A DNA stretch of 64,000 nucleotides, from IMG/VR virus record IMGVR_UViG_3300028920_000003. One strand, given 5' to 3'. The notes beneath the pieces were generated by a model. That model was not told where the DNA came from, made no database searches, and worked only from the letters and a program-made list of their open reading frames with translations. Position 1 is the first letter of the stretch. Each line of letters starts with the position of its first letter. Origin of the DNA: a virus. The translations under genes and the position numbers were made by a program. Below, piece after piece: positions 1 through 64,000 of the stretch.

Positions 1-242
1 ATGTGCTGCGCCACATCTCTCGCTTCTTCGGGCGTGAAAAAATTTACATTTTGATAGTCATCACTATCAAAGTAGTCTACTAAGATACGAACAAGATATT
101 TAAGAACCCTAAATTTCATATCATAGCATAAGAGGTCTGTTCTTCCAAGTCTCTGAGCATTAGCAAGATTATTGCCGTACTCTACGAATGCTGTTCTGAT
201 GTTATACAGATAAGCGTTTATTTCAGTAGGTGTAGCTGCCAT
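1..242 (-). CDS. hypothetical protein, N-terminal part only (gene runs off the left edge)
   Basis: Hand translation of the minus strand from ATG (complement of 240-242) stays open to position 1: MAATPTEINAYLYNIRTAFVEYGNN... Co-oriented with the gene train at 256-838. Missing from the ORF track because no stop lies in the window. Confidence 0.45.
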   Translation of the reverse strand, partial: MAATPTEINAYLYNIRTAFVEYGNNLANAQRLGRTDLLCYDMKFRVLKYLVRILVDYFDSDDYQNVNFFTPEEARDVAQH

Positions 243-255
243 AGTTTAAAAAATT

Positions 256-543
256 TTAGTCTTCAAAAATGTCTCCACTTACATCTGATTCTGTTACATC
301 TACTCCATCAGCTTCGTTCTTCATGTCCAAAGCCAAAGCTCCTACACGTTTAAAGAAGACTTTAATAGTATTCTGTTGAGTAGTAGTTGCTCCTGACCAT
401 AGATCAGAAATATCTACTTGAAAGGTCTGAACACCATCAGGACTTTCAACAAGTACTTCTACTATCTTACTAGGAGGAGCTACTACTATCTGAATAACTC
501 TCTGAGTTTTCGTCTTTTCAGGAATTGTTACGTCCGCTTGCAT
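256..543 (-). CDS. hypothetical protein
   Basis: 95-aa ORF a few nt from both neighbours in an uninterrupted minus-strand gene train. No motif recognised. Confidence 0.5.
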   Translation of the reverse strand: MQADVTIPEKTKTQRVIQIVVAPPSKIVEVLVESPDGVQTFQVDISDLWSGATTTQQNTIKVFFKRVGALALDMKNEADGVDVTESDVSGDIFED

Positions 544-553
544 AGTTTTTAAA

Positions 554-838
554 TTAAGATAGTATTACAGTATCAGCTTCAGCCTGATCTTCTGCCAAAC
601 TTTCACGATTATGTCCTTTGAGTGCTTCATGTTTAATCATGTGAATAAGCATCTTCTTAGCGAATGCTGCTTTACCTTCAGGATTATCAATCATTAAAGG
701 GTTGGTAACAGGGTCTTCAGGTTGCTCCGGATCAAAATCAGGATTTGGAACCTGTTCTTGATAGTTAAACCTTTTAGCGAATCCGTCTACTACCCAAGGT
801 AGCTTATCATCCGGAATGTTAATTGTGATGTTTGCCAT
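554..838 (-). CDS. hypothetical protein
   Basis: 94-aa ORF, 3 nt from the stop of the 1392-aa fibre gene. No motif recognised. Confidence 0.5.
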   Translation of the reverse strand: MANITINIPDDKLPWVVDGFAKRFNYQEQVPNPDFDPEQPEDPVTNPLMIDNPEGKAAFAKKMLIHMIKHEALKGHNRESLAEDQAEADTVILS

Positions 839-841
839 AAT

Positions 842-3800
842 TTATGATTTTAGTTGTTTTTTTAATGCTGTGATTTCGCTACGTAAAGTTCTGACTTTTT
901 TCTCAAGTTTCCCTATTCTATCTTCATGTCCTTGATCAATAGCATGAAGCTGTTGAATAGCCCTGTGAAAATGTACAGGGAACTTGGTTTCCTTGATATT
1001 CCAATAGCCTTTCTTATCCTTGAAAGTCAAAGAAGGCATTATCTTAGACATCTGAGTACCATCCCAACCTATCTCACCATAACATGATCCATCTTTTCTA
1101 TCAAATTTGATAAGCCTCTGATTTACTATCCATCCAAGTGAATCAGGTTGATATTCTTCAATATTTGTTTTAAGGCGTAAATCAGAAGAAGTATTATAAC
1201 TTATAAGACCACTACTGGTATTATGCTTAAGATAAGTAGATTGATCTATATTCGAGAGATTACCTGCATACAAAGAACCTGAAGTAGTAACAGCAAAGTC
1301 AACAGTTGCTAAAGAGGTAGTAAATGAAGTACTACTATGAATCTGAAATACATTGGTAGTATCGTCATATCCTATTATAAATCTGGTACTTGTATCTTGT
1401 CTGAAATATATCGCTGCATCAGACGTACTGGCTGCTTGTAAATAAATACTAGCGTTGGAAGTTGCAGCATCAATATACATGTATGCCTGACTTGACCCAT
1501 AGAACCACGTCTGAGTTGATGACCAAGAATAACGTAAAGTAGCAGATGATGTACTACCGATATAATATAACATTTGAGTATAGCCTACTCTTAAGTCACT
1601 AAAAGATGTTCCTCGTCTAAATTGAACTCCACCGTATGAGTTAATGTAAGTATAGAAATTACAATAATCGCTTGTCTGATAAGACGAAGGTCTGAAGATC
1701 ATACCTTCAGTAACCAAAGTATTACCTGCATTGTTATACGTCCAAGCAGATGACCTACCTATTTCACATATAATCTGACCTGTACTTCTATAAGTTTTAA
1801 GGTTAATATCAGTTGCAGTACTTGCATTACCATTAATACCCCAATTTCCTATACTATTCATTTGAGCTTTATGGAAAGTGGGACCAGTACTTTCGATTGT
1901 GAATAATTCAAGCATACTAGAGGTATTATTACCATCTCTAGAAGCTCTTATTACAACACCTCTTTTGCTAGTTTCGGTTGATGCTTGATTAAGAAATGAC
2001 AGTTCTCCGTGAGCAGCGTCCGTAGTTCTATTACCAAGCAATATTAAATGTGGATAATCTTCTGTAGTAATATCAGCAATTTGTACCCGATAATCACCGA
2101 TTGATGAACCAAAAGTCTCAGTATTTCCAAATAACCATTCTTTAGATGAATAGTTATAAGTAGATGTAAATTTCATGTACTGAGTCGTATACTGTCCAAA
2201 TATCCAATTAGTAGAATTATGCTGCATGTACATTGGATAAGTTGCACCCGAACGATCAAGATAAAAAGTACCAACTGAACTACCTGATCCTACTTGCATA
2301 CCACCATCAACATCCAGATCATATTCAGGAGCATCTTTATTGATACCAACTCGCTCAAGACTAGCATCATAATAAATACCCTTATTTGAAGTATTACTAC
2401 CAATTCTCATATCTTCAAATTGGGTATCTCCCTCATCATAGTAGTAAAAAGTGAAAAGACTACCAGATGCTACATTAAACGTAAGTCTTGTATCAAGATC
2501 AAGTGCATCACTTGAATACATGGCAACATTAGCACCTTTACTTCTGATACCTCCATCTACTGTAAGTGCGTATGATGCATTGGAAGCTTCTCCAATACCT
2601 ACGTTACCAGCAGAATAAGTTATACCGTTGGTATCACTGGTCCAAGGAGATGAACCACCACCTGCTAATTCTGCTAAAGTTTTAGTTCCTGTTACTGCAT
2701 CCGTGAAGGTGAGATTACTAGAACCATCCTCATAAATTTGAGTATTAGAATCATTAAAATACAATCTAGCACTGATAGTCACATCAGGAGTAGCACCCCT
2801 ATTGAGTACCATTACAGTCCCTGCATTCACTTTGAATGTAAGCTGTAGAGATGCAGATTCAATATCTGCATAACCGTCAACACTATATTTATTGGCAAAT
2901 ACTTCTGCCCAATATGAACCTGATGAACCTAATATTTCCACATCACCAGTAGCAGGATAAAGCGAACCTCCTGTAACAATATCTCCGGAACCATTAAATG
3001 TTGCAACTACTGTAGAGTTTGTTACAATTTGTATGGTATTCGCAGCAGAACCGTAGATATAACTATTTGCATCTACAAACTGTAACTGCTCAGTGGTTGC
3101 AAGTCGAACATCATCTCCTGAAACAGCAGGAGTTATAACATTTGTGTTTACCTGCCACGGACTAGAACTACCACCGAGCGAAGCAACTGATCTTTTTGTA
3201 ACTAAACCTGTACTATCGTCGATAGCAAGAACATGGTCCTCTGTATCATCGTCTCCAAGACCTGTGATATAGAAAGAACCATCGTCCCTAAAATCCCACT
3301 CTACTGAGAGATCAGCACTGCGTACCCTTAAGATAGATACTTTCGTTGTTGTGGATGGGTCTGATAATGTGACCCAAGTATTCGAGTCGCCTGTATCACC
3401 TATTGCGATATAAGCATTATCTTGAAAAGACCTGAGTAAAAGACTACTATGAAAAGTTATTTGAGAAGCTGTAGCAGAAGTTGCTCTAAACTGTAGTGTG
3501 GTTACATTATTGTATTCTAACTGAATTTCTCCACCATCTGATGCTCCACCGTCGATATGAAGTACATGAGAAGAAACGTCTAACCAAAATGCACTATCAG
3601 ATTGAATTTCACCGCTTGCAGAACCAAAAACAATATAATTATTATTTGCTGTTCCCCATGAAACGTCTCCACTACCACTAACTAGGTCAGACAGTGTAAC
3701 TCCTCCGGTATTGTTTGCATCATAGAAGACCATATCCCCTCCGGAGATATTGTGTCTTATATAGGTGTTTCCTCCTCCTGCACCATCATAATTGAAAATC

Positions 3801-5020
3801 AGTCTTTGTGCTGTGTAAAGTCCTATATAGTTTGATACTGATAAGGCATACTGATCAAGAACAGTATGGGACCAATTAGACCCATCATCCATGATATAAA
3901 AGATCAGTTTACCATATTCCGCACCATCAGTACCGTCATCTACTGAAGCGTGTACAGTTCCATACTGTACCCATTCATCGTTATCATTTTTAAGGAAACC
4001 TGCCCAACCAACATTTCCAGCAGTATTATTTCTATAAGTTCTTAACGGAGATGTTTCTCCACTTCCGTTAATATCAAGAGAAGTTCCATCCCAAGTTAGA
4101 TAAGTTTCAGCATTAAGGGCATCATTAGTAGCTGTAGCTGTTATAATCCTATTGTCAGCTTGATTAGCTACCGATATACTAGATATCCCACCTACTGCAT
4201 CATCAACATACCCTTTATCCGGAATCCATCTATCATTACTAGCTTGAGCAGTAGAATGATCTGAAAGATATTCAAAACCATCTTTGGTGAATTTCATTTC
4301 GATGGTTGGAGAACTAGCACCATCTCTTATAAACCACTCTAACTTGAAGTCATAATCACCTGTTGATATTGACCCATCTACCGCATATCTTTCTTGAAAT
4401 CCTTGAACAACACTTGTTCCATCATAAACTTCGTATACTCTTTGTACAATGTATGCATTACTAGGTGCAGCAGTGGGGGAAGCTAAAGTGCCTCCTGACT
4501 TTTCATAATATACGAGATTGTTTATTGCAATACTATCATTAGCTGACTTAACTTCATATCTAGTATATGTATTACTATGAATGTCTATTGAAGGAGACGC
4601 TGAATCAATAATAACTGCATTTACTGTTCCTGAGCCATTTCCTCCTACATATAGAGTCTGTCCGTTGAAAAGTAGAGCTGCTTCAGCATTTAATGCATCA
4701 GTTGTCCCTGTAGCTGTTACAACTCTATTGTCCGCTTGATTAGCAACGGAAACAGAACTTATTGCTCCTATAGCGTCAAATACAGCACCAGAAGTAGGAA
4801 TATGCGTATCATCGTCGGTGAGCGTAGTCTCAATAGTATCAACAAATGCACCAGTTGACAAAGCCATGCCACTCGATTTGAGTGTCATGACGTTTGTCGA
4901 ACTAGCAAAAATGTTAATCTCTCCGGAAGGGTTCTCCTCAATGTAAGAATTACCGCTTGCGAAAACTATTTGACACGCTGCGTTGGTCAAGCGAATACTT
5001 GACTCGAATGGATACGCCAT
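842..5020 (-). CDS. tail fibre protein with C-terminal intramolecular-chaperone (peptidase S74-type) domain
   Basis: 1392 aa, rich in Gly/Ser/Thr/Asn. Internal duplication ISS(V/I)SVANQADNR..TAT.T.DALNAE. The last ~115 aa begin SSDLRLKTNIEEY (the S-D-x-R-x-K-x-N-I signature of endosialidase-chaperone autoproteolytic domains) and end in a coiled-coil tail. Confidence 0.8.
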   Translation of the reverse strand: MAYPFESSIRLTNAACQIVFASGNSYIEENPSGEINIFASSTNVMTLKSSGMALSTGAFVDTIETTLTDDDTHIPTSGAVFDAIGAISSVSVANQADNRVVTATGTTDALNAEAALLFNGQTLYVGGNGSGTVNAVIIDSASPSIDIHSNTYTRYEVKSANDSIAINNLVYYEKSGGTLASPTAAPSNAYIVQRVYEVYDGTSVVQGFQERYAVDGSISTGDYDFKLEWFIRDGASSPTIEMKFTKDGFEYLSDHSTAQASNDRWIPDKGYVDDAVGGISSISVANQADNRIITATATNDALNAETYLTWDGTSLDINGSGETSPLRTYRNNTAGNVGWAGFLKNDNDEWVQYGTVHASVDDGTDGAEYGKLIFYIMDDGSNWSHTVLDQYALSVSNYIGLYTAQRLIFNYDGAGGGNTYIRHNISGGDMVFYDANNTGGVTLSDLVSGSGDVSWGTANNNYIVFGSASGEIQSDSAFWLDVSSHVLHIDGGASDGGEIQLEYNNVTTLQFRATSATASQITFHSSLLLRSFQDNAYIAIGDTGDSNTWVTLSDPSTTTKVSILRVRSADLSVEWDFRDDGSFYITGLGDDDTEDHVLAIDDSTGLVTKRSVASLGGSSSPWQVNTNVITPAVSGDDVRLATTEQLQFVDANSYIYGSAANTIQIVTNSTVVATFNGSGDIVTGGSLYPATGDVEILGSSGSYWAEVFANKYSVDGYADIESASLQLTFKVNAGTVMVLNRGATPDVTISARLYFNDSNTQIYEDGSSNLTFTDAVTGTKTLAELAGGGSSPWTSDTNGITYSAGNVGIGEASNASYALTVDGGIRSKGANVAMYSSDALDLDTRLTFNVASGSLFTFYYYDEGDTQFEDMRIGSNTSNKGIYYDASLERVGINKDAPEYDLDVDGGMQVGSGSSVGTFYLDRSGATYPMYMQHNSTNWIFGQYTTQYMKFTSTYNYSSKEWLFGNTETFGSSIGDYRVQIADITTEDYPHLILLGNRTTDAAHGELSFLNQASTETSKRGVVIRASRDGNNTSSMLELFTIESTGPTFHKAQMNSIGNWGINGNASTATDINLKTYRSTGQIICEIGRSSAWTYNNAGNTLVTEGMIFRPSSYQTSDYCNFYTYINSYGGVQFRRGTSFSDLRVGYTQMLYYIGSTSSATLRYSWSSTQTWFYGSSQAYMYIDAATSNASIYLQAASTSDAAIYFRQDTSTRFIIGYDDTTNVFQIHSSTSFTTSLATVDFAVTTSGSLYAGNLSNIDQSTYLKHNTSSGLISYNTSSDLRLKTNIEEYQPDSLGWIVNQRLIKFDRKDGSCYGEIGWDGTQMSKIMPSLTFKDKKGYWNIKETKFPVHFHRAIQQLHAIDQGHEDRIGKLEKKVRTLRSEITALKKQLKS

Positions 5021-5026
5021 ATCCTA

Positions 5027-7024
5027 TTATTCTTGTACTCCGATTACTACAAACCTATAGGTTCCCAATGCAGGGTTAATAGCTGCTGCACCGAAGTTTA
5101 ATGTTACAGTATCTGCGGTTGCACCAGTTACCTCAACTCCAACAAGTTTGCCATCAGATTGTCTCCAAATCTGGACTTGAATATCGGTAACTTCAGTCTT
5201 ATTGAGATTGTGAGTAACAGTCGGAGCTATTCCACTTGGAACATCACCTGTGACAACAGTAGCAAAAGCTTTGTCATCAAGGGCAGATTCCACTGCTGTC
5301 ATGAAGTTCGTAAAGCTGATCTTCTTATTAGTAGCAGTTGCAGTAATATCCCAAAACGGAAGGAAGTCACCACCTGCGATAGTAGTCTCAGTGGTGAGAC
5401 TGTTAATATCGAGATCAAAAGTTATAGCAGTAGAACCATCGTAAGGTCCACCTGACAGACCTGAACCAGCAGTCAAATCTGCAAGATCAATTTCAGACCC
5501 AATCTCAGACTTAAGATTAGCCCAAGTGATCTTCCTTTGACCAGTTCCAGTAACATATACTGCAAGTTCATCAGCATCTACCAATGTAGTTACAGCAGTC
5601 AATCTCGAAACATCCAAAGTAAGGTTTCTAGTTGTGGTAATATCTCCACCTCCGTTTAAACCTGAAGTTGCAGCAGTTGCTATTGATACAGTAGAGTGAT
5701 CAACGTGTTCATTAGCTACATAGTCACTGAATCCGTCGTGGAAAGCACCACCGTCAAATGCGAATGATCCATCACTCAAAGCAGTATCAAAGTTTGCTTT
5801 GGTATCAGAAATTCCATAACCTGCAAGGGTTGTAGGAGTAGTTCCAAGATCATCAAAATCGACTGATGCCCAAGCTGCATCAGTTCCATCTGATTTCAAG
5901 AATGTATCAGCAGCACCAATTGTAAGTTCCTCCCAAGCAGGAGTTGCGTTACCTATAATAATTGAACCACGACTTACAGCACTTGCTACTGTATCACCGT
6001 GAGTAACACTTAACAAGTTGTGAGCAGTTGCTCCTGTTGGAGGATTCACCCATACAAGTGCATCTCCTGCTCCGTTTACAGAGAGATGTTGATTTGCTGC
6101 ACCAATAGGAAGCTTGCTAAGAGTATTAGCTGCTGAAGCCCACAGAATATCACCTAATGTATAAGTACCTATTCCTGTACCACCTCTACTATTAGCAAGT
6201 GTTCCTGTCCATCCAACACTGATAGAAGTTGCCTGTAACAGTGCTGTAGCAGGAGTACCACCAAGACTCAGTGTTACGTTCGTATCATCAGTTTTGGTAA
6301 GTGCTGCTGGTGTAATTAAGTCATTGTTGAAATTCGACAGATTATAACCTGAAGGATCAACAAACTCAAGAGCATCAGGAGTGGAATTAACCATTACCAT
6401 ATACCCATCTGAACCAGTGTAGTTAGCAGGAGTATCGCTGAGTTCGGTGAAGTTTTCAGCAATATTTCTATTAACTCTGGTCCAATCACCAAGAGCTGAT
6501 GGATCATCAGTCTCAGCAATAAGAACATCTCCGACATCTACAGCTTCAGTGAAGAAATCACCTGCATTTGTAACAGTGTACATATCTCCTTGGAAGACTG
6601 TACCAGCAGAAGGAGTTTCAAGATTAGGAGTGTTTGTAGTAGCGTTATAACCACCTTTGTATTCAACACCACCTGATAGTGCAGTACCGATAGCATCACG
6701 GACTGCTTTTTCTGTCGGAATTGATGTATCAACACCGGGAGTTCCGATACTGGTCGTCAAAAGAAGACCAGTTGAGAGTTTGTTACCAATTGTTCCACTC
6801 CACTGAGGAATGTAACCATTGGTCGACGATGCTGGACCCTGCGTAAGCGAGTTCCAAGCTGAATCGTCGTCATTGTAGACTTTCAAATCATAGTTGGTAC
6901 TATCCCACCACATCATACCACCTAAGGTATTTGCGTTAGTAGGAGCAGTCCCTGCACTATGAACAACGAAATTCAGTAACTGAAAATCGTTCATGTCAAT
7001 CGACTGTACGAAGGGAATTGCCAT
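5027..7024 (-). CDS. tail fibre / receptor-binding protein
   Basis: 665 aa, rich in Thr/Gly/Ala. Shares the D(T)xIPT(E/S)xAV(R/F)DAIG motif with the adjacent 1392-aa fibre. Sits in the fibre gene cluster. Confidence 0.6.
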   Translation of the reverse strand: MAIPFVQSIDMNDFQLLNFVVHSAGTAPTNANTLGGMMWWDSTNYDLKVYNDDDSAWNSLTQGPASSTNGYIPQWSGTIGNKLSTGLLLTTSIGTPGVDTSIPTEKAVRDAIGTALSGGVEYKGGYNATTNTPNLETPSAGTVFQGDMYTVTNAGDFFTEAVDVGDVLIAETDDPSALGDWTRVNRNIAENFTELSDTPANYTGSDGYMVMVNSTPDALEFVDPSGYNLSNFNNDLITPAALTKTDDTNVTLSLGGTPATALLQATSISVGWTGTLANSRGGTGIGTYTLGDILWASAANTLSKLPIGAANQHLSVNGAGDALVWVNPPTGATAHNLLSVTHGDTVASAVSRGSIIIGNATPAWEELTIGAADTFLKSDGTDAAWASVDFDDLGTTPTTLAGYGISDTKANFDTALSDGSFAFDGGAFHDGFSDYVANEHVDHSTVSIATAATSGLNGGGDITTTRNLTLDVSRLTAVTTLVDADELAVYVTGTGQRKITWANLKSEIGSEIDLADLTAGSGLSGGPYDGSTAITFDLDINSLTTETTIAGGDFLPFWDITATATNKKISFTNFMTAVESALDDKAFATVVTGDVPSGIAPTVTHNLNKTEVTDIQVQIWRQSDGKLVGVEVTGATADTVTLNFGAAAINPALGTYRFVVIGVQE

Positions 7025-7036
7025 TTGCTTTGGTTT

Positions 7037-7462
7037 TTAGTTGCAGTAGGCTGTCCCTGAGTAAGTTGCGTTACCAAAGACAGCTTGTGCATTGTTATTA
7101 TCTACGTGAATTATATGAGGTATTATTTCATTTCCACTCATGTCCTCAATATGAATAGACGGTCTTTTGCCTAAGTTATGATTTATATTCCATACTTGTG
7201 CAGCCATAGACTGCGTATGAACATAATGTAAATCTCCTAATCCTGCTGTTTTGACTATTAAATCCCCGTCTGCTGTACCAGTTTTCCACCAGTACTCTTC
7301 ACCATTTATATTTACAGTCAACCCTCTATGCCTGATAGCAGCAGGGATTGCAGCGATAGCAGCAGCAGTATTAACGTAAGGTACACCTTCGTTGTCGTAC
7401 TTCGCATCGGCAGGTTTAGGGTTCAGCACTTTCACCCCAAATGGTAATTCAAGGCTTGCCAT
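7037..7462 (-). CDS. hypothetical tail-associated protein
   Basis: 141-aa ORF between two fibre-like genes. Function assigned by position only. Confidence 0.45.
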   Translation of the reverse strand: MASLELPFGVKVLNPKPADAKYDNEGVPYVNTAAAIAAIPAAIRHRGLTVNINGEEYWWKTGTADGDLIVKTAGLGDLHYVHTQSMAAQVWNINHNLGKRPSIHIEDMSGNEIIPHIIHVDNNNAQAVFGNATYSGTAYCN

Positions 7463-8685
7463 TACGCTGTGTGTATTTGATGCCTGTGGTCCGATGAATA
7501 AGGCGCACCGACATTCATTTCATAAATATTGTATGCTCTATTTGTACCTCCTGCGTCTAAAACGTTAATACTAGGTTGTGCTATATATTCGCTTGTTATA
7601 TCTGCATTTAGTGCATCAAGGTCAATAACTGATGTAATAGTTCTTCCCGGTGGTAGAGCTACTACAAATTTAGTCAATGTTGAACCCGTATTCAAATTAA
7701 AAGTGTTACCTCCTGTCTGAAATGCAGATTGAGGCAATGCTCTTACCGTAGCACTATTTGTCGGACTAGTTGCGGAAGCTCCGTAGAACCTATAAAATCT
7801 TGCTGTCACGGTATAAGGACTACTATTAAAAACTACATTTGGAATAGGTGTAATATCTGTTGCAACACCTCTCCACTGTTGAGTAGCTCCATCACTATTG
7901 AGTTGTATAGTATTCGCTACATCAATATGACTTCCATCGTTAGGAGTATCTACAACAATAGCACTTGCACTGGTTACATCTTCTATAGAAATAGTAGGAA
8001 CATCTCCTGAATTAAGGTTTATTCCCCATGTCCAAGTTCTACCTCCTGCGATTGTTGTTCCTACTTCAATTGTAGTAGGCTGAACTCCGACAGAGAAGAA
8101 AGACCAAGTAGCAGCTATGTACTCTATCGCAGCATCTAAGATAACTTCTACTGCTGTTTTACCTGTCGCAGGTATAGTTTGTCCGTTTGTATATTTACCA
8201 AACGACTTACCTCCGCTTAAAACAACATTGATATCTGCGGTAAAAATGTCTCCACCTGAGGTAGGTGCAGGTACGTGTATATAAGTATTTGATGCAGCAT
8301 CATATTGAAGAAAATCCTGATCGTTTCTAGGAGCTATATTTACATCTTGAAGCTGTTCTAATCTAAGCGGACTCTCAACAATATTGATTTCATCCGGTAT
8401 AGGTATTGTTTCAAGATATACAATACCGTCCGGTGGAACATCAGGTGGAAGTTCAACTACTGTTCCTACAGGAGAAACGTTATCTGGTGCTATAAGTTCC
8501 GGACTAGGTAAAGTATTCGGAAGCTCCACAATTGTACCTACAGGAGCAGCAGCATCAACTGAGATAAGTTCAGGAGTAGGAGTTATGGGAGGTAGGGCAA
8601 TAGGAGTCAGGTTACTCGGAACAGGTATGCTACTACCCGGACCAAGCTCGATAGTTGATGTATTATTTGTAACATCGTAAGCCAT
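7462..8685 (-). CDS. hypothetical tail protein with Pro-rich N-terminal repeats
   Basis: 407 aa. Start and stop each share 1 nt with the neighbouring genes. The N-terminus repeats ..PVGT(I/V)VELP... Confidence 0.45.
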   Translation of the reverse strand: MAYDVTNNTSTIELGPGSSIPVPSNLTPIALPPITPTPELISVDAAAPVGTIVELPNTLPSPELIAPDNVSPVGTVVELPPDVPPDGIVYLETIPIPDEINIVESPLRLEQLQDVNIAPRNDQDFLQYDAASNTYIHVPAPTSGGDIFTADINVVLSGGKSFGKYTNGQTIPATGKTAVEVILDAAIEYIAATWSFFSVGVQPTTIEVGTTIAGGRTWTWGINLNSGDVPTISIEDVTSASAIVVDTPNDGSHIDVANTIQLNSDGATQQWRGVATDITPIPNVVFNSSPYTVTARFYRFYGASATSPTNSATVRALPQSAFQTGGNTFNLNTGSTLTKFVVALPPGRTITSVIDLDALNADITSEYIAQPSINVLDAGGTNRAYNIYEMNVGAPYSSDHRHQIHTA

Positions 8686-11678
8686 TATCTACTACCGTAT
8701 AATATTCTTCGTATTCTATCTCCCATTGTAAGATCAAGTTCATGATCAGCAGAAGGTTCATCCCAAACTGCATCTGCATTTTGTGCTGCGGTTGGTACAT
8801 CACTTACATCAGCAGGATTTGCTGGTATTAAGTCGGTCTGTGCTTTAATAGCATCAATTTCAGCATCTCTTGTACCTGCTGTCAACGTTCTAGTTGCATA
8901 AGCCCACACGTCTGCTGGTGTAGTTCCTGTACCAGAAGCTGCATCGTCCAATGCTTTACCAGTTGATCCTACTACTGTATGACCTGCTAACAATTCATCC
9001 CATACCTGATCAGCAATCTGTATAACAGTAGGTATATCAGAGACATCGGCAGGATCACTAGGTAAGTTATCCGTTTTAGCTTTAATTGCATCAATCTCAG
9101 CGTCTTTGGTTCCTGCGGTAAGCTCTCTGGTACTGTAACTCCAAATATCGGCTGGTGAAGTCCCTGAAGATGATGCATCATCAAGTGCTTCTCCGGTAGA
9201 ACCTGCATTCAAGTGATCAGCAATATCCTCGTCCCATACCTGATCTGCGATTTCATCCTCCGTAGGTATGTCTGAAACACCTGCTGGATCAGCAGGAAGA
9301 TTGTCAGTTTTAGCTTTAATTGCTGCAAGTTCGGTACTGTTGTTATCCATTTCCTGCCTGATCTCTGCTGCTGTAGGATCAAGTGAAGCAGTTAAAGTTC
9401 TTGTGGCATAAGTCCATACACTTGACGGATCAATACTTGGAGTATTGTTATAGACCTCTGTAAGGTCTCTATCTTCTGCACCTTTAATGTCAACTACTGC
9501 TGCATCTACGATTGTAGTTACAATATCTTCAATTTCCTTCTCGCTAAGTGGTAGCGGAGTCTGTACACCAATCAGATTACCATTAGTAAAGGTGATCTTT
9601 CCTGATTGAATGTAGCTTCCATTATCCATAATGTACATGAAATCCACATCAGCAGCAGTGAGCATCTCATATTTATACTTGAAATGACCAGTACTTGCTA
9701 TTTCTCCCATAGCTACACTATTGACAACTATAGAGTTATCTGATAAATCGTAGATTGTAACGCTTACTGAGTCACCTGTTTCAAACCTTTCTACCAGATT
9801 CACAATCTTAATAGCAGAAATATCGAATACTACAGTGTCTACTGAGTGATAATGGAAGGTATTATTGACAGTAAGTATCTCAGTTTCAGCTAATACAGGA
9901 CTATCAACTGTGTGACCGTGAGAACTATCATTGACAATTAAGGTTAGATTCTCTACCAGATCAATATTATCGACCAAATGAGCATGAAGACTACTGTCAG
10001 TAGCTAGTTGAACATCTTCAGAAAGAGTAATATTATCAACTAGGTGATCGTGAAATGAATCTGAGACTGTTAATGTAGCTTTCTCCTCAAGATCAACGTT
10101 ATCAACACTGTGATCGTGGACGGAATCGCTCACTGATAATGAATGAGCTTGGATCAGATCAACGTTTTCAACAGTATGTGAGTGACTTGAGTCGTCTACA
10201 CTAAGAGTAAAATGCTCAATTAGGTCGATATTATCAGCAGTGTGACCGTGATTTGAGTCGTCAACTACAACACTTTGAGCCTCTTCAAGGTCTATTTCCT
10301 CTGCTGAATGAGCGTGAACTGTACTATTTGGTGATAAGAAGTAGTCTGTAGCAAGCAGAATATTGTCCACATTATGATTGTGAACAGTATCATCTACAGA
10401 AAGAAGATGCTCCTGAAATAAAACTATGCTCTCAACTGTGTGATCATGAACTGTGTCATTGACTGTCAAAGTGTGGTCCTGCGTGAGAGTAGGACTTTCA
10501 GCAGTATGTCCGTGTAGACTGTCATCTACTACCAGTACTTGAGTTTCTGAAGGAGTAGGACTCTCAGCAGTATGAGCATGTAGAGAATCATCTACGATTA
10601 GTGTCGAATTTTCAGATAATGTAGGACTCTCTACACTATGGCTATGTAGAGAATCATCAACTGTAAGCTGAAAATTTTCAATAAGATCAATGTTATCTAC
10701 TGTATGACCATGCAAGCTATCGTCTATGGCTAACGTATGTGCTTGCTCAAGATCAATATTATCTACAGTGTGATCGTGAAAAGTATCACTGACTAAGAGT
10801 TGATCATCCTCTATTAAATCTATGTTGTCTACGGTATGATCGTGTACCGTATCATCAACAACTAAAACGTGCTTCTGAGTAAGAACTACGTTGTCTACAG
10901 TGTGACCGTGGCTTGAATCATCTATAGCAACTGTCTTATGTTCTACAAGAACAAGATTACCATCTACACTATGACTGTGAGACGAGTCATTAGCAGTAAC
11001 TGTAAAGGTTACAGTCCCTTGAATAGCAACTTGAACACCTGATGAACCATCACTAGAACTAAATCCTATAGTATGGTTCTGAGAAGCTCCTGTAGTTGGT
11101 TGATTCTTAGTCAACCATACTCCACTCCAACCTGTATTTGCAGGACCGTCTGTAAGTTCTTGACCAGCAGGTATAGTAGTGGGCCACCCTGTTCCAGCAG
11201 ACGAGAAAGGAGTAGCATCAGCACCGTCAAATGATAAATGCGATATTACTAAGGTGTTAATCGCAGTTATAGTAATTGAAGGTACTACGTTTGAAGTAGC
11301 AGGTCCTATATCATTATTAGTACCTACAAGATATATAGGATTAACTGTAGTAGCACCTGTGATTCTCAAATACCATCCACCTCCTGCATCACTTAAAGCA
11401 CCTGCACCCCACGGAACATTTTGAGTAGCACCTTCAGTTCCATCAGCAATTCTCCAATACATTGTGAATTGCACATCAGAAGTTGTACTACCAAAGGCGT
11501 AAGCTTGATTCCATCCGGTTAATGCAGGAAATGGAGAGTTTAGGGATTCTTCGTTACCAACTAATAATACCAGCAGATCACCATTTTGCACACCAGTAGG
11601 TTTGGTCAGGGTCACACTGGTTGCCCCTGTACCACCTGCTCCGTTACTTGTAAAACTGGCTACTACTGGTACTGCCAT
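8685..11678 (-). CDS. large fibre/spike-like structural protein with tandem His-x-His repeats
   Basis: 997 aa. N-terminal ~225-aa globular region, then 18 copies of a 22-aa unit (..VDDSxHxHTVDNIDL..), then three ~80-aa C-terminal repeats (W.Y.TR.LT....AIKAKTDNLP.DPA.VSDIPT...ADQVWDE). Confidence 0.6.
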   Translation of the reverse strand: MAVPVVASFTSNGAGGTGATSVTLTKPTGVQNGDLLVLLVGNEESLNSPFPALTGWNQAYAFGSTTSDVQFTMYWRIADGTEGATQNVPWGAGALSDAGGGWYLRITGATTVNPIYLVGTNNDIGPATSNVVPSITITAINTLVISHLSFDGADATPFSSAGTGWPTTIPAGQELTDGPANTGWSGVWLTKNQPTTGASQNHTIGFSSSDGSSGVQVAIQGTVTFTVTANDSSHSHSVDGNLVLVEHKTVAIDDSSHGHTVDNVVLTQKHVLVVDDTVHDHTVDNIDLIEDDQLLVSDTFHDHTVDNIDLEQAHTLAIDDSLHGHTVDNIDLIENFQLTVDDSLHSHSVESPTLSENSTLIVDDSLHAHTAESPTPSETQVLVVDDSLHGHTAESPTLTQDHTLTVNDTVHDHTVESIVLFQEHLLSVDDTVHNHNVDNILLATDYFLSPNSTVHAHSAEEIDLEEAQSVVVDDSNHGHTADNIDLIEHFTLSVDDSSHSHTVENVDLIQAHSLSVSDSVHDHSVDNVDLEEKATLTVSDSFHDHLVDNITLSEDVQLATDSSLHAHLVDNIDLVENLTLIVNDSSHGHTVDSPVLAETEILTVNNTFHYHSVDTVVFDISAIKIVNLVERFETGDSVSVTIYDLSDNSIVVNSVAMGEIASTGHFKYKYEMLTAADVDFMYIMDNGSYIQSGKITFTNGNLIGVQTPLPLSEKEIEDIVTTIVDAAVVDIKGAEDRDLTEVYNNTPSIDPSSVWTYATRTLTASLDPTAAEIRQEMDNNSTELAAIKAKTDNLPADPAGVSDIPTEDEIADQVWDEDIADHLNAGSTGEALDDASSSGTSPADIWSYSTRELTAGTKDAEIDAIKAKTDNLPSDPADVSDIPTVIQIADQVWDELLAGHTVVGSTGKALDDAASGTGTTPADVWAYATRTLTAGTRDAEIDAIKAQTDLIPANPADVSDVPTAAQNADAVWDEPSADHELDLTMGDRIRRILYGSR
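8724..9428 (-). repeat. in-frame coding repeat, three ~80-aa units at the C-terminus of the 997-aa protein
   Basis: Units start near residues 751, 842 and 921: (S/A)(S/D)(V/I)W.Y(A/S)TR.LTA......(E)I.AIKA(K/Q)TD.(L/I)PA(D/N)PA.VSD(I/V)PT....AD.VWDE. Confidence 0.75.
9816..11003 (-). repeat. in-frame coding tandem repeat, 18 x 66 nt (22 aa) His-x-His units
   Basis: By my count the first His of each HxH falls at residues 234 and 257, then every 22 residues up to 609. The nucleotide copies have diverged. Confidence 0.8.
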
Positions 11679-11684
11679 GATCTA

Positions 11685-12422
11685 CTAGATTGGTGCTTCA
11701 ATCAGATCAATAACATCCTGAAGCTTAGTTTGGATATCTGCTGTATCGGTAGAACTCATACTGAATTCGCGGATACCTGTTGAGGATTGTGCAAGAAACT
11801 TATTAAATCTCAAACCCTCAATGTCACCTGCATCTCCTACAGGAACATCAAGGATGATCTGATCTATTACAGCTTCAATAGCATCTTTCAAAGCACTCTG
11901 CTCATCACTCCATTCCATTTGAAGATAAATGGTTCCTTCCCAACCTCCTATACCGTGGTCGATTGCAGTTCCTCCTTCTGTTGTGGATAACTGTATAAAA
12001 TCCCCATTGACATTAACAACATAGTAGTCAGTCAATTTGTCATACTCATCTGGAGGACTTCCGGGACCTTTGAAACGTACTTTGTCATCCACATCAAAAT
12101 TATGACCTTCACAGTTCAGATCATCGACAGAACCTCTTACGTCTATAACTTGAATTCTTTTTCCTAACTTGTCTGCATAGAAATTCCTTAAAGCAGGGGA
12201 GTTCAAGAGCTTTACAGTATTCCAAATTCCAAAAGGAGACTCTTGAGTGAACGGAACATATAGTCCAAAAAGAAGTTCATATATTGAAACATCACCTGCT
12301 GCACAGTTAGCTTTCCAATCTACAGCCAATCTCCTACATGCAATTATAGCTTTATTTACTAGATCAAATTGCTTTTCAAGATCATCTGATATACTCGCAG
12401 TCGTTGGTATTAACATTGCCAT
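11685..12422 (-). CDS. hypothetical structural-module protein
   Basis: 245-aa ORF in the minus-strand tail gene train. No motif recognised. Confidence 0.5.
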   Translation of the reverse strand: MAMLIPTTASISDDLEKQFDLVNKAIIACRRLAVDWKANCAAGDVSIYELLFGLYVPFTQESPFGIWNTVKLLNSPALRNFYADKLGKRIQVIDVRGSVDDLNCEGHNFDVDDKVRFKGPGSPPDEYDKLTDYYVVNVNGDFIQLSTTEGGTAIDHGIGGWEGTIYLQMEWSDEQSALKDAIEAVIDQIILDVPVGDAGDIEGLRFNKFLAQSSTGIREFSMSSTDTADIQTKLQDVIDLIEAPI

Positions 12423-12529
12423 AACTTTACGTATTTAAGGTTTATATAAATCTCTCACGGTAAAGTTAATGGCAGAGTTATACCAGCCAACTTAAAGTTC
12501 ACTTACCATGATCGACTATGTTCATGGTC

Positions 12530-12892
12530 TTACGCAGCGTCAGCTACTTCAATGTCCCATGCAGGAACAGTAACAGTGTTTCCTGAAGTCAGACCTTGCG
12601 ATGTAGTTGTGGTAACGTACAGAAGGGTTGTTCCAGAAGCGAGGACTACGTGAGTCGCTGTACCTGTTGCAGTAACAGGAATATCAGCTTCCTCGTCCAC
12701 GGTTAGTTTTCTTCCACTTGTATCACCGTCAGCAGGACCAGTAAAGCTTGGTGTAGCTGCACCTGTAAGAGCTACTGCTGCAATACCTGCATAGTCCGCA
12801 GGTTGTCCACTGCATACATACAGTTCGGTTGCGTTACTTGAAATGTAAGCTAATGCTGCATCGAGCATTGCATCAATTTGCCATTTTGCCAT
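12530..12892 (-). CDS. small Ala/Thr/Gly-rich hypothetical structural protein
   Basis: 120-aa ORF with visibly G+C-richer codons than its neighbours. A 107-nt non-coding gap follows it. Confidence 0.5.
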   Translation of the reverse strand: MAKWQIDAMLDAALAYISSNATELYVCSGQPADYAGIAAVALTGAATPSFTGPADGDTSGRKLTVDEEADIPVTATGTATHVVLASGTTLLYVTTTTSQGLTSGNTVTVPAWDIEVADAA

Positions 12893-12911
12893 AATTTCTA
12901 GATTTTATTTG

Positions 12912-13454
12912 TTATTTCACTTTAAATCCTGCTATGTAGAATTTAGCTAGACTGCTACCTGTGTTATCTCTGTAATAGAGATGTACGGTTTTACTGGCAT
13001 CTTCATCCTCATATGCTAGATCAATTATTATATCTTCGTTTCCTTTACCTCTTGTCATCAACCTTAAAGCAGGAATCTGAGCGTCGTTTACTACAAACCC
13101 GTTTCCATTCTGAAGTATGTACAAGTCCCAATTGTTAGAGGTTGTCTCTACTCTTATCATCTTGATAATAGCTCTGTCAACATTCCAGTCAGAACTAGTA
13201 AGATGTATATCACCTTCCGGTGATGCTGAAGATACTATATGTACATACATAGGCTCTCCTTCTAATGCTGCTAAATCATCGAATGTCACATAATTACTCA
13301 AGTCGCATACACACTCCCACGTAGGAGGTCCTATTCCAAGAGCATCCACTAAAACCAGTGGGTCTTTTGGTAAAGTTTGGGGTATTGGTATACTATTACC
13401 AACTCCCGGATTAGGAGGAGTACCGTCAGCACTACCAAGTAATATTGCTCCCAT
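12912..13454 (-). CDS. hypothetical structural-module protein
   Basis: 180-aa ORF. Overlaps the upstream gene by 23 nt. Confidence 0.5.
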   Translation of the reverse strand: MGAILLGSADGTPPNPGVGNSIPIPQTLPKDPLVLVDALGIGPPTWECVCDLSNYVTFDDLAALEGEPMYVHIVSSASPEGDIHLTSSDWNVDRAIIKMIRVETTSNNWDLYILQNGNGFVVNDAQIPALRLMTRGKGNEDIIIDLAYEDEDASKTVHLYYRDNTGSSLAKFYIAGFKVK

Positions 13455-14193
13455 TCTTTATAATGTTGTCAAGTACAATCAACATATTTATCAATTCCTC
13501 AGTCTTAGCAATATACGCTGAGTTCTCGATTCCTGTTAAGTATGCTCCACAAAGGTCTGCTTCTGAAATTTCAGCAGTTGGACATCCATCAACACACATA
13601 TAATGTACCGGAATCTGCCTCAGTTTCTCATAGGTTGCTACTTTTACCTGACCGTATACAAGGATTGTAACGTTTAACAGAGTAACAACAGGTGCAAGAT
13701 TGAATTGATGTGTTATGATATAATCAAGCTCATACAAACCATCAACTAACAGTGTATTAGGAGTATCTCCTAATAGAGCTGAAGTAATAGTATAAACCAA
13801 ATCATCTTGAGTGGTAAATGGTCCAAATTCTGCAAATAAATCAATAGTTCCTTTATTCACCTCAACCTGATCTACTCCTGTAATCTTCACATTAAGAGTC
13901 GCTTCTGTAATTTCTGCCGGTGTACCTGTAACCTCAATCAATTCATCTCCTGCACCAATTGGAGAAGGAATACCAGCACATATAAATCTTGTTCCGGGAT
14001 TGTTATTACTAGCGTCTATAAGTGTAAAGTCATAAGTTGCTCGACTGACAATCTGATACATCACTCCGTTTACAGGAGTTCCACCAGCGACAATAGAATC
14101 GCCTGTAGCATTATAGTTTGAAGTAGTATCAGTCAGTATGATAGCCTTATTATCATTCTGCTCTTGGTATGATAAACTTAAATTAAGGTCCAT
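13432..14193 (-). CDS. hypothetical structural-module protein
   Basis: 253-aa ORF in the gene train. No motif recognised. Confidence 0.5.
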   Translation of the reverse strand: MDLNLSLSYQEQNDNKAIILTDTTSNYNATGDSIVAGGTPVNGVMYQIVSRATYDFTLIDASNNNPGTRFICAGIPSPIGAGDELIEVTGTPAEITEATLNVKITGVDQVEVNKGTIDLFAEFGPFTTQDDLVYTITSALLGDTPNTLLVDGLYELDYIITHQFNLAPVVTLLNVTILVYGQVKVATYEKLRQIPVHYMCVDGCPTAEISEADLCGAYLTGIENSAYIAKTEELINMLIVLDNIIKNGSNITW

Positions 14194-14205
14194 CTTATTT
14201 TAGTT

Positions 14206-14850
14206 TTAACGTGTTTTCTTAAATAACGTAGTAAGATTGATACCTACCTTTACAGCGTAAACGTTCATATCTCCTTGTCGTCTATACTGAAAACCGTAAA
14301 CTCGGTTATATTTAACCAAATCATAGTCTACTCCAAAGGTAAAGAATTTATTGTTGCCACCTGCTATTGCCGATACGTAATGTCCGGTAACATACTTAGG
14401 AACTTTTATTGTATTTATAATTGGCTTATATACAGGGATTTCTGTAATAGTTTCTATTGACTTTACTATCGGGCGATAGTTCCAATCAATTTTTAGATCA
14501 TCTACATGACCTTTTACCATAATATCCACCCACGCATTGATCTCATCTTTTACAACAAGTGAATCACGATAGCGAGTAGTAGTAGAATCTATGGGTTCAG
14601 GTTCAGGAGTGGTTGAAACATACTTGACTTCGGTTATATATACCGTGTCTGTTTTTGTAACCACGGGTTCCATCGGTAAATTTTCGATGGAATCAGCAAA
14701 AGCAATAAAAGCATTAAGAGAGTCTACAGCAGTTTGATTGACAATCACTTTTCCCTCAGGTAGAGGCTTATATTTATATGTTAGCCATCCTCCTAAAAAT
14801 ATCCCTATGATGAGGAAAAATACAAACCCTATAATATTACTTCGTCTCAT
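14206..14850 (-). CDS. membrane-anchored protein (single N-terminal TM helix)
   Basis: 214 aa. N-terminal hydrophobic stretch NIIGFVFFLIIGIFLGGWLTY. Adjacent to the lysis genes. Confidence 0.5.
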   Translation of the reverse strand: MRRSNIIGFVFFLIIGIFLGGWLTYKYKPLPEGKVIVNQTAVDSLNAFIAFADSIENLPMEPVVTKTDTVYITEVKYVSTTPEPEPIDSTTTRYRDSLVVKDEINAWVDIMVKGHVDDLKIDWNYRPIVKSIETITEIPVYKPIINTIKVPKYVTGHYVSAIAGGNNKFFTFGVDYDLVKYNRVYGFQYRRQGDMNVYAVKVGINLTTLFKKTR

Positions 14851-15082
14851 TTATTTCGATTGCTTTCTGCCTTGTCTTATTCCATCCGGAACCGGTAAGC
14901 AAAGCAGCAAGACCACCTATAAATACACCCATTTCTGTCCATTCTATTGGTGCGCCTCCCATTGTTTTATAAACAATGTGAGCTACAATACCCAATAATA
15001 CGATAAATATTCCAATCGAAATGATTGTAAAACTGAACCTCATTGCTGAGTTTTTAACTACATTCGGACGTATGGTTGTCAT
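14837..15082 (-). CDS. putative holin (small protein with two hydrophobic helices)
   Basis: 81 aa with FSFTIISIGIFIVLLGIVAHIV and GVFIGGLAALLTGSGW and a charged C-terminus. Its start overlaps the stop of the endolysin gene by 4 nt. Confidence 0.4.
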   Translation of the reverse strand: MTTIRPNVVKNSAMRFSFTIISIGIFIVLLGIVAHIVYKTMGGAPIEWTEMGVFIGGLAALLTGSGWNKTRQKAIEINETK

Positions 15083-15600
15083 GGCGTATATAATTCTACG
15101 TGTGGTCTATCGTATAAAGTGTTATCTGCAAGGTCTCCATCTTTGTCCCAATTTCCTCCCCAACGGAGTTTATGAGAGATGTCACCCCTATTGTAGAGGA
15201 ATTCGGCTATCATAATCAAGCTTGCTCCAATATAAGTGAGATGTACGGTATCCCACTTCAGTTCAGGTTTATCCGGTACATAAGCTGTGAAATCGAATGC
15301 CAGAGAAGGATTGTAGTTATGTTTTCCTTTGACTTTGATTCCATCAATATTGGTAATCTTATTCTTCGGTTTGGTCAAGACCCATTCTCCATCTATCAGT
15401 TCTCTTCCTTTCTTGAAGTATTCAAACTGCTTTGCAGGAATCCTGTGTCCTTCGTGAATAGAGAAATCTACTACACAAAGCTGTAAACCCCAATCTACAA
15501 TGGTCTGTAAATCAGGGTGCAAAGTGTTATATTGTTTTAAGGATGCTTGTCCTAATGTGTGTGGTAAGCTCATTGTGAAGGGTTTCGGGTTATAAGCCAA
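15079..15600 (-). CDS. endolysin, peptidase M15 family (zinc D-Ala-D-Ala / L-Ala-D-Glu peptidase fold)
   Basis: 173 aa with HEGHR..AKQ, a His..AFD segment (KHNYNPSLAFDF) and WGGNW....DRPHVEL. This pattern matches VanY/T5-type phage cell-wall peptidases. Confidence 0.75.
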   Translation of the reverse strand: MAYNPKPFTMSLPHTLGQASLKQYNTLHPDLQTIVDWGLQLCVVDFSIHEGHRIPAKQFEYFKKGRELIDGEWVLTKPKNKITNIDGIKVKGKHNYNPSLAFDFTAYVPDKPELKWDTVHLTYIGASLIMIAEFLYNRGDISHKLRWGGNWDKDGDLADNTLYDRPHVELYTP

Positions 15601-15821
15601 ATTATCAATCCTATAGCTACGGGAATAGCGGAAGCTAACGCTCCACTTAACGCTGCTCTCATTGTCATTTTAGTTTTTAAAATATTGATGTCAACAAGAA
15701 GCTTGTTAATTTTTTCGTCTCTCCCGTCGCCTTTTTCCTTGAGTTCTTTTAAAGTCTCAAGTATATATTTTGCCCATTCGTTCCAACCATTCTTCGGAGG
15801 TTGATCTATGATAGGTGTCAT
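15570..15821 (-). CDS. small protein with C-terminal membrane anchor (lysis accessory candidate)
   Basis: 83 aa. Coiled-coil N-terminus and C-terminal hydrophobic helix AALSGALASAIPVAIGLIIWLI. Overlaps the endolysin start by 31 nt. Confidence 0.35.
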   Translation of the reverse strand: MTPIIDQPPKNGWNEWAKYILETLKELKEKGDGRDEKINKLLVDINILKTKMTMRAALSGALASAIPVAIGLIIWLITRNPSQ

Positions 15822-16267
15822 TATTCGGGGTAGTCTTTAGAGTGTGGAATAGTCATAGCTATGAACCACGTATCCTCTAAAGCTCTCAAATAATGTACCA
15901 CTCCGGGATCATATACCATTAGGTCTCCTTCTTTCAAAATCTTTCCATTTCGATCATCTGAGGAGCGTACCATAACTGATCCTGAATAAACAATGGCTAT
16001 TTCTTTTTCGTCATGCTTGTGTTCAGGAAGTACACCTCCTGCGGATACGAAAGTTCTTGCAACAGATATAAAAGGAGATGAAAACAATGAATAAGAAAAA
16101 CAGGTTCCATCCTTAATAGGATATTCTACCATTCCTTCACAATCTTCAATCTTTCTTTTATAATCTTCAATTTTTGGAATAGAAGGAAGTAGATTGGTCA
16201 GTTCTTCTAACTGTTTAAATTTACTGTCCGCATCCAACATTTGTTGCCATTTTAAAGTATGAAACAA
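15821..16267 (-). CDS. cupin-domain protein
   Basis: 148 aa. GGVLPEHKHDEKEIAIVYSG matches cupin motif 1, G-x5-H-x-H-x3-E-x6-G, exactly. GDLMVYDPGVVH approximates motif 2. Confidence 0.7.
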   Translation of the reverse strand: MFHTLKWQQMLDADSKFKQLEELTNLLPSIPKIEDYKRKIEDCEGMVEYPIKDGTCFSYSLFSSPFISVARTFVSAGGVLPEHKHDEKEIAIVYSGSVMVRSSDDRNGKILKEGDLMVYDPGVVHYLRALEDTWFIAMTIPHSKDYPE

Positions 16268-16276
16268 TAGGATTTG

Positions 16277-16308
16277 AAAAAAAAGGGAACACGGGCTTCC
16301 ATGCTCCC
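16277..16308 (-). terminator. rho-independent terminator after the 419-aa structural gene
   Basis: Minus-strand RNA folds as GGGAGCAUGG-AAGC-CCGUGUUCCC (10 bp, two G:U pairs) followed by U8. The plus strand also has a T-run, so it may act in both directions. Confidence 0.7.
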
Positions 16309-16335
16309 TTTTTGTTTTGTCAAAGGGTAGGTCTC

Positions 16336-17595
16336 TTATGTTAGGTTTGCAGCCTGAGATACATAAGCGAATCCTCCTGCGGTGAATAGAAGCTCCTGAA
16401 CAGCAACTACGTCAGCAGCTACAGCGTTACCAGCAGTTTTCCATGCAATTTGCAGGGTCTTGGGAGACTTGGTAGGAGTTCCCTGAGCTGCTTCGAGAAC
16501 ATGCTCGTACTCAAGTACCTGAACATCGTAATCGGCAGTATTGGTTTGAACTGCATCCTCTCTCGGAGCATCGGCTCCCCTTGAGAAACCACGGTAGACA
16601 TAGTTGTCAGCCTGAAGTTCTTTCTCAAGTGTGGAAATTTGCTGTCCTGTTCCAACTCCTTCATAAGCACCAGTGCTGGTCACAGTGGCTACAGCAGCGT
16701 CACCGAAGTCGATGGTGGTTTTCCAATGAGCAACACGGGAGGCAAATTTACCAAGACTGAAAAGCCTGTCAACACCTTGGAGTTGGAGACCCCAATCTGC
16801 TTCAGTAACAGTTTCAGCAGCAGCTAGTGCAGCTACGGTAGCTCCTTGCCACGGAACGTCAAGTTCGTAAACCCTTGCAGCACCAGCACCACCGTCATGT
16901 CCTACTACGACATAACATGGAGCAGTACCTGCGCCTGTTCCACCAAGACGAACCACATCTCCGGCAGAGATATTCGCAGTATCGTCAATAGCTGAGACGA
17001 AATACTTGGAACCCTGAGTCAGAGTAAGATTACCGAGAGCTGTATCAGCAGCACCGCTATTGATACGCTCGAAAGCGATATCTTTCTCAGCTTCACGAGA
17101 GAAGTTCTTGATCAGACTTTCCTGAAGTCCTTTGGCTACAGCCCTTTGGGTATAGGAAGCAGCAGTTGCATTCGACTTATAGAAACCTTCCTTGATCTTT
17201 TGTTGCATAAATCCTGCAATCAAGGACTCCTGATAATACAACCTGACGGTGTAAATGTTACTGGCGATCTCATCGAGTGCGCCACTTACACCATTGTATC
17301 CTACATAATCGACTTGCTGAGTCTCAGCAGCAGCAGGAGTGATTGCATATTGCTTCAAGGTTCCGATGTTAATCACATCCGACCAGACAAGTTCGTTACC
17401 ACTGCGTTGTGCAAACTTGATCAGTCCGTTCGTAGCAGCACTCGAACCGTCAAGGTAACGGTTGAATTGATCAGTGATCACAATTTCACCATCAGCCAAC
17501 TGAGCAGGACTTGTAATGGGGTCCAAGTCAGTTAAAGCAGTTAAGGCGACATCAGCACCGATCAACAGTTGAGTTACGTTTCTAATTGTGTCCAT
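16336..17595 (-). CDS. abundant virion structural protein candidate (function unresolved)
   Basis: 419 aa, Ala/Gly/Thr-rich with G+C-richer codons. A strong terminator follows immediately, as is common after highly expressed structural genes. Confidence 0.5.
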   Translation of the reverse strand: MDTIRNVTQLLIGADVALTALTDLDPITSPAQLADGEIVITDQFNRYLDGSSAATNGLIKFAQRSGNELVWSDVINIGTLKQYAITPAAAETQQVDYVGYNGVSGALDEIASNIYTVRLYYQESLIAGFMQQKIKEGFYKSNATAASYTQRAVAKGLQESLIKNFSREAEKDIAFERINSGAADTALGNLTLTQGSKYFVSAIDDTANISAGDVVRLGGTGAGTAPCYVVVGHDGGAGAARVYELDVPWQGATVAALAAAETVTEADWGLQLQGVDRLFSLGKFASRVAHWKTTIDFGDAAVATVTSTGAYEGVGTGQQISTLEKELQADNYVYRGFSRGADAPREDAVQTNTADYDVQVLEYEHVLEAAQGTPTKSPKTLQIAWKTAGNAVAADVVAVQELLFTAGGFAYVSQAANLT

Positions 17596-17607
17596 TTTTT
17601 TATGGGA

Positions 17608-18630
17608 TTAAGTTAAACTATTATTTTGCTGTTCCTGCACGGAACTAATCTGAAATCCTGTTTGATCCTGAAGTGCAGCATAGGCTAGTTTAACAGCCTT
17701 ATCTACAATATCACGATGTACGGTTGAATCAAGTAAACAATCAAGTCCTGCTGGAAAGTCTAAGAAATAAATCCCATCTATTGTATCATCACTGAGAGCA
17801 TACGGTATCGAAGCTGTCTCAGGTACAATTATAGGTCTTGGTCTACGATCAATGTGCAAATGTACAGTTGTGATGGTAAATGTTCCATCAGTTATGTATT
17901 CATGTTGTTTTTCAGAATCGTCTGCACCGTCAATTCTCCAAATTTTTCTAATAGATGGTTTCTTATATGGATTCCTATAGTTTCCATTATAAAAATCATC
18001 GTCAATCGGATCGACCTCAAGGTCTAGTTTGGCGTTGTTGTAGGTCACAGGGACAGTAGGAGGAGAAACGGGAATCCGATTGTAATAAAAATTACCGCTT
18101 TGAAACTCGATATCTGCCCTTTCGTTACGAAGCTTTAGAATAGGATCAGCAACAATTGTTACACCTGCTTCTGTACCTAAATTTCCCGGAAGTGTTTGAG
18201 GAGATACCGTCAACTTATTGGCGGTAACTCCTATAACACTGTACAGCTTATTATTATTAGTACTAGCTCCCGTAACAGATATTACATCTCCTAAACGAAA
18301 TCCAGCAGTAACAAAACCGTTTCCGGAATGAGTTATACCGTCTGCGACAAACGTAACTTGATCTGTGAGTTGAACTCTAAGCGGAGCGATATAACCGTTT
18401 GGATAGTTTCCAGCAGAAAATGAAGTAAGTGGGATAACCTGTCGTAACTTGGAAATAGCTTTCTTATTCATCTCTTCATTCGAGCTAGAATCTAGGAGTT
18501 CATAAACAATGTCCTCCTGCGCCCGTGTGAGAAATGTAGAAATCTCTTTCGGTACATATCCCGGAGCATCGAAGTTGGTTATACGGTCATAACCAACGTC
18601 AAACTCATATTTCATTTGTTCTGCTGTCAT
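17608..18630 (-). CDS. hypothetical structural protein (head-tail adaptor candidate by position)
   Basis: 340-aa ORF downstream of the capsid-like gene. No diagnostic motif. Confidence 0.4.
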   Translation of the reverse strand: MTAEQMKYEFDVGYDRITNFDAPGYVPKEISTFLTRAQEDIVYELLDSSSNEEMNKKAISKLRQVIPLTSFSAGNYPNGYIAPLRVQLTDQVTFVADGITHSGNGFVTAGFRLGDVISVTGASTNNNKLYSVIGVTANKLTVSPQTLPGNLGTEAGVTIVADPILKLRNERADIEFQSGNFYYNRIPVSPPTVPVTYNNAKLDLEVDPIDDDFYNGNYRNPYKKPSIRKIWRIDGADDSEKQHEYITDGTFTITTVHLHIDRRPRPIIVPETASIPYALSDDTIDGIYFLDFPAGLDCLLDSTVHRDIVDKAVKLAYAALQDQTGFQISSVQEQQNNSLT

Positions 18631-18636
18631 TGCTAA

Positions 18637-19572
18637 TTATTTAGCAAGGTCTATCTGGTTTTTCAATCTTAAATATTCATCCTGATTTCTCTCATCCTTC
18701 AACCACTGAATTGCCTGATAAAGGCTCTTTCCAACAGGAACACCGTCTAAAGTCTCGATGTTTCCACCAGCCACCATTTTGAGTGCGCCTATTTTCAACC
18801 CACGATGAACTAAGAGTTTGTACTCATAGTTATCCTCGTCTTCAATGATCTCCACAACTCCTTCAAGATCAGAATCAATCAAATCTTGAATCTCTGAGTA
18901 ATAAAAGTCCTTATCGGAATTCTCTGAAGGACGCTTACTTTTAGCGTTCTCAAGATAATAGATCGTAAGGAAGTCAAACATAGCTTCACTGGAAGAGTCA
19001 ACCTTACTTAAATAACGGTAAGCTTTTTTACTCAGATCAGCTTTTTTGATCTTCTCAGTATGTTGCTGTCCCTCATGCTGTAAAGCAATTCGGTAGGTTC
19101 CACTGTTGAATTTTTCTTCCCATGAAGGAGCTATAATACCTCCTTCGGGAGTTGAGTTCATCATTAGAACTTTATACTGCAAATACTGTATCGGATCACT
19201 CAGATCAAGGGTCATCAGAATTGTTTCATCAGTTACGATGTTGTCACTTTTCCTGATAATCACCCTGAAGTTGTGCCAGAAATTATCTTTTTTCTTGTGT
19301 GGACTCAGGTCTCCCGGTTCCATATCAAGATCAGGATGTGATTCAAAGAACGCTTTTTCTTCATCAGTTAAAGGATTTTTAAGCCTTCCGGTATCCTTAT
19401 CCAACGGTAACTGAATAGTAATACTGGTGTGATCATACATGAACGATCCAGAGTGTCCCTCTGGAAGCCAACGCCCATTTCTGAGAATTGGCTTCAGATG
19501 GACTTTGGTATCGGGAAGCCTAAATACCTTAACTTCTTTTTCTGCCGTAGCAGTCGCCTGTTTTTTAGCCAT
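18637..19572 (-). CDS. hypothetical head-module protein
   Basis: 311-aa ORF directly downstream of the capsid-like gene. Confidence 0.45.
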   Translation of the reverse strand: MAKKQATATAEKEVKVFRLPDTKVHLKPILRNGRWLPEGHSGSFMYDHTSITIQLPLDKDTGRLKNPLTDEEKAFFESHPDLDMEPGDLSPHKKKDNFWHNFRVIIRKSDNIVTDETILMTLDLSDPIQYLQYKVLMMNSTPEGGIIAPSWEEKFNSGTYRIALQHEGQQHTEKIKKADLSKKAYRYLSKVDSSSEAMFDFLTIYYLENAKSKRPSENSDKDFYYSEIQDLIDSDLEGVVEIIEDEDNYEYKLLVHRGLKIGALKMVAGGNIETLDGVPVGKSLYQAIQWLKDERNQDEYLRLKNQIDLAK

Positions 19573-19625
19573 TTTTCTTCTTCTTTAAAATGTCAATGAA
19601 CGAAATAATTCAAGCACTATCACCC

Positions 19626-21089
19626 TTAAAGGATGATAGGCTTGTAGGTAGCGGTCCTAGTAGGATCGTAAACAATTGATCCACCAGTGTAAGCCCTATG
19701 CTCGGTCCAAGCATCTTTGGGATTACTCATGATTCTGTTGGTTTTACCAATGGTGAAAGGATCACGCAGTCCGGGTTCGTAGCCACGAATGTCTCCAAAC
19801 TTGGCGAGAGCTACCTTCTGTACGTTCGGCTTTCCATCGGAAGTACCCATGTTCAGGATGTCGTAGACACGACTCTCAGCGAGTCCCTGTCCACCGGGAT
19901 AGTAAATCTTATTCCTTGCGAAGTCATCCTTCAGAGCATCATGGACGATGTTCACCTTGATACCGTTGGGACCAATATACTCAAGGAACTGACCACGGAA
20001 TCCCATGACATTTCCACTCTTGGAGTAAATCCTGTAGTTGTCCCTTGCAGGAACATACAGAGTGGTGTAGTCTTCCAGAGCCTCATGGAACTGATACATT
20101 CCCCACTCACCTGTGAGAACAGTCACCTCACGCTGACCCATCACAACCTTACCAACGGTCAGGTCGAGAAGCATCTCAGTGAACTTCTTGATATCAAAGG
20201 AGTTGTAGGTATTGTAGTTGGCAGCTTCCATTTGCTGCTTAATACCAGCACCCATCTGAAGGATACGTCCGGATTTTCCACGCTGCTTGTATGTTCCATC
20301 TTCACTCTTGTTGGAAGTAGCGTATACAAGCAGATGGTTGATCTCATCCTGATACTGCATCTCCAACTCGTATGAACGATAGTCCATCCACGTAGTCATC
20401 ATTTTCTTGGTCATTGGATCAATCCAAGAAAACTTCACGGGACGTTCGATCATGTTACCGGGAATGGTATCCTGCATCCGGATCATGGTCATTGCGTTCA
20501 TCATCTTGTAAGGGAAGGTATAGTGAACTCCACCACCCTTAACTGACAGTTCTTTCTCAACAGGTGAGAAGTCCTTGCTGAAACGCTTTCCGGTTTGTAG
20601 TTCGTCGAAAGGAACAAACAGAGACGCATCTCCTGTGTTCAGACGACATCTGTAACGCCAGAGTCCACCTACATTCACAGGGTCTTCGAGGACCAGAATG
20701 GGATAGATTTCGTTACGCTCTCCAACGATTTGATTCACGTCGGTAAAGTAGGCTTCATGGAAGAAGAGGTAGAACTCTGCAAAGTTCAGACCAGCTCTGT
20801 CGGCTGCTGTGAGAGCAGTTCCAAGAACTACTTCAGCTTTGGCGAGAGGAATATTCTTCTTACCATTGGTAGTGATGTCCCAAGTAAAATCATCATCTGT
20901 TTCCAGAGTCAGGGTCGGGAACTGATTCAAATAAGCATTAACGGTTGCACCAAGATTCGCTTGATGAATCATGGTGGCAACTTTAGACGCTTGTTGAGGC
21001 TCAATCCCGAACCTGTAACCCAAGTGCGACTTGGTTACTAGACCCGTGATGTCCTCTGATTCATAAAGTTGAAATGGTGAAATTCTCAT
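19626..21089 (-). CDS. putative major capsid protein
   Basis: 487 aa, in the canonical order terminase-portal-scaffold-capsid. The size suits an HK97-fold coat with an insertion domain. No profile search was possible. Confidence 0.55.
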   Translation of the reverse strand: MRISPFQLYESEDITGLVTKSHLGYRFGIEPQQASKVATMIHQANLGATVNAYLNQFPTLTLETDDDFTWDITTNGKKNIPLAKAEVVLGTALTAADRAGLNFAEFYLFFHEAYFTDVNQIVGERNEIYPILVLEDPVNVGGLWRYRCRLNTGDASLFVPFDELQTGKRFSKDFSPVEKELSVKGGGVHYTFPYKMMNAMTMIRMQDTIPGNMIERPVKFSWIDPMTKKMMTTWMDYRSYELEMQYQDEINHLLVYATSNKSEDGTYKQRGKSGRILQMGAGIKQQMEAANYNTYNSFDIKKFTEMLLDLTVGKVVMGQREVTVLTGEWGMYQFHEALEDYTTLYVPARDNYRIYSKSGNVMGFRGQFLEYIGPNGIKVNIVHDALKDDFARNKIYYPGGQGLAESRVYDILNMGTSDGKPNVQKVALAKFGDIRGYEPGLRDPFTIGKTNRIMSNPKDAWTEHRAYTGGSIVYDPTRTATYKPIIL

Positions 21090-21125
21090 TGTTGCCTATT
21101 TTTCGGGCTTGTTAATAAATAAAAG

Positions 21126-22382
21126 TTATAGTCTCTTAAAAGCTCTTTCAAACTCGTCAAGTTCGTCTTCCTGTTTTTCAGGAACTTTTGCTTTACCAGC
21201 AACGATTTTTTCTTTGGTCTCAAAAGCAGATCGTAATGAATCAGTAGCTTTGGTTTTTTCAACCTTAGAAATCTTACTGAAATCTGGTTTTATCTGACCA
21301 CTATCGTCGATATCGAAGAGACCTAGTGTGTGGTAATAATGAAGCATCATTTCAAATCCTTCTGGATTCCTTGATCTGGTAGCCATTACAGGATTTAGCG
21401 GATTTCCTTGTTCGTCTTTCGCAACAGGAATAGTCATGGATTTCATAATCTTTTCCTTGGTATTCTTGTTGAGTTGGATACCGGGAATGATCTCAGGAGT
21501 ATTATCAATAGTCCTTTTCATTCTTGCTACCCTTTGACGAATTGCATCCTGTCGAGCTTGTTCTGCTGCTTCTGCTCCTTTCTCAATCTCAGTCATCTGA
21601 GTTTTGAAAGTTTTGGGAAGCGTAGGAAGAAGTTTCTCAGCTTTGCTCTCAAGATTCTCAAGAGCTTTGTAACCATCAATCTCTTCCTTAATCTCTTCAG
21701 GAGTAAACCCTCTCAGTTCTAGAGCTTTAGAAACTACTTCTTCCTGAAGCTTTTCATTTTCTGCAAGACTCTCTTTGTCAATTTTTGAATATTTGTCAAA
21801 GTTCCTCTTTGCAATACTGTACTCATCAACCGGAAGTCCTTTTTCCTTTGCTTCATACAGCATTCTTTCTTCTTCAGAAAGAGACTCTTTGTAACTCTCA
21901 ATACCTATTCGGATTCTCTCCTGAACAGATATTTCTGAAAGTTCCCTAAGAGCAGCAGCTTCATCTCCATCATTCCTCTCCTTTAGCGTTTCCCAATCTT
22001 CATCTTCAAATTCGAGAAAGACTCCCTCGTTGGCTCTGTCTCGTGCGAAGGCTAAAAATGGCGAAGAAGAAGAAGAATCGCTCGAACCAGTTTCCGAGGG
22101 AGTCTCTTTGGTCTCTTCACTTTTCTCAGTCTTTTCAATGAACTCTTCAATTTTTTCTGCTGTCGTATCAGCAGATTTTTCAGTTTCTTCGACAAATTCG
22201 TTAATCTCGAAAGAACCGTCTTCGTAGGCTTCTGCCTGTGTTTCAACAGGTTTCTCTACTTTTTTAGTCTCTTCGGTAGTATTCTCTACCGTTTCTTCAG
22301 ATTCGGTATTAACCTCGATTAACCCGTCTCCTACATTCATTCCAAAGAGTTGATCTCTTTGTTCTTCGCCTTTTTCTGCCAT
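21126..22382 (-). CDS. putative scaffolding protein
   Basis: 418 aa, very acidic and Glu/Lys-rich (long predicted helices). Lies between the portal and capsid-like genes. Confidence 0.5.
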   Translation of the reverse strand: MAEKGEEQRDQLFGMNVGDGLIEVNTESEETVENTTEETKKVEKPVETQAEAYEDGSFEINEFVEETEKSADTTAEKIEEFIEKTEKSEETKETPSETGSSDSSSSSPFLAFARDRANEGVFLEFEDEDWETLKERNDGDEAAALRELSEISVQERIRIGIESYKESLSEEERMLYEAKEKGLPVDEYSIAKRNFDKYSKIDKESLAENEKLQEEVVSKALELRGFTPEEIKEEIDGYKALENLESKAEKLLPTLPKTFKTQMTEIEKGAEAAEQARQDAIRQRVARMKRTIDNTPEIIPGIQLNKNTKEKIMKSMTIPVAKDEQGNPLNPVMATRSRNPEGFEMMLHYYHTLGLFDIDDSGQIKPDFSKISKVEKTKATDSLRSAFETKEKIVAGKAKVPEKQEDELDEFERAFKRL

Positions 22383-22415
22383 TTTCTTCTTCTTTTACAA
22401 AATTAGATTTATAAA

Positions 22416-22440
22416 ATATCTAACACAAGTTGTTAGATAT
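22416..22440. repeat. perfect 10-bp inverted repeat in the portal-scaffold intergenic gap
   Basis: ATATCTAACA-caagt-TGTTAGATAT, read directly from the sequence. Confidence 0.8.
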
Positions 22441-22460
22441 AATTCTCAATTTGGTATAGC

Positions 22461-24890
22461 CTATTTAGTTGGTTTAGCTGTTTTTGCTACTTTTCTTTTA
22501 TCAATGGTCTCTTGAGCTTTGTTATGACGAACAGTTTCTGTAAGCTTCTTATTTTCAAGCTTATACTTACGGTTCATCTCTTCCCATTCTTTCTTAAGCC
22601 TATCAATATTAGCAAGAGCAGCCTCTCCATTGTCTCTTTTAGCGTTTGCACCAATCTGAGCAACTGTAATATCAGTCTCAGCATTGATAAGAACTTTTTG
22701 CATATCCTGCTCACGATCAGCCTGTTTGCTTTCAGCTTCAGCTTGAATTGCTTGCTGCTTAGTCTGTTCAGCTTGCTGGAATTGTTCCTGTTGACGGTTG
22801 ATCGCTTCTTCTTCGTAAGTCTCGATCTTCCTACGGATGCTGGACATGGACTCAGATAAATAGATATCCATCAGACCAGAGAAGTTGATTTTATCATTCT
22901 GAAGACCTGCTTGAGCAAGACTCTTCATGGTCTGTATCAGTTCAGCGTCATTTGTAGAATTAGAAATCATAATCCCGTAATCTGCTTCATTGAACTGCTG
23001 ACCGTCAATCTCAGTTATAACCGAAGCCATCTCATCTGAGATATACTGAAGTTTTTCGTGAGATTTATTTCTCCAAGCATACTTAGCTGTTTCGAGTAAG
23101 GTTTCGAGAACTCTGAGCTTGGTATTATCATGCATCATAAACCACTTCTCTGTAATGTGGCTAGATTGAGTAACAGCCCTCTCAATACCTCCGACAGTCT
23201 CACGATTAGAAATCTGTCCCTGACGCTGTTCAGTAACACCTGCAATTTCTCCGAGTTCACGTTTGATAAACTCAAGCATCATTACATGCTGCTGAATATA
23301 TGATCCCATTTCCAGATCAAGAACCTTAGAGTTCTGGTTCATCTGACCTGCAAGTTTTCCTGTAGCAGCACCTTTGTTACCTTCTTTAAACGGGTCTTCA
23401 ATCGCCCATCCAAGAATTTCAGCATAGTACATCCACTTGTCCATATCCCAATTATCCGGAATACGGGAAGTGTCCAGCACAGAAATCTTTCCTTTACTCT
23501 TTGCAAAAGCAAGTTCCGTTCTGTACATGAATACATTATAGAGATACTGATAAGGTTTCATTCGATCCATCAAGGATCGGGACTGAGAAGTGTTTGTGTT
23601 GTAGATTGTACCCACGTAACCGGAACCTCCGATACTCTTGTTCCCCATTCGTCTAAACTGAATAGGTCTGGGACCCCACTTAACGTAGATGTCTTCGGCA
23701 ATTCGAGTTCCTTCCCACCACTCGTTAACCCAAAACCACTCGACTTTTTCTCCGAGTTCTTCTTTTGCTTTATAGTTTTCATCGACAAGTTTTTTCTGAA
23801 GTTGATCGTCTTCATCATACCATGAAACTTCACCAACCTTTCGCATAGAAACCCACACAACTTTTACAACACGAACCTCACCATTGTTATTATAAGCTGC
23901 TATGTTTCTGGTGTTGAAATTATCGGTATCAAAAAGGGTATAATCCCAATCTGTTCCCTGTTCTCCGGAAGTATCTCCTACAATACCAATAGGATTTTGA
24001 ACAGGTCTCCAAGGATAGTATTTGACCAAATCTCTGTCGTTAGTCCCTTGACCGATATATCCTTTCTCAATCCTGTCAATCTCTGACGAAGAAAGATGAT
24101 CGTAGTAATTATCTATAACCCAACGAATTGGTTGATAAGTATCTTCGATAATTATATCTGCATCCTCAATCTGATAAGATTCTCCTGACCGAATAATAGT
24201 AAGTGCAAGAGGATCAACCTTCCTGACAACAGGTTCTCCACCAACAATATCAATGTTATAGATTTCCTGACCTGCAACCAGAGCGTCTTCAAATCCACGG
24301 TTAAACTTGATTGAAAGTTCCTGTTCTTTCCATAGATACTGAAGATATTGAGTAGCCCTGCGCTCACGAAGGTCCTGAGTCTCGTACTTACTCCACTTTC
24401 CAAATTTCTCAAGTTCTTGCTGAAGTTCTTGTTCATCATAATCTTCTGCCTGAATAGCACCTAAGATGATTTGATGAATCATATCTTTTTGATGTTCTTC
24501 TTTTTCAGAGACTGCATCCGGGTTTACAACAGTAACTCTCCAATCAAATCTTCGTTTAGATTCTTCTCCGATCAAGAGGTCAATCTTTGGATTAGCAATA
24601 GGGTAGTTCTGCATTTTAGCAGGGAAGGTAGCTCCTTTAATCCCCCACGGGTTTACTGCTTGTTCAACATCCCTTTCATCTAAGATATCAGCTCTTAGAT
24701 TGTAGTTTGTAAACATTGTCCGTTTAGTCTGAACTAAACCGTTCTCAGTATTGTAGGCCATCATAACAGATGATTCAATACAATCTATGACAAATTGTTT
24801 ATTCTTACTACTTGTAGCTTTCTTTTGAAAAGGAAAATGAGCAGTTCTTTTGAGGGTATTTCCTATACCTGTTCCGAAATGTTCGCTCAT
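22461..24890 (-). CDS. portal protein
   Basis: 809 aa, immediately downstream of the large terminase. Size and position are typical, and the C-terminal tail is long and Gln/Glu/Lys-rich. Confidence 0.65.
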   Translation of the reverse strand: MSEHFGTGIGNTLKRTAHFPFQKKATSSKNKQFVIDCIESSVMMAYNTENGLVQTKRTMFTNYNLRADILDERDVEQAVNPWGIKGATFPAKMQNYPIANPKIDLLIGEESKRRFDWRVTVVNPDAVSEKEEHQKDMIHQIILGAIQAEDYDEQELQQELEKFGKWSKYETQDLRERRATQYLQYLWKEQELSIKFNRGFEDALVAGQEIYNIDIVGGEPVVRKVDPLALTIIRSGESYQIEDADIIIEDTYQPIRWVIDNYYDHLSSSEIDRIEKGYIGQGTNDRDLVKYYPWRPVQNPIGIVGDTSGEQGTDWDYTLFDTDNFNTRNIAAYNNNGEVRVVKVVWVSMRKVGEVSWYDEDDQLQKKLVDENYKAKEELGEKVEWFWVNEWWEGTRIAEDIYVKWGPRPIQFRRMGNKSIGGSGYVGTIYNTNTSQSRSLMDRMKPYQYLYNVFMYRTELAFAKSKGKISVLDTSRIPDNWDMDKWMYYAEILGWAIEDPFKEGNKGAATGKLAGQMNQNSKVLDLEMGSYIQQHVMMLEFIKRELGEIAGVTEQRQGQISNRETVGGIERAVTQSSHITEKWFMMHDNTKLRVLETLLETAKYAWRNKSHEKLQYISDEMASVITEIDGQQFNEADYGIMISNSTNDAELIQTMKSLAQAGLQNDKINFSGLMDIYLSESMSSIRRKIETYEEEAINRQQEQFQQAEQTKQQAIQAEAESKQADREQDMQKVLINAETDITVAQIGANAKRDNGEAALANIDRLKKEWEEMNRKYKLENKKLTETVRHNKAQETIDKRKVAKTAKPTK

Positions 24891-24911
24891 GATATGTAAG
24901 TTTTTATAAAA

Positions 24912-27104
24912 TTATGAAATCTTAACCTTTTCTGTCTTAATAAAATCCATTATACTTTTGTTACTATAGCCATTTATGCTACCTCCAACATGTCTGCTGA
25001 AAAATGGATCAGATGTGACAGCTTCCACCCTTTTCTCGTGTATATGTCTCTTATACTGAAGTCGATCCTCACGATAGATCATCAGCAATACTAGTGCTGA
25101 TATATCATCGAAGTTATCCTGAGGATTCCATGCAATGATTTCGTTTAAAAGAGGTATCGAACGGATTTTATCCAGATTCGTTACCTCTGACCCTTCCTCT
25201 TCTCCATACGCAGTAGCGGACATCCACTGAACTGCACGTTGTAATCCGTATAGAATAACAGGGGTTGAACCGTAGGTTCCTTTTGAGTTATTCCCGAACG
25301 TATTAGCCTTGCTAATTCCTTTATCTTTAAGTATCTCAGGTTCATCAATCAGCAAATGAAGCTGTGACTTATTATATAGATACCCGTAAATTCCTTTTTT
25401 GTTTCGTTCGTAGTTTGCAGTTGCATTATAATATTTGAGAATTCTTCGACAAGTTTCAAAGAATTGATCAGCCGTAGCAGGTCTTCCTTTATAATGGCAG
25501 ACAATCCGATCTGTGAGAAGATCAAGAACAAGAATTGATCCAACAGAATTTGTGGTAGATTCGTCATCATCGTAAGGGTCAATCGCTGCTATATACCTTC
25601 CTCTCATAACCTCACCACCCTCATCTGTAACAGGAGGCTCGAATATCTCAATGGCTCCTGCTTGCTTATTGTCTTTGATGGGAAATTCGTACAGAGGACT
25701 AGCTTCAGTATTATACTCAAACTTAATTCTCTGGTTTAAAGGATCAACCGTGAGATTTGCTCTCCATATACTATCTATGTATTTTGCCCTGTTCGTGAGG
25801 ATGTGCGACAATCGTGCTGAAGCCCTGACCGTATCGAACATGGTCCCTTGTACCCTGAGAAATGCTTCGGCTGGATTCTTCGGCTGCTGTGTGATAAATT
25901 TGTTATACGCAGAACGTGAACCCTTTCGACGTTTGTCCCTCTTGGTATCCAAGGATTCCTCTGCTTCCTGCCGGTTTGAATTACCCTGTTGATCAACAAA
26001 CGGAATGATAACTTCTTTTTCTTTACCATTGATAAAGTGTTTTTTGGTGACAGAACCCGGATAATACCACATATCATCTATGAACCAACCACATTCTCCC
26101 GTTGCGTTTTCATCATAGATATTTTGATATGATCTAAGTCCGTAAGGTTCAGGATTATAGAACATTTCAGCAAAATCTGCTGTACCTCTTTCCATGTCAC
26201 CACCTGTTCCCCATATCAGAGGAACTCCTGTCATAATATCACCATCTCGGAATGTTGGTTCAGAGATGGTGTAGGCAGTCAAGAGGTGTTCAAATTTACC
26301 AGCTTCTTCAAATCCCATGAGATCGGTGGATTCACCAATGGATTTGAACGGATTGTCTTTGAAGGAAACCGCTTGAATCTCTGACATATAACCGTCTTCA
26401 ACTTCAATCCCGGTTTCTTGATTCTTCATTACGAAGGATGCTCTGAAGTGATCACGCTTATTGAGTTTATCCTTCTTCTTTCCCCAATCTGTGATTCGGT
26501 TTACGTGGTTGATCGTAAAATGAATACCGTCAAGCGTAACCTTATAATGTCCTTTCTCATACGCAGCAAGAATATTCATACTTGCTGGTATGAAATTGTA
26601 GTTGTAACCGTAAACTCCTCCTGTAACCTGATATGTAAAACCTTTCCTACGGGATTTGGCGATAATCATCCCCTTTTTATCACTACCCTGATGAGGTCCC
26701 TCGGCAGCACACCTTTCAAACTCGTTGAACCAGTAATAGTTATGATCGAGGAATCTAGGTAAAGTAATGATTTTCCGATTTTCGCCTTGCTTCTCAGCAC
26801 CCGTATTAGGGTCAATAGGTCTTGCCTTGATAAGGCAAAAGTTAAGGTAAAAATAGTGCCTTCCGGTAATTCTGACACCGCCAACGGAATATCCACTAAG
26901 AACTCTACGCTCCTGTTCATTCCAATAGTCATCGTAGTCTTTGGTCCCAAACGGAGCTGACGTATAGTACCCATGTTTTAGAAAATGTCTTCCTTCTTCC
27001 TGAAAGACAGCACTGTTGATAAATTTAAGATAAGGCTGTTCAGAATTACGAATCGGGTTCGGAACCTCTTTCCCCCACGGTTTTGCTACTACGATATCGC
27101 TCAT
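24912..27104 (-). CDS. terL: terminase large subunit
   Basis: 730 aa. Walker A-like IAKSRRKGFT, Walker B-like DLMGFEEAG, and a C-terminal acidic nuclease-type segment IAAIDPYDDDES. A portal gene follows directly. Confidence 0.85.
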   Translation of the reverse strand: MSDIVVAKPWGKEVPNPIRNSEQPYLKFINSAVFQEEGRHFLKHGYYTSAPFGTKDYDDYWNEQERRVLSGYSVGGVRITGRHYFYLNFCLIKARPIDPNTGAEKQGENRKIITLPRFLDHNYYWFNEFERCAAEGPHQGSDKKGMIIAKSRRKGFTYQVTGGVYGYNYNFIPASMNILAAYEKGHYKVTLDGIHFTINHVNRITDWGKKKDKLNKRDHFRASFVMKNQETGIEVEDGYMSEIQAVSFKDNPFKSIGESTDLMGFEEAGKFEHLLTAYTISEPTFRDGDIMTGVPLIWGTGGDMERGTADFAEMFYNPEPYGLRSYQNIYDENATGECGWFIDDMWYYPGSVTKKHFINGKEKEVIIPFVDQQGNSNRQEAEESLDTKRDKRRKGSRSAYNKFITQQPKNPAEAFLRVQGTMFDTVRASARLSHILTNRAKYIDSIWRANLTVDPLNQRIKFEYNTEASPLYEFPIKDNKQAGAIEIFEPPVTDEGGEVMRGRYIAAIDPYDDDESTTNSVGSILVLDLLTDRIVCHYKGRPATADQFFETCRRILKYYNATANYERNKKGIYGYLYNKSQLHLLIDEPEILKDKGISKANTFGNNSKGTYGSTPVILYGLQRAVQWMSATAYGEEEGSEVTNLDKIRSIPLLNEIIAWNPQDNFDDISALVLLMIYREDRLQYKRHIHEKRVEAVTSDPFFSRHVGGSINGYSNKSIMDFIKTEKVKIS

Positions 27105-27193
27105 ACTCTTTTATCAAGTCACTCAACTCCCTGTTGATCTGTCGGAGTTGATTTCTTCGTATGGCAATTTCTTCAAGTAGCTCTCTTTCTCTA

Positions 27194-27601
27194 TTATCTG
27201 AATCCGCCATCTGTCCAAAACCATGTAACCCACCAGATCAGGGCAATGACTCTAATAACCCATATTAGATGTCCCGGTTCTTTTACCTTGAGTGAAAACC
27301 ACGAAAGCAGTTTTCCGTAGATCGAACTTTCACCCACATAAGACCATTTATTACCCTTTATAACATTAAATATTACATCAAAGATAGCAATTCTAATAGT
27401 AATGTACATAACAATCAATCGGTCATGCCATTTCAACCACTCTCTATCGAGTGCTACAAGCAAGAAAAGCCAGAGTGCAACGCTCACTGACTCAAGTAGA
27501 TGATGAGGAATTTGTTTTCCTTTTGCACGTAATGCATCTCCTGTTGCGTCCCATATAACAAGAACTATTAGGAGTAAACTGAAAATTTTAAATTCTGACA
27601 T
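27194..27601 (-). CDS. integral membrane protein (about four TM helices)
   Basis: 135 aa made almost entirely of hydrophobic helices (IFSLLLIVLVIW, VSVALWLFLLVAL, IVMYITIRIAIFDVIF, VIRVIALIWWVTWFW). Confidence 0.5.
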   Translation of the reverse strand: MSEFKIFSLLLIVLVIWDATGDALRAKGKQIPHHLLESVSVALWLFLLVALDREWLKWHDRLIVMYITIRIAIFDVIFNVIKGNKWSYVGESSIYGKLLSWFSLKVKEPGHLIWVIRVIALIWWVTWFWTDGGFR

Positions 27602-27612
27602 ATCAAATTATT

Positions 27613-28161
27613 TTAACCTCTTCTATCAGGTGGTAATTCACGTTTAGAAATTGTTGAACCTCCTCTGAGCTGCATCATATCTGTCAGTTCTTTTTCAACT
27701 TCATCTCGTAGAGATTTGATTCCTTTGACAACATCACCCATAGCTTTCACATTATTTATGAAATTCTTTGCAGCTACACCATTCTCATCCTCATCAAAAT
27801 CAACATCACGGAAATAATCTCTGAGTTTTGTCAGACCAAGCTCCACATCATCAAGTAGTTGCATTGAAAGCGTGGTCTGTAGTTCCTTATATTTCTCAAT
27901 CGCAGCCAGTACTTCTTTATCAGCGTCCCACTGCCTGTCGTCAAAAAGGTCAAGTTTAATCTTAGAGTCTCTCACATCAATATGGAAATTTCTGTAAATC
28001 GACTGATAATCAGCAATGTGATAAATATATGCAAGTTCCCTAAGTGCCTTTTCTTTCTTATTAGAACGATCTCTAGTCCAGATTTTCTTGAACTCTTTGA
28101 TCATCACTGCTTCCGGAGAGATTGTCAGAACTCCGTTTTGAATAGTCATTAAGTTTTTCAT
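27613..28161 (-). CDS. hypothetical protein (small-terminase candidate by position only)
   Basis: 182-aa helical, charged ORF upstream of terL. No motif recognised. The start is uncertain because of an 89-nt overlap with the upstream ORF. Confidence 0.3.
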   Translation of the reverse strand: MKNLMTIQNGVLTISPEAVMIKEFKKIWTRDRSNKKEKALRELAYIYHIADYQSIYRNFHIDVRDSKIKLDLFDDRQWDADKEVLAAIEKYKELQTTLSMQLLDDVELGLTKLRDYFRDVDFDEDENGVAAKNFINNVKAMGDVVKGIKSLRDEVEKELTDMMQLRGGSTISKRELPPDRRG

Positions 28162-28381
28162 CTCTTCTTCTAAGCTGGTTTTTTCTTCCCGGCTTCACTT
28201 TGAAGGTTCCAAACTTAAATAATCTGGTATCCTTGAAAGTATATGTCGCCTTGTCGCCTTCTTTCATTCGTTTAGAAGTGAATCTGAAAAAGGAGTAGAC
28301 GATATCGTCGATCTGCTTTATACTGAGATTCTCTTCTTCTGCGATCTTCCTAATAATAGCTCTTGTTCTGCTACTTCTCAT
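28073..28381 (-). CDS. HU/IHF-like DNA-binding protein
   Basis: The N-terminal ~75 aa resemble Bacteroidota HU-like proteins (..IRKIAEEENLS.KQIDDIV..F.......M..GD......FGTFKVK.GRKN). The C-terminal ~25 aa look like read-through into the next gene. Confidence 0.45.
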   Translation of the reverse strand: MRSSRTRAIIRKIAEEENLSIKQIDDIVYSFFRFTSKRMKEGDKATYTFKDTRLFKFGTFKVKPGRKNQLRRRDEKLNDYSKRSSDNLSGSSDDQRVQENLD

Positions 28382-28623
28382 TACTGACCTTCCTGATCCG
28401 CAATATATTGATCCAAACTTTTTTCATGTTCGGCATCTAACAACTTATCTACATCTTCGTCAAGAGCAGAGACTTTACTTTCAGTTTCTTCGATCTTTTT
28501 GACTTTCGCACCTGTAGAAGTTTCGATAAGCGCAAAATATAATCTGTTACCCTCAGATTGAATAATATACCTTCTGACACCTTTCTTATCTTTAGATAGG
28601 TATCTTTCAGCAATATCCTCCAT
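28381..28623 (-). CDS. small acidic hypothetical protein
   Basis: I trimmed the 151-aa ORF-track call to the ATG at complement 28621-28623 (MEDIAERYL...). This ATG lies 4 nt after the stop of the upstream gene. The longer version overlaps that gene by about 200 nt. Confidence 0.35.
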   Translation of the reverse strand: MEDIAERYLSKDKKGVRRYIIQSEGNRLYFALIETSTGAKVKKIEETESKVSALDEDVDKLLDAEHEKSLDQYIADQEGQ

Positions 28624-28627
28624 ATTT

Positions 28628-29035
28628 TCAATTGCCCTCTGCTTTTCCTGTGGCGTTACTTGGTATACCTTCAGGAATAATGGAGTTTCCCCTGAACTTA
28701 AAGGTAATTTCCTTATGTTGGAGATATTTGAACTTGTACTTAGGATTAACTTCATTTTTAGTAAGAAGATTATGTTGTCTGAGTTCCTTATATATATTGT
28801 ACAGATTCGCTTTAGAGATTCCCACCGAAGAAGCAATTTCTTCTTTTACACGATAATCGAACAGTTTCTCAGGTGGCTCATTTCTTTCTTCGATGAGATG
28901 AAGTTGATAGAGCAATGCACCAAAGACATCTCTCTCCCTCTTTCTCAACGTGTCAAATGGAGCAAATACCCTCAACACCTCGATTAACTGGTGAAAATAT
29001 TTCTCCGGTTCAGTAACAATATCAAATTTCAGCAT
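28628..29035 (-). CDS. winged-helix/HTH DNA-binding protein
   Basis: 135 aa. VGISKANLYNIYKELRQHNLL looks like a helix-turn-helix recognition unit. Confidence 0.45.
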   Translation of the reverse strand: MLKFDIVTEPEKYFHQLIEVLRVFAPFDTLRKRERDVFGALLYQLHLIEERNEPPEKLFDYRVKEEIASSVGISKANLYNIYKELRQHNLLTKNEVNPKYKFKYLQHKEITFKFRGNSIIPEGIPSNATGKAEGN

Positions 29036-29430
29036 CAGTTCAGATTGATCTTATTCAATCGTCCCTTACTGAACGGGCGTTTCAAGATATTATCAGATTC
29101 TTCTTTCTGACTCATCATCTTGATCATAACATTATTTGTTAGAAATGTTGTACCAAGTACAATGAAATCTGAAAGAACGGAACCTACAAAATCAGATTCA
29201 ATATCGAAAAAAGCCTCCCCTTCTCCTAGCCTTCTCGATTTCTGATAAAGTACCTTGAAAGCAGGTGATGACATTTTAAAGACAAGGTACTTTCTGCTAG
29301 TATCTTTGTCTTCACCTTCAAAGTAACTAACAGAGATACCAAGGGCAGGAGGAAATGATTTTTGGATCAAGAGTTTGATCTGATCAATCATCTCGTTGCC
29401 TCTATTCTTTATTTTTATCACCTCACCCAT
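29035..29430 (-). CDS. hypothetical protein
   Basis: 131-aa ORF. Its stop and the downstream start share 1 nt. Confidence 0.45.
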   Translation of the reverse strand: MGEVIKIKNRGNEMIDQIKLLIQKSFPPALGISVSYFEGEDKDTSRKYLVFKMSSPAFKVLYQKSRRLGEGEAFFDIESDFVGSVLSDFIVLGTTFLTNNVMIKMMSQKEESDNILKRPFSKGRLNKINLN

Positions 29431-29450
29431 TTCAGTAAAGGTACGACATT

Positions 29451-29840
29451 TTACTTAGCCCGTGGTTGTCCCTGCTCAGGGATAATGATTTTGGGCTTTT
29501 CCTGTTCAGGTGCAGGAATCTTCTTCGCCACTTCCTTCTTCTTCTTAGCTGCCTCTTTTCTAAGGTTTTCAACCTCTTGCTTTCGTTTGGCTGCTTCTTG
29601 TGCCAACACTTCCTGTTCTTCGTTGTCGAGTTGTTCGAGCTTCTCTCGAAGATCAAACCACTCACGTTTCGCATGATAATAACGAATGTTAAGTTCAAGT
29701 TCTTCAACCTGAAGCTTCTTCAGATCGTTACCTTCACGTAAACGCTTTTTGTAGTCAGCAAGGTCCATTGCTTGCCTTTTACGAAATTCCTTTTCAGCCT
29801 TAGCTTGCTGATCGGGAGTCATCTTTGCTTCCTCGCTCAT
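29451..29840 (-). CDS. Lys/Glu-rich coiled-coil protein
   Basis: 129 aa, strongly charged and helical. Confidence 0.45.
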   Translation of the reverse strand: MSEEAKMTPDQQAKAEKEFRKRQAMDLADYKKRLREGNDLKKLQVEELELNIRYYHAKREWFDLREKLEQLDNEEQEVLAQEAAKRKQEVENLRKEAAKKKKEVAKKIPAPEQEKPKIIIPEQGQPRAK

Positions 29841-29850
29841 TTTTAGCCTT

Positions 29851-30105
29851 TTAATAGTTAAACTTATTTGGATTCTTACTTATCGTTTTGTTCTGATAGT
29901 TCTTGGCATTCTCTGCCTTAAAATAAGGAACGACAATGTTTCCGCTTTCCTTTACCACCTCCCGTTGCCTACCACATTTTGAGCAGTTAGCTTCTTCAGC
30001 TTCAAGTCGCATCGTCTTGTCGTTCCATATAAACCTAACATGAGGTATTAACTCTTCAATACCATAACATTCGCATTCTGGATCATTACATTTGAATCTT
30101 GGCAT
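29851..30105 (-). CDS. zinc-ribbon protein
   Basis: Trimmed to the ATG at complement 30103-30105 (MPRFKCNDPECECYG...CSKCG). It has two Cys pairs. The longer ORF-track version overlaps the upstream gene extensively. Confidence 0.4.
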   Translation of the reverse strand: MPRFKCNDPECECYGIEELIPHVRFIWNDKTMRLEAEEANCSKCGRQREVVKESGNIVVPYFKAENAKNYQNKTISKNPNKFNY

Positions 30106-30439
30106 CGTCAATGTATTTTTTCCATTTATATATTTCCTTACTCCTTTGAATACGAGGATTTTCGTGACGCTTTCTGAACTCAGTAGCAATCTTTCGTTTG
30201 TAAGAGTCAATCCTCTTATCAATATCCTCAATAGGAAATACACGCTCAGTAAAGTTCTCAAACCCATATTTACTGGTGATCATAAACCTTACACGCACTT
30301 CCTTTCCATCACTGGTAACACCAGCAGTCCTCCAAGTAGAGAGGAACTTGGAATAGAATCTTACAAGCCTGTCAAGGTAAATAAGCTTAACTACAACAGG
30401 CTCATCGAGAATACTGATTAAACGAAATACTTTATCCAT
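30086..30439 (-). CDS. hypothetical protein (first gene of the minus-strand regulator/packaging operon)
   Basis: 117-aa ORF just downstream of a TAACTTTG -7 box. Confidence 0.45.
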   Translation of the reverse strand: MDKVFRLISILDEPVVVKLIYLDRLVRFYSKFLSTWRTAGVTSDGKEVRVRFMITSKYGFENFTERVFPIEDIDKRIDSYKRKIATEFRKRHENPRIQRSKEIYKWKKYIDDAKIQM

Positions 30440-30456
30440 AACATTTAATGTTAGGT

Positions 30457-30464
30457 CAAAGTTA
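30457..30464 (-). promoter_or_regulatory. candidate Bacteroidota-type -7 promoter box (TAACTTTG)
   Basis: The minus strand reads TAACTTTG (matches TAnnTTTG) 17 nt upstream of the ATG at 30439 and just downstream of the terminator at 30481-30510. The -33 element is imperfect (TTTC). Confidence 0.35.
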
Positions 30465-30480
30465 TGAAAAAATATTATAC

Positions 30481-30510
30481 GAAAAAAGCCCCTCTAGAAC
30501 AGAGAGGCTT
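30481..30510 (-). terminator. rho-independent terminator after the 543-aa fibre-like gene
   Basis: Minus-strand RNA folds as AGCCUCUCU-GUUC-UAGAGGGGCU followed by U6. The pairing is better on the minus-strand transcript than on the plus. Confidence 0.7.
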
Positions 30511-30568
30511 TCATCATGAGAAAACTCGATTGTGACAAGCAAGAAGTTCAGTTCAAATATACAACTTT

Positions 30569-32200
30569 TTAAATAGCTCTGTCAATACTTTCATACATAC
30601 TTATCAGATACCAGTAACTTGTATCCCAATATAGGATGAAAGCTACATATTCACTTCGATCAGAACCTAGACCATTACTTGTTGCATAGGATGCAATAGT
30701 ATTGTTTGAATTCGATCTAATATTTAGAGTTATGTTAGCGGTACTGATACCACTCATCCTGAGTCTTGCATAAATTGTAACTTGTTTTGTTTTTCCCTGA
30801 GACTCAATACCATCAAGATCAACATTATAAGTATGCCTGTAACTTCCAAAAAAAGTACTGTTCTCATAATAGCAATTCATATAATCAAAATTGCTAGTAA
30901 TTGAACGGTTAAAGACAAGGTTTACAGGAGAATTACTTACATTCACATCTGTTTCATGATAATCACCGGGGTCTAAGATTATCTTTCCTGTAGTGTCTAC
31001 ACCAATTAACTGAGTTCCTGATCCTGCAAGAGCTGAGAGATATACTTCATTAGAAGCATCTATCTCAATAGCACCTGTAGTTGTAAAATTACTTCCTGAT
31101 GTAAGCTTAACTCTACCTGTGGACGAATCGTATCCTACCAAACCTTCAGTAGTATTACTCTCTCTGAAAGCTATATACGAATCATATCCTGCACCAGCTT
31201 TTATCATTATACTCGAACCCCTATCAAGAGAATTAACATATAATGTTTGAAACTGACCTGTTGGAGTATTGAACTCAGTATAATTAGCTCTCATCCTCAT
31301 TTTATCAAAAGCAGTGAATGCTGCTGCTCCGGGTGTACCGCTAGGGTTCTGCTGAATATTAAATGAAGTACCAGACTCATCACTACCAATCATCCACTTG
31401 GGAGTAGAACTTTCTGTAAATTGTATTGCTGCATCATAATTTGTTCTGGATGCAACCTCGATTATAGCTGTATATGATTGTGGAGAATAGAATCTTGCAA
31501 CTTGCCCATAATCACGACTTTGATTATTAACATAGAGATGCCAATCTGCATTAGAAGCATGTGACCTTCCAACATTGACTATACCGCTTGTGTCGATTCT
31601 GAACCATTCTTCAAGACCTACAACTATACCAACATAACTTCCAAATCCACCTCCACCACCACGATGAAACACTATTCCAGATTCCATAACAGCAGTGGTA
31701 TTCGGATTTGTTTCAAATGTAAGACCTATTTCATAAGCAGGTTGAGTATTGTTATGGCGCATTATCAGATCAAAATTATTATTAACCTGCGCACTTCTTG
31801 TTCTAAAAAATACAGGTTCAGCATTCAACGGAATTACATCCATCATAACAGTAGGATTCGCATTATTTAATCCTAATCTTGGATTATTTCCAGTAAGTGC
31901 AAGTCCATCAGTATCAGTGAAACGCATATAATTCTCATTACCTACTGCACCTAATTTTATACGAAATATGTCATCAGAATACGTTAGTTGACTGCTATTG
32001 TCATTCAACTCAATTCCACCTGCGGTTTGAGTGATCTTGTCATCTATCTGAACCGTACTGAAGAACCTTGAAGCACCGACAGCCTGAAACGTACCACCAA
32101 TCGAAGAATCTCCACCAGTATAAATACCGTATAGACCTTGTACAATGATGTCACCATCAAGGATTTCCATCCCTCCGTGAACTACTCTTTTAGTCAGCAT
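30569..32200 (-). CDS. tail fibre-like protein, paralogous to the distal half of the 1392-aa fibre
   Basis: 543 aa. IAFRESNTTEGLVGYDSSTGRVKLTSGSNFTTTGAIEID resembles IYFRQDTSTRFIIGYDDTTNVFQIHSSTSFTTSLATVDF in the 1392-aa protein. No S74 domain. Confidence 0.55.
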   Translation of the reverse strand: MLTKRVVHGGMEILDGDIIVQGLYGIYTGGDSSIGGTFQAVGASRFFSTVQIDDKITQTAGGIELNDNSSQLTYSDDIFRIKLGAVGNENYMRFTDTDGLALTGNNPRLGLNNANPTVMMDVIPLNAEPVFFRTRSAQVNNNFDLIMRHNNTQPAYEIGLTFETNPNTTAVMESGIVFHRGGGGGFGSYVGIVVGLEEWFRIDTSGIVNVGRSHASNADWHLYVNNQSRDYGQVARFYSPQSYTAIIEVASRTNYDAAIQFTESSTPKWMIGSDESGTSFNIQQNPSGTPGAAAFTAFDKMRMRANYTEFNTPTGQFQTLYVNSLDRGSSIMIKAGAGYDSYIAFRESNTTEGLVGYDSSTGRVKLTSGSNFTTTGAIEIDASNEVYLSALAGSGTQLIGVDTTGKIILDPGDYHETDVNVSNSPVNLVFNRSITSNFDYMNCYYENSTFFGSYRHTYNVDLDGIESQGKTKQVTIYARLRMSGISTANITLNIRSNSNNTIASYATSNGLGSDRSEYVAFILYWDTSYWYLISMYESIDRAI

Positions 32201-32684
32201 GTTTCAAAGTTTTTACGATGTTATAAACAAATTGCATATTGGTTGATCCATTGTTAGTAAGTCGCATAATCAGATTGCCACCTACTACACTTATCAGAAA
32301 ACTGATACCAACGCTGGTAGTTCCGGAAAATCCCTGTCCATGATTGGTACACTCTCTTGTCCAGCTAAGTGCTGGTTTGTTTGCGTGTTCAGAAGAGTTA
32401 TTAACCTCAAGGGTTCCTGTCTCATCATACTGCGCACCAATCGGAGAAGAATTCGGAAAAGTAGCTTTGTAGTTTATAGTACAAGCATCTATCTCTTCAG
32501 ACGGACCAAGTACTATGTCAGTAGTTTGACCCCAAGGAAGAGGTGTGGGAAGGCTTATTCCAGTTTGTCTTTCTACTATCGCTTCTCTTAGCAAGTTCAA
32601 ATGATACCCTCTTGCTATAAACGTATCATGCTGATCTTTGTAGGGATAGTTGACATTCTTAAACACGGGAGGTAAATCTGCCAT
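32190..32684 (-). CDS. hypothetical protein co-transcribed with the 543-aa fibre-like gene
   Basis: 164-aa ORF that overlaps the downstream gene by 11 nt. A full TTTG-N20-TACATTTG promoter precedes it. Confidence 0.45.
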   Translation of the reverse strand: MADLPPVFKNVNYPYKDQHDTFIARGYHLNLLREAIVERQTGISLPTPLPWGQTTDIVLGPSEEIDACTINYKATFPNSSPIGAQYDETGTLEVNNSSEHANKPALSWTRECTNHGQGFSGTTSVGISFLISVVGGNLIMRLTNNGSTNMQFVYNIVKTLKHAD

Positions 32685-32721
32685 ATCTTTAAATTTTTAT
32701 GTCTAGGGTAATATTTCTCAT

Positions 32722-32753
32722 CAAATGTACAAAATAATCATACCTGCATCAAA
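32722..32753 (-). promoter_or_regulatory. candidate Bacteroidota sigma-A promoter (TTTG-N20-TACATTTG)
   Basis: The minus strand reads TTTG (32750-32753), a 20-nt spacer, then TACATTTG (32722-32729). This lies about 38 nt upstream of the ATG at 32684 and matches the -33/-7 consensus TTTG / TAnnTTTG. Confidence 0.45.
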
Positions 32754-32947
32754 CGCTCATGAAACCTGAGACAATAGAAGAAAGCAGGAAGATCGCTTCA
32801 TCACTAGGATAGGTAGGGACTTGATTCTTTAAAAAATAATATCTAACTTCGTCAGATCACTATCACACGGAATTACCCACGCCTGTTCTTTTTCTTTGCT
32901 TCTTTCTTTTTCTTATAAAAAGCAAAAATACCCTCTCTCATGTTCTA

Positions 32948-33400
32948 TTACCTCTTATACAGATACGTCATGTACTCCTTATTCTCACCGTTATGCCTCA
33001 CAATATACTTACGGTTGTCGGCAGTCGAGATAAACACAGGGAATATTTCGTTCGTCCGATAAACAAACGCAAACTCGACATCCTCCGCAGTAGAGCGTAT
33101 ATCCACGTCAAACGCTGCGCCTTCTTCTGTTACATAGTACCACTCTAGGGTATCATCATCATCTGTCATAACCCTGAACATCTCCCACACCATTTCATGA
33201 TGGTGAGCAGACTCTTTAAGAAAGACTTGAAATACACTGTCTGACTTGAAGAGTTTTTCTATTTCTGCCGGTGCTTGAAATACAGCCTTAAATCCACCTA
33301 TCGTCTTTGTAAGAGAAACTCCAAAGACCAGCATAAGCAGCGTAGAGAGTGTTGTAAGATAAGTGACAACCTCTTTAAGGTTCGGCTTTTTAATCTGCAT
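32948..33400 (-). CDS. membrane-anchored hypothetical protein
   Basis: 150 aa. N-terminal hydrophobic helix VVTYLTTLSTLLMLVFGVSL. A stand-alone gene in the divergent control region. Confidence 0.45.
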   Translation of the reverse strand: MQIKKPNLKEVVTYLTTLSTLLMLVFGVSLTKTIGGFKAVFQAPAEIEKLFKSDSVFQVFLKESAHHHEMVWEMFRVMTDDDDTLEWYYVTEEGAAFDVDIRSTAEDVEFAFVYRTNEIFPVFISTADNRKYIVRHNGENKEYMTYLYKR

Positions 33401-33603
33401 GAATGCAAGTTACAATATTTTTTTTGGAAAAAATTTTTAGTCGGGTCATAACGAAAGCGTGGACCCTTTTCCATTTTTAGAATTTTTATAGGGACTCGAA
33501 AGAGTGGACTATTTCACAATAACCCCCACTAATTTTTGAGAGTTTGGGTTGTACCCGGCTCTTAATTTGGTAAACGTTTTTTGTTAATTAAATACTAGAA
33601 ATC

Positions 33604-33906
33604 ATGGCAAATGTAGTTAAAGGTAATGTTATTAATGAGGTCAGCAAGCGAAACAAAAACGGTGAAGCTGGAATCATGTTCGTTTTGGATGTGAGCTTCC
33701 CCGAAAAACATCCGCTTGCTGGTAAGCCTGTATGTAAGTGGTATCCTGCTGATGGGCTAGACCTCATGAAAACCAGTAAGAAAGGCTGGTCTGTCGAATT
33801 CACTGAGGACGGTGCTTATGTGAACAAACCCTTAATCGACTTCTTTGATGTGAGGGACTATGAGATTCAAAAGCTGGCTGAGGTTGGCTTAAGTCCTCAG
33901 TTCTAA
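33604..33906 (+). CDS. hypothetical early protein
   Basis: 100-aa ORF, first gene of the plus arm. A strong terminator follows, making it a single-gene cassette. Confidence 0.5.
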   Translation: MANVVKGNVINEVSKRNKNGEAGIMFVLDVSFPEKHPLAGKPVCKWYPADGLDLMKTSKKGWSVEFTEDGAYVNKPLIDFFDVRDYEIQKLAEVGLSPQF

Positions 33907-33913
33907 TCCTGTT

Positions 33914-33957
33914 ACACCTGATCCAGGCTGCTGTCGCAGCTTGGACAGGTGTTTTTA
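33914..33957 (+). terminator. rho-independent terminator
   Basis: ACACCTG-a-TCCA-g-GCTGC tgtc GCAGC-t-TGGA-CAGGTGT followed by TTTTT. Confidence 0.8.
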
Positions 33958-34117
33958 TAGTGACAGTTATAGATACAATGACATTGCAATAGCTGTAAGT
34001 AGCTCATGATCAGGTGACTATACTCAACCCCGTTTATCAAGCACTTTATAGACTTTATCACAATCGAATAAATCTTAACTAATATAGCTTTTACATTACA
34101 AATCAACATTTAAAATC

Positions 34118-34576
34118 ATGGCAAAAGAAATGACATTTGACAAAGCAATGCGTAAGATCGCAAAGCTTAAAAAGCAAGAATTGGAATTGGATGATACCAT
34201 TAACGAAATTGGAGACACCAAAATCCGTAACAGTTCATTTGAAAGTTCCGATGACAACCGTATTATGTACAATATTGCAATGCTCTCTACAATGGTTGAC
34301 CATGCAAGAGAGATATTTGCCGGTACACTCTCTGAAAAGCAAATGAGTGAGCATCTGAACCACTGCGTTGAACAAAACGTTGTCCATAAGCTCATGTTAG
34401 CTCAGTTGTACCTGAAATCCAAGGTGAAACGTGAAATTGTCCGTGAGAAGATTATGGCTCTGGATTCCTATGTGAATACCTTTCCAAAAGGTACACACGA
34501 TGAATACAAGCGTATACACATTGTAAACTCACTTCCGGACGATCTCTTTGAAGAGGACCATGAAATTACTACATAA
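34118..34576 (+). CDS. hypothetical early protein
   Basis: 152-aa helical ORF. Its stop and the next start share 1 nt. Confidence 0.5.
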   Translation: MAKEMTFDKAMRKIAKLKKQELELDDTINEIGDTKIRNSSFESSDDNRIMYNIAMLSTMVDHAREIFAGTLSEKQMSEHLNHCVEQNVVHKLMLAQLYLKSKVKREIVREKIMALDSYVNTFPKGTHDEYKRIHIVNSLPDDLFEEDHEITT

Positions 34577-34911
34577 TGGAACGTAGAACTCTCGGAGATA
34601 AGATCAATAGAGGATTTACTGGTTTACTCATTGCAATTGGTTGCGTCATGATTATTCGTGGCGCAATCAAAGTTGCAATGCATAATCATCTGCCAGATTA
34701 TCCTGAATATATTCATGTTGAAAAACATGAAGAAGAGAAACTTCCTTGCATTGACGGTGTTCTTTGGAAAGATCACATTGCAAATCCTGAGAATCGAGAA
34801 TTTGTTGCTGAGGTTGCATTTAACCTCAACATACCTATAGACTCAGTTACACAAGAACAATTTAACAAGCGTTATGGAATCACCAGAAAACATGCGAGAA
34901 ACCCTAACTAA
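34576..34911 (+). CDS. membrane protein (one N-terminal TM helix)
   Basis: 111 aa with GFTGLLIAIGCVMIIRGAI. Confidence 0.5.
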   Translation: MERRTLGDKINRGFTGLLIAIGCVMIIRGAIKVAMHNHLPDYPEYIHVEKHEEEKLPCIDGVLWKDHIANPENREFVAEVAFNLNIPIDSVTQEQFNKRYGITRKHARNPN

Positions 34912-35122
34912 GGGTAAGATACTCACACCACTACCTATTGTATGTGTAGAATGTCATACATTGCATACTCTAAAAATAGATATGCGAGATTATGTAGATT
35001 GGAAAAAAGGAAAACATCTTCAGGTTGCATTCAATTATCTGGATGCTGCCGAAAGGGAACTGATCAAAACCGGCATTTGTGGAGAATGTTGGGATAAACT
35101 ATTCCCTGAGGAAGACGAATAG
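34874..35122 (+). CDS. zinc-ribbon protein
   Basis: 82 aa with CVECH...CGECW. The start could instead be the ATG at 34892. Confidence 0.45.
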   Translation: MESPENMRETLTKGKILTPLPIVCVECHTLHTLKIDMRDYVDWKKGKHLQVAFNYLDAAERELIKTGICGECWDKLFPEEDE

Positions 35123-35143
35123 CGTTCAACAAACGCTGGTTTG

Positions 35144-35188
35144 GGAGAGGAGACGGTACAAGGTGCTGATCTTCTCTCCTTTTTGTTT
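35144..35188 (+). terminator. rho-independent terminator
   Basis: GGAGAGGAGA...TCTTCTCTCC (10 bp, one G:U pair) followed by TTTTTGTTT. Confidence 0.75.
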
Positions 35189-35207
35189 AATTTAAAACTG
35201 TAGCGAT

Positions 35208-35702
35208 ATGAACTCAAGAACTTCAGAAGAACATTACAACCTTCTATGGGAAGGTATTAAAATGAGAATGACCGCAGATGGAATACTTCATCAAGTAATT
35301 GAAGAAATCAATACAATAGTAGATAATCTTTGTAGAGATCAATGTAAAGATCATGTAATCAAAGGTAAGTACAAAATGACCTATAGGTATCGTGGATCAA
35401 ACTGTGGTCTTTACTTTGGATCAGACATCCACGTTCCTATGTTCGACGAACCAACAACTCACATTGAAGTACATTTCTTAGCTAATCGTGATGTACTCAC
35501 TAAAGAAGAGAAATCTCGTCAGACTAAGAAAACAAGAGGATATGGTACTGGATCACATAATTATCTTTCAGATTGGGAACATAGACAAAAGAGACCTTTA
35601 TGGCTCAGTATTAAATATCAACTTAAGATTGTAGATATATTAAATGGAACATTTTATTTAAGTCTACCTGATACTGTTGAAGAAGCAATAAAAAATGGAT
35701 AA
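35208..35702 (+). CDS. hypothetical early protein
   Basis: 164-aa ORF. No motif recognised. Confidence 0.5.
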   Translation: MNSRTSEEHYNLLWEGIKMRMTADGILHQVIEEINTIVDNLCRDQCKDHVIKGKYKMTYRYRGSNCGLYFGSDIHVPMFDEPTTHIEVHFLANRDVLTKEEKSRQTKKTRGYGTGSHNYLSDWEHRQKRPLWLSIKYQLKIVDILNGTFYLSLPDTVEEAIKNG

Positions 35703-36099
35703 GTGGATACATACACTATCTAATGGACTGAGGGTTGCTAATTTTAGCTCTCCTCATCCATTTAGATTCACTGATGGTACAATTATACCTCCTGTTGACG
35801 CAGATTTGGCTATAAAATTGATGCTTGATGTGGACGAGACTTCACATCCTCAGCGTAGCAGTAAATTTAAGACTGTTTCGCTTGAATGGACACTCTCTGA
35901 ACGTTGTGCCGATGAAATTGATTATTGGTTTACGTTCTTTGCTATGAAAAAAGTCGATGTGGTACTTGTGCCACTACCTGTAATGACTGCACTTAAGAGC
36001 ATTTGGAACCAAAAAGACATTCTCAAATCACCATTTAGGGTGATAAGAGTTGCAGATCGCATTACTAAATCCATCCATATCGACAAGTTTTGTATTTAG
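35695..36099 (+). CDS. hypothetical early protein
   Basis: 134-aa ORF that overlaps the upstream gene by 8 nt. Confidence 0.5.
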   Translation: MDKWIHTLSNGLRVANFSSPHPFRFTDGTIIPPVDADLAIKLMLDVDETSHPQRSSKFKTVSLEWTLSERCADEIDYWFTFFAMKKVDVVLVPLPVMTALKSIWNQKDILKSPFRVIRVADRITKSIHIDKFCI

Positions 36100-36181
36100 T
36101 ACTCAGTAGCTTCTTCATACGAGTTAGGGAAAGTGGCTTTTCTTTAATAGAACTACTGGTCGCTGGTCTTTGGACTAGTGT

Positions 36182-36235
36182 GGGTGTAATGGGCAGATCG
36201 TCACCATACTTTCTGCCGTTACACCCTTTTTATTT
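36182..36235 (+). terminator. rho-independent terminator
   Basis: GGGTGTAA..GGCAG ... CTGCC.TTACACCC followed by TTTTTATTT. Confidence 0.75.
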
Positions 36236-36281
36236 GAGTAAACTTTCATAAAACAGATATTCTTAAACTAAAATTGGAATC

Positions 36282-37034
36282 ATGAGAAAAGATGACATTC
36301 AAGAAACCTTGGATTACGAAAGGTTTCATCGTTTACCTCACGGATTAAATAGGGAGCTGGACTATCGTCATACGTCCATCATGCGCCAATCCGTGTCACT
36401 ACATGGCAATAACCGTCTTGTCATAATTGTGAAAACTGACGTTATAGACGGTGTGATGCGTGAATATATTGCTGATGGACAACACCTTTTTGAGGCTCTT
36501 GTCACACTTGGTAAACATATCGTATTCAAGCATCAGATTGTTGGTACGAAAGAGCAGCTTGTAAAGTTCTTGACTGATATGAACAATACCTCAAAGCCTT
36601 GGACTCTGATGGATTACATCAAAGCTTGGGCTGAATTAACTGAGGATTATAAGCATTTGTACAGGAGCATAAATCGTTACGGTATCAAGCCTCAGGGTAT
36701 TGCTATGGTTGCGATGAATCTTCCTAACAGAGCTTCTATCGCACGTCTGATAAAGCTCGGCAGGTATCACATTGTGGATCGTTCTCGTTTTCGGACAATG
36801 ATGAATCATATCGTAGACCTGCTTTCAATCCCTGAACTTGGTCATGCTGCAACCGGATATCTTCCAAATCGGTTGATCGCAGCATTTATCAGGTTTTACA
36901 ACTCAACTCAGGACTACAATCATTTCGTGATCAAACAGCGTCTCACTGAGAATGCTGATATAATTAGAGGTGCATATAGTGCTGTAAATGAGTTAGAAAC
37001 TATCTTGGAAGAACGTATCTTTTATTTAGAGTAA
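36282..37034 (+). CDS. ParB/Srx-fold (ParB N-terminal nuclease-like) domain protein
   Basis: 250 aa. NNRLVIIVKTDVIDGVMREYIADGQHLFEAL resembles the ParB-N core (...idG.HR..A) with a DGQH variant. Confidence 0.45.
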   Translation: MRKDDIQETLDYERFHRLPHGLNRELDYRHTSIMRQSVSLHGNNRLVIIVKTDVIDGVMREYIADGQHLFEALVTLGKHIVFKHQIVGTKEQLVKFLTDMNNTSKPWTLMDYIKAWAELTEDYKHLYRSINRYGIKPQGIAMVAMNLPNRASIARLIKLGRYHIVDRSRFRTMMNHIVDLLSIPELGHAATGYLPNRLIAAFIRFYNSTQDYNHFVIKQRLTENADIIRGAYSAVNELETILEERIFYLE

Positions 37035-37036
37035 TT

Positions 37037-37336
37037 ATGAAAACCATCTTAGTAGTTTATTCTAACGAGAGGGTTGACGCATCCACCACAAAGTTGAAAA
37101 GGTATGCTTTCAATACTGAAGCCGATGTAGAAGTCGGTGATGTATTGGGATCAAATGCCTATGATACGATGATGGTAGTTGTCAAGGTGTTAGAGGAGAA
37201 ATTCAACTTCTACAACGCTTCGACAGGTGAATTATCTAAAGATTTGAAGAATACCAAAGCCTTTGAGATTAAAACCTTAAAGATTGTGGATGGCTTCGAG
37301 GACGTAGTATATGCAACCAAAGTTTCCGTCGACTAA
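37037..37336 (+). CDS. hypothetical protein
   Basis: 99-aa ORF, 2 nt after the upstream stop. Confidence 0.5.
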   Translation: MKTILVVYSNERVDASTTKLKRYAFNTEADVEVGDVLGSNAYDTMMVVVKVLEEKFNFYNASTGELSKDLKNTKAFEIKTLKIVDGFEDVVYATKVSVD

Positions 37337-37339
37337 CAG

Positions 37340-37380
37340 ACAGCGTGGTGAAGGACAGTAGCCACGCTGTTTTTTCATTT
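37340..37380 (+). terminator. rho-independent terminator
   Basis: ACAGCGTGG-13 nt-CCACGCTGT followed by TTTTTT. Confidence 0.8.
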
Positions 37381-37399
37381 TCAACTCTAAATTAAAGCT

Positions 37400-37777
37400 A
37401 TGCAAAACCTGATAGTAACAAATAGAAAATTAAAGCCTGAATATAGGCGTAGAAACTGGTGGTGGAATAGGTTTTTTAAGAAATTCTTTCTGAAATACAG
37501 TGAGTCGGTATGGAAGAATCAAGCCTTAATAGCCTATCCTTTGACAATTGACATAGAGCTTGGAACAATGAGATATTTCTACATGAAATATGGATTTACC
37601 CATGTGTACATGAGAATTACCAAATACAATGTAATTATGGTAGCTCGTTTAACAGGCCGTGGAGACATAGTAGATTTTCTTGAAGAAGAAGATTTCTATG
37701 AGAAGACTGTGTTGATAAGAGAGGAAGATATTAAGGATCAGTTAGATAAGGAAATTTCGGAGATTATGATGAACTGA
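37400..37777 (+). CDS. hypothetical protein
   Basis: 125-aa ORF. Basic N-terminus. Confidence 0.45.
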   Translation: MQNLIVTNRKLKPEYRRRNWWWNRFFKKFFLKYSESVWKNQALIAYPLTIDIELGTMRYFYMKYGFTHVYMRITKYNVIMVARLTGRGDIVDFLEEEDFYEKTVLIREEDIKDQLDKEISEIMMN

Positions 37778-37804
37778 ATACTAATCCTTTAAATTGAAGT
37801 GCAG

Positions 37805-38122
37805 ATGGAAACCAAAAAGCCACCTTCCGTCATAGTAGTGGAATACTATGGCGATCCTACGAGAATGATTGATGACCACGATTGCGAACCTGAGTACTTG
37901 ACTGAGATCAAGAACATGAGGTTTACTGACGTTTTTGAAGCTATTAAGTTTTTATGTCAATGTAACAGTCCGATCACAACAATAGATCAGATTGTTCCTA
38001 TTGGTAAAAAGCCTAAGAATTTCAAATTTGTTCTTCCAGAGCAAAACATCAAGATCAAACACCAAGCAGATAATGCAATTGACTCTCATTTTGATCTTGA
38101 CGATATGATGGATTGGATGTGA
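37805..38122 (+). CDS. hypothetical protein
   Basis: The ORF-track call starts at GTG 37799. I prefer the in-frame ATG at 37805 (METKKPPSV...). Confidence 0.45.
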   Translation: METKKPPSVIVVEYYGDPTRMIDDHDCEPEYLTEIKNMRFTDVFEAIKFLCQCNSPITTIDQIVPIGKKPKNFKFVLPEQNIKIKHQADNAIDSHFDLDDMMDWM

Positions 38123-38360
38123 TAGCCGTAGATATCATATCCTGACAAATATTGTGGTTCCAATCTGCAAAGAAGTTTTGGCAGTTTCACTTCTTCCACC
38201 CAAGTAAACTGTCATCCCGGAGCGAAGGGATCAGTATTTATCCGAGTGAGTTAATGGTTGAAATTCCAATTCACCTCTCCTTACATATGATACAGTTGGG
38301 CATAGGTTCCGTACCTATGTATCCCTATAAAGTATAATAAACGACTGAATGATGTTAAGT

Positions 38361-38449
38361 GAAGTGATGTAATACCTTGCGATCCACTGACTATCGGCAG
38401 ATAGATTGGAAAGGATTTATACACAGAGGTTCGACTCCTCTGCGCTCCT
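38361..38449 (+). ncRNA. tRNA-like RNA, copy A (non-canonical; weaker acceptor pairing)
   Basis: T-arm AGAGG-TTCGACT-CCTCT (38425-38441) followed by GCGCTCC. The 5' GAAGTGA pairs with it at only 5 of 7 positions. A long interrupted hairpin CCTT/TCCA/CTATC-GGCA-GATAG/TGGA/AAGG replaces the D and anticodon arms. Shares GCGATCC at the same offset, and the 3' trailer TCTATGT, with copy B. Confidence 0.4.
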
Positions 38450-38458
38450 CTATGTTAT

Positions 38459-38552
38459 GAGGTGGACGGTGACGCACGATCCTGTTCTTGCCATGTAACA
38501 GTATTTAATTGTAGTTAGATCGTGTAGGAGAGTTCGACTCTCTCCCACCTCT
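38459..38552 (+). ncRNA. tRNA-like RNA, copy B (perfect acceptor stem and T-arm, aberrant core)
   Basis: 5' GAGGTGG pairs perfectly with 3' CCACCTC (7 bp). The canonical T-arm GAGAG-TTCGACT-CTCTC abuts it directly. The interior is an 8-bp stem (GCACGATC/GATCGTGT) enclosing CTGTT-10 nt-AACAG and a 16-nt loop. There is no normal D arm or 7-nt anticodon loop. Total length is 94 nt. Confidence 0.55.
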
Positions 38553-38676
38553 CTATGTAATAGAAGCTATAGGAGATTGTGCAGTGTAAGAGTAAAAATA
38601 ACTCAACACGCCTTTGTACATGGTAGACATTACATCTTGACTTTTATTTAGATGTTTAACTTAAAATTGAGAAATC

Positions 38677-39177
38677 ATGAAATGTGTTGTGACAAAATGG
38701 AATGAGAAAGAAGGAAACGAGCTGACCGCCAACGGTCTGATTCGTATCAATTCAAACAAGCCTGAATTCGGCAGCTTGATGCTGATGTCGACAGTTGTAA
38801 CCCTTTCCAACGGGTTCCTGAACAAGAGGAACAAGGTTGGATTCATCGTGGGTTCAATTGAAGACCTTGAGGCAACCATTGCCGAATACAAGCTGAGGGA
38901 AGGCTCAGATTATTCTGTTGCCGTAGCTCCCCACAGGATTGTAACTCTGGAAAAACTCGAAAGTGAACTCGGTGAAGAACTGGGTTACAGGGAGAAGATC
39001 AATCCCACCACCGGAGAGGTTCTGAAGAAGAATGGAGAGACGATCATGTGGAAAACTGAAGTCGTACCTGAGGGTAGCGATATCACCGACAGACTGATTC
39101 AGCATGACACCGATGCTGTAACTGCTGTCGATCCTGCCATTGCCGACTTCAAGGAGGCTGCTGATACCAAGAAGTAG
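38677..39177 (+). CDS. hypothetical protein (single-gene cassette, G+C-richer codons)
   Basis: 166-aa ORF between the tRNA-like RNAs and a UUCG-tetraloop terminator. Confidence 0.5.
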   Translation: MKCVVTKWNEKEGNELTANGLIRINSNKPEFGSLMLMSTVVTLSNGFLNKRNKVGFIVGSIEDLEATIAEYKLREGSDYSVAVAPHRIVTLEKLESELGEELGYREKINPTTGEVLKKNGETIMWKTEVVPEGSDITDRLIQHDTDAVTAVDPAIADFKEAADTKK

Positions 39178-39212
39178 AAGTAGCTTTTCTCTTCAAATTT
39201 CATAACTTTATA

Positions 39213-39242
39213 GGAGTGTCCCTTCGGGGATGCTCCTTTTTA
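39213..39242 (+). terminator. rho-independent terminator with UUCG tetraloop
   Basis: GGAGTGTCCC-TTCG-GGGATGCTCC (10 bp, two G:U pairs) followed by TTTTT. It lies inside the N-terminal extension of the ORF-track call 39230-41161. Confidence 0.8.
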
Positions 39243-39262
39243 ACTCTCTAATCTATAAGCTT

Positions 39263-41161
39263 ATGAAAAAGAAAGTGTGGGTCTACGACCTAGAGCAACT
39301 AGAAAACTTTCATTCAGGCGTATTTATTAACAGAGATGATATTGAGGATATAAGAGTATTTGTAATTCACGAAAGCAGAAATGACATTGATGTTTACTTC
39401 GATTTCTTAATGACTGAGGTAGCAGGACTGATTGGATTTAACAATGTAAATTATGATTACCCACTTTTACATTTCTTCATTAACACGATAGATGCGCATC
39501 GTCATGCTGGTGCAAATGTACGTGTAGCTAAGATATTAGAAATGATGCATTGGGAATCACAAAGGATTTTAAAAGAAGAATATTCAGCTATACCGGAGTG
39601 GAAAGAGATGATACCGCAATTAGATTTATTCAGGATACATCACTTCGATAACAAAGCAAAGAGAACTTCCCTTAAGGCTGTACAAATAGCTATCAACTAC
39701 CCAAACGTTCAGGATATGCCATTCGAGCATGACCATTGGGTTACAGAAGATGAGATTCCAGAGATTCTAAGCTATAATCATAATGATACCGCTTCAACTC
39801 ATAAGTTTTATCATTTAAGCGCAGACATGGTAGAATTGCGTAAGATGCTATCTGCAACTTACAATCTGCAACTAAGAAATTATAATGATCCTAAAATCGG
39901 ACAAGAGATTTTCGGTAGACAGATCGCACGAAAGAAGAATGTACACTACAATGCTGTAAAAGATTTACGGACATATCGCAGAGAGATTGATCTTGGCAAA
40001 TGTCTCCTACCTTATATATACTTTGAAAGCAAAGAACTCAGAGAGATACATGACTTCTTCAAAGAAACCACTGTATATACCACTTACAAACCATTTGAGA
40101 AATCAGCAATCTATAAAGGATTCAAGTATGATTTCGGTGTTGGTGGTATTCATGGTTGCATAGAATCAGGAGTGTATAAGTCTACAGAGGATATGCTGAT
40201 CCTCGATATTGATGTAGCAGCATATTACCCTGCTTTGGCTATACAACATGGTTTTTATCCTCAACACCTCGGACAAACATTCTCAGAGGTGTATAAGGAA
40301 TTATTCGATACCAGAATGAAAGCCAAAAAAGAAGGTAATAAGCCGGTAAATTCTGGACTTAAACTAGCATTAAATGGTGTATACGGTAAATCAAATGACC
40401 AGTATTCATTATTTTATGATCCTATGTATACCATGCGAATAACTATCAATGGTCAACTACTGCTGGCTATGCTGTCAGAATGGCTGGTTGATAGTATCAA
40501 GAATCTGACAATGCTTCAGGCCAATACCGATGGTATTACGGTTATGATCCCAAGACAAGATGAAGATGCTGTGAGAAATATCTGTCTTGCTTGGGAAAAG
40601 AGAACAGGGATGGTCCTTGAGTATGCTGAGTACAGTGATATGATTATTAGAGATGTAAATAATTATCTTGCAAGAACAACTGATGGATATATTAAACCTA
40701 AGGGTTGTTTTGAGATTATACCCACGCAGAATGGAGCAGTAGCATACAATAAGAACTGGTCCATGCGTGTAGTCCCTAAAGCACTTCATGCATATTATTT
40801 TGAAGATATACCAATTGAAGATTTTATTCGCAATCATGATAATATCTATGACTTTGGAATTGGATTTAGAGCGAGAAAAGATTGGAACATTGTTTACAGT
40901 TATATTCATAACCAGAGACAGGTCGACGACGTACAGCAACGTACAATTAGGTATTATATGTCCCGTACAGGTGGTTCACTCACGAAAAGACATAAAGAAG
41001 ATGGTAGAATAATATCATTGGAAGCAGGTAAAACGTGTAAGATATTCAACAGGTATTATGAAGCACCGATGGAAGAGTATGGTATAGATTATAACTATTA
41101 TATCGCAAGAGCAAACAGAATCAGGTATGCTGTCGATGACGGTCAACGAAAACTGTTCTAA
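39263..41161 (+). CDS. DNA polymerase, family B
   Basis: Start moved to ATG 39263 (MKKKVWVYD), downstream of the terminator. Exo motifs: YDLE, NNVNYDYPLL, YNHND. Polymerase motifs: DIDVAAYYPALA (motif A, DxxSLYPS-like), KLALNGVYGK (motif B, KxxxNSxYG-like), ANTDGI (motif C, DTD). Confidence 0.8.
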   Translation: MKKKVWVYDLEQLENFHSGVFINRDDIEDIRVFVIHESRNDIDVYFDFLMTEVAGLIGFNNVNYDYPLLHFFINTIDAHRHAGANVRVAKILEMMHWESQRILKEEYSAIPEWKEMIPQLDLFRIHHFDNKAKRTSLKAVQIAINYPNVQDMPFEHDHWVTEDEIPEILSYNHNDTASTHKFYHLSADMVELRKMLSATYNLQLRNYNDPKIGQEIFGRQIARKKNVHYNAVKDLRTYRREIDLGKCLLPYIYFESKELREIHDFFKETTVYTTYKPFEKSAIYKGFKYDFGVGGIHGCIESGVYKSTEDMLILDIDVAAYYPALAIQHGFYPQHLGQTFSEVYKELFDTRMKAKKEGNKPVNSGLKLALNGVYGKSNDQYSLFYDPMYTMRITINGQLLLAMLSEWLVDSIKNLTMLQANTDGITVMIPRQDEDAVRNICLAWEKRTGMVLEYAEYSDMIIRDVNNYLARTTDGYIKPKGCFEIIPTQNGAVAYNKNWSMRVVPKALHAYYFEDIPIEDFIRNHDNIYDFGIGFRARKDWNIVYSYIHNQRQVDDVQQRTIRYYMSRTGGSLTKRHKEDGRIISLEAGKTCKIFNRYYEAPMEEYGIDYNYYIARANRIRYAVDDGQRKLF

Positions 41162-41163
41162 TC

Positions 41164-41481
41164 GTGAGAAAGAAGAAGAAGAAATTGTCCAAGAAAGCAA
41201 AACGGGCAAACAGTGAGAGATATTTCAAATTATTAGAAACCCCTGAGTGGAAAGAAAGACGCAGAGAAATCCTTGAAAGAGATAATTACACCTGTCAAAA
41301 ATGTGGACAGCAAGGTAATGGTAAACATGATCCTCATTGTAAGCTTGACCCACCTACGGGTGCGCTTAATCCCCTGCATGTACACCATATAAGATATAAT
41401 GGTTTACCATGGGAAGCTGCTGATGAAGATATGATTACTCTCTGTAGAAACTGCCACATGGAAGAACACGGACGGATATGA
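41164..41481 (+). CDS. HNH endonuclease
   Basis: 105 aa with CQKCGQ....HVHHI......N...LCRNCH (His-Me finger with flanking Cys pairs). GTG start 3 nt after the polymerase stop. Confidence 0.7.
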   Translation: MRKKKKKLSKKAKRANSERYFKLLETPEWKERRREILERDNYTCQKCGQQGNGKHDPHCKLDPPTGALNPLHVHHIRYNGLPWEAADEDMITLCRNCHMEEHGRI

Positions 41482-41699
41482 TCAAACACAAATGGAAAGA
41501 GATAGATGCTCGTAAGCATTGTATTGAAACCCATGAGTGTGTTGTCTGTGGATGTTTTCGTGATAAGTTTTGGGAACCCGGAATGCCTTATCCTGACTTC
41601 ATTTATGTGAGAAATGGGATAATTTATACTGAAGGGAGACCGGAATGTTATCCAGATGAACCAGATTTTCAACATGCAATGGGAGAATTCAATGATTAA
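41478..41699 (+). CDS. small Cys-containing hypothetical protein
   Basis: 73-aa ORF that overlaps the HNH stop by 4 nt. Confidence 0.4.
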   Translation: MIKHKWKEIDARKHCIETHECVVCGCFRDKFWEPGMPYPDFIYVRNGIIYTEGRPECYPDEPDFQHAMGEFND

Positions 41700-41826
41700 G
41701 AGGACTAAAGAGCAGAGGTGGAGAGATGGTATGGATTGGACAATAATTATAGTCATAATCCTGATCATAGCTGCTGCCATTATAGGAGTATTAGAGAACA
41801 ATGGACACTTAAATATATTACCATGA
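41692..41826 (+). CDS. small single-pass membrane protein (44 aa)
   Basis: Hand-translated: MIKRTKEQRWRDGMDWTIIIVIILIIAAAIIGVLENNGHLNILP. Its ATG overlaps the upstream stop and its TGA overlaps the next ATG (ATGA). Below the ORF-track length cut-off. Confidence 0.3.
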   Translation: MIKRTKEQRWRDGMDWTIIIVIILIIAAAIIGVLENNGHLNILP

Positions 41827-42212
41827 GTATCACAAGAGAAGAATTCCTAGCAGTCTACAACAAGTATCCCCCCGGAAGATTTGTTGTATTTATTTACAAG
41901 CATTTCTCCAAAGAAGGGACTAACAAAGATTTAGTTCCAAAAGTCGCAATCAGCAGGATTGTGGTATGGATTCTTGCTATTTCTTTTATCATAGGTTTCG
42001 TTGGGACTGTCGTCAGTGACTTTACCGGAAAACCCATGAGAACTTTTATTGCAATACCAACCTACATTTTTGCTTTTGTGCTTGTGTCTGTTGGAGTGTG
42101 CATGTTTACTGCACGTACAATCAACAACTTAAGGATAAGGAAGATCGCAAGAAAAATGGGACTACCTTTGTACGAGTATAATAAGCTGGCAGATCAATAT
42201 TTTGAATTATAA
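41823..42212 (+). CDS. membrane protein
   Basis: Start moved from 41718 to ATG 41823 (MSITREEFLAVY...). Two hydrophobic helices (VVWILAISFIIGFVGTVV, FIAIPTYIFAFVLVSVGVCMF). Confidence 0.45.
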   Translation: MSITREEFLAVYNKYPPGRFVVFIYKHFSKEGTNKDLVPKVAISRIVVWILAISFIIGFVGTVVSDFTGKPMRTFIAIPTYIFAFVLVSVGVCMFTARTINNLRIRKIARKMGLPLYEYNKLADQYFEL

Positions 42213-42222
42213 CTAACTGATT

Positions 42223-42351
42223 ATGGCGAAAGAAAAATCTACCGTGAAAAAGATCAGACGACTTGAACAACAGTATTTCCGTTTTGAAGGAAACCCTGAA
42301 GCTCAAAGAAAGCTCGAAGGTCGTCTTGCTACCATTAAAAATACAAAATGA
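42223..42351 (+). CDS. small basic hypothetical protein (42 aa)
   Basis: Hand-translated: MAKEKSTVKKIRRLEQQYFRFEGNPEAQRKLEGRLATIKNTK. It fills an otherwise empty gap. Its stop overlaps the next ATG. Confidence 0.3.
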   Translation: MAKEKSTVKKIRRLEQQYFRFEGNPEAQRKLEGRLATIKNTK

Positions 42352-42488
42352 TGAAAGCAGATGAGAAGATTTACGAACAGGAGTATCAAAGAAGAAAGGA
42401 GGCTAAACGAAAGGGTATCTGTCCTCATTGCCATATGAAGATTTCCTCTTGTATTTGTGACGAAGCATTTAATAACTCAAAAACCTAA
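42348..42488 (+). CDS. small Cys-rich hypothetical protein (46 aa)
   Basis: Hand-translated: MMKADEKIYEQEYQRRKEAKRKGICPHCHMKISSCICDEAFNNSKT. Confidence 0.3.
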   Translation: MMKADEKIYEQEYQRRKEAKRKGICPHCHMKISSCICDEAFNNSKT

Positions 42489-42493
42489 TCTAA

Positions 42494-42748
42494 ATGATGT
42501 ATACATGGTTATCGTTCAGAGACCCTGATCTGAACCTTAACCTCGGATGCACTATTGTAAGAGCTTCTAATTTTCATGAAGCTGTAACAAAAGCGCATGA
42601 TCTGGGAATCAATCCCGGAGGAGAGGTTCTTGGTTGGAAGATGACCGAACAACAGGTCATTGCTGAGGGTTTAGAGATAGAGAGATTATATAACAGAAGC
42701 GAACTTAAACAAATGGGCTATAAGAATATTTCACAGGAAAATTTATGA
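42494..42748 (+). CDS. hypothetical protein
   Basis: 84-aa ORF. Its stop overlaps the helicase start by 4 nt. Confidence 0.45.
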   Translation: MMYTWLSFRDPDLNLNLGCTIVRASNFHEAVTKAHDLGINPGGEVLGWKMTEQQVIAEGLEIERLYNRSELKQMGYKNISQENL

Positions 42749-44082
42749 TAGATAAACTTAAAGACGAGCTACAGAGCAAGGCTTTGAAAGCATTCGTCGA
42801 TGCTGGTAGTATAGGTACATTATGTCTTGAAACCGGCACAGGTAAAAGTAGAGCAGCCACGCTGTTCATCCATGATCAGGATGATATAACAAATGTCCTG
42901 ATAACCTCACCACGAACAAACCTCAAGAAAAACTGGTATGATGAACTGGTTAAATGGGGATTTGAACCGTGGAGAGATGGATTGTGGACAATTGATTACG
43001 ATGGTGAGAGACCTTCAAGGACTCTCAATATTGAAATGGAGAATATTCAAACCTGCTATAAATGGACTGATCGTAAGTATGATTTCGTTATTCTTGACGA
43101 GATTCATACCATCATGACCCCGGAATATAGTAAGTTGCTTGAAAACAACGAGTTCAAGTATATTCTCGGATTGACTGCAACCCATGATATTACTGACGAT
43201 AATGACAAGCAAATCTATTACGATAGATTTTGTCCTATCGTATATGAGTACTACAATTCCGCAGAAGATGGTCTGATAAACAAGACCAGATTCTTTATCG
43301 TAAATCACAACCTCTCAGATGAAGACAGAATCATTGTCACATACAGAGGTAAAGACTATGAAAGAGGAGAGAAAGAGTATTACGATTATCTGACCGAAAG
43401 AATGAAGAAAGGTCAGGAACTCATGATGGCTCAAGGCTCTACTGACTGGTTCCGTGATGCAAGATTGTGGTTTTGGCAAGGCAGAGGTACAACTCAGCAG
43501 AAAGGTGCTGCTGCTGTATATATGAATGCTATTAAAGCAAGAAAGAACTTTCTGTTGAACTTACCTTCGACAGGAAGAATAGCAAAACGTATCAGTGGTG
43601 GAATCAGAGCAGAGATGCCCAACGCTAAAGTACTTGTGTTCTCTGAGTTTACAGCTCAAGCTGATAAGATCAGTAAATATACAGTTCACTCCAAGAACTC
43701 CGATAAATTGAATGCTCAGTTAATCGAGAAATTCAACGACGGAAGGATCAAGGAGCTTGGTAGCTGTAATTCTCTTACGCTTGGGTTAAATCTTGTAGGT
43801 GCAACTCATGCGATAATGGAGTCATATATTGGCTCTGCAACCAAGTCTAAACAGAAAAAGGGTAGGCTTGACAGGCTTGCTGTTGATGAACACGCTGACA
43901 TGTGGATCATCAGGGTTCCCGGAACTCAAAGCGACAAGTGGTTCAAGAATATGACTAAGAAGTTTGACTTGAGTGAAGCAGTGTATTTAAACAGCGATTT
44001 TATTTTGAGAAATGACTTCGATTATAGAAAGTCTGAAATTAAAACAAAAGTCGCTATCCCTCACGTTGGACCTGATGATTAG
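42745..44082 (+). CDS. superfamily-2 (DEAD/DEAH-type) helicase
   Basis: 445 aa. Walker A LETGTGKSRAA, DEAH-type box VILDEIH, and a later LTAT motif. Confidence 0.7.
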   Translation: MIDKLKDELQSKALKAFVDAGSIGTLCLETGTGKSRAATLFIHDQDDITNVLITSPRTNLKKNWYDELVKWGFEPWRDGLWTIDYDGERPSRTLNIEMENIQTCYKWTDRKYDFVILDEIHTIMTPEYSKLLENNEFKYILGLTATHDITDDNDKQIYYDRFCPIVYEYYNSAEDGLINKTRFFIVNHNLSDEDRIIVTYRGKDYERGEKEYYDYLTERMKKGQELMMAQGSTDWFRDARLWFWQGRGTTQQKGAAAVYMNAIKARKNFLLNLPSTGRIAKRISGGIRAEMPNAKVLVFSEFTAQADKISKYTVHSKNSDKLNAQLIEKFNDGRIKELGSCNSLTLGLNLVGATHAIMESYIGSATKSKQKKGRLDRLAVDEHADMWIIRVPGTQSDKWFKNMTKKFDLSEAVYLNSDFILRNDFDYRKSEIKTKVAIPHVGPDD

Positions 44083-44257
44083 CCTCATTGAGGTTGATTA
44101 TACTCCGGAAGAAATCCCGGATATCAGGACGTTATGCCAAATTCTTAATGAAACATTTGACACAGAGTTTACTGAGGATGACATCATCTTCAGTACTCTG
44201 TCGTCACTTGAAGAGGAGGATGTGCGACTTCAGTACAAACACCTAAATATCTCATAA
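44075..44257 (+). CDS. small acidic hypothetical protein
   Basis: Start moved to ATG 44075 (MISLIEVDYTPEE...), giving an 8-nt overlap with the helicase stop. Confidence 0.35.
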   Translation: MISLIEVDYTPEEIPDIRTLCQILNETFDTEFTEDDIIFSTLSSLEEEDVRLQYKHLNIS

Positions 44258-44259
44258 CC

Positions 44260-44874
44260 ATGATTGATCAGAGATACTTGACAATATATGAGGAGTTTCA
44301 ACCGTCGATGACTTTCTTCGAGTTTGTACTCCTGATTCTTGTCTACGAAGAACAATTTGAATTTCTGAAGATAGCATATGATGATAATTTCATGGAATTT
44401 TCAAGTGGAGTAAGACAATTGGAGACAAGTGGATTGGTCAAATGGTATGGTAAGGACCCTGAAGATATTACTTTACGAAAAGCAGGTGAAGATTTATTTA
44501 AAAAGCATGTTGGAACAAAGAAAAAGATAACTACAGCGAAGGAAGTCGGTCAGTGGATTCAGTCATGGAGGGAGATATTCCCCGAAGGTGTAAACACGGC
44601 AGGTTTCAGATACAGAGGCAATAAGGATGAAGTTATCAAGAAAATGATTAAATTTGTAAATACTCACGACTATTCCCTAGAGCAGATATTCCAAGCTACA
44701 AGAGACTACGTAGAAAGATTTTCCCTTAAAGGATATGCCTATATGCAATTAGCACACTATTTCATTGAAAAACGTGGTGTAGGCTCGACTCTAAGTGCAG
44801 AGTGTGAAGCACTTACTGAACGATCATCTAATAATAAAGAGGAAGGGAAAGATTATGGCAGAGCAATCGTCTAG
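44260..44874 (+). CDS. hypothetical replication-module protein
   Basis: 204-aa ORF directly upstream of the DnaB-like helicase. Helicase-loader/initiator candidate by position only. Confidence 0.4.
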   Translation: MIDQRYLTIYEEFQPSMTFFEFVLLILVYEEQFEFLKIAYDDNFMEFSSGVRQLETSGLVKWYGKDPEDITLRKAGEDLFKKHVGTKKKITTAKEVGQWIQSWREIFPEGVNTAGFRYRGNKDEVIKKMIKFVNTHDYSLEQIFQATRDYVERFSLKGYAYMQLAHYFIEKRGVGSTLSAECEALTERSSNNKEEGKDYGRAIV

Positions 44875-45808
44875 AATATTACCCATGTTATCCCTTGAGG
44901 AAGCAGCAAGGAAAGAATTGCGCTACATCAGGGGTAGAATGGATAATCAGATTAAATCCCTAAAGACACCGTGGAGAAAGTTTGACAAAGCAGGAATGAA
45001 CGGTATCGAATGGGGATCAATTATCACTATCGCAGGAATGTCAGGTAGTGGTAAAACTGCAATTCTCAATGAGTTGGAAAGTGGACTTTTCGCTCTTAAC
45101 CCAAATGAGAAATTTGCAGTGCTGTCATTCAATTTTGAGATGATAGCAAGAAGGCTTGTTGGTAGAAAGATTTCCAAGAAATTGCAGATGACGACTACGC
45201 AGATTTATAATGCAGATACTGAGCAACCTAACTTAAATATTAAACAAGACACTTATCAAGAAGCCGTTAATTATGCAGAAAGTATTAAGGACTTACCACT
45301 ATGGTATGTAGATATTCCCGGTACAGTAGAAGAGATCAAAAATACAATTGAGTACTTCGCTATGGGAATGGAATGTAACATAGATCGTGGAGTTCTAGTT
45401 ACTCTTGATCATTCAATATTAGTCAAGAAGTTCGGAGAGCAAAATCAAAATCAGGTGCTATATGAACTAGCTGCTATGTTTAATGAACTCAAGAAGAAAA
45501 TAAAAGCATCCTTTATTATTGTGAGTCAGTTGAATAGGGCGATTGAGGCTGTAGAAAGAATACAGAACAAGAACCTTCACTACCCACAGAAATCGGATGT
45601 TTTTGGGGCTGATGCGCTATATCAGTATTCAGATATTTTTATGATAGCACATCGTCCCGAATTGTTGAACCTCAGGGCATACGGTCCTCAGGATTTACCT
45701 GTCGAAGGAATAATATATTTCCACTTCATTAAGACTCGTGAGACCGAACCGTTTATTGCAAAAATGAGGAACAACTTGAAATACAATCAGGTCTTGGACT
45801 ATGATTGA
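44855..45808 (+). CDS. DnaB-like replicative helicase (RecA-fold C-terminal domain)
   Basis: Start moved to ATG 44855 (MAEQSSRIL...). Walker A AGMSGSGKTA, Walker B-like VLVTLDHSIL, and SQLNRAIE (DnaB SQLSR motif). Confidence 0.75.
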   Translation: MAEQSSRILPMLSLEEAARKELRYIRGRMDNQIKSLKTPWRKFDKAGMNGIEWGSIITIAGMSGSGKTAILNELESGLFALNPNEKFAVLSFNFEMIARRLVGRKISKKLQMTTTQIYNADTEQPNLNIKQDTYQEAVNYAESIKDLPLWYVDIPGTVEEIKNTIEYFAMGMECNIDRGVLVTLDHSILVKKFGEQNQNQVLYELAAMFNELKKKIKASFIIVSQLNRAIEAVERIQNKNLHYPQKSDVFGADALYQYSDIFMIAHRPELLNLRAYGPQDLPVEGIIYFHFIKTRETEPFIAKMRNNLKYNQVLDYD

Positions 45809-45829
45809 TGTCGAACGAAAACAACCATT

Positions 45830-46399
45830 ATGAAAAGAAGAAAGCTATTCTTACTGATCATTGTGCTGTTTACTTTCTCTCAAATTTCTTATGCTCCTGA
45901 CTTATCCAATGAAAAAATTGATGAGTATAGAATACTTATGCAAATTCGATTGGATGAGAAAAGGAGACAAGAGGAACTTGAAAAATTCCTTGAGGCTGTA
46001 GCTTACTCAGAATCAAGAGGTAATCCTAAAGCATATAACCGTTTTGGTTATATAGGAAAGTATCAGTTTGGCTATCTCGCACGTAAATCTTGTGGATTTG
46101 GAAATATATCCTTTACAGATTTCATGCGTAACCCTTTGGTTTGGTCAGAGGTGGAACAAGACACCGCTATGATTCGTCTTCTGACCAAAAACGAGCAACA
46201 CTTACGAGAAATAATTCATCAGTACAACGGAATAACCATCCGTGGTGTTGAAATCACTAAAAGCGGTCTGCTTGCAGCAGCACATTTAGCTGGTGCAGGA
46301 GGAGTGATGAAATATTTTGAGTATGGATACAACCCGACTGATGCTTACGGCACGGGTCTGGAAGACTATCTTATCAGATTTTCTGGTTTTAACTTTTAA
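45830..46399 (+). CDS. secreted lytic transglycosylase-like protein
   Basis: 189 aa. N-terminal signal-like helix KLFLLIIVLFTFSQISYA. AYSESRGNPKAYN...GKYQFG resembles the SLT/goose-lysozyme catalytic E-S...YQ pattern. Confidence 0.6.
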   Translation: MKRRKLFLLIIVLFTFSQISYAPDLSNEKIDEYRILMQIRLDEKRRQEELEKFLEAVAYSESRGNPKAYNRFGYIGKYQFGYLARKSCGFGNISFTDFMRNPLVWSEVEQDTAMIRLLTKNEQHLREIIHQYNGITIRGVEITKSGLLAAAHLAGAGGVMKYFEYGYNPTDAYGTGLEDYLIRFSGFNF

Positions 46400-46402
46400 A
46401 AC

Positions 46403-47083
46403 ATGAGCGAAATTATTGCAGTAGTAGGACAAACCGGAACTGGTAAATCGACTTCCGTAGAAACTCTCGATCCTAAGGAAACGGTTATCATTGGTATCAT
46501 TGATAAACCGCTTCCTTTTCGAGGGTGGAAGCAGAATTACAAGACAGGAATCCAAGAAGGCGGTAATTTTCTAATCAGTCATGATTCAGCTCAGATTGTG
46601 AAGGTTCTCAAGTATATCAATGAGAACCGTCCTGAAATTAAGCAAATCGTAATAGATGATTTCCAGTACATTATGTCCACTGAGTTTATGAACAGGGCGA
46701 ATGAATCTGGTTGGCAGAAGTTTACAGATATTGCAAAGCATGTTTGGGACGTGATCAATGCAGCTAAGAGTCTAAGAGCAGACTTGAAAGTTGTGTTTCT
46801 GAGCCATGATGAGATCATTACCGAGAACTTCCAGCCAAAGAGAAAGATAAAGACAATCGGAAAATTGCTTGATGACAAAGTTACTCTCGAAGGATTATTT
46901 ACAGTTGTGCTTTTTACAGATGTTCAAAAAAATAAGGAAAAGAACGGATTAGAATATACCTTTATCACCCAAAATGATGGAACAACCACTGCGAAATCTC
47001 CAAAAGGGATGTTCGCTACCCTCCATGTCCCAAATGATCTTGCGAAAGTAGTTGAGACGATCAACGGGTACTATGAGGGGTAA
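46403..47083 (+). CDS. P-loop ATPase (Sak4/RecA-like recombination ATPase candidate)
   Basis: 226 aa. Walker A VGQTGTGKST and Walker B IVIDDFQ. Sits next to the SSB-like gene. Confidence 0.55.
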   Translation: MSEIIAVVGQTGTGKSTSVETLDPKETVIIGIIDKPLPFRGWKQNYKTGIQEGGNFLISHDSAQIVKVLKYINENRPEIKQIVIDDFQYIMSTEFMNRANESGWQKFTDIAKHVWDVINAAKSLRADLKVVFLSHDEIITENFQPKRKIKTIGKLLDDKVTLEGLFTVVLFTDVQKNKEKNGLEYTFITQNDGTTTAKSPKGMFATLHVPNDLAKVVETINGYYEG

Positions 47084-47119
47084 TCCTATTTTTCAACCGT
47101 ATAAAATTCACTAAAAATT

Positions 47120-47911
47120 ATGGCGTTTAATCCAAACAAATCAGACGAAAAGGTATTCAGAGAGATCAAACTCTATACAGGACTTCATAACATGAAGGTT
47201 GTAGCTATCAATCCAACAAAAGCACAGTTGGAGGAGATGGGCTATAAACCTCAAAACGATCCTGTCTACCTGACTGTCGAAGAGGAAGTGAAGAAACTGA
47301 GACTTGACTTCCATCTTCACGGTGAAAGCCCTGAAGGTGAGAAGATCATGACCAAGGTCGCTTTCTTCCTCGAAAATCAGTATAGGGTGAATAGGGAAGG
47401 AGATAAGTCCGAGTGGATCAATGATTTTGGTCGTACCGCTTGGTCTGCTCAGGGAGACCCTGAGAATCCACCAACAGGTCTTACATGGTTCAAACACGAG
47501 ACTGCTCGTAGAAGTCATGTAGGTGAAGCTGACTTACATTTGTTCCTTGTAAATTGGCTGAACATTGGACCGGATGATGAGGCAAAGATGGACAATTTTC
47601 TTGCTATCTTTGATGAAGACTATTCTGAACTTCATGGTCTTCTTGCAGGTAATGCAGATAACGAAGTTCGGGTTCTTCTTACTGTTCGTGACGGTAAGTA
47701 TCAGAGCGTCTACAATAAGTATTTTGATCGTGCTTCAAATAAGCGGACAAACTATTGGGAATCTCATGTAAGGAACCAAACCTCTAATGGTTATGCCATT
47801 AAAGAGGATTATCAAAACTCCTTCGCTTTCGCAGAGTGGAGTGAGCCTTCCACACGACCTGATACAGGTGGTGCTGAAGAAGAAGGAAAGAAAGGCGACG
47901 ACCCGTTTTAG
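47120..47911 (+). CDS. single-stranded DNA-binding protein candidate
   Basis: 263 aa. Acidic C-terminus ending GDDPF, like the D-D-(I)-P-F tip of bacterial and phage SSBs. Sits in the replication module. Confidence 0.5.
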   Translation: MAFNPNKSDEKVFREIKLYTGLHNMKVVAINPTKAQLEEMGYKPQNDPVYLTVEEEVKKLRLDFHLHGESPEGEKIMTKVAFFLENQYRVNREGDKSEWINDFGRTAWSAQGDPENPPTGLTWFKHETARRSHVGEADLHLFLVNWLNIGPDDEAKMDNFLAIFDEDYSELHGLLAGNADNEVRVLLTVRDGKYQSVYNKYFDRASNKRTNYWESHVRNQTSNGYAIKEDYQNSFAFAEWSEPSTRPDTGGAEEEGKKGDDPF

Positions 47912-47919
47912 TATTTAAT

Positions 47920-48966
47920 ATGGCATTTACACCGTCTGAAAAAAGACTTACGAAAGAAAACATTCTTAAACACGTTGACAGCTATCAGTTATTTCAGGCA
48001 TACTGTAAGAACTTTTCAGCAATTGACAGAATGTTTAAGAGTGAATTTCGTAAAGATACCAGACCGTCGTGCCATATTATAATGTGGGAAGGAGACTTAC
48101 TTTACAAGGATTTCGGTGAACCACAAGGATATAGAGTATTTGATTATATTGCGAGAAAGTTTAATACAGATTTTCAGGGCGCACTTAGCATCATAAATCA
48201 GGACTTCGGTCTTGGTTTAGGTTCTTCTGCTTCCATCGGAGTCAATGCTTCAATGGAGACACCTGAGAAGGTACACTTCGATGTGAAGCAGTTTGAACGT
48301 CAACCTACCATTATAGAGATTGAACCTCGAAGATGGACTAAGCTTGACAGAGAGTATTGGGCGCAATATGAAATCCCTCCTCTACTACTTAAATACCATA
48401 AGATTTATTCGATAGCAAGCTACAGAATTGATAGCAGGTTTAAGGACAATGCTTTTTACCGTGTCAATCCTTATCAACTTGCTTATTCGTTTGAATACTA
48501 CTGGCACAAAGGAGTATTTAGGAGAAAGCTTTACTTTCCTCAGACAAAAGGAAGATATCGCTTTATAACCAATGTCAATAACACCATCGTACAAGGATGG
48601 ACTCTACTTCCTAAGAACAAACAGGATATTCTGTTCATAACCAAGTCTTATAAGGACATTTTGACCTTTAACATGCTTGGTTATTGGGCTATAGCTCCAA
48701 ACAATGAGCATTCGTTTATTCCGGAACAGGTAATGGAAAAGCTGAAAAAAAGATTCAGTAACATTTATGTCTGGTTTGATAACGATGAAGGTGGAATAGA
48801 TGGCGCAAAAGGTTTTGCAGAGAAGTTCAATTTACCATTTACCCACAATCCTGTTGGTGAACCGAAAGACCCTTCTGATTTTGTAAAAGAGTACAGCTCA
48901 AAAGAGTTTGATAAACTTGTAACACAGTTCCTTAAGAATGAAGGACATACAAATTACTGTTCCTAA
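47920..48966 (+). CDS. DNA primase (Toprim domain)
   Basis: 348 aa. VWFDNDEGGIDGA matches the Toprim DxD acidic cluster. The upstream ITKSYKD occupies the position of the Toprim Glu motif. Confidence 0.55.
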   Translation: MAFTPSEKRLTKENILKHVDSYQLFQAYCKNFSAIDRMFKSEFRKDTRPSCHIIMWEGDLLYKDFGEPQGYRVFDYIARKFNTDFQGALSIINQDFGLGLGSSASIGVNASMETPEKVHFDVKQFERQPTIIEIEPRRWTKLDREYWAQYEIPPLLLKYHKIYSIASYRIDSRFKDNAFYRVNPYQLAYSFEYYWHKGVFRRKLYFPQTKGRYRFITNVNNTIVQGWTLLPKNKQDILFITKSYKDILTFNMLGYWAIAPNNEHSFIPEQVMEKLKKRFSNIYVWFDNDEGGIDGAKGFAEKFNLPFTHNPVGEPKDPSDFVKEYSSKEFDKLVTQFLKNEGHTNYCS

Positions 48967-49438
48967 CTTTGAGTACAGGTATGTCATAGCGAAGAAGTCA
49001 AGGAAATCCGGAAGGATGAGATACTGGACCATCAATGGTCAAGGATTGTACAATGCTACAATGCATTACAGGTTAAGATCAAAAATTACTGAGTACTATC
49101 ACAGATATTTATCTAAGTACATCAAACAGCAGATTACTGACAAGCAAATCAAAGAGCTGAACAATCACATTTTTGTTGGCTCCTCCCACAAGTTATCCGT
49201 TTCATTAGATATTTACGAAGTACGTAGAGGCAAAATGCCTGACGTGAGTAATCTATGGCTATGGACGAAATGGTTTGAGGATGCTTTACAAGAGTCTAAT
49301 ATCATTCCGGACGACAATCCGGATTATGTACAGGAAAGCGGACGAACTCGTTATCACTTCATTGATAACAAGGAGGATCGTAAACTCGTTTTCAACTTGA
49401 AGTTAATAGATGTTCAAAACAAAAACATTCAATCATGA
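48938..49438 (+). CDS. rusA: RusA-like Holliday junction resolvase
   Basis: 166 aa. PDVSNLWLWTKWFEDALQESNIIPDDNPDYV parallels E. coli RusA [26 protein letters not shown] (D..N....DAL......DD..V). Confidence 0.55.
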   Translation: MKDIQITVPNFEYRYVIAKKSRKSGRMRYWTINGQGLYNATMHYRLRSKITEYYHRYLSKYIKQQITDKQIKELNNHIFVGSSHKLSVSLDIYEVRRGKMPDVSNLWLWTKWFEDALQESNIIPDDNPDYVQESGRTRYHFIDNKEDRKLVFNLKLIDVQNKNIQS

Positions 49439-50154
49439 GAGAAGTCGTAATAAAACTAACCTCGCAGAAGGATTTGATCAAGCATCAGTCCGATGCAAGA
49501 ACCTTTGGTGAACTCAAAAAAGAGATGCGCCAAGTCAAATGGTCCGGAATGAGGGTGGTGGAACGATCCACTAAAGCAACCCTTCAGATGGACGATGCAG
49601 TCCTTCCGCAAGGAGACTTTGTTCTGTTTCTTGTCCCTGAAAAGGTCAAGAGTGGACGTAAAACCGATGGTGGTGTCGAGAAGCTGGACGACATCAATGC
49701 AGCCAACTACAATGAACTGAGGAGTCACATGAGCTGGCTGAACAGGAACAAAGGTTGCAGCCTGAATATGCAGGGTGGTACTGAAGACCTTCGGAGAAGG
49801 TTGAAGGACTACTATCGTAGGCAGAAAAGCAAGCCTGCTACAAAAGCTGCTCCCAAACCAGCAGCCAAGAAAGCTGCTCCTGCAAAGAAAGCTGCTGTTC
49901 CTGAGAAAAAGAAGAAGAAAGGTCTCTTCGGAAAGAAGAAGGCTGATCCGAAACCTGTTGATCCTATCGAAATTATCGAAGGTGCAAGGGAGAGAATCAA
50001 CAAGGCTGTTGATGAAATCGTCCTGAATGCAATCAGCTCAGGTCAAGGTGTTCCGTCAATTCTGGAATACACTGCCGAAGAACTTGAGAAAGAGGCAAAG
50101 GAAATCCATCGGAAGCTTCGGACCAGCAGGAGTCAGGCAACGTATATCGACTGA
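49435..50154 (+). CDS. protein with N-terminal ubiquitin-like (beta-grasp-pattern) domain and Lys/Ala/Pro-rich histone-H1-like region
   Basis: 239 aa. Residues 1-70 show the hydrophobic pattern beta-beta-alpha-beta...beta (EVVIKLT / LIKHQS / TFGELKKEMRQ / MRVVER / DFVLFLVP). Gly-Gly sits at residues 79-80. KPATKAAPKPAAKKAAPAKKAAVPEKKKKKG follows. The fold assignment is inference only. Confidence 0.35.
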   Translation: MREVVIKLTSQKDLIKHQSDARTFGELKKEMRQVKWSGMRVVERSTKATLQMDDAVLPQGDFVLFLVPEKVKSGRKTDGGVEKLDDINAANYNELRSHMSWLNRNKGCSLNMQGGTEDLRRRLKDYYRRQKSKPATKAAPKPAAKKAAPAKKAAVPEKKKKKGLFGKKKADPKPVDPIEIIEGARERINKAVDEIVLNAISSGQGVPSILEYTAEELEKEAKEIHRKLRTSRSQATYID

Positions 50155-50178
50155 TACAATTTCTGTTCTAAATGTGGG

Positions 50179-50218
50179 AAGAAGGTGTAGAAGAGAAATC
50201 TTTTACACCTTCTTTTTT
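50179..50218 (+). terminator. rho-independent terminator
   Basis: GAAGGTGTA-14 nt-TACACCTTC followed by TTTTTT. It lies inside the N-terminal extension of the ORF-track call 50172-52235. Confidence 0.75.
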
Positions 50219-50231
50219 AAAATTGATAAAT

Positions 50232-52235
50232 ATGGAAGAGACTGAAAGAGAAGAATTCATGCGTCAGACTTCGGAGTCTATCAATGAGGCAGAAGCAGAA
50301 GCAGAAGCAGATGAAACCCAAAATACTTATGAGCCTCTTACTGTAGAAGCTCTGAGAGAAATCGTTAATGATTTAAGAAGTAATAATCCAACTCCAAATG
50401 ACGTTGTGACACATTATGAAACCACAGGAAACTTGGTTGTCGATACTGATAGTACAACAGGTATAACATACACGACAAGCAATAATTCCACAACCGGAAC
50501 AACGTATGTTTCTGTTCCTCCTACCACTGATCAAGTTACAGTGAATGTTGAGGGAACTCAAGTTCCACCAGCAGAACCTATACCTATTCCTGAAGAAAGA
50601 CGTAAGAAGATCAGAGAAGACAGGCTTAGAATGAAGTTGCATTTACAGAATGAGAGTCTTGAGTATAAGAGAAGCGTTTTTGCTAAAGAAATGGTCATTA
50701 CCAAAAATGATCTGATCATTTTAGCCGATCCCAATGCAGGTGAACACTGTTATAATTTCTTCCATTTTGATGTAGAAGGTGAGCATAAAGTAAAAGACTG
50801 TTTCTTACGATATCATAGTTATACTAGGCGAAGGAGAAGCGGAGACGAAAGTGTCTTTGTAGAAAATGCATTTGTTTTTGATAAAAACATGAAACGTCTT
50901 GTAGTTAACAGAGATGGGATAAGGAACAAAATATCAGGACAAGAGAAGATCAGGACTCGTAGAGATATGACAAGAATCTGGAATTATCAGATCAGTTATG
51001 CGTACAAGGAAAGAAAAAGAGATGTTGACTCAGACAGTTTTATCATAATTGATAAAGAAGAATTCATAAATTCCAGAGGTAGAAAATGGAAGCTTAAACG
51101 AAGGGAAAACTTAAGCTATTCTAATATCAAACTTGTCAGGCAGAAGTTCATCGAAAGGTTTATTGAGGTAGAACAGTTTGTGAAGAGACTTAATGAAATT
51201 GTCTCTAAAGCACTTCCTCCTGATGAGTTTGATATTTTCTATGTCTTTGGAAGGCCGAGTAACGATATTTTCAGCAGACTTACTAGTACCTATTGTTTGT
51301 TAATGAAATTCTCTAATGTCACTATCACAAATTCTATTGAAATGAAACATGAGATAGAAGAATTGATGGTAACTACTCAGGGTAATCATTATCAGGGAAT
51401 GGTACATAAAATGATTGGAGGTCTCAGTGGAATGAGAATGGCTTTTACTCCTGAAGATGCTCGTGCAAACTATCGACACTCTCATTTAACAAGCGGTCTT
51501 TCTAACTTCACAAGCTTCTGTACAGGAGGTGTGTCGTATAGTAGTATGGACAGAGAAGAACTAAATGAATTTGAAGTTCATGAGATAATCTTCAGAATCT
51601 ACAATTTTATACAATGGGAATCACTGGAAGGTGGTCCTCATTATAAAATGGAGAATATCAAAAATTTCGGAAGTCGTGTTACAATTGAGAAGAATATTAT
51701 AGGAAAAGATAGATATGTACCAGAAGAATATCTCACAGAATTGATTGGACATATCAACGCTACTCCCTTAAAATTCGCCTATTTTTCTGAATGCTTTTCT
51801 CTTACTAATCAAGGTGGAGTATTAAGGTTTGTTGTTGACTATGATAAGTTCTACGATAAATTCATAGAGCTTTTTGACAACAATACTATAAGAGATATAG
51901 GAAGAAGATACAGTTTGCCTTTGTACACTCGTAAGATGGAACTGAAAGAGTTTTATTCAGTCGGAAGTGAAACAGAACTCATACCTAGTTTAATTCTTGC
52001 AGATGCACAGGAGAAGCTAAAAAATCTTGTTCCTGTCTATTTGAACGGTAAATACGTCCGTCCTAGACTGACTAATTTCAATCCGACTTCTGCAATAGAA
52101 GGTATGAGATTTTGTCCTGAACCGAATATCATGAGAGAGATAGCACAGTACATATTATTCAAATTAACAGATAAACTTGAAGAACATGGGAACACCAGCG
52201 AAAGTAGAGAAGAGAGCCGAGTATCCGCTATATGA
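50232..52235 (+). CDS. large hypothetical protein, first gene of the JAB/E1 cassette
   Basis: Start moved to ATG 50232 (MEETEREEF...), downstream of the terminator. 667 aa with an acidic and Thr-rich N-terminus. No motif recognised. Confidence 0.5.
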   Translation: MEETEREEFMRQTSESINEAEAEAEADETQNTYEPLTVEALREIVNDLRSNNPTPNDVVTHYETTGNLVVDTDSTTGITYTTSNNSTTGTTYVSVPPTTDQVTVNVEGTQVPPAEPIPIPEERRKKIREDRLRMKLHLQNESLEYKRSVFAKEMVITKNDLIILADPNAGEHCYNFFHFDVEGEHKVKDCFLRYHSYTRRRRSGDESVFVENAFVFDKNMKRLVVNRDGIRNKISGQEKIRTRRDMTRIWNYQISYAYKERKRDVDSDSFIIIDKEEFINSRGRKWKLKRRENLSYSNIKLVRQKFIERFIEVEQFVKRLNEIVSKALPPDEFDIFYVFGRPSNDIFSRLTSTYCLLMKFSNVTITNSIEMKHEIEELMVTTQGNHYQGMVHKMIGGLSGMRMAFTPEDARANYRHSHLTSGLSNFTSFCTGGVSYSSMDREELNEFEVHEIIFRIYNFIQWESLEGGPHYKMENIKNFGSRVTIEKNIIGKDRYVPEEYLTELIGHINATPLKFAYFSECFSLTNQGGVLRFVVDYDKFYDKFIELFDNNTIRDIGRRYSLPLYTRKMELKEFYSVGSETELIPSLILADAQEKLKNLVPVYLNGKYVRPRLTNFNPTSAIEGMRFCPEPNIMREIAQYILFKLTDKLEEHGNTSESREESRVSAI

Positions 52236-52236
52236 A

Positions 52237-53373
52237 ATGGAGGAGAAAGGTAGTCTGATTCTACCACCTCATATCATATCGCAGATTACATTCCTTCATG
52301 CCCGATGTGGCAACACTGAATGGTCCGGAATGCTGCTTTATGATGTATTAAAGGGTAATCCTTCCAAACCCGAAGATTTCAAATTGGAAGCAAAACACAT
52401 CTTTCTAATGGACATTGGCACAGCAGGATCAACTAGTTATGAGACTGATGGTGATATTGTCGATCTGTTTGATGAGATTCCGGAAGCTATGGAAATGAAA
52501 TTAGGTCATATTCATACGCATCACAGTGGTAAAGCATATTTCTCAGGAGTTGATATGTCAGAACTTCAGGACAATGTAGATAAACATAACTACTACCTGT
52601 CTCTGGTTGTCAGTTTCGATGGAAATTATGCTGCTAAAGTAGTTTTCTTAAGTGATATGCATATCACATCCAAGATGAATTTCATCGACGATGCTGGTCA
52701 AACCAAGCATTTCAAGAAAGCTACTATGGAAAAACACATGGTCGTGATTAACATGAAGATCATGTATTCTGAGATGGGAGGATTTTTCTCTACTCGTCTG
52801 GATACTATTGTCAAGAAAGCTGACGCTGAGAAGAAGAAAGCTCAAGCTTGGAAGTATCCGGGATATCAGGGAGGATATAACCAACATCATACCAGTTGGA
52901 ACTCAGAAAAACAGCGTCATCTTCCTGCTCATCGTCCTATCAACAGCAAAATCATTCCTGATAAGATGACAAGCTGGGAAATCGAAGGTCTGACAAAGAA
53001 CATTCTGATGTTTGATACTGATCTGAAAACAGAAAGCAATGTATATAAGATTCTTCATGATATCGCTAACCAGATGAGTGATGATGAAACTGCTTCAGAC
53101 CTGTATTATGATTATCTTCTGAATCATATCGAGAAAGTGATTGATTCCTATTTCGATCAGCAACTGGAACCTGATGAGTATATCACCGTAATAAAAGAGG
53201 TGATAATGTGTATCAAAAAGTATGAGGGACTTCCTATACTTGCTGATGTAGTCAGGAATCTTGAAGAGACTTTCGATCATTTCATACTCGGATACGACAG
53301 TTCTGATGATGATAACGATGATGAGAAGAGTATTGCAGATCAACTTGAAAAGATGGAAAGGGAAATGAGATGA
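52237..53373 (+). CDS. JAB/MPN (JAMM) metalloprotease-domain protein
   Basis: Start placed at ATG 52237, 1 nt after the upstream stop (the ORF track starts at 52177). Exact JAMM motif H-T-H-HSGKAYF-S-GV-D (HxHx7SxxD, nt 52513-52554) with an upstream Glu in NTEWSG. The C-terminal ~230 aa are unassigned. Confidence 0.75.
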   Translation: MEEKGSLILPPHIISQITFLHARCGNTEWSGMLLYDVLKGNPSKPEDFKLEAKHIFLMDIGTAGSTSYETDGDIVDLFDEIPEAMEMKLGHIHTHHSGKAYFSGVDMSELQDNVDKHNYYLSLVVSFDGNYAAKVVFLSDMHITSKMNFIDDAGQTKHFKKATMEKHMVVINMKIMYSEMGGFFSTRLDTIVKKADAEKKKAQAWKYPGYQGGYNQHHTSWNSEKQRHLPAHRPINSKIIPDKMTSWEIEGLTKNILMFDTDLKTESNVYKILHDIANQMSDDETASDLYYDYLLNHIEKVIDSYFDQQLEPDEYITVIKEVIMCIKKYEGLPILADVVRNLEETFDHFILGYDSSDDDNDDEKSIADQLEKMEREMR

Positions 53374-54059
53374 TAGATGTGAAAAAATCAAGATTCCGTG
53401 ATGCTTCATGGTTTGAGAAGATGGATAAGTTCGTCATTCCTATCATTATCGGAGGTGCAGGTGGAATTGGTAGCTGGCTGACTTTATTTCTGTCAAGAAT
53501 GCTACCACCGTCCTCATACATCATACTATATGACTTCGATAAAGTTGAAGAAGTAAATATGGCTGGACAACTTTTCAGAATCGAAGATATTGGAAAGCTC
53601 AAAGTTACTGCTATGAGAGATATAGTAAAGGACTTTGCTGGATATGAGAGAATTACTATGATGCCTGACAGGTATGACAGTGAATCTCTCAAAAGTCCTG
53701 TCATGTTTTCATGCTTTGATAATATGGAAGCAAGAAAGGTGATGTTTGAGAACTGGTTAACAGAAGCTGAGAAATATCCTGATTCTATCTTTATTGATGG
53801 TAGGTTAAATGCAGAGCAGTTTCAGGTGTTTTATATAACTCTTGAGTGGGCGAAAGCCTATCAGGATAAACACCTGTTCAGTGATTCTGAAGTAGAAGAT
53901 ACAAATTGCTCCTACAAGCAGACTACTCACTTTGCAGCAGCTATCGCAGCAAAGATGGTTCAGGGTTTTACCGGATTTCTGGATGATACCTATGAACTTC
54001 CCTTCAAGTATGAAGAGATAGGTCCGTTGTTCTTTAATGAAATTGAGACTTATGGATGA
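53370..54059 (+). CDS. E1-like adenylyltransferase (ThiF/MoeB/Uba family), minimal 229-aa form
   Basis: IIIGGAGGIGSWL (Rossmann GxGxxG), LYDFDKVEEVNMAGQ (DxDxVxxxNxxxQ) and CFDNMEARKV (DN..R). Its ATG overlaps the JAB stop (ATGA). Confidence 0.8.
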   Translation: MIDVKKSRFRDASWFEKMDKFVIPIIIGGAGGIGSWLTLFLSRMLPPSSYIILYDFDKVEEVNMAGQLFRIEDIGKLKVTAMRDIVKDFAGYERITMMPDRYDSESLKSPVMFSCFDNMEARKVMFENWLTEAEKYPDSIFIDGRLNAEQFQVFYITLEWAKAYQDKHLFSDSEVEDTNCSYKQTTHFAAAIAAKMVQGFTGFLDDTYELPFKYEEIGPLFFNEIETYG

Positions 54060-54831
54060 TACTCGATATATTTCTGAATGGTACAGTGGTAAACCTTCTG
54101 GTAATGTAAAATTTCCTCTGAAGTTTGTACCTCATGATAGCTACTATCCTCTTATAGGTATACCTGTATTATATCTAGGTGAACACAATCCTTATTTTCA
54201 TAACATACACATCAAACGAGTTGATTGTCGTGTAAATAAACTAAGGATAGATTCATCTGGAAATTCGTTTATCTATAGAAAAGGAAGATCATGGTCAGGT
54301 CCTAAGTTGCAGATATATTCAGGTTATTACAGTGTGATAGGCTCTGCTAATAACTTTGAATATATGCCTTCTGATCTTTTCGGTAAAAAGAGAACATACC
54401 GTATGAAAGGAGAAGTAGACATATTTTGTTTAGGAGTAGTCAAACTATCGAAGCTACCTAATTTCAAGGTTAATTCAAGAAAAAGTTATTACAGATATTC
54501 TAGCACACAAGTTATGGACTTGACATTAAACCTGAAAGATGTAACGATTCTTGTTAATGAAGAAAAATTACGAAAAACTCTATTTACAAAAACAGTTTAT
54601 ACACCTACGGTTAGAAGAACTATATTGGATCAGATAAAGAGAGAGAAATCCTTACAAGTGAAAGATGTCTCAGACGAATATCTAAGATCGTTTATGCAAA
54701 GTCCTAATACTGTCAGGACTAACTCGTTTGTCGAAGCTATGACAATTGATCAAAAAATAAAAGACAGTGTATTTTCTAACCTAAACAGTGAATTTGCGAA
54801 TGTTCGACAAAATGAAAACGTTGACGGATAA
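54037..54831 (+). CDS. hypothetical protein downstream of the E1-like gene
   Basis: 264 aa. The alternative ATG at 54052 overlaps the E1 stop. Contains YYP..IP......HNP...........C (residues 36-64). No confident motif. Confidence 0.5.
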   Translation: MKLRLMDDTRYISEWYSGKPSGNVKFPLKFVPHDSYYPLIGIPVLYLGEHNPYFHNIHIKRVDCRVNKLRIDSSGNSFIYRKGRSWSGPKLQIYSGYYSVIGSANNFEYMPSDLFGKKRTYRMKGEVDIFCLGVVKLSKLPNFKVNSRKSYYRYSSTQVMDLTLNLKDVTILVNEEKLRKTLFTKTVYTPTVRRTILDQIKREKSLQVKDVSDEYLRSFMQSPNTVRTNSFVEAMTIDQKIKDSVFSNLNSEFANVRQNENVDG

Positions 54832-55900
54832 GGAGTATCGCTCCTTAGAACTCGTAAGTTATTCATCATTGTCTAAACTAGCAGTCTCACCACAGGCTTA
54901 CAAAGCAGACCAAGAATCAGAACGGAAGGAATCTCCCGAAATGGTTCTTGGTACTGTGGTGGACATGCTTCTTACTGACAAGAAAAGATTTGATGAAGAA
55001 GTTTACGTGATGACCGCTTCCAAACCCGGAAGCGAAATGATGTTAAGATACTGCGAAGTACTGGCTGACACCGGAGATAGCTCAATAGCCTATCTAAATT
55101 CCGGATTTAAGCTCAAGGCAGATGCAGTTGCGAATAAGTTTGATAAAGAAGGAAGAGATTACTACGACGCATTGATTGCAGCAAAAGGCAAAACTATTAT
55201 TAGCGCAGAAGGGATGTTCACAGCTAATCAACTTGTAGCACAACTTACTTCAAACCCATTTACAAAAGGATATTTCATAAATGATTCAGAAGACATTGAG
55301 CTTCTCTTTCAGGCTTCAATGGTGTGGGATGTCCAATTTGTTCCTATTGAGAGTGGTCAGGGAAATGTCAAATTGATGAGAGTCAAGAGCATGATTGACA
55401 TAGTTCACGTTGATCACAAGAAAGGAATAATTACTCCTATTGACCTGAAAACAGGAGGAGAAGGATTCATGAAATCCTATTGGAGATATAAGCGTTATCT
55501 TCAAGCTTCAATGTATACTGATGCATTGGTACATGTGGGATGGGATAATGATAGAATGAATCATTATGCTGTTGCTCCATTGAAATTTATCTATGCAGAC
55601 ACCAATCTTATCTATGCTCCTATGATTTATACATCTACACCTGTAGATATTGAAATCGGAAGGAACGGGCTAAATTATTTAGCTCCTGTCGCAGGATTGG
55701 CAAAGAGTTTCAACGATGGAGAAATCGCTCAGATTGACACAATTGGATTTGGACCAAGTGATTTAAGAAAAACTAAAGGATATTTACAATTGATTGCAGA
55801 ATTGGATTGGCATCAAAGAAATGATATGTGGGATTACACTTACGAAGATTATCTAAACGGAGGCGAGAAGCAGATTGATGCTTTCAGTGTAAAACTCTAA
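54812..55900 (+). CDS. PD-(D/E)XK nuclease (RecB/Cas4-like exonuclease)
   Basis: MIDIVHVD....PIDLKTG (D...D-x-K) followed by YLQASMY (the QxxxY of RecB-family nucleases). Start uncertain: GTG 54788, ATG 54800 or ATG 54812. Confidence 0.6.
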   Translation: MKTLTDKEYRSLELVSYSSLSKLAVSPQAYKADQESERKESPEMVLGTVVDMLLTDKKRFDEEVYVMTASKPGSEMMLRYCEVLADTGDSSIAYLNSGFKLKADAVANKFDKEGRDYYDALIAAKGKTIISAEGMFTANQLVAQLTSNPFTKGYFINDSEDIELLFQASMVWDVQFVPIESGQGNVKLMRVKSMIDIVHVDHKKGIITPIDLKTGGEGFMKSYWRYKRYLQASMYTDALVHVGWDNDRMNHYAVAPLKFIYADTNLIYAPMIYTSTPVDIEIGRNGLNYLAPVAGLAKSFNDGEIAQIDTIGFGPSDLRKTKGYLQLIAELDWHQRNDMWDYTYEDYLNGGEKQIDAFSVKL

Positions 55901-55913
55901 AACCTTTTTCGCA

Positions 55914-56678
55914 ATGTTAAAAGGAAATGAAATCAAGCTCAGTAATGGAAAGACCGTTAAAATTACAGTACTTAACGCTGTACAACTGCACCTTGATACT
56001 TCTAACATTGCGTTCCTCAATCCCAAGAAGGACGATAGTGATCATATCGTATCCATTACACTCGAAGACAAACTAACCATTGATAAAGGAGAGAAATTCC
56101 TTCTCAGGGTTGGTACAGTCAGGACTGTATATGAGGTAGAATACATGATTATTGAGAAGAAAGGTAAGTCTGTTATCATATATACTTCTCTTCCGACTAA
56201 AGCGTGTAAGTTCCTGCTACCTGCTTTAGGAAAAACGAAAGAGCAGTTGAAATTAGACACTTATTTTGTTAATGCTTATCTCGATCCAACCTATGAATAT
56301 TTGTGCTTAATGTACAGATTTACAGGTAGTCAAACATATAAGGAGTTCGAGAGATATATGATAACCGACCCTCTTTGTGTTTCTCATCTTGAGCATGGAA
56401 AATACCATGTAGTATATATCTTCAAAATTCCTTTGAATTTTAAAGAAGATGTAGTATCTTTAATAGAGGGGAAATACTCCAAGTTCTCTAAGGCGTTAAA
56501 AGGGCGCATAAGGAAGTTTTATGGTAGACAGGATAGTGAACCTTTCATAGATGTTATCGAAAGAAACGAAGATTTAAGAAAGAGTATTGAAAGATATATC
56601 GGAATGAGCCTACCTGAAGACAGTGAACTTGCATCGAAACCAGACGAAAAAAACGAAATATATATGCCTTATGAGTGA
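55914..56678 (+). CDS. hypothetical protein
   Basis: 254-aa ORF. No motif recognised. Confidence 0.5.
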   Translation: MLKGNEIKLSNGKTVKITVLNAVQLHLDTSNIAFLNPKKDDSDHIVSITLEDKLTIDKGEKFLLRVGTVRTVYEVEYMIIEKKGKSVIIYTSLPTKACKFLLPALGKTKEQLKLDTYFVNAYLDPTYEYLCLMYRFTGSQTYKEFERYMITDPLCVSHLEHGKYHVVYIFKIPLNFKEDVVSLIEGKYSKFSKALKGRIRKFYGRQDSEPFIDVIERNEDLRKSIERYIGMSLPEDSELASKPDEKNEIYMPYE

Positions 56679-57045
56679 GGATTTAAAAAAAGACCTCGAA
56701 GAATTTGAAGGGCAGATCAGTCAAGAAATATACATGAAGCTTCTCGGAGACGCTTACGAAACTATAGCGAATCTTCGGGAAGCTCTTGCTACAACCAAAA
56801 ATCAGGAAATCATTCTTCGTGATAAGATTGCAGCCCGTGTATATCCTACACTCCTTTTGCAATCGACATCAAGTGAACAGGCTGCTGAAGATGCCTATCG
56901 TGCAGCAGATAAGATGTTGAGAGTAAGAGAGACAGGTGTGGCGTTCTCTTCTGATCTTATAAAGCTCCTCAAAGAGCTTCGTGACAGTTCAAAAGATGAT
57001 ACTGTTTTTGGTCGAAGTGTTAGAACTTTCTTAAACGACAAGTAA
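56671..57045 (+). CDS. hypothetical helical protein
   Basis: Start moved to ATG 56671 (MSEDLKKDLEEF...), giving an 8-nt overlap with the upstream stop. Confidence 0.45.
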   Translation: MSEDLKKDLEEFEGQISQEIYMKLLGDAYETIANLREALATTKNQEIILRDKIAARVYPTLLLQSTSSEQAAEDAYRAADKMLRVRETGVAFSSDLIKLLKELRDSSKDDTVFGRSVRTFLNDK

Positions 57046-57046
57046 T

Positions 57047-57850
57047 ATGCAAAATGAACAAGTTTATTGGGAAGCAAACAAGAGAATCGCTCTTGCTGCT
57101 CCTTTACCTGTAAGGACTTCCACATATAGTCCTGTTTCTCATGCTGAGATAATCGAAGCAATCAGAACTAATGCTCAAACCAACAACCTGAAAATTGTAC
57201 GTGACAGAATGTACACAAACAGGTTTGGTACGAGAGTTACCGGATTCTTTGATGTCGAAGATGCAACAGACTTTGGAAATGTCCACGGTCTGAAAATGAT
57301 GTTTGGCTACCGTAACAGCTACGACAAATCAATGAGCGTAGCCTTTGTAGCAGGAGCATCTGTGTTTATCTGCGGAAATGGAATGATCAGTGGTGATCTG
57401 ATGGCTTTCAAACGCAAACACACCGGAACCGTTGCAGAAGAATTGAATGAAAAAATTCAGGTCGGAGTAGACCGAATGAGAGATGATTTTGCAAAGCTCA
57501 ATTTGGAGGTGGATGTAATGAAGAACTATTCTCTTACACCACGCCAGAAAGCTGAAATTCTGGGAGTTATGTATTTCGAGAAGAACATGGTTACTCCCAC
57601 TCAGTTGAGTATTGTGAAAAACGAACTCACAAACAGCGAACATTTCAGGGAAGACAATGCTTGGTCCCTGTATAATAATGTAACGGAAGCTCTGAAAAAG
57701 AGTCATCCGATTGACATTATCAGAGATCATATCAAACTGCATGGATTCATGCAGGAGCTGGTAGGAATTGCTCCGGAAGAGGTGGGAGAAACTGTTGAAG
57801 CTGCACCCGAAGCAGAGACATCTGATGCACCACCCGAAACTGAAGGATAA
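57047..57850 (+). CDS. DUF932-like (phage/plasmid-like) protein
   Basis: 267 aa. GYRNSYDKSMSVAFVAGASVFICGNGMI resembles the NSHDGS....G...VC.NG core I recall for the DUF932 family. Assignment is from memory of the family. Confidence 0.45.
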   Translation: MQNEQVYWEANKRIALAAPLPVRTSTYSPVSHAEIIEAIRTNAQTNNLKIVRDRMYTNRFGTRVTGFFDVEDATDFGNVHGLKMMFGYRNSYDKSMSVAFVAGASVFICGNGMISGDLMAFKRKHTGTVAEELNEKIQVGVDRMRDDFAKLNLEVDVMKNYSLTPRQKAEILGVMYFEKNMVTPTQLSIVKNELTNSEHFREDNAWSLYNNVTEALKKSHPIDIIRDHIKLHGFMQELVGIAPEEVGETVEAAPEAETSDAPPETEG

Positions 57851-58526
57851 GTTCCTAGACTTATTGGGAGTGGAGTGGTTTAATGTCATTGAACCATATT
57901 TAGATACAAAAGATTTTGGAATAATCACTGTTGAGTTATTTAAAGAAAGAAGATTATATACCGTATATCCAGAACAAGGCTCTGATTTACTTTTCAAAGC
58001 ATTCAGAACCACTCCTCTTTCAAAAGTCAAAGTTGTGATACTTGGTCAAGACCCGTATCATGACGGTTCTTTTGATGGTTTTGCTTTTTCAAATAAAGGT
58101 AAAACCGGAAAACTTTCTCCTTCCTTGGTAAATATCCTCAAAGAGATCGAATCAGACGTATATGAAGGACTTATGCTTGATCATGACCCTGACCTAGAAA
58201 GGTGGGCGAAACAAGGCGTATTACTTATAAATACGGCTCACACGGTCCGTAAAGGAGAAGCTGGTTCACACCTGCATCTATGGGACATGTTTACAGCAAG
58301 AGTTATCCACGTACTTGTGAACAGACATCAACCTATAGTGTGGATGTTATGGGGATCGAAAGCAAAAAAACATCTTGAAGGTAGAACTTTATCAAAAGAT
58401 CACCTCAAGTTGACTTGTCCACATCCTTCCCCTTTCTCAGCTTATTCCGGATTCTTTGGGTGTAAGCATTTTAGTCAGGCAAATACATTTTTACTAGAAC
58501 ATAACATTGAACCGATTAAATGGTAA
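57825..58526 (+). CDS. ung: uracil-DNA glycosylase, family 1
   Basis: VVILGQDPYH (water-activating loop), GFAFS, LLINTAHTV and CPHPSPFSAY (HPSP leucine-loop motif). Start moved to the in-frame ATG at 57825. Confidence 0.85.
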   Translation: MHHPKLKDKFLDLLGVEWFNVIEPYLDTKDFGIITVELFKERRLYTVYPEQGSDLLFKAFRTTPLSKVKVVILGQDPYHDGSFDGFAFSNKGKTGKLSPSLVNILKEIESDVYEGLMLDHDPDLERWAKQGVLLINTAHTVRKGEAGSHLHLWDMFTARVIHVLVNRHQPIVWMLWGSKAKKHLEGRTLSKDHLKLTCPHPSPFSAYSGFFGCKHFSQANTFLLEHNIEPIKW

Positions 58527-58547
58527 TTATATGAGTACAAAGAAGAA

Positions 58548-58727
58548 ATGACCAAGAAGACACGAATTTGTGATAACTGTATGGAGAAAGACTCTAGTGA
58601 TAACCCTGTTTCTCCTTACAGGTGGATGCGAGTCATGGATAAGTATAATTATAAGCACAAAATGCTTATCAAGATTGATCTCTGTGATGATTGTGCATCT
58701 AAAGTAATTTTAACCTTTAAAAAATAA
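58548..58727 (+). CDS. small zinc-ribbon protein (59 aa)
   Basis: Hand-translated: MTKKTRICDNCMEKDSS...KIDLCDDCASKVILTFKK (CxxC...CxxC). One residue below the ORF-track cut-off. Confidence 0.35.
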   Translation: MTKKTRICDNCMEKDSSDNPVSPYRWMRVMDKYNYKHKMLIKIDLCDDCASKVILTFKK

Positions 58728-58732
58728 TTCAA

Positions 58733-59104
58733 ATGTTTGAAAGCCAAGTTGAAGAATATATTGGTAAGGCTCTGGTAGCAGAAGCCAACGGTGACGGTGC
58801 ATTCCTGAGTGAAAGCGAAATTGCCTTTCGTGTTACAGGAATGATGTACGCTGACAAGATCAAGTCAGATGGTCCTGTTTCCCTTCGTTCTGTCAAAGGA
58901 AAGATGGGAAAAGTCCGTACCATGTGTGATGAGAAGTCTTTGCTTCTGATCATGAAGACAGAGGATGATACCCTCAAGTGGAAAATTGCTACCGGAGATG
59001 ATCTGGACTATATTGCTGAGACCTATCTCGGTATTAAAGTCGAGAAGGATGTTACTCCGGAATCTGAATCGGTTGCTGATAAGGCTCCCGACTCAGGAGA
59101 ATAA
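58733..59104 (+). CDS. hypothetical protein
   Basis: 123-aa ORF followed by a terminator. Confidence 0.5.
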   Translation: MFESQVEEYIGKALVAEANGDGAFLSESEIAFRVTGMMYADKIKSDGPVSLRSVKGKMGKVRTMCDEKSLLLIMKTEDDTLKWKIATGDDLDYIAETYLGIKVEKDVTPESESVADKAPDSGE

Positions 59105-59126
59105 TACTACTTTCGCTTAGTAGGTG

Positions 59127-59166
59127 CTGAGTGGGAAAGCAGTATTGTTAGTACCACTCAGTTTTA
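59127..59166 (+). terminator. rho-independent terminator
   Basis: CTGAGTGG-19 nt-CCACTCAG followed by TTTT. It lies inside the N-terminal extension of the ORF-track call 59124-59570. Confidence 0.7.
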
Positions 59167-59201
59167 AGAACCTAACGTTAAACTCTTATAAACCATTAAA
59201 A

Positions 59202-59570
59202 ATGAAAGAGATAAGAAAATATCAAGTCCTTTTTGATGGTGGAGAGATTGCCGAACTTGTAGGATTTTATTCAGGAGCAAATAAAGCCACCGGAATTCCT
59301 ATTTTTAAGATAAGAGATAAGTTCTACCTCGGTCAAAATCCCTCTACCGGATCAATGTTCGGGTCGTTCGCACGTAGAGGATATCCCCTTTATTGGGAAC
59401 TCTCAGAATATCCTGATAGAACTGTAGGTCTGAAGTATACAGGAAAAATTGTATTTATGTTCAGACTAATCTCTACCGTATCAGCAAAGAATTACATAAT
59501 TTCGGTGATGAAGAAAGAAAGACAGCATTTAAAAGCTGTAAACAAAAGACCTGTAATGGTCGAAGTCTAA
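59202..59570 (+). CDS. hypothetical protein
   Basis: Start moved to ATG 59202 (MKEIRKYQV...), downstream of the terminator. Confidence 0.45.
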   Translation: MKEIRKYQVLFDGGEIAELVGFYSGANKATGIPIFKIRDKFYLGQNPSTGSMFGSFARRGYPLYWELSEYPDRTVGLKYTGKIVFMFRLISTVSAKNYIISVMKKERQHLKAVNKRPVMVEV

Positions 59571-59587
59571 TAATTAAAACCAAAAAA

Positions 59588-59950
59588 ATGGCGGAAGAAG
59601 TAGAACAAGGTGCTGTCGAAGTACAAGGCGGTGCATTCAAAGATTCCTTGTATCGCAATAATGCGAAGATCAGGAAGGACCGTGCAGACTCTATCATTGA
59701 GGACGCACAGTTAATTTACAAGCGTGAAATCGAAGACCTTGAGGTCGAGATGAAGCGTATGTTGAGGGAACAGGACAATATGCTGGATTTGTCTCCAACA
59801 AATGCTATGAACCTGACTCTTGCGAGTGATTTTGACTCAAAAGAGTATGTAGCAAAAGACCTTGAACTTGGTGTGAAACTTCGCAATCTTGAGATCAAAC
59901 TTGAAATTGCAAGAAAGAGGTATACTTACCTGTTTGGAGGAACTGCGTAA
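59588..59950 (+). CDS. coiled-coil hypothetical protein
   Basis: 120 aa, charged and helical. Its stop overlaps the start of the vWA gene by 1 nt. Confidence 0.45.
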   Translation: MAEEVEQGAVEVQGGAFKDSLYRNNAKIRKDRADSIIEDAQLIYKREIEDLEVEMKRMLREQDNMLDLSPTNAMNLTLASDFDSKEYVAKDLELGVKLRNLEIKLEIARKRYTYLFGGTA

Positions 59951-60807
59951 TGGGTAGAGGTTCATATTCGTACAGCACTCGAATGGAGAGAGCTGCGGTA
60001 ACAGGGATGATGACTAATTCTCTGACAGAAAACTTCAAGAGTAAAGCAGTTACTCGTGAGATGACTACCGTAGGATTGGAATATAGAGAGTCCAGAGATT
60101 CAGAAGAACATCCTAAATCTGTTGCAATCATCGTAGCATTGGATGTTACAGGATCAATGGGATCAGTTCCAGATCATATGATCAAAGAAGGTCTTCCTAC
60201 TATGATGGACACCATTATTAAGTCTGGTGAACCCGATCCACAGGTTCTATTTGTGGGAATCGGTGATCATGTATATGATCGTTCTCCCTTGCAGGTTGGA
60301 CAATTCGAGAGTTCAGATGAACTTTTGGACAAGTGGCTACAAGATACCTACCTTGAAGGTGGTGGAGGCGGTAACGATGGTGAGAGCTATATGTTAGCTT
60401 GGTACTTCGCTGCCCGTCATACTCAAATTGATTGTTTTGAAAAGCGTGAACAGAAGGGATTTCTCTTTACAATAGGTGATGAGAAGAATCTTCCTGAAGT
60501 TCCCGGTCCTGTTCTCAAAGGTATTATGGGAAAAGGTCAATATGATGATACAGTGAAATCTTCTGATCTTCTGGAAGAAGCAAGGAAGATGTACCATGTA
60601 TATCATATTCATATCTCTGAAACCCATTCTGGAAAACGACAGGATGTTGTAAGTCACTGGAAAGAACTCTTAGGAGACAATTTGATTGTTGTTCAGAGTT
60701 CTGATCATGTGAGTGGGATTATTGCTTCAATTGTCTCAGGTAAGGACACCTCTGATAGTAAAGAAGATGATCCCGAAACAGATGTTCCAAACGAAGAAAT
60801 GCTTTAA
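59950..60807 (+). CDS. von Willebrand factor A (vWA) domain protein
   Basis: 285 aa. AIIVALDVTGSMGS carries a MIDAS-type D-x-(S/T)-x-S motif after a beta-strand. GIGD and TIGDE acidic strands come later. Confidence 0.6.
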   Translation: MGRGSYSYSTRMERAAVTGMMTNSLTENFKSKAVTREMTTVGLEYRESRDSEEHPKSVAIIVALDVTGSMGSVPDHMIKEGLPTMMDTIIKSGEPDPQVLFVGIGDHVYDRSPLQVGQFESSDELLDKWLQDTYLEGGGGGNDGESYMLAWYFAARHTQIDCFEKREQKGFLFTIGDEKNLPEVPGPVLKGIMGKGQYDDTVKSSDLLEEARKMYHVYHIHISETHSGKRQDVVSHWKELLGDNLIVVQSSDHVSGIIASIVSGKDTSDSKEDDPETDVPNEEML

Positions 60808-60809
60808 TT

Positions 60810-61016
60810 ATGGGAAATCCAAGCTATTCAGAACAGCAAGAGCTGATCAAGAAAGACTCGAAACGCTTTATGGAAGAATTTACCGCATGGTATAATACCA
60901 TAGAGTACGAGAACGATGACATTGAAGCAGCTACTCTCAGAGAAATTATGGCTGACTGTACTTATCGTCTTCAACTTGTTTTGGAGATGATTGAAGAAAG
61001 AAAAGGTTCTGTATGA
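60810..61016 (+). CDS. small hypothetical protein
   Basis: 68-aa ORF. Its stop overlaps the next ATG by 4 nt. Confidence 0.45.
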   Translation: MGNPSYSEQQELIKKDSKRFMEEFTAWYNTIEYENDDIEAATLREIMADCTYRLQLVLEMIEERKGSV

Positions 61017-62185
61017 GAGCAGCCGTTATCGGACTCGGTTTCGGAGATGAGGGGAAAGGTATGGTAGTATCATACCTTTCTTCTATTCTTAAAAAACCAC
61101 TTGTCGTAAGATACTCAGGAGGACATCAAGCTGGTCATGCAGTAGTTGATGAGAGAAATCGTAAACACTCCTTTGTTAATTTCGGTAGTGGAACTTTACA
61201 AGGATGTCCTACTTACTGGTCTAAGCATTGCACTTTTGAACCTGTTGGATTTCTAAATGAATTAGCTGATCTAGTAGATTTAATGAAAGAAGACTTTGAT
61301 GGTATCAAAGTTTACTTGCATGAAGATTGTCCAGTAACTACCCCCTATGACATAAACTTTAATCAGAAAGCAGAAGTTGAGAAGATGCATGGAACCTGCG
61401 GAGTTGGATTTGGTGAAACTCTTGAAAGAGAGAGTAACCATTTTCATCTAAGAGTTTCAGACCTCTTTAATCCTTCTGTTCTGGTGATCAAGCTTGAGCA
61501 GGTAGCTAAGTATTATGGTCTGTTCTACAAATCTCCTGTAGATACAACAGACTTTTTAGAAGCTGTCAGTGTGTTGAACTCGGAATCTAAGTTTCCTAAC
61601 GAAGTTATTACAGTTGTTGGGGATACTGACGTTCCATCTTATCCGAATACTATATATGAAGGCTCACAAGGTCTACTCCTCGATCAGGATATTGGATTCT
61701 TTCCACACGTTACACGTTCAAATGTGGGACGGAAGCGATTGGATAACTTTATATACCACTACGATGAAGTGTGGTATGTTACAAGAGCGTACCAAACCCG
61801 TCATGGAGCAGGACCAATGACCAATGAGGATGAACCCTTTACACTTATAAATCTTGAGACTGAAACAAACGAAGAAAATAAGTGGCAGGGACCATTTCGT
61901 AGAAGTATTCTGGACCTTGATCTATTGAAGTATGCTATAAAACATGACAGGAAGAATATCAAAAGAGTTCAGGAAGAACGTCTGGTAATAACCTGTCTGG
62001 ATCAAATGGTACAGTGGATATACAAAGAGGACGGTGATCTACATACCTGTGAGAATGAAACAGATTTTGTGGCAAATGTTGCAAAGTCTCTTGGGTTCTC
62101 AGAAAATATCTATCTTAGCCGTTCTCCAAAAAACGAACTTGAAAAATGGAAAGGAGGAAATTATGATGATAAAGAGAAAGTTTGA
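61013..62185 (+). CDS. adenylosuccinate synthetase family protein (PurA/PurZ-like, divergent)
   Basis: 390 aa. GLGFGDEGKGMVV (PurA P-loop GDEGKG), RYSGGHQAGHAV (GGHNAGHT), YEGSQGLLLDQDIGFFPHVTRSN (EGAQG.LLDIDHGTYP.VTSS) and RAYQTRHGAGP (KAY.TRVG.GP). The Asp-binding GATTGRRRR loop is replaced by NKWQGPFRR. Confidence 0.75.
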   Translation: MRAAVIGLGFGDEGKGMVVSYLSSILKKPLVVRYSGGHQAGHAVVDERNRKHSFVNFGSGTLQGCPTYWSKHCTFEPVGFLNELADLVDLMKEDFDGIKVYLHEDCPVTTPYDINFNQKAEVEKMHGTCGVGFGETLERESNHFHLRVSDLFNPSVLVIKLEQVAKYYGLFYKSPVDTTDFLEAVSVLNSESKFPNEVITVVGDTDVPSYPNTIYEGSQGLLLDQDIGFFPHVTRSNVGRKRLDNFIYHYDEVWYVTRAYQTRHGAGPMTNEDEPFTLINLETETNEENKWQGPFRRSILDLDLLKYAIKHDRKNIKRVQEERLVITCLDQMVQWIYKEDGDLHTCENETDFVANVAKSLGFSENIYLSRSPKNELEKWKGGNYDDKEKV

Positions 62186-62744
62186 ACATTTTGATGTACT
62201 GTCAATCGGTACACAATTAGAAATTGTAGGTGTGGTCTATGGATCAGAAGAAGAAAATATCATCATAGTTCTTCCTGATGAGTCCATACTCGAACATATG
62301 CAAGTTTTGTTCCCTACTCTCGATGAGTGGCAACAGATTGTTCGTCAATCTGACCTCAAAGAGACTGAAGGAATGGTTAAAGGCAAAAAGGTTATCCTGC
62401 GAAAGTCTACCCGACAGATCGAACAAAAAACGATGTGGGAGGTGTTTCGCAGAGACGATTTCACCTGTAGATACTGTAATGCGGATAATGTTCCAATGAC
62501 TGTAGACCATGTGGTTCTATGGGAGGAAATGGGTCCAAGTATTCCTGTCAACCTCATTACGAGTTGTAAAAAATGTAACAACGCAAGAGGTAACATGCAA
62601 TACGAAGAGTGGCTCAAGAGTCCGTATTACTTGTCAAAGGTTCCCTTACTCCCGGTAAATGTTCTTGCAGCAAATGCCAGAGCTGCAACAGAGATACCAA
62701 GGACGAAAGAGTTCCTTTTGCGCACCGTGAAGCGCAGCCGATAA
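62163..62744 (+). CDS. HNH endonuclease
   Basis: Start moved to ATG 62163 (MMIKRKFEHF...). CRYCNADNVPMTVDHVVLW......NLITSCKKCNNARGN is a His-Me finger with Cys pairs. Confidence 0.7.
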   Translation: MMIKRKFEHFDVLSIGTQLEIVGVVYGSEEENIIIVLPDESILEHMQVLFPTLDEWQQIVRQSDLKETEGMVKGKKVILRKSTRQIEQKTMWEVFRRDDFTCRYCNADNVPMTVDHVVLWEEMGPSIPVNLITSCKKCNNARGNMQYEEWLKSPYYLSKVPLLPVNVLAANARAATEIPRTKEFLLRTVKRSR

Positions 62745-62792
62745 TTCACATCCTCTAATTAACTTAGTAGCAATCTTTTAAAACCATTTCTC

Positions 62793-64000
62793 ATGGCGAA
62801 GTACAACGTCAAGAGGGAGACAAAACACGTTCCCTCTGAAGTAAACAAGATGGGATCAGCAGCTTATAAGCTTGATCCAAAAGAAGAACTCGTATCTACT
62901 GTGCTGACTACGTTCGTACAGAAGTCTTACTACGAAAAAGAAAAGGAGATCATGGATCGCTTCCGAAAGGCAGCACTCCAAGTTGATCCTTTGTTCGTAG
63001 CAAAGACTGCTATCTATGCACGTATGGCAGCTAATATGAGGAGTTCGTCTCACGTACTTGCTGCTGAACTCGCTCCGAGAATTTCCGGAGAAGAGTGGGC
63101 ATCAAGATTCTATCATAAGGTTATCAACCGTGTTGATGACATGAGTGAAATTCTGTCCTACTACAGGAATATCATGAAAGGTAAAGGAGTTCCTAACGCT
63201 ATGCGTAAGGGATTCAAAGTCAAGCTTGAATCACTTGATCCTTATCTGATTGATAAGTACAAAATGCTTGGTAGGGAGATTTCTCTCATTGATCTTGTGA
63301 ACCAGATTCACCCTGTTCCGACTCAGACAAATGCAGAAGCTTTTCGTCTGCTTATGAAAGAAGGAGGAAAGGGTATAGATAAACTCTACAGTTCTAAGAT
63401 TCTCGAAAAAGAGATGTCGAAGGCTGGAAAAGTTTCCAAAGAAGATCAGAAGACTGTTGAAGTAGCCAAACAAGAGGCTATTGAATCAGTTCTCGGAAAC
63501 ATCAAGGGTATGCCTATCTTCAACCTGCTCAGGAACCTGAGGAATATTATTCTTTATGCTCCTGATTCAGTAGATGAAGCTGTAAGGCAACTTGTGATTC
63601 CGGAAAAGGTTTATAAGTCAAGGCTTCTGCCTTTCAGGTTTCTCTCTGCTCATATTGAAATTAGCAATATGAGATATGAGCTTAAAGAAGGAACCTCATC
63701 TTCAATCGTATTTGAGGACGAAGTTGAAACCAGAGTTGCAACTCGTGAAGAGTTCACTCGACTGAAAAACCGTGTTCTGACTTCATTGGAAACAGCAATC
63801 GAACTTTCTTGCCACAACATTCCTGAATTGGAAGGTCGTGTGGCTATCCTTATTGACCATTCAGGGTCTATGAGAGGAGACGGTGGTGGAGCATCACTTG
63901 TCTCAGTACTCTCAAGGACTACTGTGGTCGATATTGCCAACCTGTTCGCTGCTATGCTTCTGAGTAAGCAACCTAGCGTATACGTTGGACTGTTCGGTGA
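62793..64000 (+). CDS. rsr: Ro60-like TROVE-domain protein with vWA module (Rsr orthologue), 3'-truncated by the window edge
   Basis: Hand translation from ATG 62793 stays open to the window end and is not in the ORF track. MPIFNLLRNLRNI...SRLLPFRFLSAH parallels human Ro60 MPLTALLRNLGKM...ARIHPFHILIAL. VAILIDHSGSMRG parallels the Ro60 vWA MIDAS LLAVDVSASM. Confidence 0.8.
   Translation, partial: MAKYNVKRETKHVPSEVNKMGSAAYKLDPKEELVSTVLTTFVQKSYYEKEKEIMDRFRKAALQVDPLFVAKTAIYARMAANMRSSSHVLAAELAPRISGEEWASRFYHKVINRVDDMSEILSYYRNIMKGKGVPNAMRKGFKVKLESLDPYLIDKYKMLGREISLIDLVNQIHPVPTQTNAEAFRLLMKEGGKGIDKLYSSKILEKEMSKAGKVSKEDQKTVEVAKQEAIESVLGNIKGMPIFNLLRNLRNIILYAPDSVDEAVRQLVIPEKVYKSRLLPFRFLSAHIEISNMRYELKEGTSSSIVFEDEVETRVATREEFTRLKNRVLTSLETAIELSCHNIPELEGRVAILIDHSGSMRGDGGGASLVSVLSRTTVVDIANLFAAMLLSKQPSVYVGLFG

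Follow-up and report, generated by a model that had tools for sequence, protein, structure and literature searches.

A gene of a crAss-like phage encodes a genuine ubiquitin-fold protein, which is probably the precursor of a ubiquitin-like modifier (Ubl) processed at Gly74. Because the Ubl always lies beside a JAB metallopeptidase and an E1, it points to a ubiquitin-like tagging pathway run by the virus itself. What the data directly support is the fold, the invariance of the glycine, its place at the domain boundary, the intact JAB and E1 motifs and the strict linkage of the genes. The window (the whole stretch of DNA that was analysed, 64,000 nucleotides of IMG/VR record IMGVR_UViG_3300028920_000003) holds the gene at 49435..50154 on the plus strand, as are all coordinates below. 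The 239-residue open reading frame proposed there in an earlier note is real; it stands in the ORF list, 122 homologues of it were found, and its AlphaFold2 (AF2) model shows a Ubl domain followed by a variable C-terminal module. The start ATG overlaps the stop of a RusA-like gene upstream. Directly 3' of the gene lies a hairpin and T-run terminator (50176..50217; RNA fold -25 kcal/mol, z -4.1), and comparable hairpins are also found 3' of stand-alone Ubl genes.

Residues 1-74 (49435..49656) form a ubiquitin-like beta-grasp domain with the tail E-K-V-K-S-G74, a predicted mature modifier of 8.5 kDa. In the AF2 model, strands at residues 2-8 and 14-19, a helix at 24-30 and further strands at 39-43 and 62-68 have pLDDT values of 87-96, with a pLDDT of about 90 across residues 1-68. 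The earlier note had guessed a beta-grasp in the first ~70 residues and proposed structure prediction and a fold search; AF2 followed by Foldseek against the PDB and VIA-align bore this out, returning ubiquitin-fold domains exclusively (Ub, Ubl, DIX and UBX, top Z 7-9). The best match reaches Z 8.9 with an rmsd of 2.0 Å over 66 residues, and the matches overall lie at ~2 Å over 65-70 residues. Non-conjugated ubiquitin folds are included, the polymerising DIX and SOSEKI domains and UBX being the top structural matches. Ubiquitin itself scores Z 7.3-7.7 (8q7r_U 1..75 aligned by VIA with model residues 2..72), and MoaD and MOCS2A score Z 7.2-7.5 (5mpo_B, a MOCS2A chain, 5..88 aligned with 2..73). 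The tblastn matches to distant relatives end at residue 74/75. At the level of sequence families, no ubiquitin, ThiS, MoaD or BilA model matched the domain in Pfam, the PHROG-annotated set or PADLOC, and a profile of the Ubl returned coiled-coil noise only from the PDB sequences.

Where does the modifier end? The codon of the invariant Gly74 (49654..49656), the predicted site of JAB cleavage and E1 activation, is marked by conservation, by low pLDDT and by natural ORF ends. The motif K-V-K-[SA]-G ending in G74 is present in 118/120 homologues; one of the remaining two has K-T-K-S-G, and the other, an N-terminally shorter ORF, still has K-V-K-S-G. Over all homologue sets the glycine pattern is K-x-K-[SAG]-G. 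G74 is invariant from the near clade out to FpV4 gp53, Bajarodcaudo, crAss001 Gp79 (whose tail reads K-I-K-S-G) and cr111_1, at 23-28% identity, and the residue after it is free to vary. Hinge residues 73-75 have an AF2 pLDDT <50 and lie at the position of the ubiquitin C-terminus; G74 is the only invariant residue among them. K-V-K-S-G74 mirrors the R-L-R-G-G of ubiquitin at a structurally equivalent C-terminus, the phage tail being Ser-Gly rather than Gly-Gly and 1-2 residues longer.

The earlier note had placed the processing site at a di-glycine, Gly79-Gly80 (49669..49674), with a ~9 kDa species as the product. The di-glycine is indeed present and is conserved inside the near clade, but its significance did not survive. 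Conservation among homologues, on which the note had let the claim stand or fall, is confined to the closest relatives: a GG within 9 residues after the conserved Gly occurs in 43/120 homologues, all of the near clade, and is missing from the other 77/120 as well as from the distant FpV4, crAss001, cr111_1 and Bajarodcaudo homologues. Natural ORFs end or split at Gly74 plus 1-2 residues, with the GG lying 5-6 residues beyond. On these two grounds we rejected Gly79-Gly80 as the processing site, give a cut there next to no probability, and regard the di-glycine as a clade-specific linker feature. Judged by sequence, the working end of the Ubl is Gly74, 5-6 residues upstream of the di-glycine, and taking it as the functional C-terminus also disposes of the earlier concern about the long distance between the last strand and the GG.

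Nature has separated the two parts of the protein at this glycine more than once. In cr106_1, an HNH homing-endonuclease gene splits the Ubl gene right after the conserved Gly, so that a Ubl ORF ending KSG-KF-stop is followed first by the HNH ORF and after it by one that encodes the C-terminal module on its own. A group I intron was considered as the cause of this split and rejected (nothing in Rfam matched up to E = 1; only ~35 non-ORF bases). Stand-alone Ubl ORFs of 75-79 aa, which came from a BFVD fold search and an IMG/VR scan, lie on six more viral contigs, all distinct and as long as 95 kb; they end G-R, G-F, G-K (three) and G-LN, 1-2 residues past the Gly. Together, the cr106_1 split and the stand-alone forms imply that the Ubl domain functions without being covalently joined to the C-terminal module. 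None of the seven natural Ubl ORFs ends exactly at the Gly, so trimming is still needed; the JAB gene is kept in the stand-alone cassettes wherever the fetched DNA reaches that far, and an E1 is present in 5/5 records with a stand-alone Ubl. The fusion of Ubl and C-terminal module is retained in most lineages. A word-index search of the protein database for short stand-alone or longer fused Ubls returned contig-truncated fragments only and no longer fusions, and the small ORFs that follow stand-alone Ubl genes have no significant similarity to the fused C-terminal helices.

The cassette is located among replication genes, in an order that is identical in FpV4, Bajarodcaudo, crAss001, cr111_1, cr126_1 and metagenome contigs. 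Within the phage collection, 29 + 45 = 74 records contain a Ubl homologue and 79 contain the E1; 74 of the E1 records match the Ubl records in organism make-up. A JAB gene lies downstream in 63/68 related loci. The JAB/JAMM metallopeptidase (52237..53373), a predicted processing and deconjugating enzyme assigned by motif, Pfam and synteny, matches Pfam Prok-JAB weakly and has an intact JAMM motif, with E48, H113-x-H115 and S123-x-x-D126 invariant. The E1, a separate ORF overlapping that of JAB (53370..54059), is a minimal ThiF/MoeB-type protein of 229 aa with a single ThiF domain (Pfam ThiF, 1e-13), a weak partial match to PADLOC BilD (3.3e-4) and invariant GxGxxGS, D55, K78, D117..R122 and C180.

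Between the Ubl and JAB genes lies a 687-aa frame (50232..52235), the middle gene, whose product is a candidate E2-like carrier. It belongs to a family of 918 representatives (clusters) and has an invariant core, Y-x-H-S-H … F-C-x-G … W-E-S-L-E-G-G-P, at residues of about 372-510, with a beta-meander preceding H-S-H. No family was assigned by sequence (Pfam on 57 members, PDB sequences). The AF2 model has a pLDDT of 91.9; Foldseek returned nothing at E up to 0.001 and the ESM Atlas nothing usable for the 687-aa protein. Weak UBC/UEV/RWD matches recur, BubB and true E2s among them, at Z 2.4-5.3, below the usual noise ceiling. The middle-gene family may represent a class of E2-like carrier not recognised so far. 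In one clade (L050-L057) another gene takes the middle position. Two further leads in this region of the analysis were dropped: an E2-like string in a 264-aa protein is not conserved in its homologues, and the E1 neighbourhood of a Xanthomonas jumbo phage, considered as a Rosetta-stone fusion, contains an 892-aa neighbour without similarity to JAB or the middle protein.

How might these proteins work together? We think it reasonably likely that the Ubl modifier is cut from its precursor at Gly74 by JAB, activated by the E1 and passed through the middle protein to lysines. Residues 1-74 would be the modifier, its flexible tail ending K-V-K-S-Gly74, and residues 75-239 the variable module. JAB, two genes downstream, would cut after Gly74; the E1 would adenylate the exposed glycine, possibly forming a thioester on the invariant Cys180; and the modifier would then be handed to the invariant Cys (or Ser/His) of the middle protein and from there to target lysines. 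JAB could also reverse the conjugation. We infer cleavage, activation and conjugation, as well as the existence of targets. That a neighbouring JAB trims a Ubl precursor had been suggested before, and this core idea is in keeping with the predicted fold, conservation, synteny and the split and stand-alone forms; what changes is the site, Gly74 in place of Gly79-Gly80.

Could the beta-grasp remain in place as a permanent interaction or polymerising domain of a DNA-binding replication accessory protein, with JAB and E1 acting elsewhere? DIX, SOSEKI and UBX at the top of the fold matches would suit such an uncleaved adaptor, as would the persistence of the fusion in most lineages and the finding of no Ubl fused to other partners. 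However, in the 75-79 aa forms and in cr106_1 the two parts are separate, a glycine at the ubiquitin-equivalent C-terminus is the one residue fixed in the hinge, and the cassette offers E1 and JAB no second visible candidate for a Ubl; we consider such an adaptor quite unlikely. A role as sulfur carrier we regard as unlikely. Here JAB would trim the protein, the E1 would make a thiocarboxylate of Gly74, and the sulfur would go to nucleic-acid or cofactor modification, as for CysO, QbsE, ThiS, MoaD and TtuB. JAB proteins take short extensions off CysO and QbsE, which the 1-2 residue caps resemble; the E1 has the small ThiF/MoeB size and a single conserved Cys, and the fold search also matched MoaD and MOCS2A. 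Yet the ubiquitin-type domains score at least as high as MoaD, Pfam and PHROGs revealed no rhodanese, cysteine desulfurase, sulfurtransferase or thiolation enzyme among the cassette proteins, and the conserved middle gene, with its invariant Cys/Ser/His loop and weakly E2/RWD-like fold, speaks against a pathway of this kind.

It is very unlikely that the Ubl is a pro-domain only, cleaved in order to release or activate the C-terminal DNA-binding module and itself never conjugated once free. There is precedent in human and yeast SDE2, Ubl-GG-[SDE2/SAP] precursors that are cut to release a replication/splicing factor (PMC5131917, PMC6486553, PMC9399289), and the module here is SAP-like, basic and encoded among replication genes. 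But an E1 has no role in such a scheme, and phages with a stand-alone Ubl and no fused module keep the middle gene, JAB and E1. Since they keep the full enzyme set, the Ubl itself is the conserved working part.

Among described systems, the type I Bub pathway (BubAB/BubCD/BubE; Ye et al. 2024) comes close. There the Ubl is translated at the N-terminus of a fusion protein, its C-terminus is exposed when a JAB/JAMM peptidase cuts directly behind a conserved glycine, the E1 is small with a single adenylation domain, and the BubB E2 uses a Ser/His site (PMC11601596). The phage system shares the N-terminal Ubl, the JAB, whose cut is predicted, and the small E1, and the middle protein carries, alongside its Cys, an invariant H-S-H that recalls the BubB site. 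Unlike BubAB, the phage fusion partner is all-helical, basic and SAP-like, without the conserved Cys/Ser-His site typical of an E2. Unlike BubCD and BubE, JAB and E1 have a gene each, the cassette gave no match to a DUF6527 protease, and the E1 has an invariant Cys. Moreover, Bub is a bacterial defence locus, whereas the phage genes lie in the replication module of lytic crAss-like phages. The Bil components, listed as BilA (Ubl), BilB (E2), BilC (JAB) and BilD (E1) (PMC11601596), follow the same order as the four phage components, Ubl, candidate E2, JAB and E1, and the stand-alone phage Ubls with their short C-terminal cap are Bil-like as well. However, BilD is a large IAD-AAD-CYS E1, in contrast to the 229-aa phage protein, PADLOC gave no BilA or BilB sequence match, and the phage genes are encoded by the virus, not the host.

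The phage precursor also resembles SDE2 and the ubiquitin-ribosomal-protein fusions in placing an N-terminal ubiquitin fold before a nucleic-acid-binding-type part, with cleavage in the phage case predicted. The SDE2 Ubl is cleaved at its C-terminal glycine and the freed SAP-domain protein acts at replication forks (PMC5131917, PMC9399289). In contrast to the phage case, SDE2 and the ribosomal fusions are cut by cysteine DUBs and re-use of the SDE2 Ubl is not known, whereas the phage gene is accompanied by a dedicated E1 and JAB and its Ubl also exists alone. TAPI of phages lambda and T1 is likewise a phage-encoded Ubl; a further domain comes after its conserved C-terminal glycine, and it adjoins TAPK, a JAB predicted to release the Ubl (Iyer et al. 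2006, PMC1779556). Unlike the cassette, TAPI belongs to the tail module and has neither an E1 nor an E2-like partner; no sequence relationship was detected. The small beta-grasp, ThiF-size E1 and predicted JAB trimming of residues after a terminal Gly are shared with CysO/QbsE and the archaeal SAMP/UbaA/JAMM system, in which SAMPs conjugate without a canonical E2. Unlike these, the phage cassette is without sulfur-transfer enzymes, and its Ubl has a Ser-Gly tail and an extension of up to 165 residues.

Taken at its widest, the proposal is that crAss-like phages, among them cultured crAss001 and the FpV4 group of Flavobacterium, operate a complete Ubl conjugation pathway of their own during DNA replication, with a Ubl, a new E2-like family, JAB and a minimal E1, the modifier in many lineages being fused to a DNA-binding module and cut at an invariant Ser-Gly. 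We put this at slightly less than an even chance. If true, viruses of bacteria would have their own counterpart to the Bil/Bub/CBASS machinery of the host, perhaps tagging replisome or host defence proteins, and the pathway would be a new, phage-encoded variant of Bil/Bub-type pathways. Bacterial ubiquitin-like conjugation has so far been described as anti-phage host defence (Bil, Bub, CBASS Cap2/Cap3), and tail assembly had been the only setting known for phage Ubl domains, with no E1 beside them. In the present case a large clade conserves the full set of Ubl, carrier, JAB and E1 within its replication module. The literature searched contained no paper describing a Ubl-middle gene-JAB-E1 cassette. 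Among the members of the clade are gut phages already in culture (crAss001, DAC15) and phages of fish pathogens (FpV4), so that available strains and recombinant proteins allow an immediate test of the hypothesis, and the Gly74 site and the predicted tryptic Ser-Gly remnant (+144.05 Da) offer handles for mass spectrometry.

The C-terminal module (residues 75-239) is, judging by its model, likely to be a lineage-variable, basic, helical part that binds nucleic acid or a partner. The helical character read earlier from the sequence is present in the AF2 model. Residues 92-132 (49708..49830) form a helix-loop-helix (helices 92-106 and 116-132, pLDDT about 90) with Y92, N93, R96, S97, L102 and N103 conserved. 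Its SAP/HeH-like appearance is a lead: SAP-domain families make up 4/10 structural neighbours in the ESM Atlas, the homologues do not match Pfam SAP (PF02037), and a single member matches SAP_new25 (0.0085). The adjoining linker, residues 133-176 (44 residues; 49831..49962), is disordered and basic (77% K/A/P, pI 10.5, pLDDT about 50). The earlier note had called it a histone-H1-like tail; the Lys/Ala/Pro stretch is real, but it is a lineage-specific low-complexity insert and not a defining part of the protein, occurring in the near clade at varying length and missing from homologues of 185-210 aa. The resemblance is one of composition, the 239-aa protein having no H1 winged-helix globular domain (GH1/GH5); one homologue has a low-complexity match to HC2, and one locus (L043) carries a similar tail immediately after the Gly. 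Two C-terminal helices in the AF2 model, residues 177-201 and 214-232 (49963..50130), contain conserved A191, D193, L217, E220 and L228, and the terminal E-L-x-K-E-A-K-E-I motif recurs in other architectures, with a similar terminal helix in L043 and L029.

The window is the replication arm of a crAss-like phage. On its plus strand, a primase gene (47920-48966) precedes a RusA-like gene (48938-49438), which lies directly upstream of the ORF, present in the sequence, for a 239-aa predicted ubiquitin-like (Ubl) precursor (49435-50154). A strong hairpin and T-run terminator (50176-50217) separates the Ubl gene from the gene after it, here called the middle gene; the 687-aa middle frame therefore probably begins at the ATG at 50232, giving 667 aa. 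Past the terminator, the plus strand encodes this 667/687-aa protein, then a JAB-like protein and a ThiF-type E1, and after these a 264-aa protein and an exonuclease VIII-type nuclease. Gene order is identical in Flavobacterium phage FpV4 (gp55-gp47), Bajarodcaudo virus 1, Bacteroides phage crAss001 (Gp80-Gp70), cr111_1, cr126_1 and long metagenome contigs. Within the phage collection, 29 Flavobacterium-phage records have a Ubl homologue, as do 45 Steigviridae and related records. E1 was found in 79 records: the organism make-up of 74 matches that of the Ubl records, and the other five are from Xanthomonas and Erwinia phages, at ~28% identity.

An AlphaFold2 model of the 239-aa protein, built from 34 homologues, contains a confident beta-beta-alpha-beta-beta domain at residues 1-68 (pLDDT 87-96), and pLDDT drops below 50 precisely at residues 73-75. 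A Foldseek search of the PDB and an exhaustive one with VIA-align returned ubiquitin-fold domains as the sole matches to residues 1-70: DIX (Z 8.9), the TINCR Ubl (8.6), UBX (8.4), FAT10 (7.8), ubiquitin (7.3-7.7) and MoaD/MOCS2A (7.2-7.5), with an rmsd of ~2 Å across 65-70 residues. Because the model is confident and its matches are exclusively of this fold, the earlier note was correct in guessing a beta-grasp for the first ~70 residues.

Where would such a domain end? The earlier note pointed to a Gly-Gly at residues 79-80, which is present but not conserved: a Gly-Gly at most nine residues past the conserved Gly was found in only 43 of 120 homologues, all from the closest clade. The motif K-V-K-[SA]-G, by comparison, occupies the equivalent of residues 70-74 in 118 of the 120; the remaining two are one K-T-K-S-G and one N-terminally shorter ORF that has K-V-K-S-G nonetheless. 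The next position shows no constraint: R, A, G, K, M, L, T, F and others occur there. Across the far more distant FpV4 gp53, Bajarodcaudo, crAss001 Gp79 and cr111_1 proteins, at 23-28% identity, ~15 positions are invariant, G74 among them, the motif reads K-[VI]-[KR]-S-G, and no counterpart of GG79-80 was found. The tail E-K-V-K-S-G follows the same basic-aliphatic-basic-small-Gly pattern as L-R-L-R-G-G of ubiquitin. Structural alignment pairs model residue 72 with ubiquitin residue 75, and residue 73 with MOCS2A residue 88, at which the alignment to that chain ends; thus G74 lies within 1-2 residues of the canonical Ubl C-terminus, and GG79-80 lies 5-6 residues beyond it.

A fold search of viral models also picked up a 92-aa protein of cr106_1, in which the gene is in pieces. 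Its Ubl ORF terminates in K-I-K-S-G-K-F-stop, and a NUMOD4/HNH_3/NUMOD1 homing-endonuclease ORF (L010:3020-3535) starts one base past that stop, exactly at the junction of Ubl and C-terminal module, making two ORFs. Fifteen bases downstream of the endonuclease stop is a 130-aa ORF for the C-terminal module, whose start (M-E-T-K-I-M-T-R-N-E-L) aligns with A-M-S-R-A-E-A-Y after K-S-G in crAss001. No group I intron was detected at the split, where almost no non-coding sequence remains to form one. The split is recent, since the Ubls of cr106_1 and crAss001 share 82% identity.

Scanning IMG/VR gave 80 loci, and many tblastn matches ended at query residue 74 or 75. Reading the frames identified six more distinct stand-alone Ubl ORFs, 75-79 aa long and on contigs of as much as 95 kb; three different sequences end in G-K, and the others in G-R, G-F and G-L-N. 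In intermediate forms, 22-72 residues follow the conserved Gly. Downstream in these loci lies the same middle gene, then JAB where the fetched DNA extends that far, and E1 was present in five of five records checked. All seven stand-alone forms (cr106_1 and the six) end one or two residues past the Gly, none of them at it. Trimming by a peptidase would therefore still be needed, which fits the retention of JAB. Helical ORFs of 42-51 aa follow stand-alone Ubl genes (L034:2728-2883, L037:2744-2896, L040:2737-2865, L041:2777-2926 and L065:2740-2880) and are themselves followed by a hairpin terminator. The start of the L034 ORF overlaps the Ubl stop, K-K-[IL]-D-x-[YF]-F is common to four, and comparison with the fused C-terminal helices gave no significant similarity.

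The C-terminal module (residues 75-239) is variable between homologues. AlphaFold2 places confident helices at 92-106 and 116-132, disorder at 133-176 and helices at 177-201 and 214-232. Of the histone-H1-like tail proposed earlier, the basic stretch stands (residues 133-176, 77% K/A/P, pI 10.5), its likeness to histone H1 being compositional only; the stretch is missing from homologues of 185-210 aa, and in locus L043 one of this type lies immediately past the Gly. Best conserved are the helix-loop-helix at 92-132 and the terminal helix. Of ten structural neighbours of the helix-loop-helix in the Atlas, four are SAP-domain families, but Pfam gave no SAP hit for it. In the cr126_1 homologue (L011:3323-4249, 308 aa), an inserted C-terminal domain of ribosomal protein L7/L12 (Pfam, 5e-12) separates the SAP-like helices from the terminal ones. 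Steigviridae (K-S-G-A-M-S-R) and L043 (K-S-G-M-P) have a Met just past the region of the invariant Gly (L003:3304-3981, L004, L002, L043), at which translation of the module on its own might start.

The JAMM motif, H-x-H-x7-S-x2-D, is complete in the JAB family (52237-53373 in the window), which retains E48, H113-x-H115, S123 and D126. E1 (53370-54059) retains the GxGxxGS loop, D55, K78, D117…R122 and an invariant Cys180, roughly where ThiF and MoeB have their conserved Cys. The crAss001 E1 (Gp76, L003:6563-7714) has an N-terminal extension of ~150 residues that is not in the window's 229-aa E1, and the E1 homologue of one IMG/VR record (L096, G005:C1:10016-10708) has an in-frame TGA.

The middle gene (50232-52235) adjoins Ubl in 62 of 68 loci, and its family comprises 918 representative clusters (E up to 1e-3) with the invariant core Y-x-H-S-H … F-C-x-G … W-E-S-L-E-G-G-P. 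Its very confident model (pLDDT 91.9) runs from a four-stranded meander through the H-S-H loop and the Cys to a long helix, as the elements are arranged in UBC-fold E2 enzymes. The structural matches, none above Z 5.3, are weak, yet repeatedly of the UBC/UEV/RWD superfold: Spc24/25, Ctf19/Mcm21, BRE, FANCL, Ltn1, BubB, UBE2S, Serratia CBASS E2, CDC34, Ubc9, Atg3 and Vps23. Foldseek alone returned nothing, and no sequence-level support for E2 identity was found. We regard the possible E2-like nature of the middle protein as no more than a lead. The clade with a K-Q-K-G-G tail has a different middle gene; in these loci (L050-L057), where the di-glycine is a true tail, it encodes 443 aa without the H-S-H…C motif, and JAB is retained in five of six. 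In the 264-aa protein (54037-54831, 3' of E1), an E2-like YP…HNP…C string was rejected as unconserved among homologues. The protein is poorly conserved, with two invariant columns across five homologues, and residues 123-223 have a weak PADLOC AbiEii match (2.2e-4).

We consider it fairly likely that JAB cuts the precursor after Gly74 and that E1 adenylates the 8.5-kDa Ubl, which would be handed to targets, probably through the middle protein. The cut would release an 18.5-kDa basic module, made separately or absent in other phages. The terminator right behind the Ubl gene sets it apart from the enzyme genes and would let the Ubl substrate be produced in excess. Might the precursor instead act uncleaved as an adaptor, its Ubl serve as a sulfur carrier, or the Ubl be purely a pro-domain like that of SDE2, a Ubl-GG-SAP replication factor (PMC5131917, PMC6486553, PMC9399289)? 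Each of these is weakened, either because the full enzyme set persists alongside stand-alone Ubl forms or because sulfur-transfer genes are missing.

Besides SDE2, the closest described systems to this predicted conjugation cassette are Type I Bub, in which JAB cuts a Ubl-E2 fusion after a conserved Gly (PMC11601596), the four-component Bil (Ubl, E2, JAB, E1) and lambda TAPI/TAPK (PMC1779556). The phage cassette differs from Bub and Bil in their defining features (fusion to E2, JAB-E1 fusion, DUF6527, BilD-type E1), and is therefore a new, virus-encoded variant belonging to neither. Our literature search found no paper on it. New here are the support for the Ubl fold, the move of the predicted processing site to Gly74, the forms that are naturally split or stand alone, and a weak lead that the middle gene is E2/RWD-like. 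Two database homologues (P0051, P0059) are labelled by NCBI as Candidatus Heimdallarchaeaceae MAG proteins; their source is probably phage contigs binned into archaeal MAGs.

Follow-up and report, generated by a model that had tools for sequence, protein, structure and literature searches.

A third, mostly phage-borne branch of the adenylosuccinate synthetase family encoded with an upstream vWA/MIDAS-fold partner

We analysed a window of 64,000 nucleotides of DNA from a crAss-like phage (IMG/VR record IMGVR_UViG_3300028920_000003) and found that its plus-strand open reading frame at 61013-62185 belongs to a third branch of the adenylosuccinate synthetase (AdSS) family, very widespread and mostly phage-borne, which is neither PurZ nor a captured host PurA. 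What is new here is a gene for a vWA/MIDAS-fold protein upstream of the AdSS gene, usually placed after a gene for a helical protein of about 120 residues; these conserved upstream partner genes (59588-60807) are the decisive feature of the locus. The branch is thus a concrete, testable module of two to three genes with its own pocket signature and its own vWA/MIDAS partner. Its present labels, 'adenylosuccinate synthetase' or '2-aminooxy adenylosuccinate synthetase' in annotation pipelines and PHROGs, invite false calls of Z genomes or of simple purine AMGs.

The product of 61013-62185, 390 residues from an ATG start, is a true adenylosuccinate synthetase relative, with a fold match far beyond chance. 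It matches PF00709 in Pfam (E=7e-43, residues 4-312), phrog_1211 among the PHROGs (E=1.9e-51) and 22 PurA entries among the PDB sequences at E<=5e-8. Its AlphaFold model (pLDDT 90.5, pTM 0.91) was aligned with PurA structures by Foldseek at E~1e-23 and a TM of about 0.7, and the C-terminal 80 residues, which lie outside the Pfam match, are confidently modelled. All the PurA motifs that an earlier note on this DNA had listed for the frame are present: the P-loop GFGDEGKG (61037-61060, residues 9-16), which carries the PurA-type catalytic Asp (Asp12), SGGHQAGH (residues 35-42), EGSQGLLLDQDIGFFPHVTRSN (residues 216-237) and TRHGAGP (residues 262-268). The catalytic residues D12, K15, H42 and Q219 correspond to D13, K16, H41 and Q224 of E. 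coli. The same note had described a divergent phage homologue with altered IMP- and aspartate-contacting segments, and this description held. GTCGVGFGE occupies residues 127-135 (61391-61417), and a remodelled 'aspartate loop', NKWQGPFRR (61877-61903, residues 289-297), replaces E. coli GATTGRRRR, with T300 changed to W, T301 to Q, R303 to P and R304 to F, and R305 kept. The equivalent of the guanine-binding TKLD of PurA is ITCLDQ (61988-62005); among the ligands of the GTP base, Asp333 and a Ser414-like residue persist, and Cys stands in place of Lys331. In E. coli numbering, the signature changes are N38Q, T129C, S240R, V273H, F278M, T301Q, R304F and K331C (Q39, C129, R235, H264, M269, Q292, F295 and C328 in the protein of the window), to which R131V, R143H, T300W and R303P are added.

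Relatives of this protein were found on at least 549 IMG/VR contigs, in about 200 cluster-C mycobacteriophages, in Rhizobium, Vibrio and crAss-like phages and on some bacterial chromosomes; the carriers span phages of 40-350 kb and several bacterial phyla. They are monophyletic in an NJ tree. The alignment and phylogeny against PurA and PurZ sets, which the earlier note had proposed as a check, placed the protein with neither set and in this clade of its own. Mean identity is 42% within the clade versus 28% to 59 cellular PurAs; a recent host-derived purA was rejected on the separate clade, on this 28% identity and on a search that found no near DNA match in any phage. The signature is nearly invariant: Q38, C129, R240, H273, M278, Q301, F304 and C331 are 98-100% conserved across 120 relatives, and the cellular members of the clade share them. 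In the aspartate loop, Q301 is found in 120/120, F304 in 118/120 and R305 in 117/120 sequences, position 300 is aromatic and position 303 is variable; at the guanine site, D333 is kept in 118 and C331 in all of the 120. The position of the catalytic Asp13 is Asp in each of the 117 clade members aligned there. To read these changes we used the residue roles (IMP-phosphate ligands and the equivalents of R303 and R305) of the contact table of H. pylori AdSS (PMC11571797, Table 3). PurA binds the IMP 5'-phosphate through Asn38, Thr129, Thr239 and the Arg143 of the partner subunit; of these the clade protein retains Thr239 alone and has Q38, C129 and H143 in the other places, and R240 is a new invariant residue. 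Among the ligands of the 2'-OH and of aspartate (Arg303, Arg305, Thr300/Thr301 and Val273), only Arg305 is kept, the others being P303, W300, Q301 and H273. Judged by the alignment, the clade appears to retain the machinery with which PurA uses GTP to activate a 6-oxopurine nucleotide (Asp13, Lys16, His41, Gln224, Arg305 and Asp333), and a near-invariant set of its own replaces most PurA contacts to the IMP 5'-phosphate, the ribose 2'-OH and the aspartate carboxylates.

PurA itself (E. coli 1ADE/1CG0, H. pylori 6ZXQ) has the same fold, shares the P-loop GDEGKG, His41, Gln224, Thr239, Arg305 and Asp333, and at 28% identity is the closest group by sequence outside the clade. In contrast to PurA, the clade protein is about 40 residues shorter, is paired with a vWA protein rather than standing alone, and fails the equivalog cut-offs, scoring 101.5 bits against 395.55 for TIGR00184, 118.6 against 402 for NF002223 and 116.8 against 445 for NF010355.

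The cassette of the window is encoded on the plus strand and starts with the gene for the helical protein of about 120 residues (cluster c2, 59588-59950). Its stop codon overlaps the start (TAATG) of the gene for the 285-residue vWA/MIDAS-fold partner (cluster c1, 59950-60807), an assignment that rests on a fold match and on the MIDAS residues. A plus-strand frame of 68 aa (60810-61016) then separates the vWA and AdSS genes, and its stop overlaps the AdSS start (ATGA). This small frame is lineage-specific, being found only in the closest relatives (70 aa in locus L009, 67 aa in L010), and gave no significant family match in Pfam or PHROG. At most other loci the vWA stop overlaps the AdSS start directly, a 4-nt overlap being the modal spacing of the IMG/VR loci. 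The c2 gene precedes the vWA gene in 49/81 loci and in 43 of the 69 dereplicated groups; in other lineages a J-domain/kinase-like protein replaces the c2 protein, and some sub-lineages add R2K ATP-grasp peptide ligases and kinase or J-domain proteins to the cassette. An alignment of 39 c2 sequences, chromosomal copies from Flavobacterium, Chryseobacterium and Electrothrix among them, has a mean column identity of 52%, and the protein had no Pfam match even at E<1 and no PHROG or significant PDB match.

The linkage of the vWA and AdSS genes is nearly absolute. The vWA gene lies upstream of the AdSS gene in 80/80 non-truncated viral loci of IMG/VR, and on the same strand in 79 of the 80. The partner gene was also found upstream at 19 cellular loci; counted by clade members, it accompanies 18 of 22 in cellular genomes versus 0/57 ordinary purA genes (Fisher p=2.7e-14). 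Both genes occur in the same phage records for Mycobacterium (200), Rhizobium (10) and Vibrio (6), and all cluster-C mycobacteriophages with an AdSS gene belong to the vWA-linked branch. Apparent 'fusions' in high-GC actinomycete loci were set aside, as naive ORF calling had produced spurious long ORFs there. At the 50% level, the partner family falls into 1,950 clusters. The partner of the window falls into phrog_2971, annotated 'unknown', and gave no Pfam match even at E<1 and nothing significant in a sequence-profile search of the PDB. Its AlphaFold model (pLDDT 77.8), compared with the PDB by Foldseek, gave 125 matches at E<=1e-3, all of them vWA domains, with NorD, Rea1-MIDAS and integrin I-domains at the top. 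The MIDAS residues D65-x-T67-x-S69, E145-S146 and D177 are invariant. The extreme N-terminus reads M-G-x-x-x-[Y/W/F]-[S/D/N]: of 150 diverse representatives, 134 begin with MG, and 126 of these 134 have an aromatic residue at position 6. This peptide is conserved from crAss-like phages to mycobacteriophages despite an overall identity of about 30%.

We then looked at the surroundings of the cassette. Within 2.2 kb downstream of it, this phage carries genes for Ro60/TROVE and tRNA-Arg; an Rfam search over the 21-kb locus, aimed at a Y RNA close to the Ro60 gene, yielded the tRNA alone. By raw count, genes for RtcB, Rnl, HAD_SAK, Rv2179c-exoRNase or TROVE lie within 10 kb in 24 of 69 dereplicated loci, and tRNA or tmRNA genes within 10 kb in 29/60 loci, eight of which hold arrays of 12-32. 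The association with RNA repair and tRNA genes thus concerns a third to half of the loci, and it is purely positional, a matter of raw counts. NUDIX genes are also among the neighbours. The cassette is frequently found among the genes of phage and bacterial islands for RNA repair (RtcB, Rnl, Pnkp, Ro60/TROVE with Y RNA, tRNA arrays), and Ro60 itself contains a vWA domain. An AdSS-type enzyme as part of a described RNA-repair system was not found in the literature searched (PMC7824862), nor was any link of AdSS with vWA proteins, RNA repair, crAss-like phages, Bxz1 or deaminase immunity. Elsewhere the neighbours are metabolic (an anaerobic RNR in Vibrio phage Va1, PRTase/NMNAT in a Rhizobium phage, NrtR/Prs in Flavobacterium), and one bacterial copy sits among toxin-antitoxin genes.

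On balance, and with somewhat better than even confidence, we propose that the cassette encodes a two-protein, GTP-dependent module for amination of purine nucleotides, in which the vWA protein is a partner and which sustains adenine supply and translation rather than modifying DNA. The AdSS subunit and the vWA protein would act as a complex. With GTP as donor, the AdSS subunit would phosphorylate O6 of a hypoxanthine nucleotide, and an amine would then displace the O6 phosphate. This amine is most likely still L-aspartate, because the pocket still has an anion-binding Arg305 and a new Arg240. The reaction would give an adenylosuccinate-like product, which host PurB could convert into an adenine nucleotide. 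The altered sugar-phosphate pocket suggests that dIMP or another inosine nucleotide, and not IMP, may be preferred. Since the residues that recognise IMP and those that recognise aspartate are both changed, both substrates are uncertain. The vWA/MIDAS partner may serve to tether, gate or direct the enzyme, by analogy with the vWA adaptors of other P-loop NTPases. In an infected cell under host attack, the cassette might keep adenine-nucleotide supply and translation going. We infer this role in supply and translation, and no modification of phage DNA, because the cassette is repeatedly found within tRNA arrays and beside RtcB/Rnl ligases, Ro60/TROVE, exoribonuclease and NUDIX genes, that is, in the tRNA/RNA-repair islands that phages use against host attacks on translation. 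The neighbouring RNR, PRTase/NMNAT and NrtR/Prs genes would also fit a purely metabolic role. If the substrate or the nucleophile proves to be new, it would widen the purine-nucleotide chemistry deployed in the conflict between phage and host. Published biochemistry for any clade member was not found in the literature searched; culturable carriers exist (Bxz1/I3, Va1 and Rhizobium phages), and the question is therefore directly addressable.

The earlier note had entertained three identities for the enzyme, and they fared differently. Its headline candidate was a PurZ-type enzyme, which would make the precursor of 2-aminoadenine from dGMP and aspartate for a phage DNA with Z instead of A. The shared fold and overall chemistry speak for this identity, as does the short protein of 390 residues. 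The PurZ/PurZ0 enzymes of known structure (phiVC8 6FM1, S-2L 7ODX, Gordonia phage 7VF6) are likewise phage-encoded and shorter than bacterial PurA, and PurZ lacks the Arg303 contact that reads the 2'-OH (PMC8342488), a contact also lost here. The name of the PHROG family, '2-aminooxy adenylosuccinate synthetase', points the same way, but this family lumps all phage AdSS homologues. PurZ and PurZ0 are, however, defined by Ser (rarely Gly) in place of the catalytic Asp13 of PurA (PMC12884076; bioRxiv 10.1101/2025.10.22.683976), and the P-loop Ser is present in 100% of 147 phage PurZ/PurZ0 sequences (PMC12884076). The window protein has Asp at this diagnostic position, where the PurZ enzymes of S-2L and phiVC8 have S, and it retains the GTP-type Asp333. 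It scores 31.2 bits with NCBIfam NF038379 (amino_Aden_PurZ) against a cut-off of 300, reaches PurZ chains only at E=0.27-1.9 in a phmmer search of the PDB, and finds the PurZ/PurZ0 structures at Foldseek ranks 34-43, behind 33 canonical PurA chains. With 14-18% identity to the window protein, PurZ branches apart from the clade in the NJ tree and is the most distant group both by sequence and by fold. The ~200 cluster-C mycobacteriophages with an enzyme of the same clade are not in the PurZ group of Poubanne et al. Phage records with weak or PurZ-type AdSS matches, PurZ phages included, are without the vWA partner. A Z cluster is recognised by a DatZ HD dATPase, by MazZ/DUF550 or DutZ/DmtZ and usually by a PolA-type DpoZ. 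Pfam scans confirmed the observation of the earlier note that the window holds neither an HD dATPase nor a MazG gene, and the search of the rest of the genome that it had proposed gave the same answer in the downstream genes and contig stretches scanned. The scan took in the plus-strand module, most minus-strand ORFs and eight genes (8 kb) downstream, with two tail-fibre ORFs excluded, together with precomputed Pfam annotation of two stretches of the source contigs. These parts make up about 73 kb of a genome of ~99 kb, and they held no HD, MazG, DUF550, dUTPase, NDT or PolA domain, and thus no gene for DatZ, MazZ, DUF550, DutZ, DmtZ or PolA-type DpoZ. A look-up of the 1,392-aa tail-fibre protein, aimed at lengthening the contig upstream, returned no record. 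On the P-loop Asp, the PurZ HMM, the distance in sequence and fold and the absence of Z-cluster genes from the parts scanned, membership in PurZ was rejected, and we give a PurZ-type function next to no chance. The second identity, a plain salvage AMG, is weakened by the vWA partner, the equivalog scores and the replaced contacts. On this account a stand-alone PurA would turn IMP, aspartate and GTP into adenylosuccinate and boost AMP, ATP and dATP, the vWA neighbour being unrelated or regulatory only. In its favour, none of the catalytic residues has been lost, nor has the GTP-specific Asp, canonical PurA is the closest fold, some isolates and Flavobacterium have nucleotide or NAD metabolism genes next to the cassette, and PurZ still uses aspartate without Arg303. 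Yet the linkage to the vWA gene extends across phages and bacterial phyla and is absent from the ordinary purA genes, stop and start codons overlap, the scores lie far under the equivalog cut-offs, and three of the four side-chain ligands of the IMP phosphate are replaced, as is the Arg143 that comes from the dimer partner; we consider this account unlikely, if worth keeping in mind. The third identity, a ligase with a new substrate or in a new context, remains. AdSS paralogues of the ToyG type, from 7-deazapurine (toyocamycin) biosynthesis, act on a non-standard 6-oxopurine nucleotide, and the fold thus tolerates new substrates; FolE and QueC/D/E, the 7-deazaguanine genes, were not seen in the window.

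Three further readings would give the pair a different task from the two-protein aminating module proposed above. Deaminase-based immune systems are documented, and the pair could serve as a counter-defence by re-amination, removing or recycling the deaminated adenine nucleotides (IMP, dIMP, products of ITP/dITP) that arise from RADAR, Cad1 or Kongming dITP signalling; it would thereby replenish adenine nucleotides or destroy the precursor of the signal. Conversion of a 6-oxo into a 6-amino purine fits, loss of the 2'-OH ligand Arg303 would permit deoxy substrates, and the cassette's surroundings are accessory islands of the conflict type that hold RNA-repair genes or, for the bacterial copy mentioned above, toxin-antitoxin genes. 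This reading is pure inference, however; it requires host PurB and leaves the vWA partner unexplained, 'adenylosuccinate' is absent from the deaminase-immunity literature searched, and PADLOC matched no member of the cassette to a known component of a defence system, so that we regard it as improbable. A bolder reading, to which we give a very small chance, is that the activated 6-oxopurine nucleotide is coupled to an amine other than aspartate, for example the N-terminal glycine of the partner, to yield a protein-N6-AMP. Mutagenesis in E. coli assigned aspartate recognition to V273, T300, T301, R303 and R131, and in the clade a less polar set of invariant residues stands in place of these determinants. 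The conserved M-G-x-x-x-aromatic start of the partner, the obligate linkage, and the R2K ATP-grasp peptide ligases and kinase/J-domain proteins of sub-lineage cassettes would also agree with it. But Arg305, together with basic side chains at positions 240 and 306, still points to an anion such as aspartate as the substrate, and such a ligation has no known precedent. In a small test of 68 pairs, residues 3-9 of the partner showed no excess of mutual information with the AdSS columns of the active-site loop (z about 0). The columns that ranked top (E. coli 140/145, 223/226 and 244) probably mark a split between sub-clades. The specific form of this idea, in which the GTP-activated C6 of an inosine nucleotide is coupled within tRNA/RNA-repair islands to a macromolecular amine, most plausibly the N-terminal glycine of the vWA protein, is a long shot; if true, a protein with an N6-linked AMP bearing a free 5'-phosphate and 3'-OH would represent a novel form of protein-nucleotide conjugation. 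Finally, the AdSS-fold protein could be a non-metabolic GTPase, regulatory or chaperone-like, with the vWA protein as its adaptor. Pairs of a P-loop NTPase gene and a vWA gene are a recurrent architecture, the best PDB folds of the partner, NorD and Rea1-MIDAS, are adaptors of AAA+ motors, and the MoxR-vWA pairs (NorQ/NorD, CbbQ/CbbO, BchI/BchD) likewise have a vWA gene with an intact MIDAS beside a P-loop NTPase. Unlike in those pairs, the NTPase here has the AdSS fold and is not an AAA+ protein, the vWA gene comes first, a conserved N-terminal peptide is peculiar to the partner, and the cassette contains no AAA+ MoxR gene. A mere GTPase, besides, would not need the residues of purine chemistry, and the Asp13 base, the His41 acid and Gln224 are invariant, which makes this reading extremely improbable.

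Elsewhere in the window, at 39230-41161, lies the frame that the earlier note had taken for a family B polymerase. This assignment is weakly supported: the frame had no Pfam match, and its one PDB sequence match, to E. coli Pol II, covers residues 352-438 at E~1e-4.

We confirmed that the gene at 61013-62185 (+), which starts with ATG and encodes a 390-aa product, is a homologue of adenylosuccinate synthetase (AdSS), as the earlier note had proposed: Pfam PF00709 (Adenylsucc_synt) matches residues 4-312 with E=7e-43, phrog_1211 matches with E=1.9e-51, and solved adenylosuccinate synthetases superpose, in a fold search at E~1e-23, on a structure model built from 42 relatives (pLDDT 90.5, pTM 0.91). 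Every motif previously read from the sequence was found in its place, namely the P-loop GFGDEGKG (residues 9-16), SGGHQAGH (35-42), GTCGVGFGE (127-135), EGSQGLLLDQDIGFFPHVTRSN (216-237), TRHGAGP (262-268) and NKWQGPFRR (289-297). The further proposal that the protein is PurZ-like, that is, an enzyme of the phage 2-aminoadenine (Z) DNA pathway, did not hold. The catalytic Asp13 of PurA (E. coli PurA numbering, used for all substitutions) is Ser in 147/147 phage PurZ/PurZ0 sequences (PMC12884076), and in phiVC8 PurZ, whose F295 and Y298 contact the adenine of ATP, reverting Ser14 to Asp abolishes substrate selectivity (bioRxiv 10.1101/2025.10.22.683976). This diagnostic position is Asp in the window AdSS and in 117/117 aligned relatives, and Ser in the S-2L and phiVC8 PurZ. 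The window protein scores 31.2 bits with the NCBIfam PurZ model (cut-off 300) and is 18% identical to PurZ; PurZ chains are reached only at E=0.27-1.9 in a PDB sequence search and at ranks 34-43 in the fold search, with 33 canonical PurA chains ahead of them. In addition, the guanine-specific Asp333 is retained in the triphosphate pocket, within ITCLDQ. As the earlier note had observed for HD dATPase and MazG, we detected no HD-domain, MazG, DUF550, dUTPase-like, NDT or PolA protein in the plus-strand module or in most minus-strand ORFs of the window; extending the search, as had been suggested, gave none in the eight genes downstream or in the precomputed annotations of two contig stretches. 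We therefore rejected a PurZ identity, to which we leave hardly any probability. In the census of Poubanne et al., only 147 of 481 phage PF00709 proteins are PurZ/PurZ0, and the others served as an outgroup, without discussion (PMC12884076).

The protein is not an ordinary PurA either. PurA equivalog models give it 101-119 bits, against cut-offs of 395-445, and the substrate contacts are exchanged. Our alignment took in 120 database relatives, each of 350-400 aa and 45-70% identical, alongside E. coli PurA, two PurZ and three homologues from isolate phages. The catalytic set D13, K16, H41, Q224, T239, R272, R305 and D333 is invariant in the aligned clade members. The IMP- and aspartate-contacting segments do differ from PurA, as first noticed from the sequence. 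A second set of positions departs from PurA, mostly in a near-invariant manner: N38Q, V273H, T301Q and K331C are each present in 120/120 relatives, S240R in 119/120, and T129C, F278M and R304F in 118/120. R131 is changed to V, I or L, R143 to H, Y or N, and T300 to an aromatic residue, while R303 is variable among the relatives and is Pro in the window AdSS. According to the contacts of H. pylori AdSS (PMC11571797 Table 3), given here as E. coli equivalents, the 5'-phosphate of IMP is bound by N38, T129, T239 and R143 of the other subunit, the 2'-OH is held by R303 together with the V273 and G127 backbone, the aspartate-site anion is held by R303 and R305, and K331 lies in the guanosine pocket. 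Read against this table, the alignment counts indicate that residues assigned to the chemistry are retained but that those predicted to read the sugar-phosphate and the amino acid are systematically swapped for another, equally conserved set.

These exchanges mark a distinct lineage. With PurZ as the root, neighbour-joining gathers the 43 sequences that carry the H273+Q301 signature into a single group with no canonical PurA within it; placed in this way against PurA and PurZ sets, as had been advised, the window AdSS falls outside both. Mean identity to the window AdSS is 42% for the clade, 28% for 59 canonical PurAs and 18% for PurZ. By tblastn against 50,697 phage records, the clade is found at 30-36% identity in 201 Mycobacterium phages of cluster C (Bxz1/I3-like), 10 Rhizobium phages and 6 Vibrio phages, and IMG/VR, scanned with a sequence pattern, yielded at least 549 viral contigs (about 5-357 kb) with a member. 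When one genome was scanned per prokaryotic species, most hits were ordinary purA (about 30% identity), and about 23 were cellular clade members, from Bacteroidota, Actinomycetota, Proteobacteria, Planctomycetota, Chloroflexota and Saccharibacteria. We are practically certain that the window AdSS belongs to a distinct clade, linked to a vWA protein, and is not PurZ. Genes of this clade already bear the label 'PurA-like' in hundreds of phage records; in the literature searched, we found no paper that characterises the clade or notes its signature residues, its pairing with a vWA gene or its location in tRNA/RNA-repair islands. What is new here is an AdSS-family enzyme with an apparently remodelled substrate pocket and an obligate partner.

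ORFs were called and clustered in 80 IMG/VR loci and the source contig (81 loci). A cluster of ~290-aa proteins is present in 80/81 loci, the lone missing locus being truncated at the AdSS start. The gene for this partner precedes AdSS and shares its strand in 79/80 loci, most commonly with a 4-nt stop/start overlap; larger gaps are occupied by a small ORF or a GIY-YIG homing endonuclease. In 49 loci it is itself preceded by a gene for a ~120-aa protein, whose place is taken in another sub-lineage by a ~295-aa protein that gives weak DnaJ and 'kinase' signals, an R2K ATP-grasp gene then following AdSS. The window carries the 120-aa protein (59588-59950, +), the 285-aa partner (59950-60807, +), a lineage-specific 68-aa ORF (60810-61016, +) and AdSS, with the stop/start overlaps TAATG and ATGA. 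Among cultured phages, the partner occurs in records that also bear the clade AdSS (200 Mycobacterium, 10 Rhizobium, 6 Vibrio) and is absent from Acinetobacter, Salmonella, Listeria and Staphylococcus phage records, whose AdSS hits are weak or PurZ-type. It is directly upstream of AdSS in Rhizobium phage TM3_3_6 and Vibrio phage Va1, and only a 112-aa ORF separates the two genes in mycobacteriophage I3. In cellular genomes, it lies upstream of 18/22 signature-bearing AdSS genes versus 0/57 ordinary purA (Fisher p=2.7e-14); of the 4 exceptions, two are truncated by the edge of the locus, and one of the two Saccharibacteria loci (L099), to judge by clustering, does carry the partner. The clade AdSS is thus obligately linked to a vWA/MIDAS protein.

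The nature of the partner emerged from its structure. Pfam gave no match even at E<1, a PDB-sequence profile search found nothing, and its PHROG family is of 'unknown function'. Its AlphaFold model (pLDDT 77.8) has 125 PDB matches at E<=1e-3, every one a vWA domain, headed by NorD (NorQ/NorD system), the MIDAS domain of Rea1 and integrin I-domains; among viral proteins, the uncharacterised mycobacteriophage orthologue matches best. The MIDAS residues D65-x-T67-x-S69, E145-S146 and D177 are invariant. The family comprises 1,950 clusters at the 50% level, with 782 at E<=1e-30; of the best 150 representatives listed, nearly all stand alone, at about 250-360 aa, and none is long enough for an AdSS fusion. 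The partner is more conserved than AdSS (55-80% identity among the relatives listed), and its extreme N-terminus reads M-G-x-x-x-[Y/W/F]-[S/D/N]: 134/150 diverse representatives begin with MG, 126/134 of these with an aromatic residue at position 6, and the motif is kept at about 30% overall identity (MGGGRF in Rhizobium, MGGATW in Vibrio, MGSGAW in mycobacteriophage I3). The cluster-C orthologue of Mycobacterium phage Sauce (BFVD A0A3G3M5V4) is annotated with 595 aa, about twice the usual length, which may reflect fusion to the upstream gene or an error of annotation.

We annotated the recurrent neighbours of the cassette (the ~120-aa, partner and AdSS genes) by Pfam, apart from GIY-YIG endonucleases and an ATP-dependent DNA ligase, assigned by eye. 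They include RtcB, an Rnl-type RNA ligase with an OB domain, the HAD domain of 'Swiss Army Knife RNA repair proteins', an Rv2179c-like 3'-5' exoribonuclease, TROVE/Ro60, NUDIX, R2K ATP-grasp, RecA-like and gp32-like proteins and HNH endonucleases. At least one RNA-repair-type gene lies within 10 kb of the cassette in 24/69 groups dereplicated at 90% identity, and tRNA/tmRNA genes in 29/60 loci; as raw counts with no matched background rate, these make the association only suggestive. Eight loci, for example L018, L035 and L050, have the cassette within arrays of 12-32 tRNAs. Elsewhere its setting is an anaerobic RNR (Vibrio phage Va1), PRTase and NMNAT/NUDIX (Rhizobium phage), NrtR and Prs-like PRTase (Flavobacterium) or a toxin-antitoxin-rich region with TPR and DnaJ proteins (Ca. 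Electrothrix).

The composite explanation that we favour, with slightly better than even confidence, is a vWA-linked AdSS pair carrying out GTP-driven amination of a hypoxanthine nucleotide in a supply or translation role; its mechanistic part is much less certain. The enzyme would use GTP to phosphorylate O6 of the nucleotide, and an amine would then displace the phosphate. Arg305, a basic residue at 306 and the new Arg240 point to an anionic amine such as aspartate, whose use persists in PurZ despite the loss of Arg303. Because the 5'-phosphate and 2'-OH ligands are exchanged, the substrate probably differs from IMP in PurA in its sugar-phosphate part, or in how that part is held; the Arg143 that PurA borrows from its dimer partner is gone here. 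By analogy with vWA adaptors of other P-loop NTPases, the vWA protein is probably bound to the enzyme and serves to tether, gate or target it. From its genomic setting, the pair may help to maintain the supply of adenine nucleotides, or translation, in a cell that the host is attacking, and a role in DNA modification is unlikely.

Other readings explain part of these data. A stand-alone PurA-type auxiliary metabolic gene is an outside possibility, against which stand the vWA linkage, the low HMM scores and the replaced contacts. Somewhat less probable is counter-defence by re-amination of deaminated adenine nucleotides, with which the chemistry and a possible deoxy substrate are compatible, but for which PADLOC and the literature searched offered no direct support. 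The conserved N-terminus of the partner and the loss of aspartate-reading residues would fit a ligase that employs a new nucleophile, for instance the N-terminal glycine of the partner; a small co-variation test gave this no support and we consider it improbable. A non-metabolic GTPase-adaptor pair would leave the invariant purine-chemistry residues unexplained, and is very improbable.

The surroundings of the cassette vary between lineages. In those without the 120-aa protein, a kinase or J-domain-like gene precedes the vWA gene: I3 gp270 (L008 457-1587) is a genuine protein kinase (Pkinase E=8.7e-9), with a polynucleotide kinase also upstream, and c3-cluster proteins (e.g. L080 7422-8309; L092 3964-5010) combine an HPD-containing J-domain-like N-terminus with a kinase-like PHROG hit. 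This arrangement resembles vWA-kinase modules such as the TerY-P triad. Chromosomal copies are found in Ca. Electrothrix scaldis (L090, CP138355.1, 2976935-2997798), where a TPR protein and a 398-aa protein lie between the vWA and AdSS genes and DnaJ and VapBC/PIN toxin-antitoxin genes adjoin, and in Chryseobacterium and Flavobacterium (L093/L094), the latter with the full three-gene cassette after NrtR-type Nudix and Prs-like PRTase genes. Suppressor-type tRNAs (anticodon TTA 'tRNA-Stop', L036 8221-8294; CTA 'tRNA-Pyl', L018 16766-16841) and phage-encoded tmRNAs adjoin the cassette in related loci (L015, L018, L020, L036), a possible sign that those phages reassign stop codons or rescue translation. 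An HNH endonuclease gene (62163-62744, +) overlaps the 3' end of AdSS in the window, and in L032, L037, L041, L070 and L077 GIY-YIG/HNH homing endonucleases either separate the vWA and AdSS genes or come directly after the two; the cassette is thus a frequent landing site for mobile endonucleases. Next in the window comes a 551-aa Ro60/TROVE orthologue (PF05731 E=7.6e-15, weak Ro60-vWA signal, phrog_850 'RNA-binding protein'), which starts at 62793 and runs off the window at 64000 (L001, the locus of the window phage, 11781-13436). Behind it (L001 13767-14389) come a gene-free gap of ~550 nt and a tRNA-Arg(TCT), the latter about 900 nt further on; the gap could harbour a Y-RNA-like partner, but in the 21-kb locus Rfam found only the tRNA.

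The window divides into a structural module on the minus strand (1-33.4 kb) and a replication module on the plus strand (33.6-64 kb). A major capsid protein (19626-21089, -; PF23898 Crass_capsid), a ring-protein ORF (17608-18630, -; PF25710 CrAss_Ring_3_4), the 98.9-kb metagenomic contig that encodes AdSS, a giant 5,701-aa ORF downstream of the window on that contig (L001 18099 onward) and the absence of any close DNA-level relative among GenBank phages identify an uncultured crAss-like phage. Its putative DNA polymerase (39230-41161, +), earlier assigned to family B, is very divergent: Pfam finds nothing, and its sole PDB sequence match is that of a short stretch (residues 352-438) to E. coli Pol II, a family-B enzyme (E~1e-4). 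A gene with a JAB/MPN-like HxHxxxxxxxSxxD motif, spotted by eye (52177-53373, +), overlaps one for a ThiF/E1-like protein (53370-54059, +; PF00899 E=8.5e-13), possibly a ubiquitin-like conjugation/deconjugation pair in the replication module. Further along, 57047-58526 (+) encodes a DUF932 protein (PF06067) and, behind it, a member of the uracil-DNA-glycosylase superfamily (PF03167 E=3.4e-14), which may bear on DNA base content or repair. A cupin-domain protein (15821-16267, -; PF07883 E=2.4e-7) is encoded within the structural/lysis module.

What the first reader, a model, noticed from the sequence alone, without database searches (positions are those of the whole stretch)
62793..64000. Phage-borne Ro60 (TROVE + vWA) orthologue, missed by the ORF track
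Seen in sequence: an open frame of more than 400 codons runs off the right edge. It shows clear similarity to Ro60 in the Y-RNA/misfolded-RNA-binding HEAT ring (..LLRNLRN.., ..R.LPFRFL.A..) and in the vWA MIDAS (DHSGSM). Established knowledge: Ro60/Rsr ring proteins bind non-coding Y RNAs. In bacteria they work with exoribonucleases in RNA quality control and stress or UV recovery, and rsr usually sits next to its Y-RNA gene and often next to RNA-repair genes (rtcB/rtcA). Inference: a lytic phage carrying its own Ro60 suggests it manipulates host RNA decay or repair. One example would be protecting or repairing tRNA/rRNA cut by anticodon-nuclease-type defences. The partner RNA may be the tRNA-like pair at 38.4-38.6 kb, or it may lie beyond the window edge.
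Basis: partly seen in the sequence, partly recalled or inferred. Interest (0 to 1): 0.75.

Follow-up and report, generated by a model that had tools for sequence, protein, structure and literature searches.

The report
Ro60 RNA-binding ring gene in crAss-like phage
The open frame at the window's right edge is a genuine, intact Ro60 (RNA-binding ring protein) gene of a crAss-like gut phage, and its partner "Y RNAs" lie just past the edge; phage Ro60 systems are already known, so this is a good new example and not a new kind of system.

Summary
An ATG at 62793 opens 402 stop-free codons to the window edge. They match Pfam TROVE (57 bits, cut-off 23) and contain LLRNLRN, RLLPFRFLSA and the MIDAS DHSGS. 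A 98.9-kb contig that is 100% identical to window 56013-64000 completes the gene: 551 aa, window-equivalent 62793-64448. A predicted structure matches only Ro60/Rsr structures over its full length.

The window is a crAss-like phage, with major capsid, portal, terminase and DNA polymerase genes.

The ~1-kb gap after the stop codon holds an array of small RNA genes on the same strand:
- a minimal Y-RNA hairpin;
- a YrlA-type tRNA mimic;
- a real tRNA-Arg(UCU) enclosed in the same covarying stem.

This UACUUCG stem module flanks TROVE genes in more than 75 phage and Bacteroidota loci, always on the gene's strand.

The 38.4-38.6 kb "tRNA-like pair" lacks the module. No rtcB, rtcA or ligase gene lies nearby.

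Phage Ro60 with Y RNAs is already published (mycobacteriophages; the crAss001 early gene; Thermus phage phiLo, whose Ro60 binds Y-like RNAs and host PNPase). The finding is therefore a new member of a known kind. The possibly new element is genuine tRNAs housed in Y-RNA stems.

The parts
62793..64000 (+). First 402 of 551 codons of a Ro60/Rsr (TROVE + vWA) gene. The gene continues to window-equivalent 64448, outside the window.
   Evidence: Translation; Pfam TROVE 57.4 bits; PHROG 850; full-length 551-aa product on the 100%-identical contig L286 at 6781-8436; Foldseek top 13 hits are all Ro60/Rsr.
62850..63713 (+). HEAT-like helical TROVE region (residues about 20-307), the part of the ring that binds RNA in solved Ro60 structures.
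   Evidence: phmmer/hmmsearch alignment to Thermus phage phiLo Ro60 (9l5y/9kop) over residues 19-288, E=4.7e-21 with the family profile; all-helical in the AF2 model.
63525..63545 (+). LLRNLRN motif (residues 245-251).
   Evidence: N244, L245, R247, N248, L249 and N251 are invariant in 25 homologues of 52-100% identity. The motif aligns to LVRNLNN of phiLo Ro60.
63621..63650 (+). RLLPFRFLSA motif (residues 277-286).
   Evidence: L279, P280, R282, F283 and A286 are invariant. The motif lies inside the best Pfam TROVE stretch, residues 226-307.
63840..64000 (+). Start of the C-terminal vWA domain (first beta strand, residues 350-355, onward), cut by the window edge.
   Evidence: DSSP of the model shows alternating strand/helix from residue 350. 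There is a weak VWA_2 hit truncated by the edge, and vWA-only structures rank after the Ro60 structures in Foldseek.
63855..63869 (+). MIDAS DxSxS (D355-H-S357-G-S359).
   Evidence: D355, S357 and S359 are invariant. The remaining MIDAS residues, T434 and D460, are invariant in the full-length alignment but lie beyond the window.

Best explanation
The frame encodes the phage's own Ro60/Rsr protein: a ring of helical TROVE repeats closed by a vWA/MIDAS domain.

Shown by computation: family membership, an intact full-length gene, and a Ro60 fold. Also shown: immediately downstream on the same strand, just outside the window, lies an array of small structured RNA genes that share one stem module. 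The module reads P1, a 10-nt 5' loop, P2, UUACUUCG, cargo, P2', a U-rich 3' loop, P1'. The same module sits beside bacterial rsr genes, where it forms the end-stem of YrlA-type Y RNAs.

Inferred: the phage Ro60 binds this stem module and forms Ro-Y RNA particles early or midway in infection. The variable 'cargo' then acts as the effector arm. The cargo is a minimal loop, a permuted tRNA-like domain, or a genuine tRNA-Arg. By analogy with D. radiodurans and Salmonella Rsr-Y RNA-PNPase and with Thermus phage phiLo Ro60-Yrl-PNPase, the effector arm would tether or block a host RNA-processing enzyme, most probably PNPase or a tRNA-recognising enzyme. This would re-tune RNA decay or processing in the phage's favour. 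Housing real tRNAs in the same stem suggests the particle also handles maturation or protection of phage tRNA.
For: Protein:
- Pfam TROVE is above its cut-off.
- The MIDAS residues D355/S357/S359/T434/D460 are invariant.
- The AF2 model has pLDDT 74.
- Its top 13 Foldseek hits are all Ro60/Rsr over the full length: phiLo, human, Xenopus, D. radiodurans; probability 1.0, TM 0.56-0.70.

Context:
- Major capsid, portal, TerL and DNA polymerase genes are present.
- The major capsid protein is 36-38% identical to Crassvirales.

Extension:
- L286 is 100% identical to window 56013-64000.

RNA array:
- E1 hairpin at L286 8474-8542 scores 28.2 bits, E=1e-5, with model R1, and its fold z-score is -5.8.
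- The YrlA-like element at L286 9121-9278 aligns with the YrlAs next to the rsr genes of a Flavobacterium MAG, Xanthocytophaga and Bacteroides/Bacteroidia MAGs. Paired cells: T stem 70/70, acceptor-like stem 94/98, P2 59/60, P1 55/60, each with several pair types.
- tRNA-Arg(UCU) scores 60 bits in Rfam (on the 99%-identical L001; ARAGORN calls it at L286 9317-9389), and its flanks covary between relatives.

Family-wide:
- WTACTTCG occurs 220 times on the TROVE strand against 27 on the other strand in 109 loci.
- R1 gives 99 hits, all on the TROVE strand.
- 92.8% of stem cells are paired, against 59% in shuffles and 44-51% in slid controls, and all 15 pairs covary.
- The same module lies beside bacterial rsr genes, crAss001 gp96, and the Ro genes of phages Atuin and phiLo.

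Literature:
- Chen et al. 2014 (PMC4201824), Hu et al. 2025 (PMC12135203), Shkoporov et al. 2021 (PMC8375218).
Against: - No binding, expression or phenotype data exist for this phage. The protein-RNA pairing rests on adjacency, shared strand and homology of architecture.
- The RNA genes are outside the window and are known only from an identical contig.
- R1 detects only E1 in this genome. The YrlA-like and tRNA units are supported by motif, covariation and alignment, not by an E-value.
- The published Ro-binding motif (GNCGAAN0-1G / CGAA) is not matched exactly. Which part of the module contacts the protein is unknown.
- Alignment A6 was fitted to the model, so its pair counts lean towards the structure.
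- The structure model is of moderate confidence (pTM 0.60).
- The PNPase link is pure analogy.
Confidence: 0.72

Rival explanations
1. The protein is a Ro60 that works alone as a chaperone or sensor of misfolded RNA. On this reading the downstream RNAs are simply phage tRNA and tRNA-like genes, and their shared flanks are a leader-trailer processing duplex (for RNase III/E/P/Z or a phage nuclease), not a Ro-binding site.
For: Genuine tRNAs sit inside the stems in register: 12 of 176 distinct units, with a covarying cloverleaf. Ro genes often lie in phage tRNA clusters, for example Atuin and L013. Each stem is followed by a U-run, which is visible in the sequence.
Against: The same module closes minimal hairpins with no tRNA content at all (78 of 176 units). 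It also closes canonical YrlA RNAs beside bacterial rsr genes that are not in tRNA clusters. tRNAs further from the TROVE gene in the same loci lack the motif, for example most of the 21 tRNAs in L013. The module tracks the TROVE gene and its strand across hosts: Bacteroidota genomes, Clostridia MAGs, and an Arthrobacter and a Thermus phage.
Confidence: 0.15
2. One reading: the phage Ro60 is part of an RNA-repair counter-defence. It would work with RtcB/RtcA-type enzymes to rescue tRNA or rRNA cut by anticodon nucleases.
For: In Salmonella, rsr-yrlBA is co-operonic with rtcBA (literature: PMC7790460, PMC9879122). The phage array contains tRNA and tRNA mimics.
Against: No RtcB, RtcA, ligase, Pnkp or PNPase domain was found in the called genes about 10 kb upstream or about 2.7-4.5 kb downstream, in three related contigs. 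The neighbours are ThiF, DUF932, UDG, an adenylosuccinate-synthase-like gene, HNH, a small 'protease' PHROG and unknowns. Only 64 kb plus about 3 kb of the 98.9-kb genome was inspected.
Confidence: 0.08
3. A TROVE/vWA protein used for a non-RNA purpose, for example MIDAS-mediated protein binding or anti-defence. On this reading the similarity to Ro60 is only structural.
For: The MIDAS site is fully conserved. Sequence identity to characterised Ro60s is low, 14-21%.
Against: TROVE motifs in the helical ring are invariant. The full-length fold matches RNA-bound Ro60 structures. A covarying RNA family is strictly associated with the gene.
Confidence: 0.03
4. A pseudogene, an assembly artefact, or host DNA wrongly attached to a phage contig.
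For: The gene is cut by the window edge, so the window alone cannot exclude a stop just beyond it.
Against: The identical 98.9-kb contig has the intact 551-codon frame. Relatives of 62-99% identity occur with the same synteny in viral contigs of about 92-101 kb.
Confidence: 0.01

Closest known systems
Thermus phage phiLo Ro60 (phiRo60) with Yrl1/Yrl2 (Hu et al., NAR 2025, PMC12135203; PDB 9KOP, 9L5Y)
   Same: A phage-encoded Ro60 ring with a vWA domain. It is the closest solved structure by both sequence (E=4.7e-21 with the profile) and fold. Y-like RNAs are encoded next to the gene. It is reported to bind host PNPase and attenuate it.
   Different: About 20% identity. The host is Thermus, not (presumably) Bacteroidota. 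The published Yrl RNAs lie upstream and were defined by a CGAA motif. Here the RNAs lie downstream, share a UUACUUCG stem module, and include a YrlA-type tRNA mimic and a genuine tRNA. Model R1 also finds one more candidate module downstream of the phiLo gene (L283 4972-5035).
Bacterial Rsr with YrlA/YrlB Y RNAs, and mycobacteriophage Ro/YrlA (Chen et al., RNA 2014, PMC4201824; YrlA structure, bioRxiv 10.1101/312249)
   Same: The Y RNA is encoded within 4 kb of the gene on the same strand. The 5' and 3' ends pair into a long stem. The element order is T arm, closed acceptor-like stem-loop, UA, D arm. A YUAY (here UUAC) begins the variable region. The module found here also flanks the rsr genes of Butyricimonas, Odoribacter, Chitinophaga, Arcicella and a Flavobacterium MAG.
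   Different: The phage YrlA-like RNA has an extra anticodon-arm-like hairpin after the D arm, which the bacterial YrlAs aligned here lack. The GNCGAAN0-1G motif is not matched exactly. No rtcBA neighbours are present. Some units carry real tRNAs in normal (unpermuted) order.
Bacteroides phage crAss001 gp96, 'TROVE domain-containing protein' (Shkoporov et al. 2021, PMC8375218)
   Same: [quoted passage not shown] Model R1 finds a Y-type stem module about 100 nt downstream on the same strand (L287 8692-8773, E=3e-6). The gene is reported as an early transcript and a 'possible ribonucleoprotein component'.
   Different: Only 23% identical over 313 aligned positions, and 472 aa against 551 aa. It sits in the early operon at the genome end, whereas here the gene follows the replication/nucleotide-metabolism block. 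No Y RNA was mentioned for crAss001 in the two papers read, and no paper in the searched library links Crassvirales with Y RNAs.
Eukaryotic Ro60-Y RNA particle (Xenopus 1YVP/1YVR/2I91; human 9NEN/9NEP)
   Same: Same overall fold over the full length (TM about 0.6). The partner RNAs have a terminal stem and a variable effector loop.
   Different: 14-17% identity. The Y RNA sequence motifs are unrelated in detail, and the Rfam Y_RNA model does not match.

Membership tests
Ro60/Rsr (TROVE + vWA ring proteins) | TROVE domain profile match above the curated threshold | tested here: met
   PF05731: 57.4 bits (window fragment) and 56.4 bits (full length), against a cut-off of 23.
Ro60/Rsr (TROVE + vWA ring proteins) | C-terminal vWA domain with a complete MIDAS (DxSxS...T...D) | tested here: met
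   D355, S357, S359, T434 and D460 are invariant in 25 homologues. The model has an alpha/beta domain from residue 350. vWA structures are the next-best Foldseek hits. Only the DxSxS lies inside the window.
Ro60/Rsr (TROVE + vWA ring proteins) | Closed ring (doughnut) fold shared with solved Ro60 structures | tested here: met
   The top 13 Foldseek PDB hits are Ro60/Rsr with 541-574 aligned columns, probability 1.0, TM 0.56-0.70. The model is of moderate confidence (pLDDT 74, pTM 0.60).
Ro60/Rsr (TROVE + vWA ring proteins) | Y-RNA gene(s) encoded nearby on the same strand | tested here: met
   Met in the 100%-identical contig just past the window edge. Not met inside the window.
Ro60/Rsr (TROVE + vWA ring proteins) | Physical binding of Y RNA or misfolded RNA; association with PNPase | not testable with these tools
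   Needs EMSA, RIP-seq or pull-down.
YrlA-type bacterial Y RNA (for the RNA at window-equivalent 65133-65290) | Terminal stem formed by the 5' and 3' ends, enclosing T arm, closed acceptor-like stem-loop and D arm in that order | tested here: met
   MAFFT alignment with the YrlAs beside rsr in Bacteroidota genomes and MAGs. All four helices are kept (92-100% of cells paired) and each shows compensatory changes at most of its positions.
YrlA-type bacterial Y RNA (for the RNA at window-equivalent 65133-65290) | GNCGAAN0-1G (CGAA) Ro-binding motif near the 5' end | tested here: inconclusive
   No exact match. The candidates are UUACUUCG(A/U)A at the junction and the 5' loop: UAGCUAG in this clade, GCCGUAG in Bacteroidota. 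No reference YrlA sequences were available for a direct alignment.
YrlA-type bacterial Y RNA (for the RNA at window-equivalent 65133-65290) | Match to a curated RNA family model | tested here: not met
   Rfam 15 gives only tRNA matches in the array, even at E<=10. Whether Rfam holds a YrlA model at all was not established.
Canonical tRNA (for the 38.4-38.6 kb 'tRNA-like pair') | Cloverleaf recognised by ARAGORN or the Rfam tRNA model | tested here: not met
   No tRNA anywhere in the window. Only a T-arm fragment matches, at E=3.
Y RNA stem module (for the 38.4-38.6 kb pair) | Match to covariance model R1 or the WTACTTCG motif with pairing flanks | tested here: not met
   No hit in 38.1-38.7 kb with the filters off at E<=10. 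The motif is absent there.

The most novel reading that the evidence does not exclude
In crAss-like phages the Ro60-Y RNA system may have been extended so that bona fide phage tRNAs are transcribed inside Y-RNA stems. The tRNAs seen in this arrangement are Arg-UCU in this genome, and Ile, Tyr, Lys, His, Asn and Gln in relatives. The same stems also enclose permuted tRNA mimics and minimal hairpins. Ro60 would then act as a gatekeeper that holds, matures or shields phage tRNA precursors, for example from host tRNA-directed nucleases or exonucleases. These loci would also show living intermediates between tRNA and YrlA-type Y RNA.
Probability: 0.22. Interest if true: 0.7.

Novelty: new member of a known kind. 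Interest (0 to 1): 0.45.

Why it matters
Ro60 is a conserved RNA-surveillance protein and a major human autoantigen, and gut-commensal Ro60 orthologues have been discussed as lupus triggers (my own knowledge). Crassvirales are the most abundant phages of the human gut, so a Ro60-Y RNA particle encoded by them is a plentiful and little-studied form of the system.

The practical gain is a defined, testable set of partner RNAs. This includes one directly downstream of gp96 in the culturable phage crAss001, for which infection RNA-seq already exists. There is also a sequence/structure model (UACUUCG stem module) that finds Y-type RNAs beside TROVE genes in Bacteroidota genomes, Clostridia MAGs, and Arthrobacter and Thermus phages.

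The stems enclosing genuine tRNAs raise a concrete question about how Y RNAs arose from tRNA, and about whether phages use Ro60 to manage their own tRNAs.

Tried and rejected
- Megablast of 61000-64000 against INPHARED phages gave no match. Protein-level searches were needed.
- Rfam at gathering threshold on the window, and at E<=10 on 38.05-38.7 kb and on the downstream array, found nothing but tRNA. The weak hits (snoRNA, cow-rumen-4, MAT2A and others) are chance.
- The collection scan with GTAGCNANNNNNNNNNTTACTTCG (14 specified bases) was too loose. It returned about 119 single, mostly random matches (the listed loci start at L031), and these were ignored.
- MAFFT alignments of whole units (A2, A3) left the 3' arm ragged, so RNAalifold recovered only P2. 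This was solved by seeding a covariance model from 10 equal-length hairpins.
- R1 does not score the large-cargo units of this particular genome. They rest on motif and covariation evidence instead.
- The sigma-70 promoter and terminator scan of the array was uninformative. The AGTTCTTTAAAAT box before three units is not enriched in the window.
- I considered a self-cleaving ribozyme or a promoter/terminator pair as the explanation for the shared flanks. I rejected both as the primary reading because no ribozyme family matched, and because both helices covary and enclose cargo of any size.
- I considered E3 (window-equivalent 64802-64901) to be a circularly permuted copy of the module. Its sequence is almost invariant, so there is no covariation to decide between this and the competing RNAfold pairing. 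This is left open.
- The supplementary alignments of Chen et al. 2014 were not available, so no direct alignment to reference YrlA sequences was possible.
Full report
OBSERVATION. At 62793 an ATG opens a frame that stays open for 402 codons to the last full codon of the window. The ORF listing does not report it because ORFs that run off an end are omitted. The fragment matches Pfam TROVE (PF05731, 57.4 bits against a cut-off of 23) and PHROG 850 'RNA-binding protein' (E=1.3e-21). The closest solved proteins by sequence are two entries named 'TROVE domain-containing protein' (9KOP/9L5Y), which turned out to be the Ro60 of Thermus phage phiLo.

FULL-LENGTH PROTEIN. The large protein database gave 1635 homologues. 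The best is 99% identical and 551 aa long. Looking up the exact adenylosuccinate-synthase-like protein of the window returned a 98,878-bp ENA contig (ERZ27252208 k141_1853925, locus L286). It is 100% identical to window 56013-64000 (7988 of 7988 bases), so it is the true continuation. Window position equals L286 position plus 56012. The gene ends at a TAA at window-equivalent 64448 and encodes 551 aa. In an alignment of 25 homologues (52-100% identity), the complete MIDAS set D355/S357/S359/T434/D460 and the TROVE motifs are invariant. An AlphaFold2 model (pLDDT 74, pTM 0.60) was searched against the PDB. The 13 best matches are all Ro60/Rsr structures aligned over the whole length: phage phiLo, human, Xenopus and Deinococcus, with probability 1.0 and TM 0.56-0.70. 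Only isolated vWA domains follow. The protein is a Ro60/Rsr orthologue.

THE GENOME IS A crAss-LIKE PHAGE. The minus-strand block carries a major head protein, a portal and a large terminase. The plus-strand block carries a DNA polymerase. The major capsid protein is 36-38% identical to Crassvirales such as cr111_1, DAC15 and Kehishuvirus. Relatives of the Ro60 gene at 62-99% identity sit in the same synteny in viral contigs of about 92-101 kb: ThiF, DUF932, UDG, adenylosuccinate-synthase-like, HNH, TROVE. Two deposited crAss-type genomes have a 47-48% identical homologue: cr111_1 ('hypothetical') and csAssE-Sib ('Ro sixty-related protein').

WHAT LIES BEYOND THE EDGE. After the stop codon there is a gap of about 1 kb before the next sizeable gene (L286 9438). 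It is interrupted only by a called 64-codon ORF (L286 8573-8767). The gap holds a same-strand array of structured RNA elements that is conserved among relatives of 78-99% protein identity (alignment A1). In window-equivalent coordinates the elements are:
- E1, a 69-nt hairpin, 64486-64554, starting 37 nt after the stop (fold z = -5.8);
- E3, 64802-64901, almost invariant among the 78-99% relatives;
- E4, 64950-65021, and E5, 65034-65113, both closed by long stems (E4's stem shows compensatory changes between relatives);
- a 158-nt tRNA-mimic, 65133-65290;
- a genuine tRNA-Arg(UCU), 65329-65401 (ARAGORN; Rfam tRNA 60 bits on the 99%-identical L001), enclosed in a longer stem, 65302-65430.

A SHARED STEM MODULE. 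E1, the mimic and the tRNA unit have the same flanks: P1(5'), a 10-nt loop (UAGCUAG.. / UGGCUAU..), P2(5'), UUACUUCG, cargo, P2(3'), a U-rich loop (..UUUUCUC), P1(3'). P1 and P2 change in a compensatory way, both between units and between genomes. The 8-mer WTACTTCG occurs 220 times on the TROVE strand against 27 on the opposite strand (about 22 expected per strand) in 109 TROVE-encoding loci totalling 718 kb. Units with at least 11 of 12 flank pairs number 183 against 6. A covariance model seeded from ten minimal hairpins (R1) gave 99 hits at E<=1 in 72 sources. Every hit is on the TROVE strand and none is in the window.

On the 76 hits with E<1e-3, 92.8% of stem cells are paired, against 59% in column shuffles and 44-51% when partners are slid. 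All 15 pairs show double-sided changes, and the covariation score is 0.857 against 0.22. One caveat applies: that alignment is fitted to the model. RNAalifold on a purely sequence-based alignment independently recovers P2 with compensatory changes at all six pairs.

LINK TO KNOWN Y RNAs. A scan of species-representative genomes found 27-42% identical homologues in Bacteroidota: isolate genomes of Butyricimonas, Odoribacter, Chitinophaga, Lewinella, Arcicella and Paraflavitalea, and a Flavobacterium MAG. It also found 29-30% identical homologues in Clostridia MAGs. R1 hits lie beside these bacterial rsr genes on the same strand (28 hits). The 125-132-nt bacterial hits have exactly the YrlA layout described by Chen et al. 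2014 (PMC4201824) and by the YrlA structure paper (10.1101/312249): a terminal stem, YUAY (UUAC) opening the variable region, a T arm, a closed acceptor-like stem-loop, UA, and a D arm.

The phage mimic aligns with them by MAFFT. Paired cells are 70/70 for the T stem, 94/98 for the acceptor-like stem, 59/60 for P2 and 55/60 for P1, each with several pair types. It differs by an additional anticodon-arm-like hairpin after the D arm. R1 also hits beside the Ro genes of Arthrobacter phage Atuin and Thermus phage phiLo, and about 100 nt downstream of crAss001 gp96 (E=3e-6). The published GNCGAAN0-1G/CGAA motif is not matched exactly. Either UUCG(A/U)A at the junction or the 5' loop (GCCGUAG in Bacteroidota) may be its counterpart. 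I could not resolve this without reference sequences.

CARGO DIVERSITY. Of 176 distinct units:
- 78 have only a short A-rich loop, like YrlB or minimal Y RNAs;
- 84 carry a T-arm-type element;
- 12 enclose an ARAGORN-called tRNA in constant register (the tRNA starts 0-7 nt after the start of the motif); two further ARAGORN calls inside unit windows are out of register. All 12 come from viral or metagenomic contigs, none from the bacterial genome loci.

Nine such units give a covarying D/anticodon/T cloverleaf in RNAalifold. A second subtype keeps the D, anticodon and T arms, but UUACUUCG occupies the acceptor 5' strand and only 3 bp pair. In the papers I could search, I found no description of genuine tRNAs inside Y-type stems, or of Y RNAs in Crassvirales.

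THE 38.4-38.6 kb PAIR. ARAGORN and Rfam call no tRNA anywhere in the window. The two hairpins with GGTTCGACTCC / GAGTTCGACTC loops are real. The second belongs to a conserved element of about 93 nt whose 7-bp 'acceptor' stem (GAGGUGG 38460-38466 with CCACCUC 38546-38552) covaries in relatives: GGGGAGG/UCUCUCC and GGGGCGG/UCGCUCC. Neither hairpin has the WTACTTCG motif or an R1 match, even with the filters off. They are therefore not supported as Ro partners. They are a separate curiosity.

NEIGHBOURS. Pfam and PHROG scans found no RtcB, RtcA, ligase, kinase/phosphatase or PNPase. The scans covered three genes just upstream of the TROVE gene and five downstream genes on L001/L002. For the remaining called genes, about 10 kb upstream and about 2.7-4.5 kb downstream, only precomputed Pfam labels were available.

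WHAT IS KNOWN. Ro60 orthologues in mycobacteriophages, and YrlA RNAs in 22 phages, were reported in 2003 and 2014 (cited in PMC4201824). crAss001 transcribes a TROVE gene early, and that gene is called a 'possible ribonucleoprotein component' (PMC8375218, PMC10136315). Hu et al. 2025 (PMC12135203) solved phage phiLo Ro60. They showed that it binds two phage-encoded Y-like RNAs and host PNPase, attenuates PNPase activity, and they proposed a counter-defence role. The central claim of the finding is therefore correct but already established in kind.

MECHANISM. Shown by computation: a Ro60 fold, an intact gene, and an adjacent same-strand Y-type RNA array with a covarying stem module shared with bacterial YrlA. 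Inferred: the protein binds that module, and the cargo arm recruits or blocks a host enzyme (PNPase by analogy, or tRNA-processing enzymes). The stems around real tRNAs suggest an additional role in handling phage tRNA precursors.

The main rival reading is that the stems are merely processing duplexes for a tRNA cluster. Three points weaken it: the minimal hairpins have no tRNA content, the same module sits beside bacterial rsr genes, and tRNAs further from the TROVE gene lack it.

CAVEATS. All RNA features lie outside the 64-kb window. R1 E-values are rough because of the short calibration. Only E1 of this genome reaches significance with R1. The structure model is of moderate confidence. 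Nothing about expression or binding has been measured.

Noticed in passing
window 38460-38552 (+): A conserved small RNA candidate of about 93 nt with a 7-bp acceptor-like stem (GAGGUGG/CCACCUC), an inner stem (CACGAUC/GAUCGUG) and a T arm (38525-38543). The acceptor and T stems covary in three related phage contigs (L257, L260, L263). The 5' end (GGGGCGGACGGUGACG in relatives) recalls tmRNA 5' ends. ARAGORN and Rfam do not call it, and it has no Y-stem module.
   Followed up: partly
window 38252-38268 and 38424-38442 (+): Two further T-arm-like hairpins in the 38120-38676 intergenic region. The first (AATGGTTGAAATTCCAATT) is conserved in L259/L260 and resembles the GGGTTGAATTCC loop of element E4 in the post-Ro60 array. 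The second is not conserved in L257.
   Followed up: partly
window 61013-62185 (+): The adjacent adenylosuccinate-synthase-like gene falls in PHROG 1211, labelled '2-aminooxy adenylosuccinate synthetase', which appears to be the PurZ-type enzyme of diaminopurine (Z) genomes. I did not test whether this phage substitutes adenine. An adenylosuccinate synthase also lies about 2.3 kb upstream of the TROVE gene in the unrelated Vibrio phage phiKT1024 (L284).
   Followed up: no
window 62139-62744 (+): An HNH endonuclease gene is wedged between the synthase-like gene and the Ro60 gene. Its frame overlaps the 3' end of the synthase-like gene (ORF 62034-62744 against 61013-62185). crAss001 also has an HNH gene and a tRNA-Arg about 1.2 kb upstream of its TROVE gene.
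   Followed up: no
L286 8560-8790 versus L001 11781-11879: Two contigs that are otherwise 99.4-99.8% identical differ by a replaced segment between Y hairpin E1 and element E3. The window's genome has a 64-codon ORF (L286 8573-8767), whereas L001 has an unrelated hairpin. This looks like a local cassette swap inside the RNA array.
   Followed up: no
L286 8548-8562, 8756-8770, 9096-9112 (window-equivalent about 64560, 64768, 65108): A box, (A)GTTCTTTAAAAT, precedes three units of the RNA array and is not enriched anywhere in the 64-kb window. It may be a dedicated promoter or a processing signal for the small RNAs.
   Followed up: partly
L286 8790-8889 (window-equivalent 64802-64901): Element E3 is about 92% conserved at the nucleotide level across genomes whose Ro60 proteins differ by up to 22%. 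It contains the 5' arm plus UUACUUCG, with a matching P2' strand lying upstream. This looks like a circularly permuted copy of the Y-stem module capped by a tetraloop. The structure is unresolved for lack of variation.
   Followed up: partly
L283 4972-5035 (Thermus phage phiLo, MH673673): Model R1 finds a Y-stem-like hairpin (E=5e-4) immediately downstream of the phiLo Ro60 gene, overlapping the annotated small ORF phiLo_25. The published Yrl1/Yrl2 are upstream, so this may be a third, unreported Y-like RNA.
   Followed up: partly
L287 8692-8773 (-) = MH675552 96,691-96,772: The cultured phage crAss001 has a Y-stem module (R1 30.6 bits, E=3e-6) about 100 nt downstream of gp96 (TROVE), inside an unannotated 905-nt gap.
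   Followed up: partly
L002 16431-21656 (-): A called gene of more than 6100 codons on the opposite strand lies about 4.8 kb downstream of the Ro60 gene in a related 92.7-kb contig, with no Pfam hit on record. It was not examined and might be the crAss-type giant virion protein or RNA polymerase.
   Followed up: no
L285 (Arthrobacter phage Atuin), L013, L014: Ro60 genes of unrelated phages sit inside large tRNA clusters: 20 annotated tRNAs in the 7-kb stretch around the Ro gene in Atuin, and 21 in L013. This suggests a general phage-level link between Ro60 and tRNA genes.
   Followed up: no
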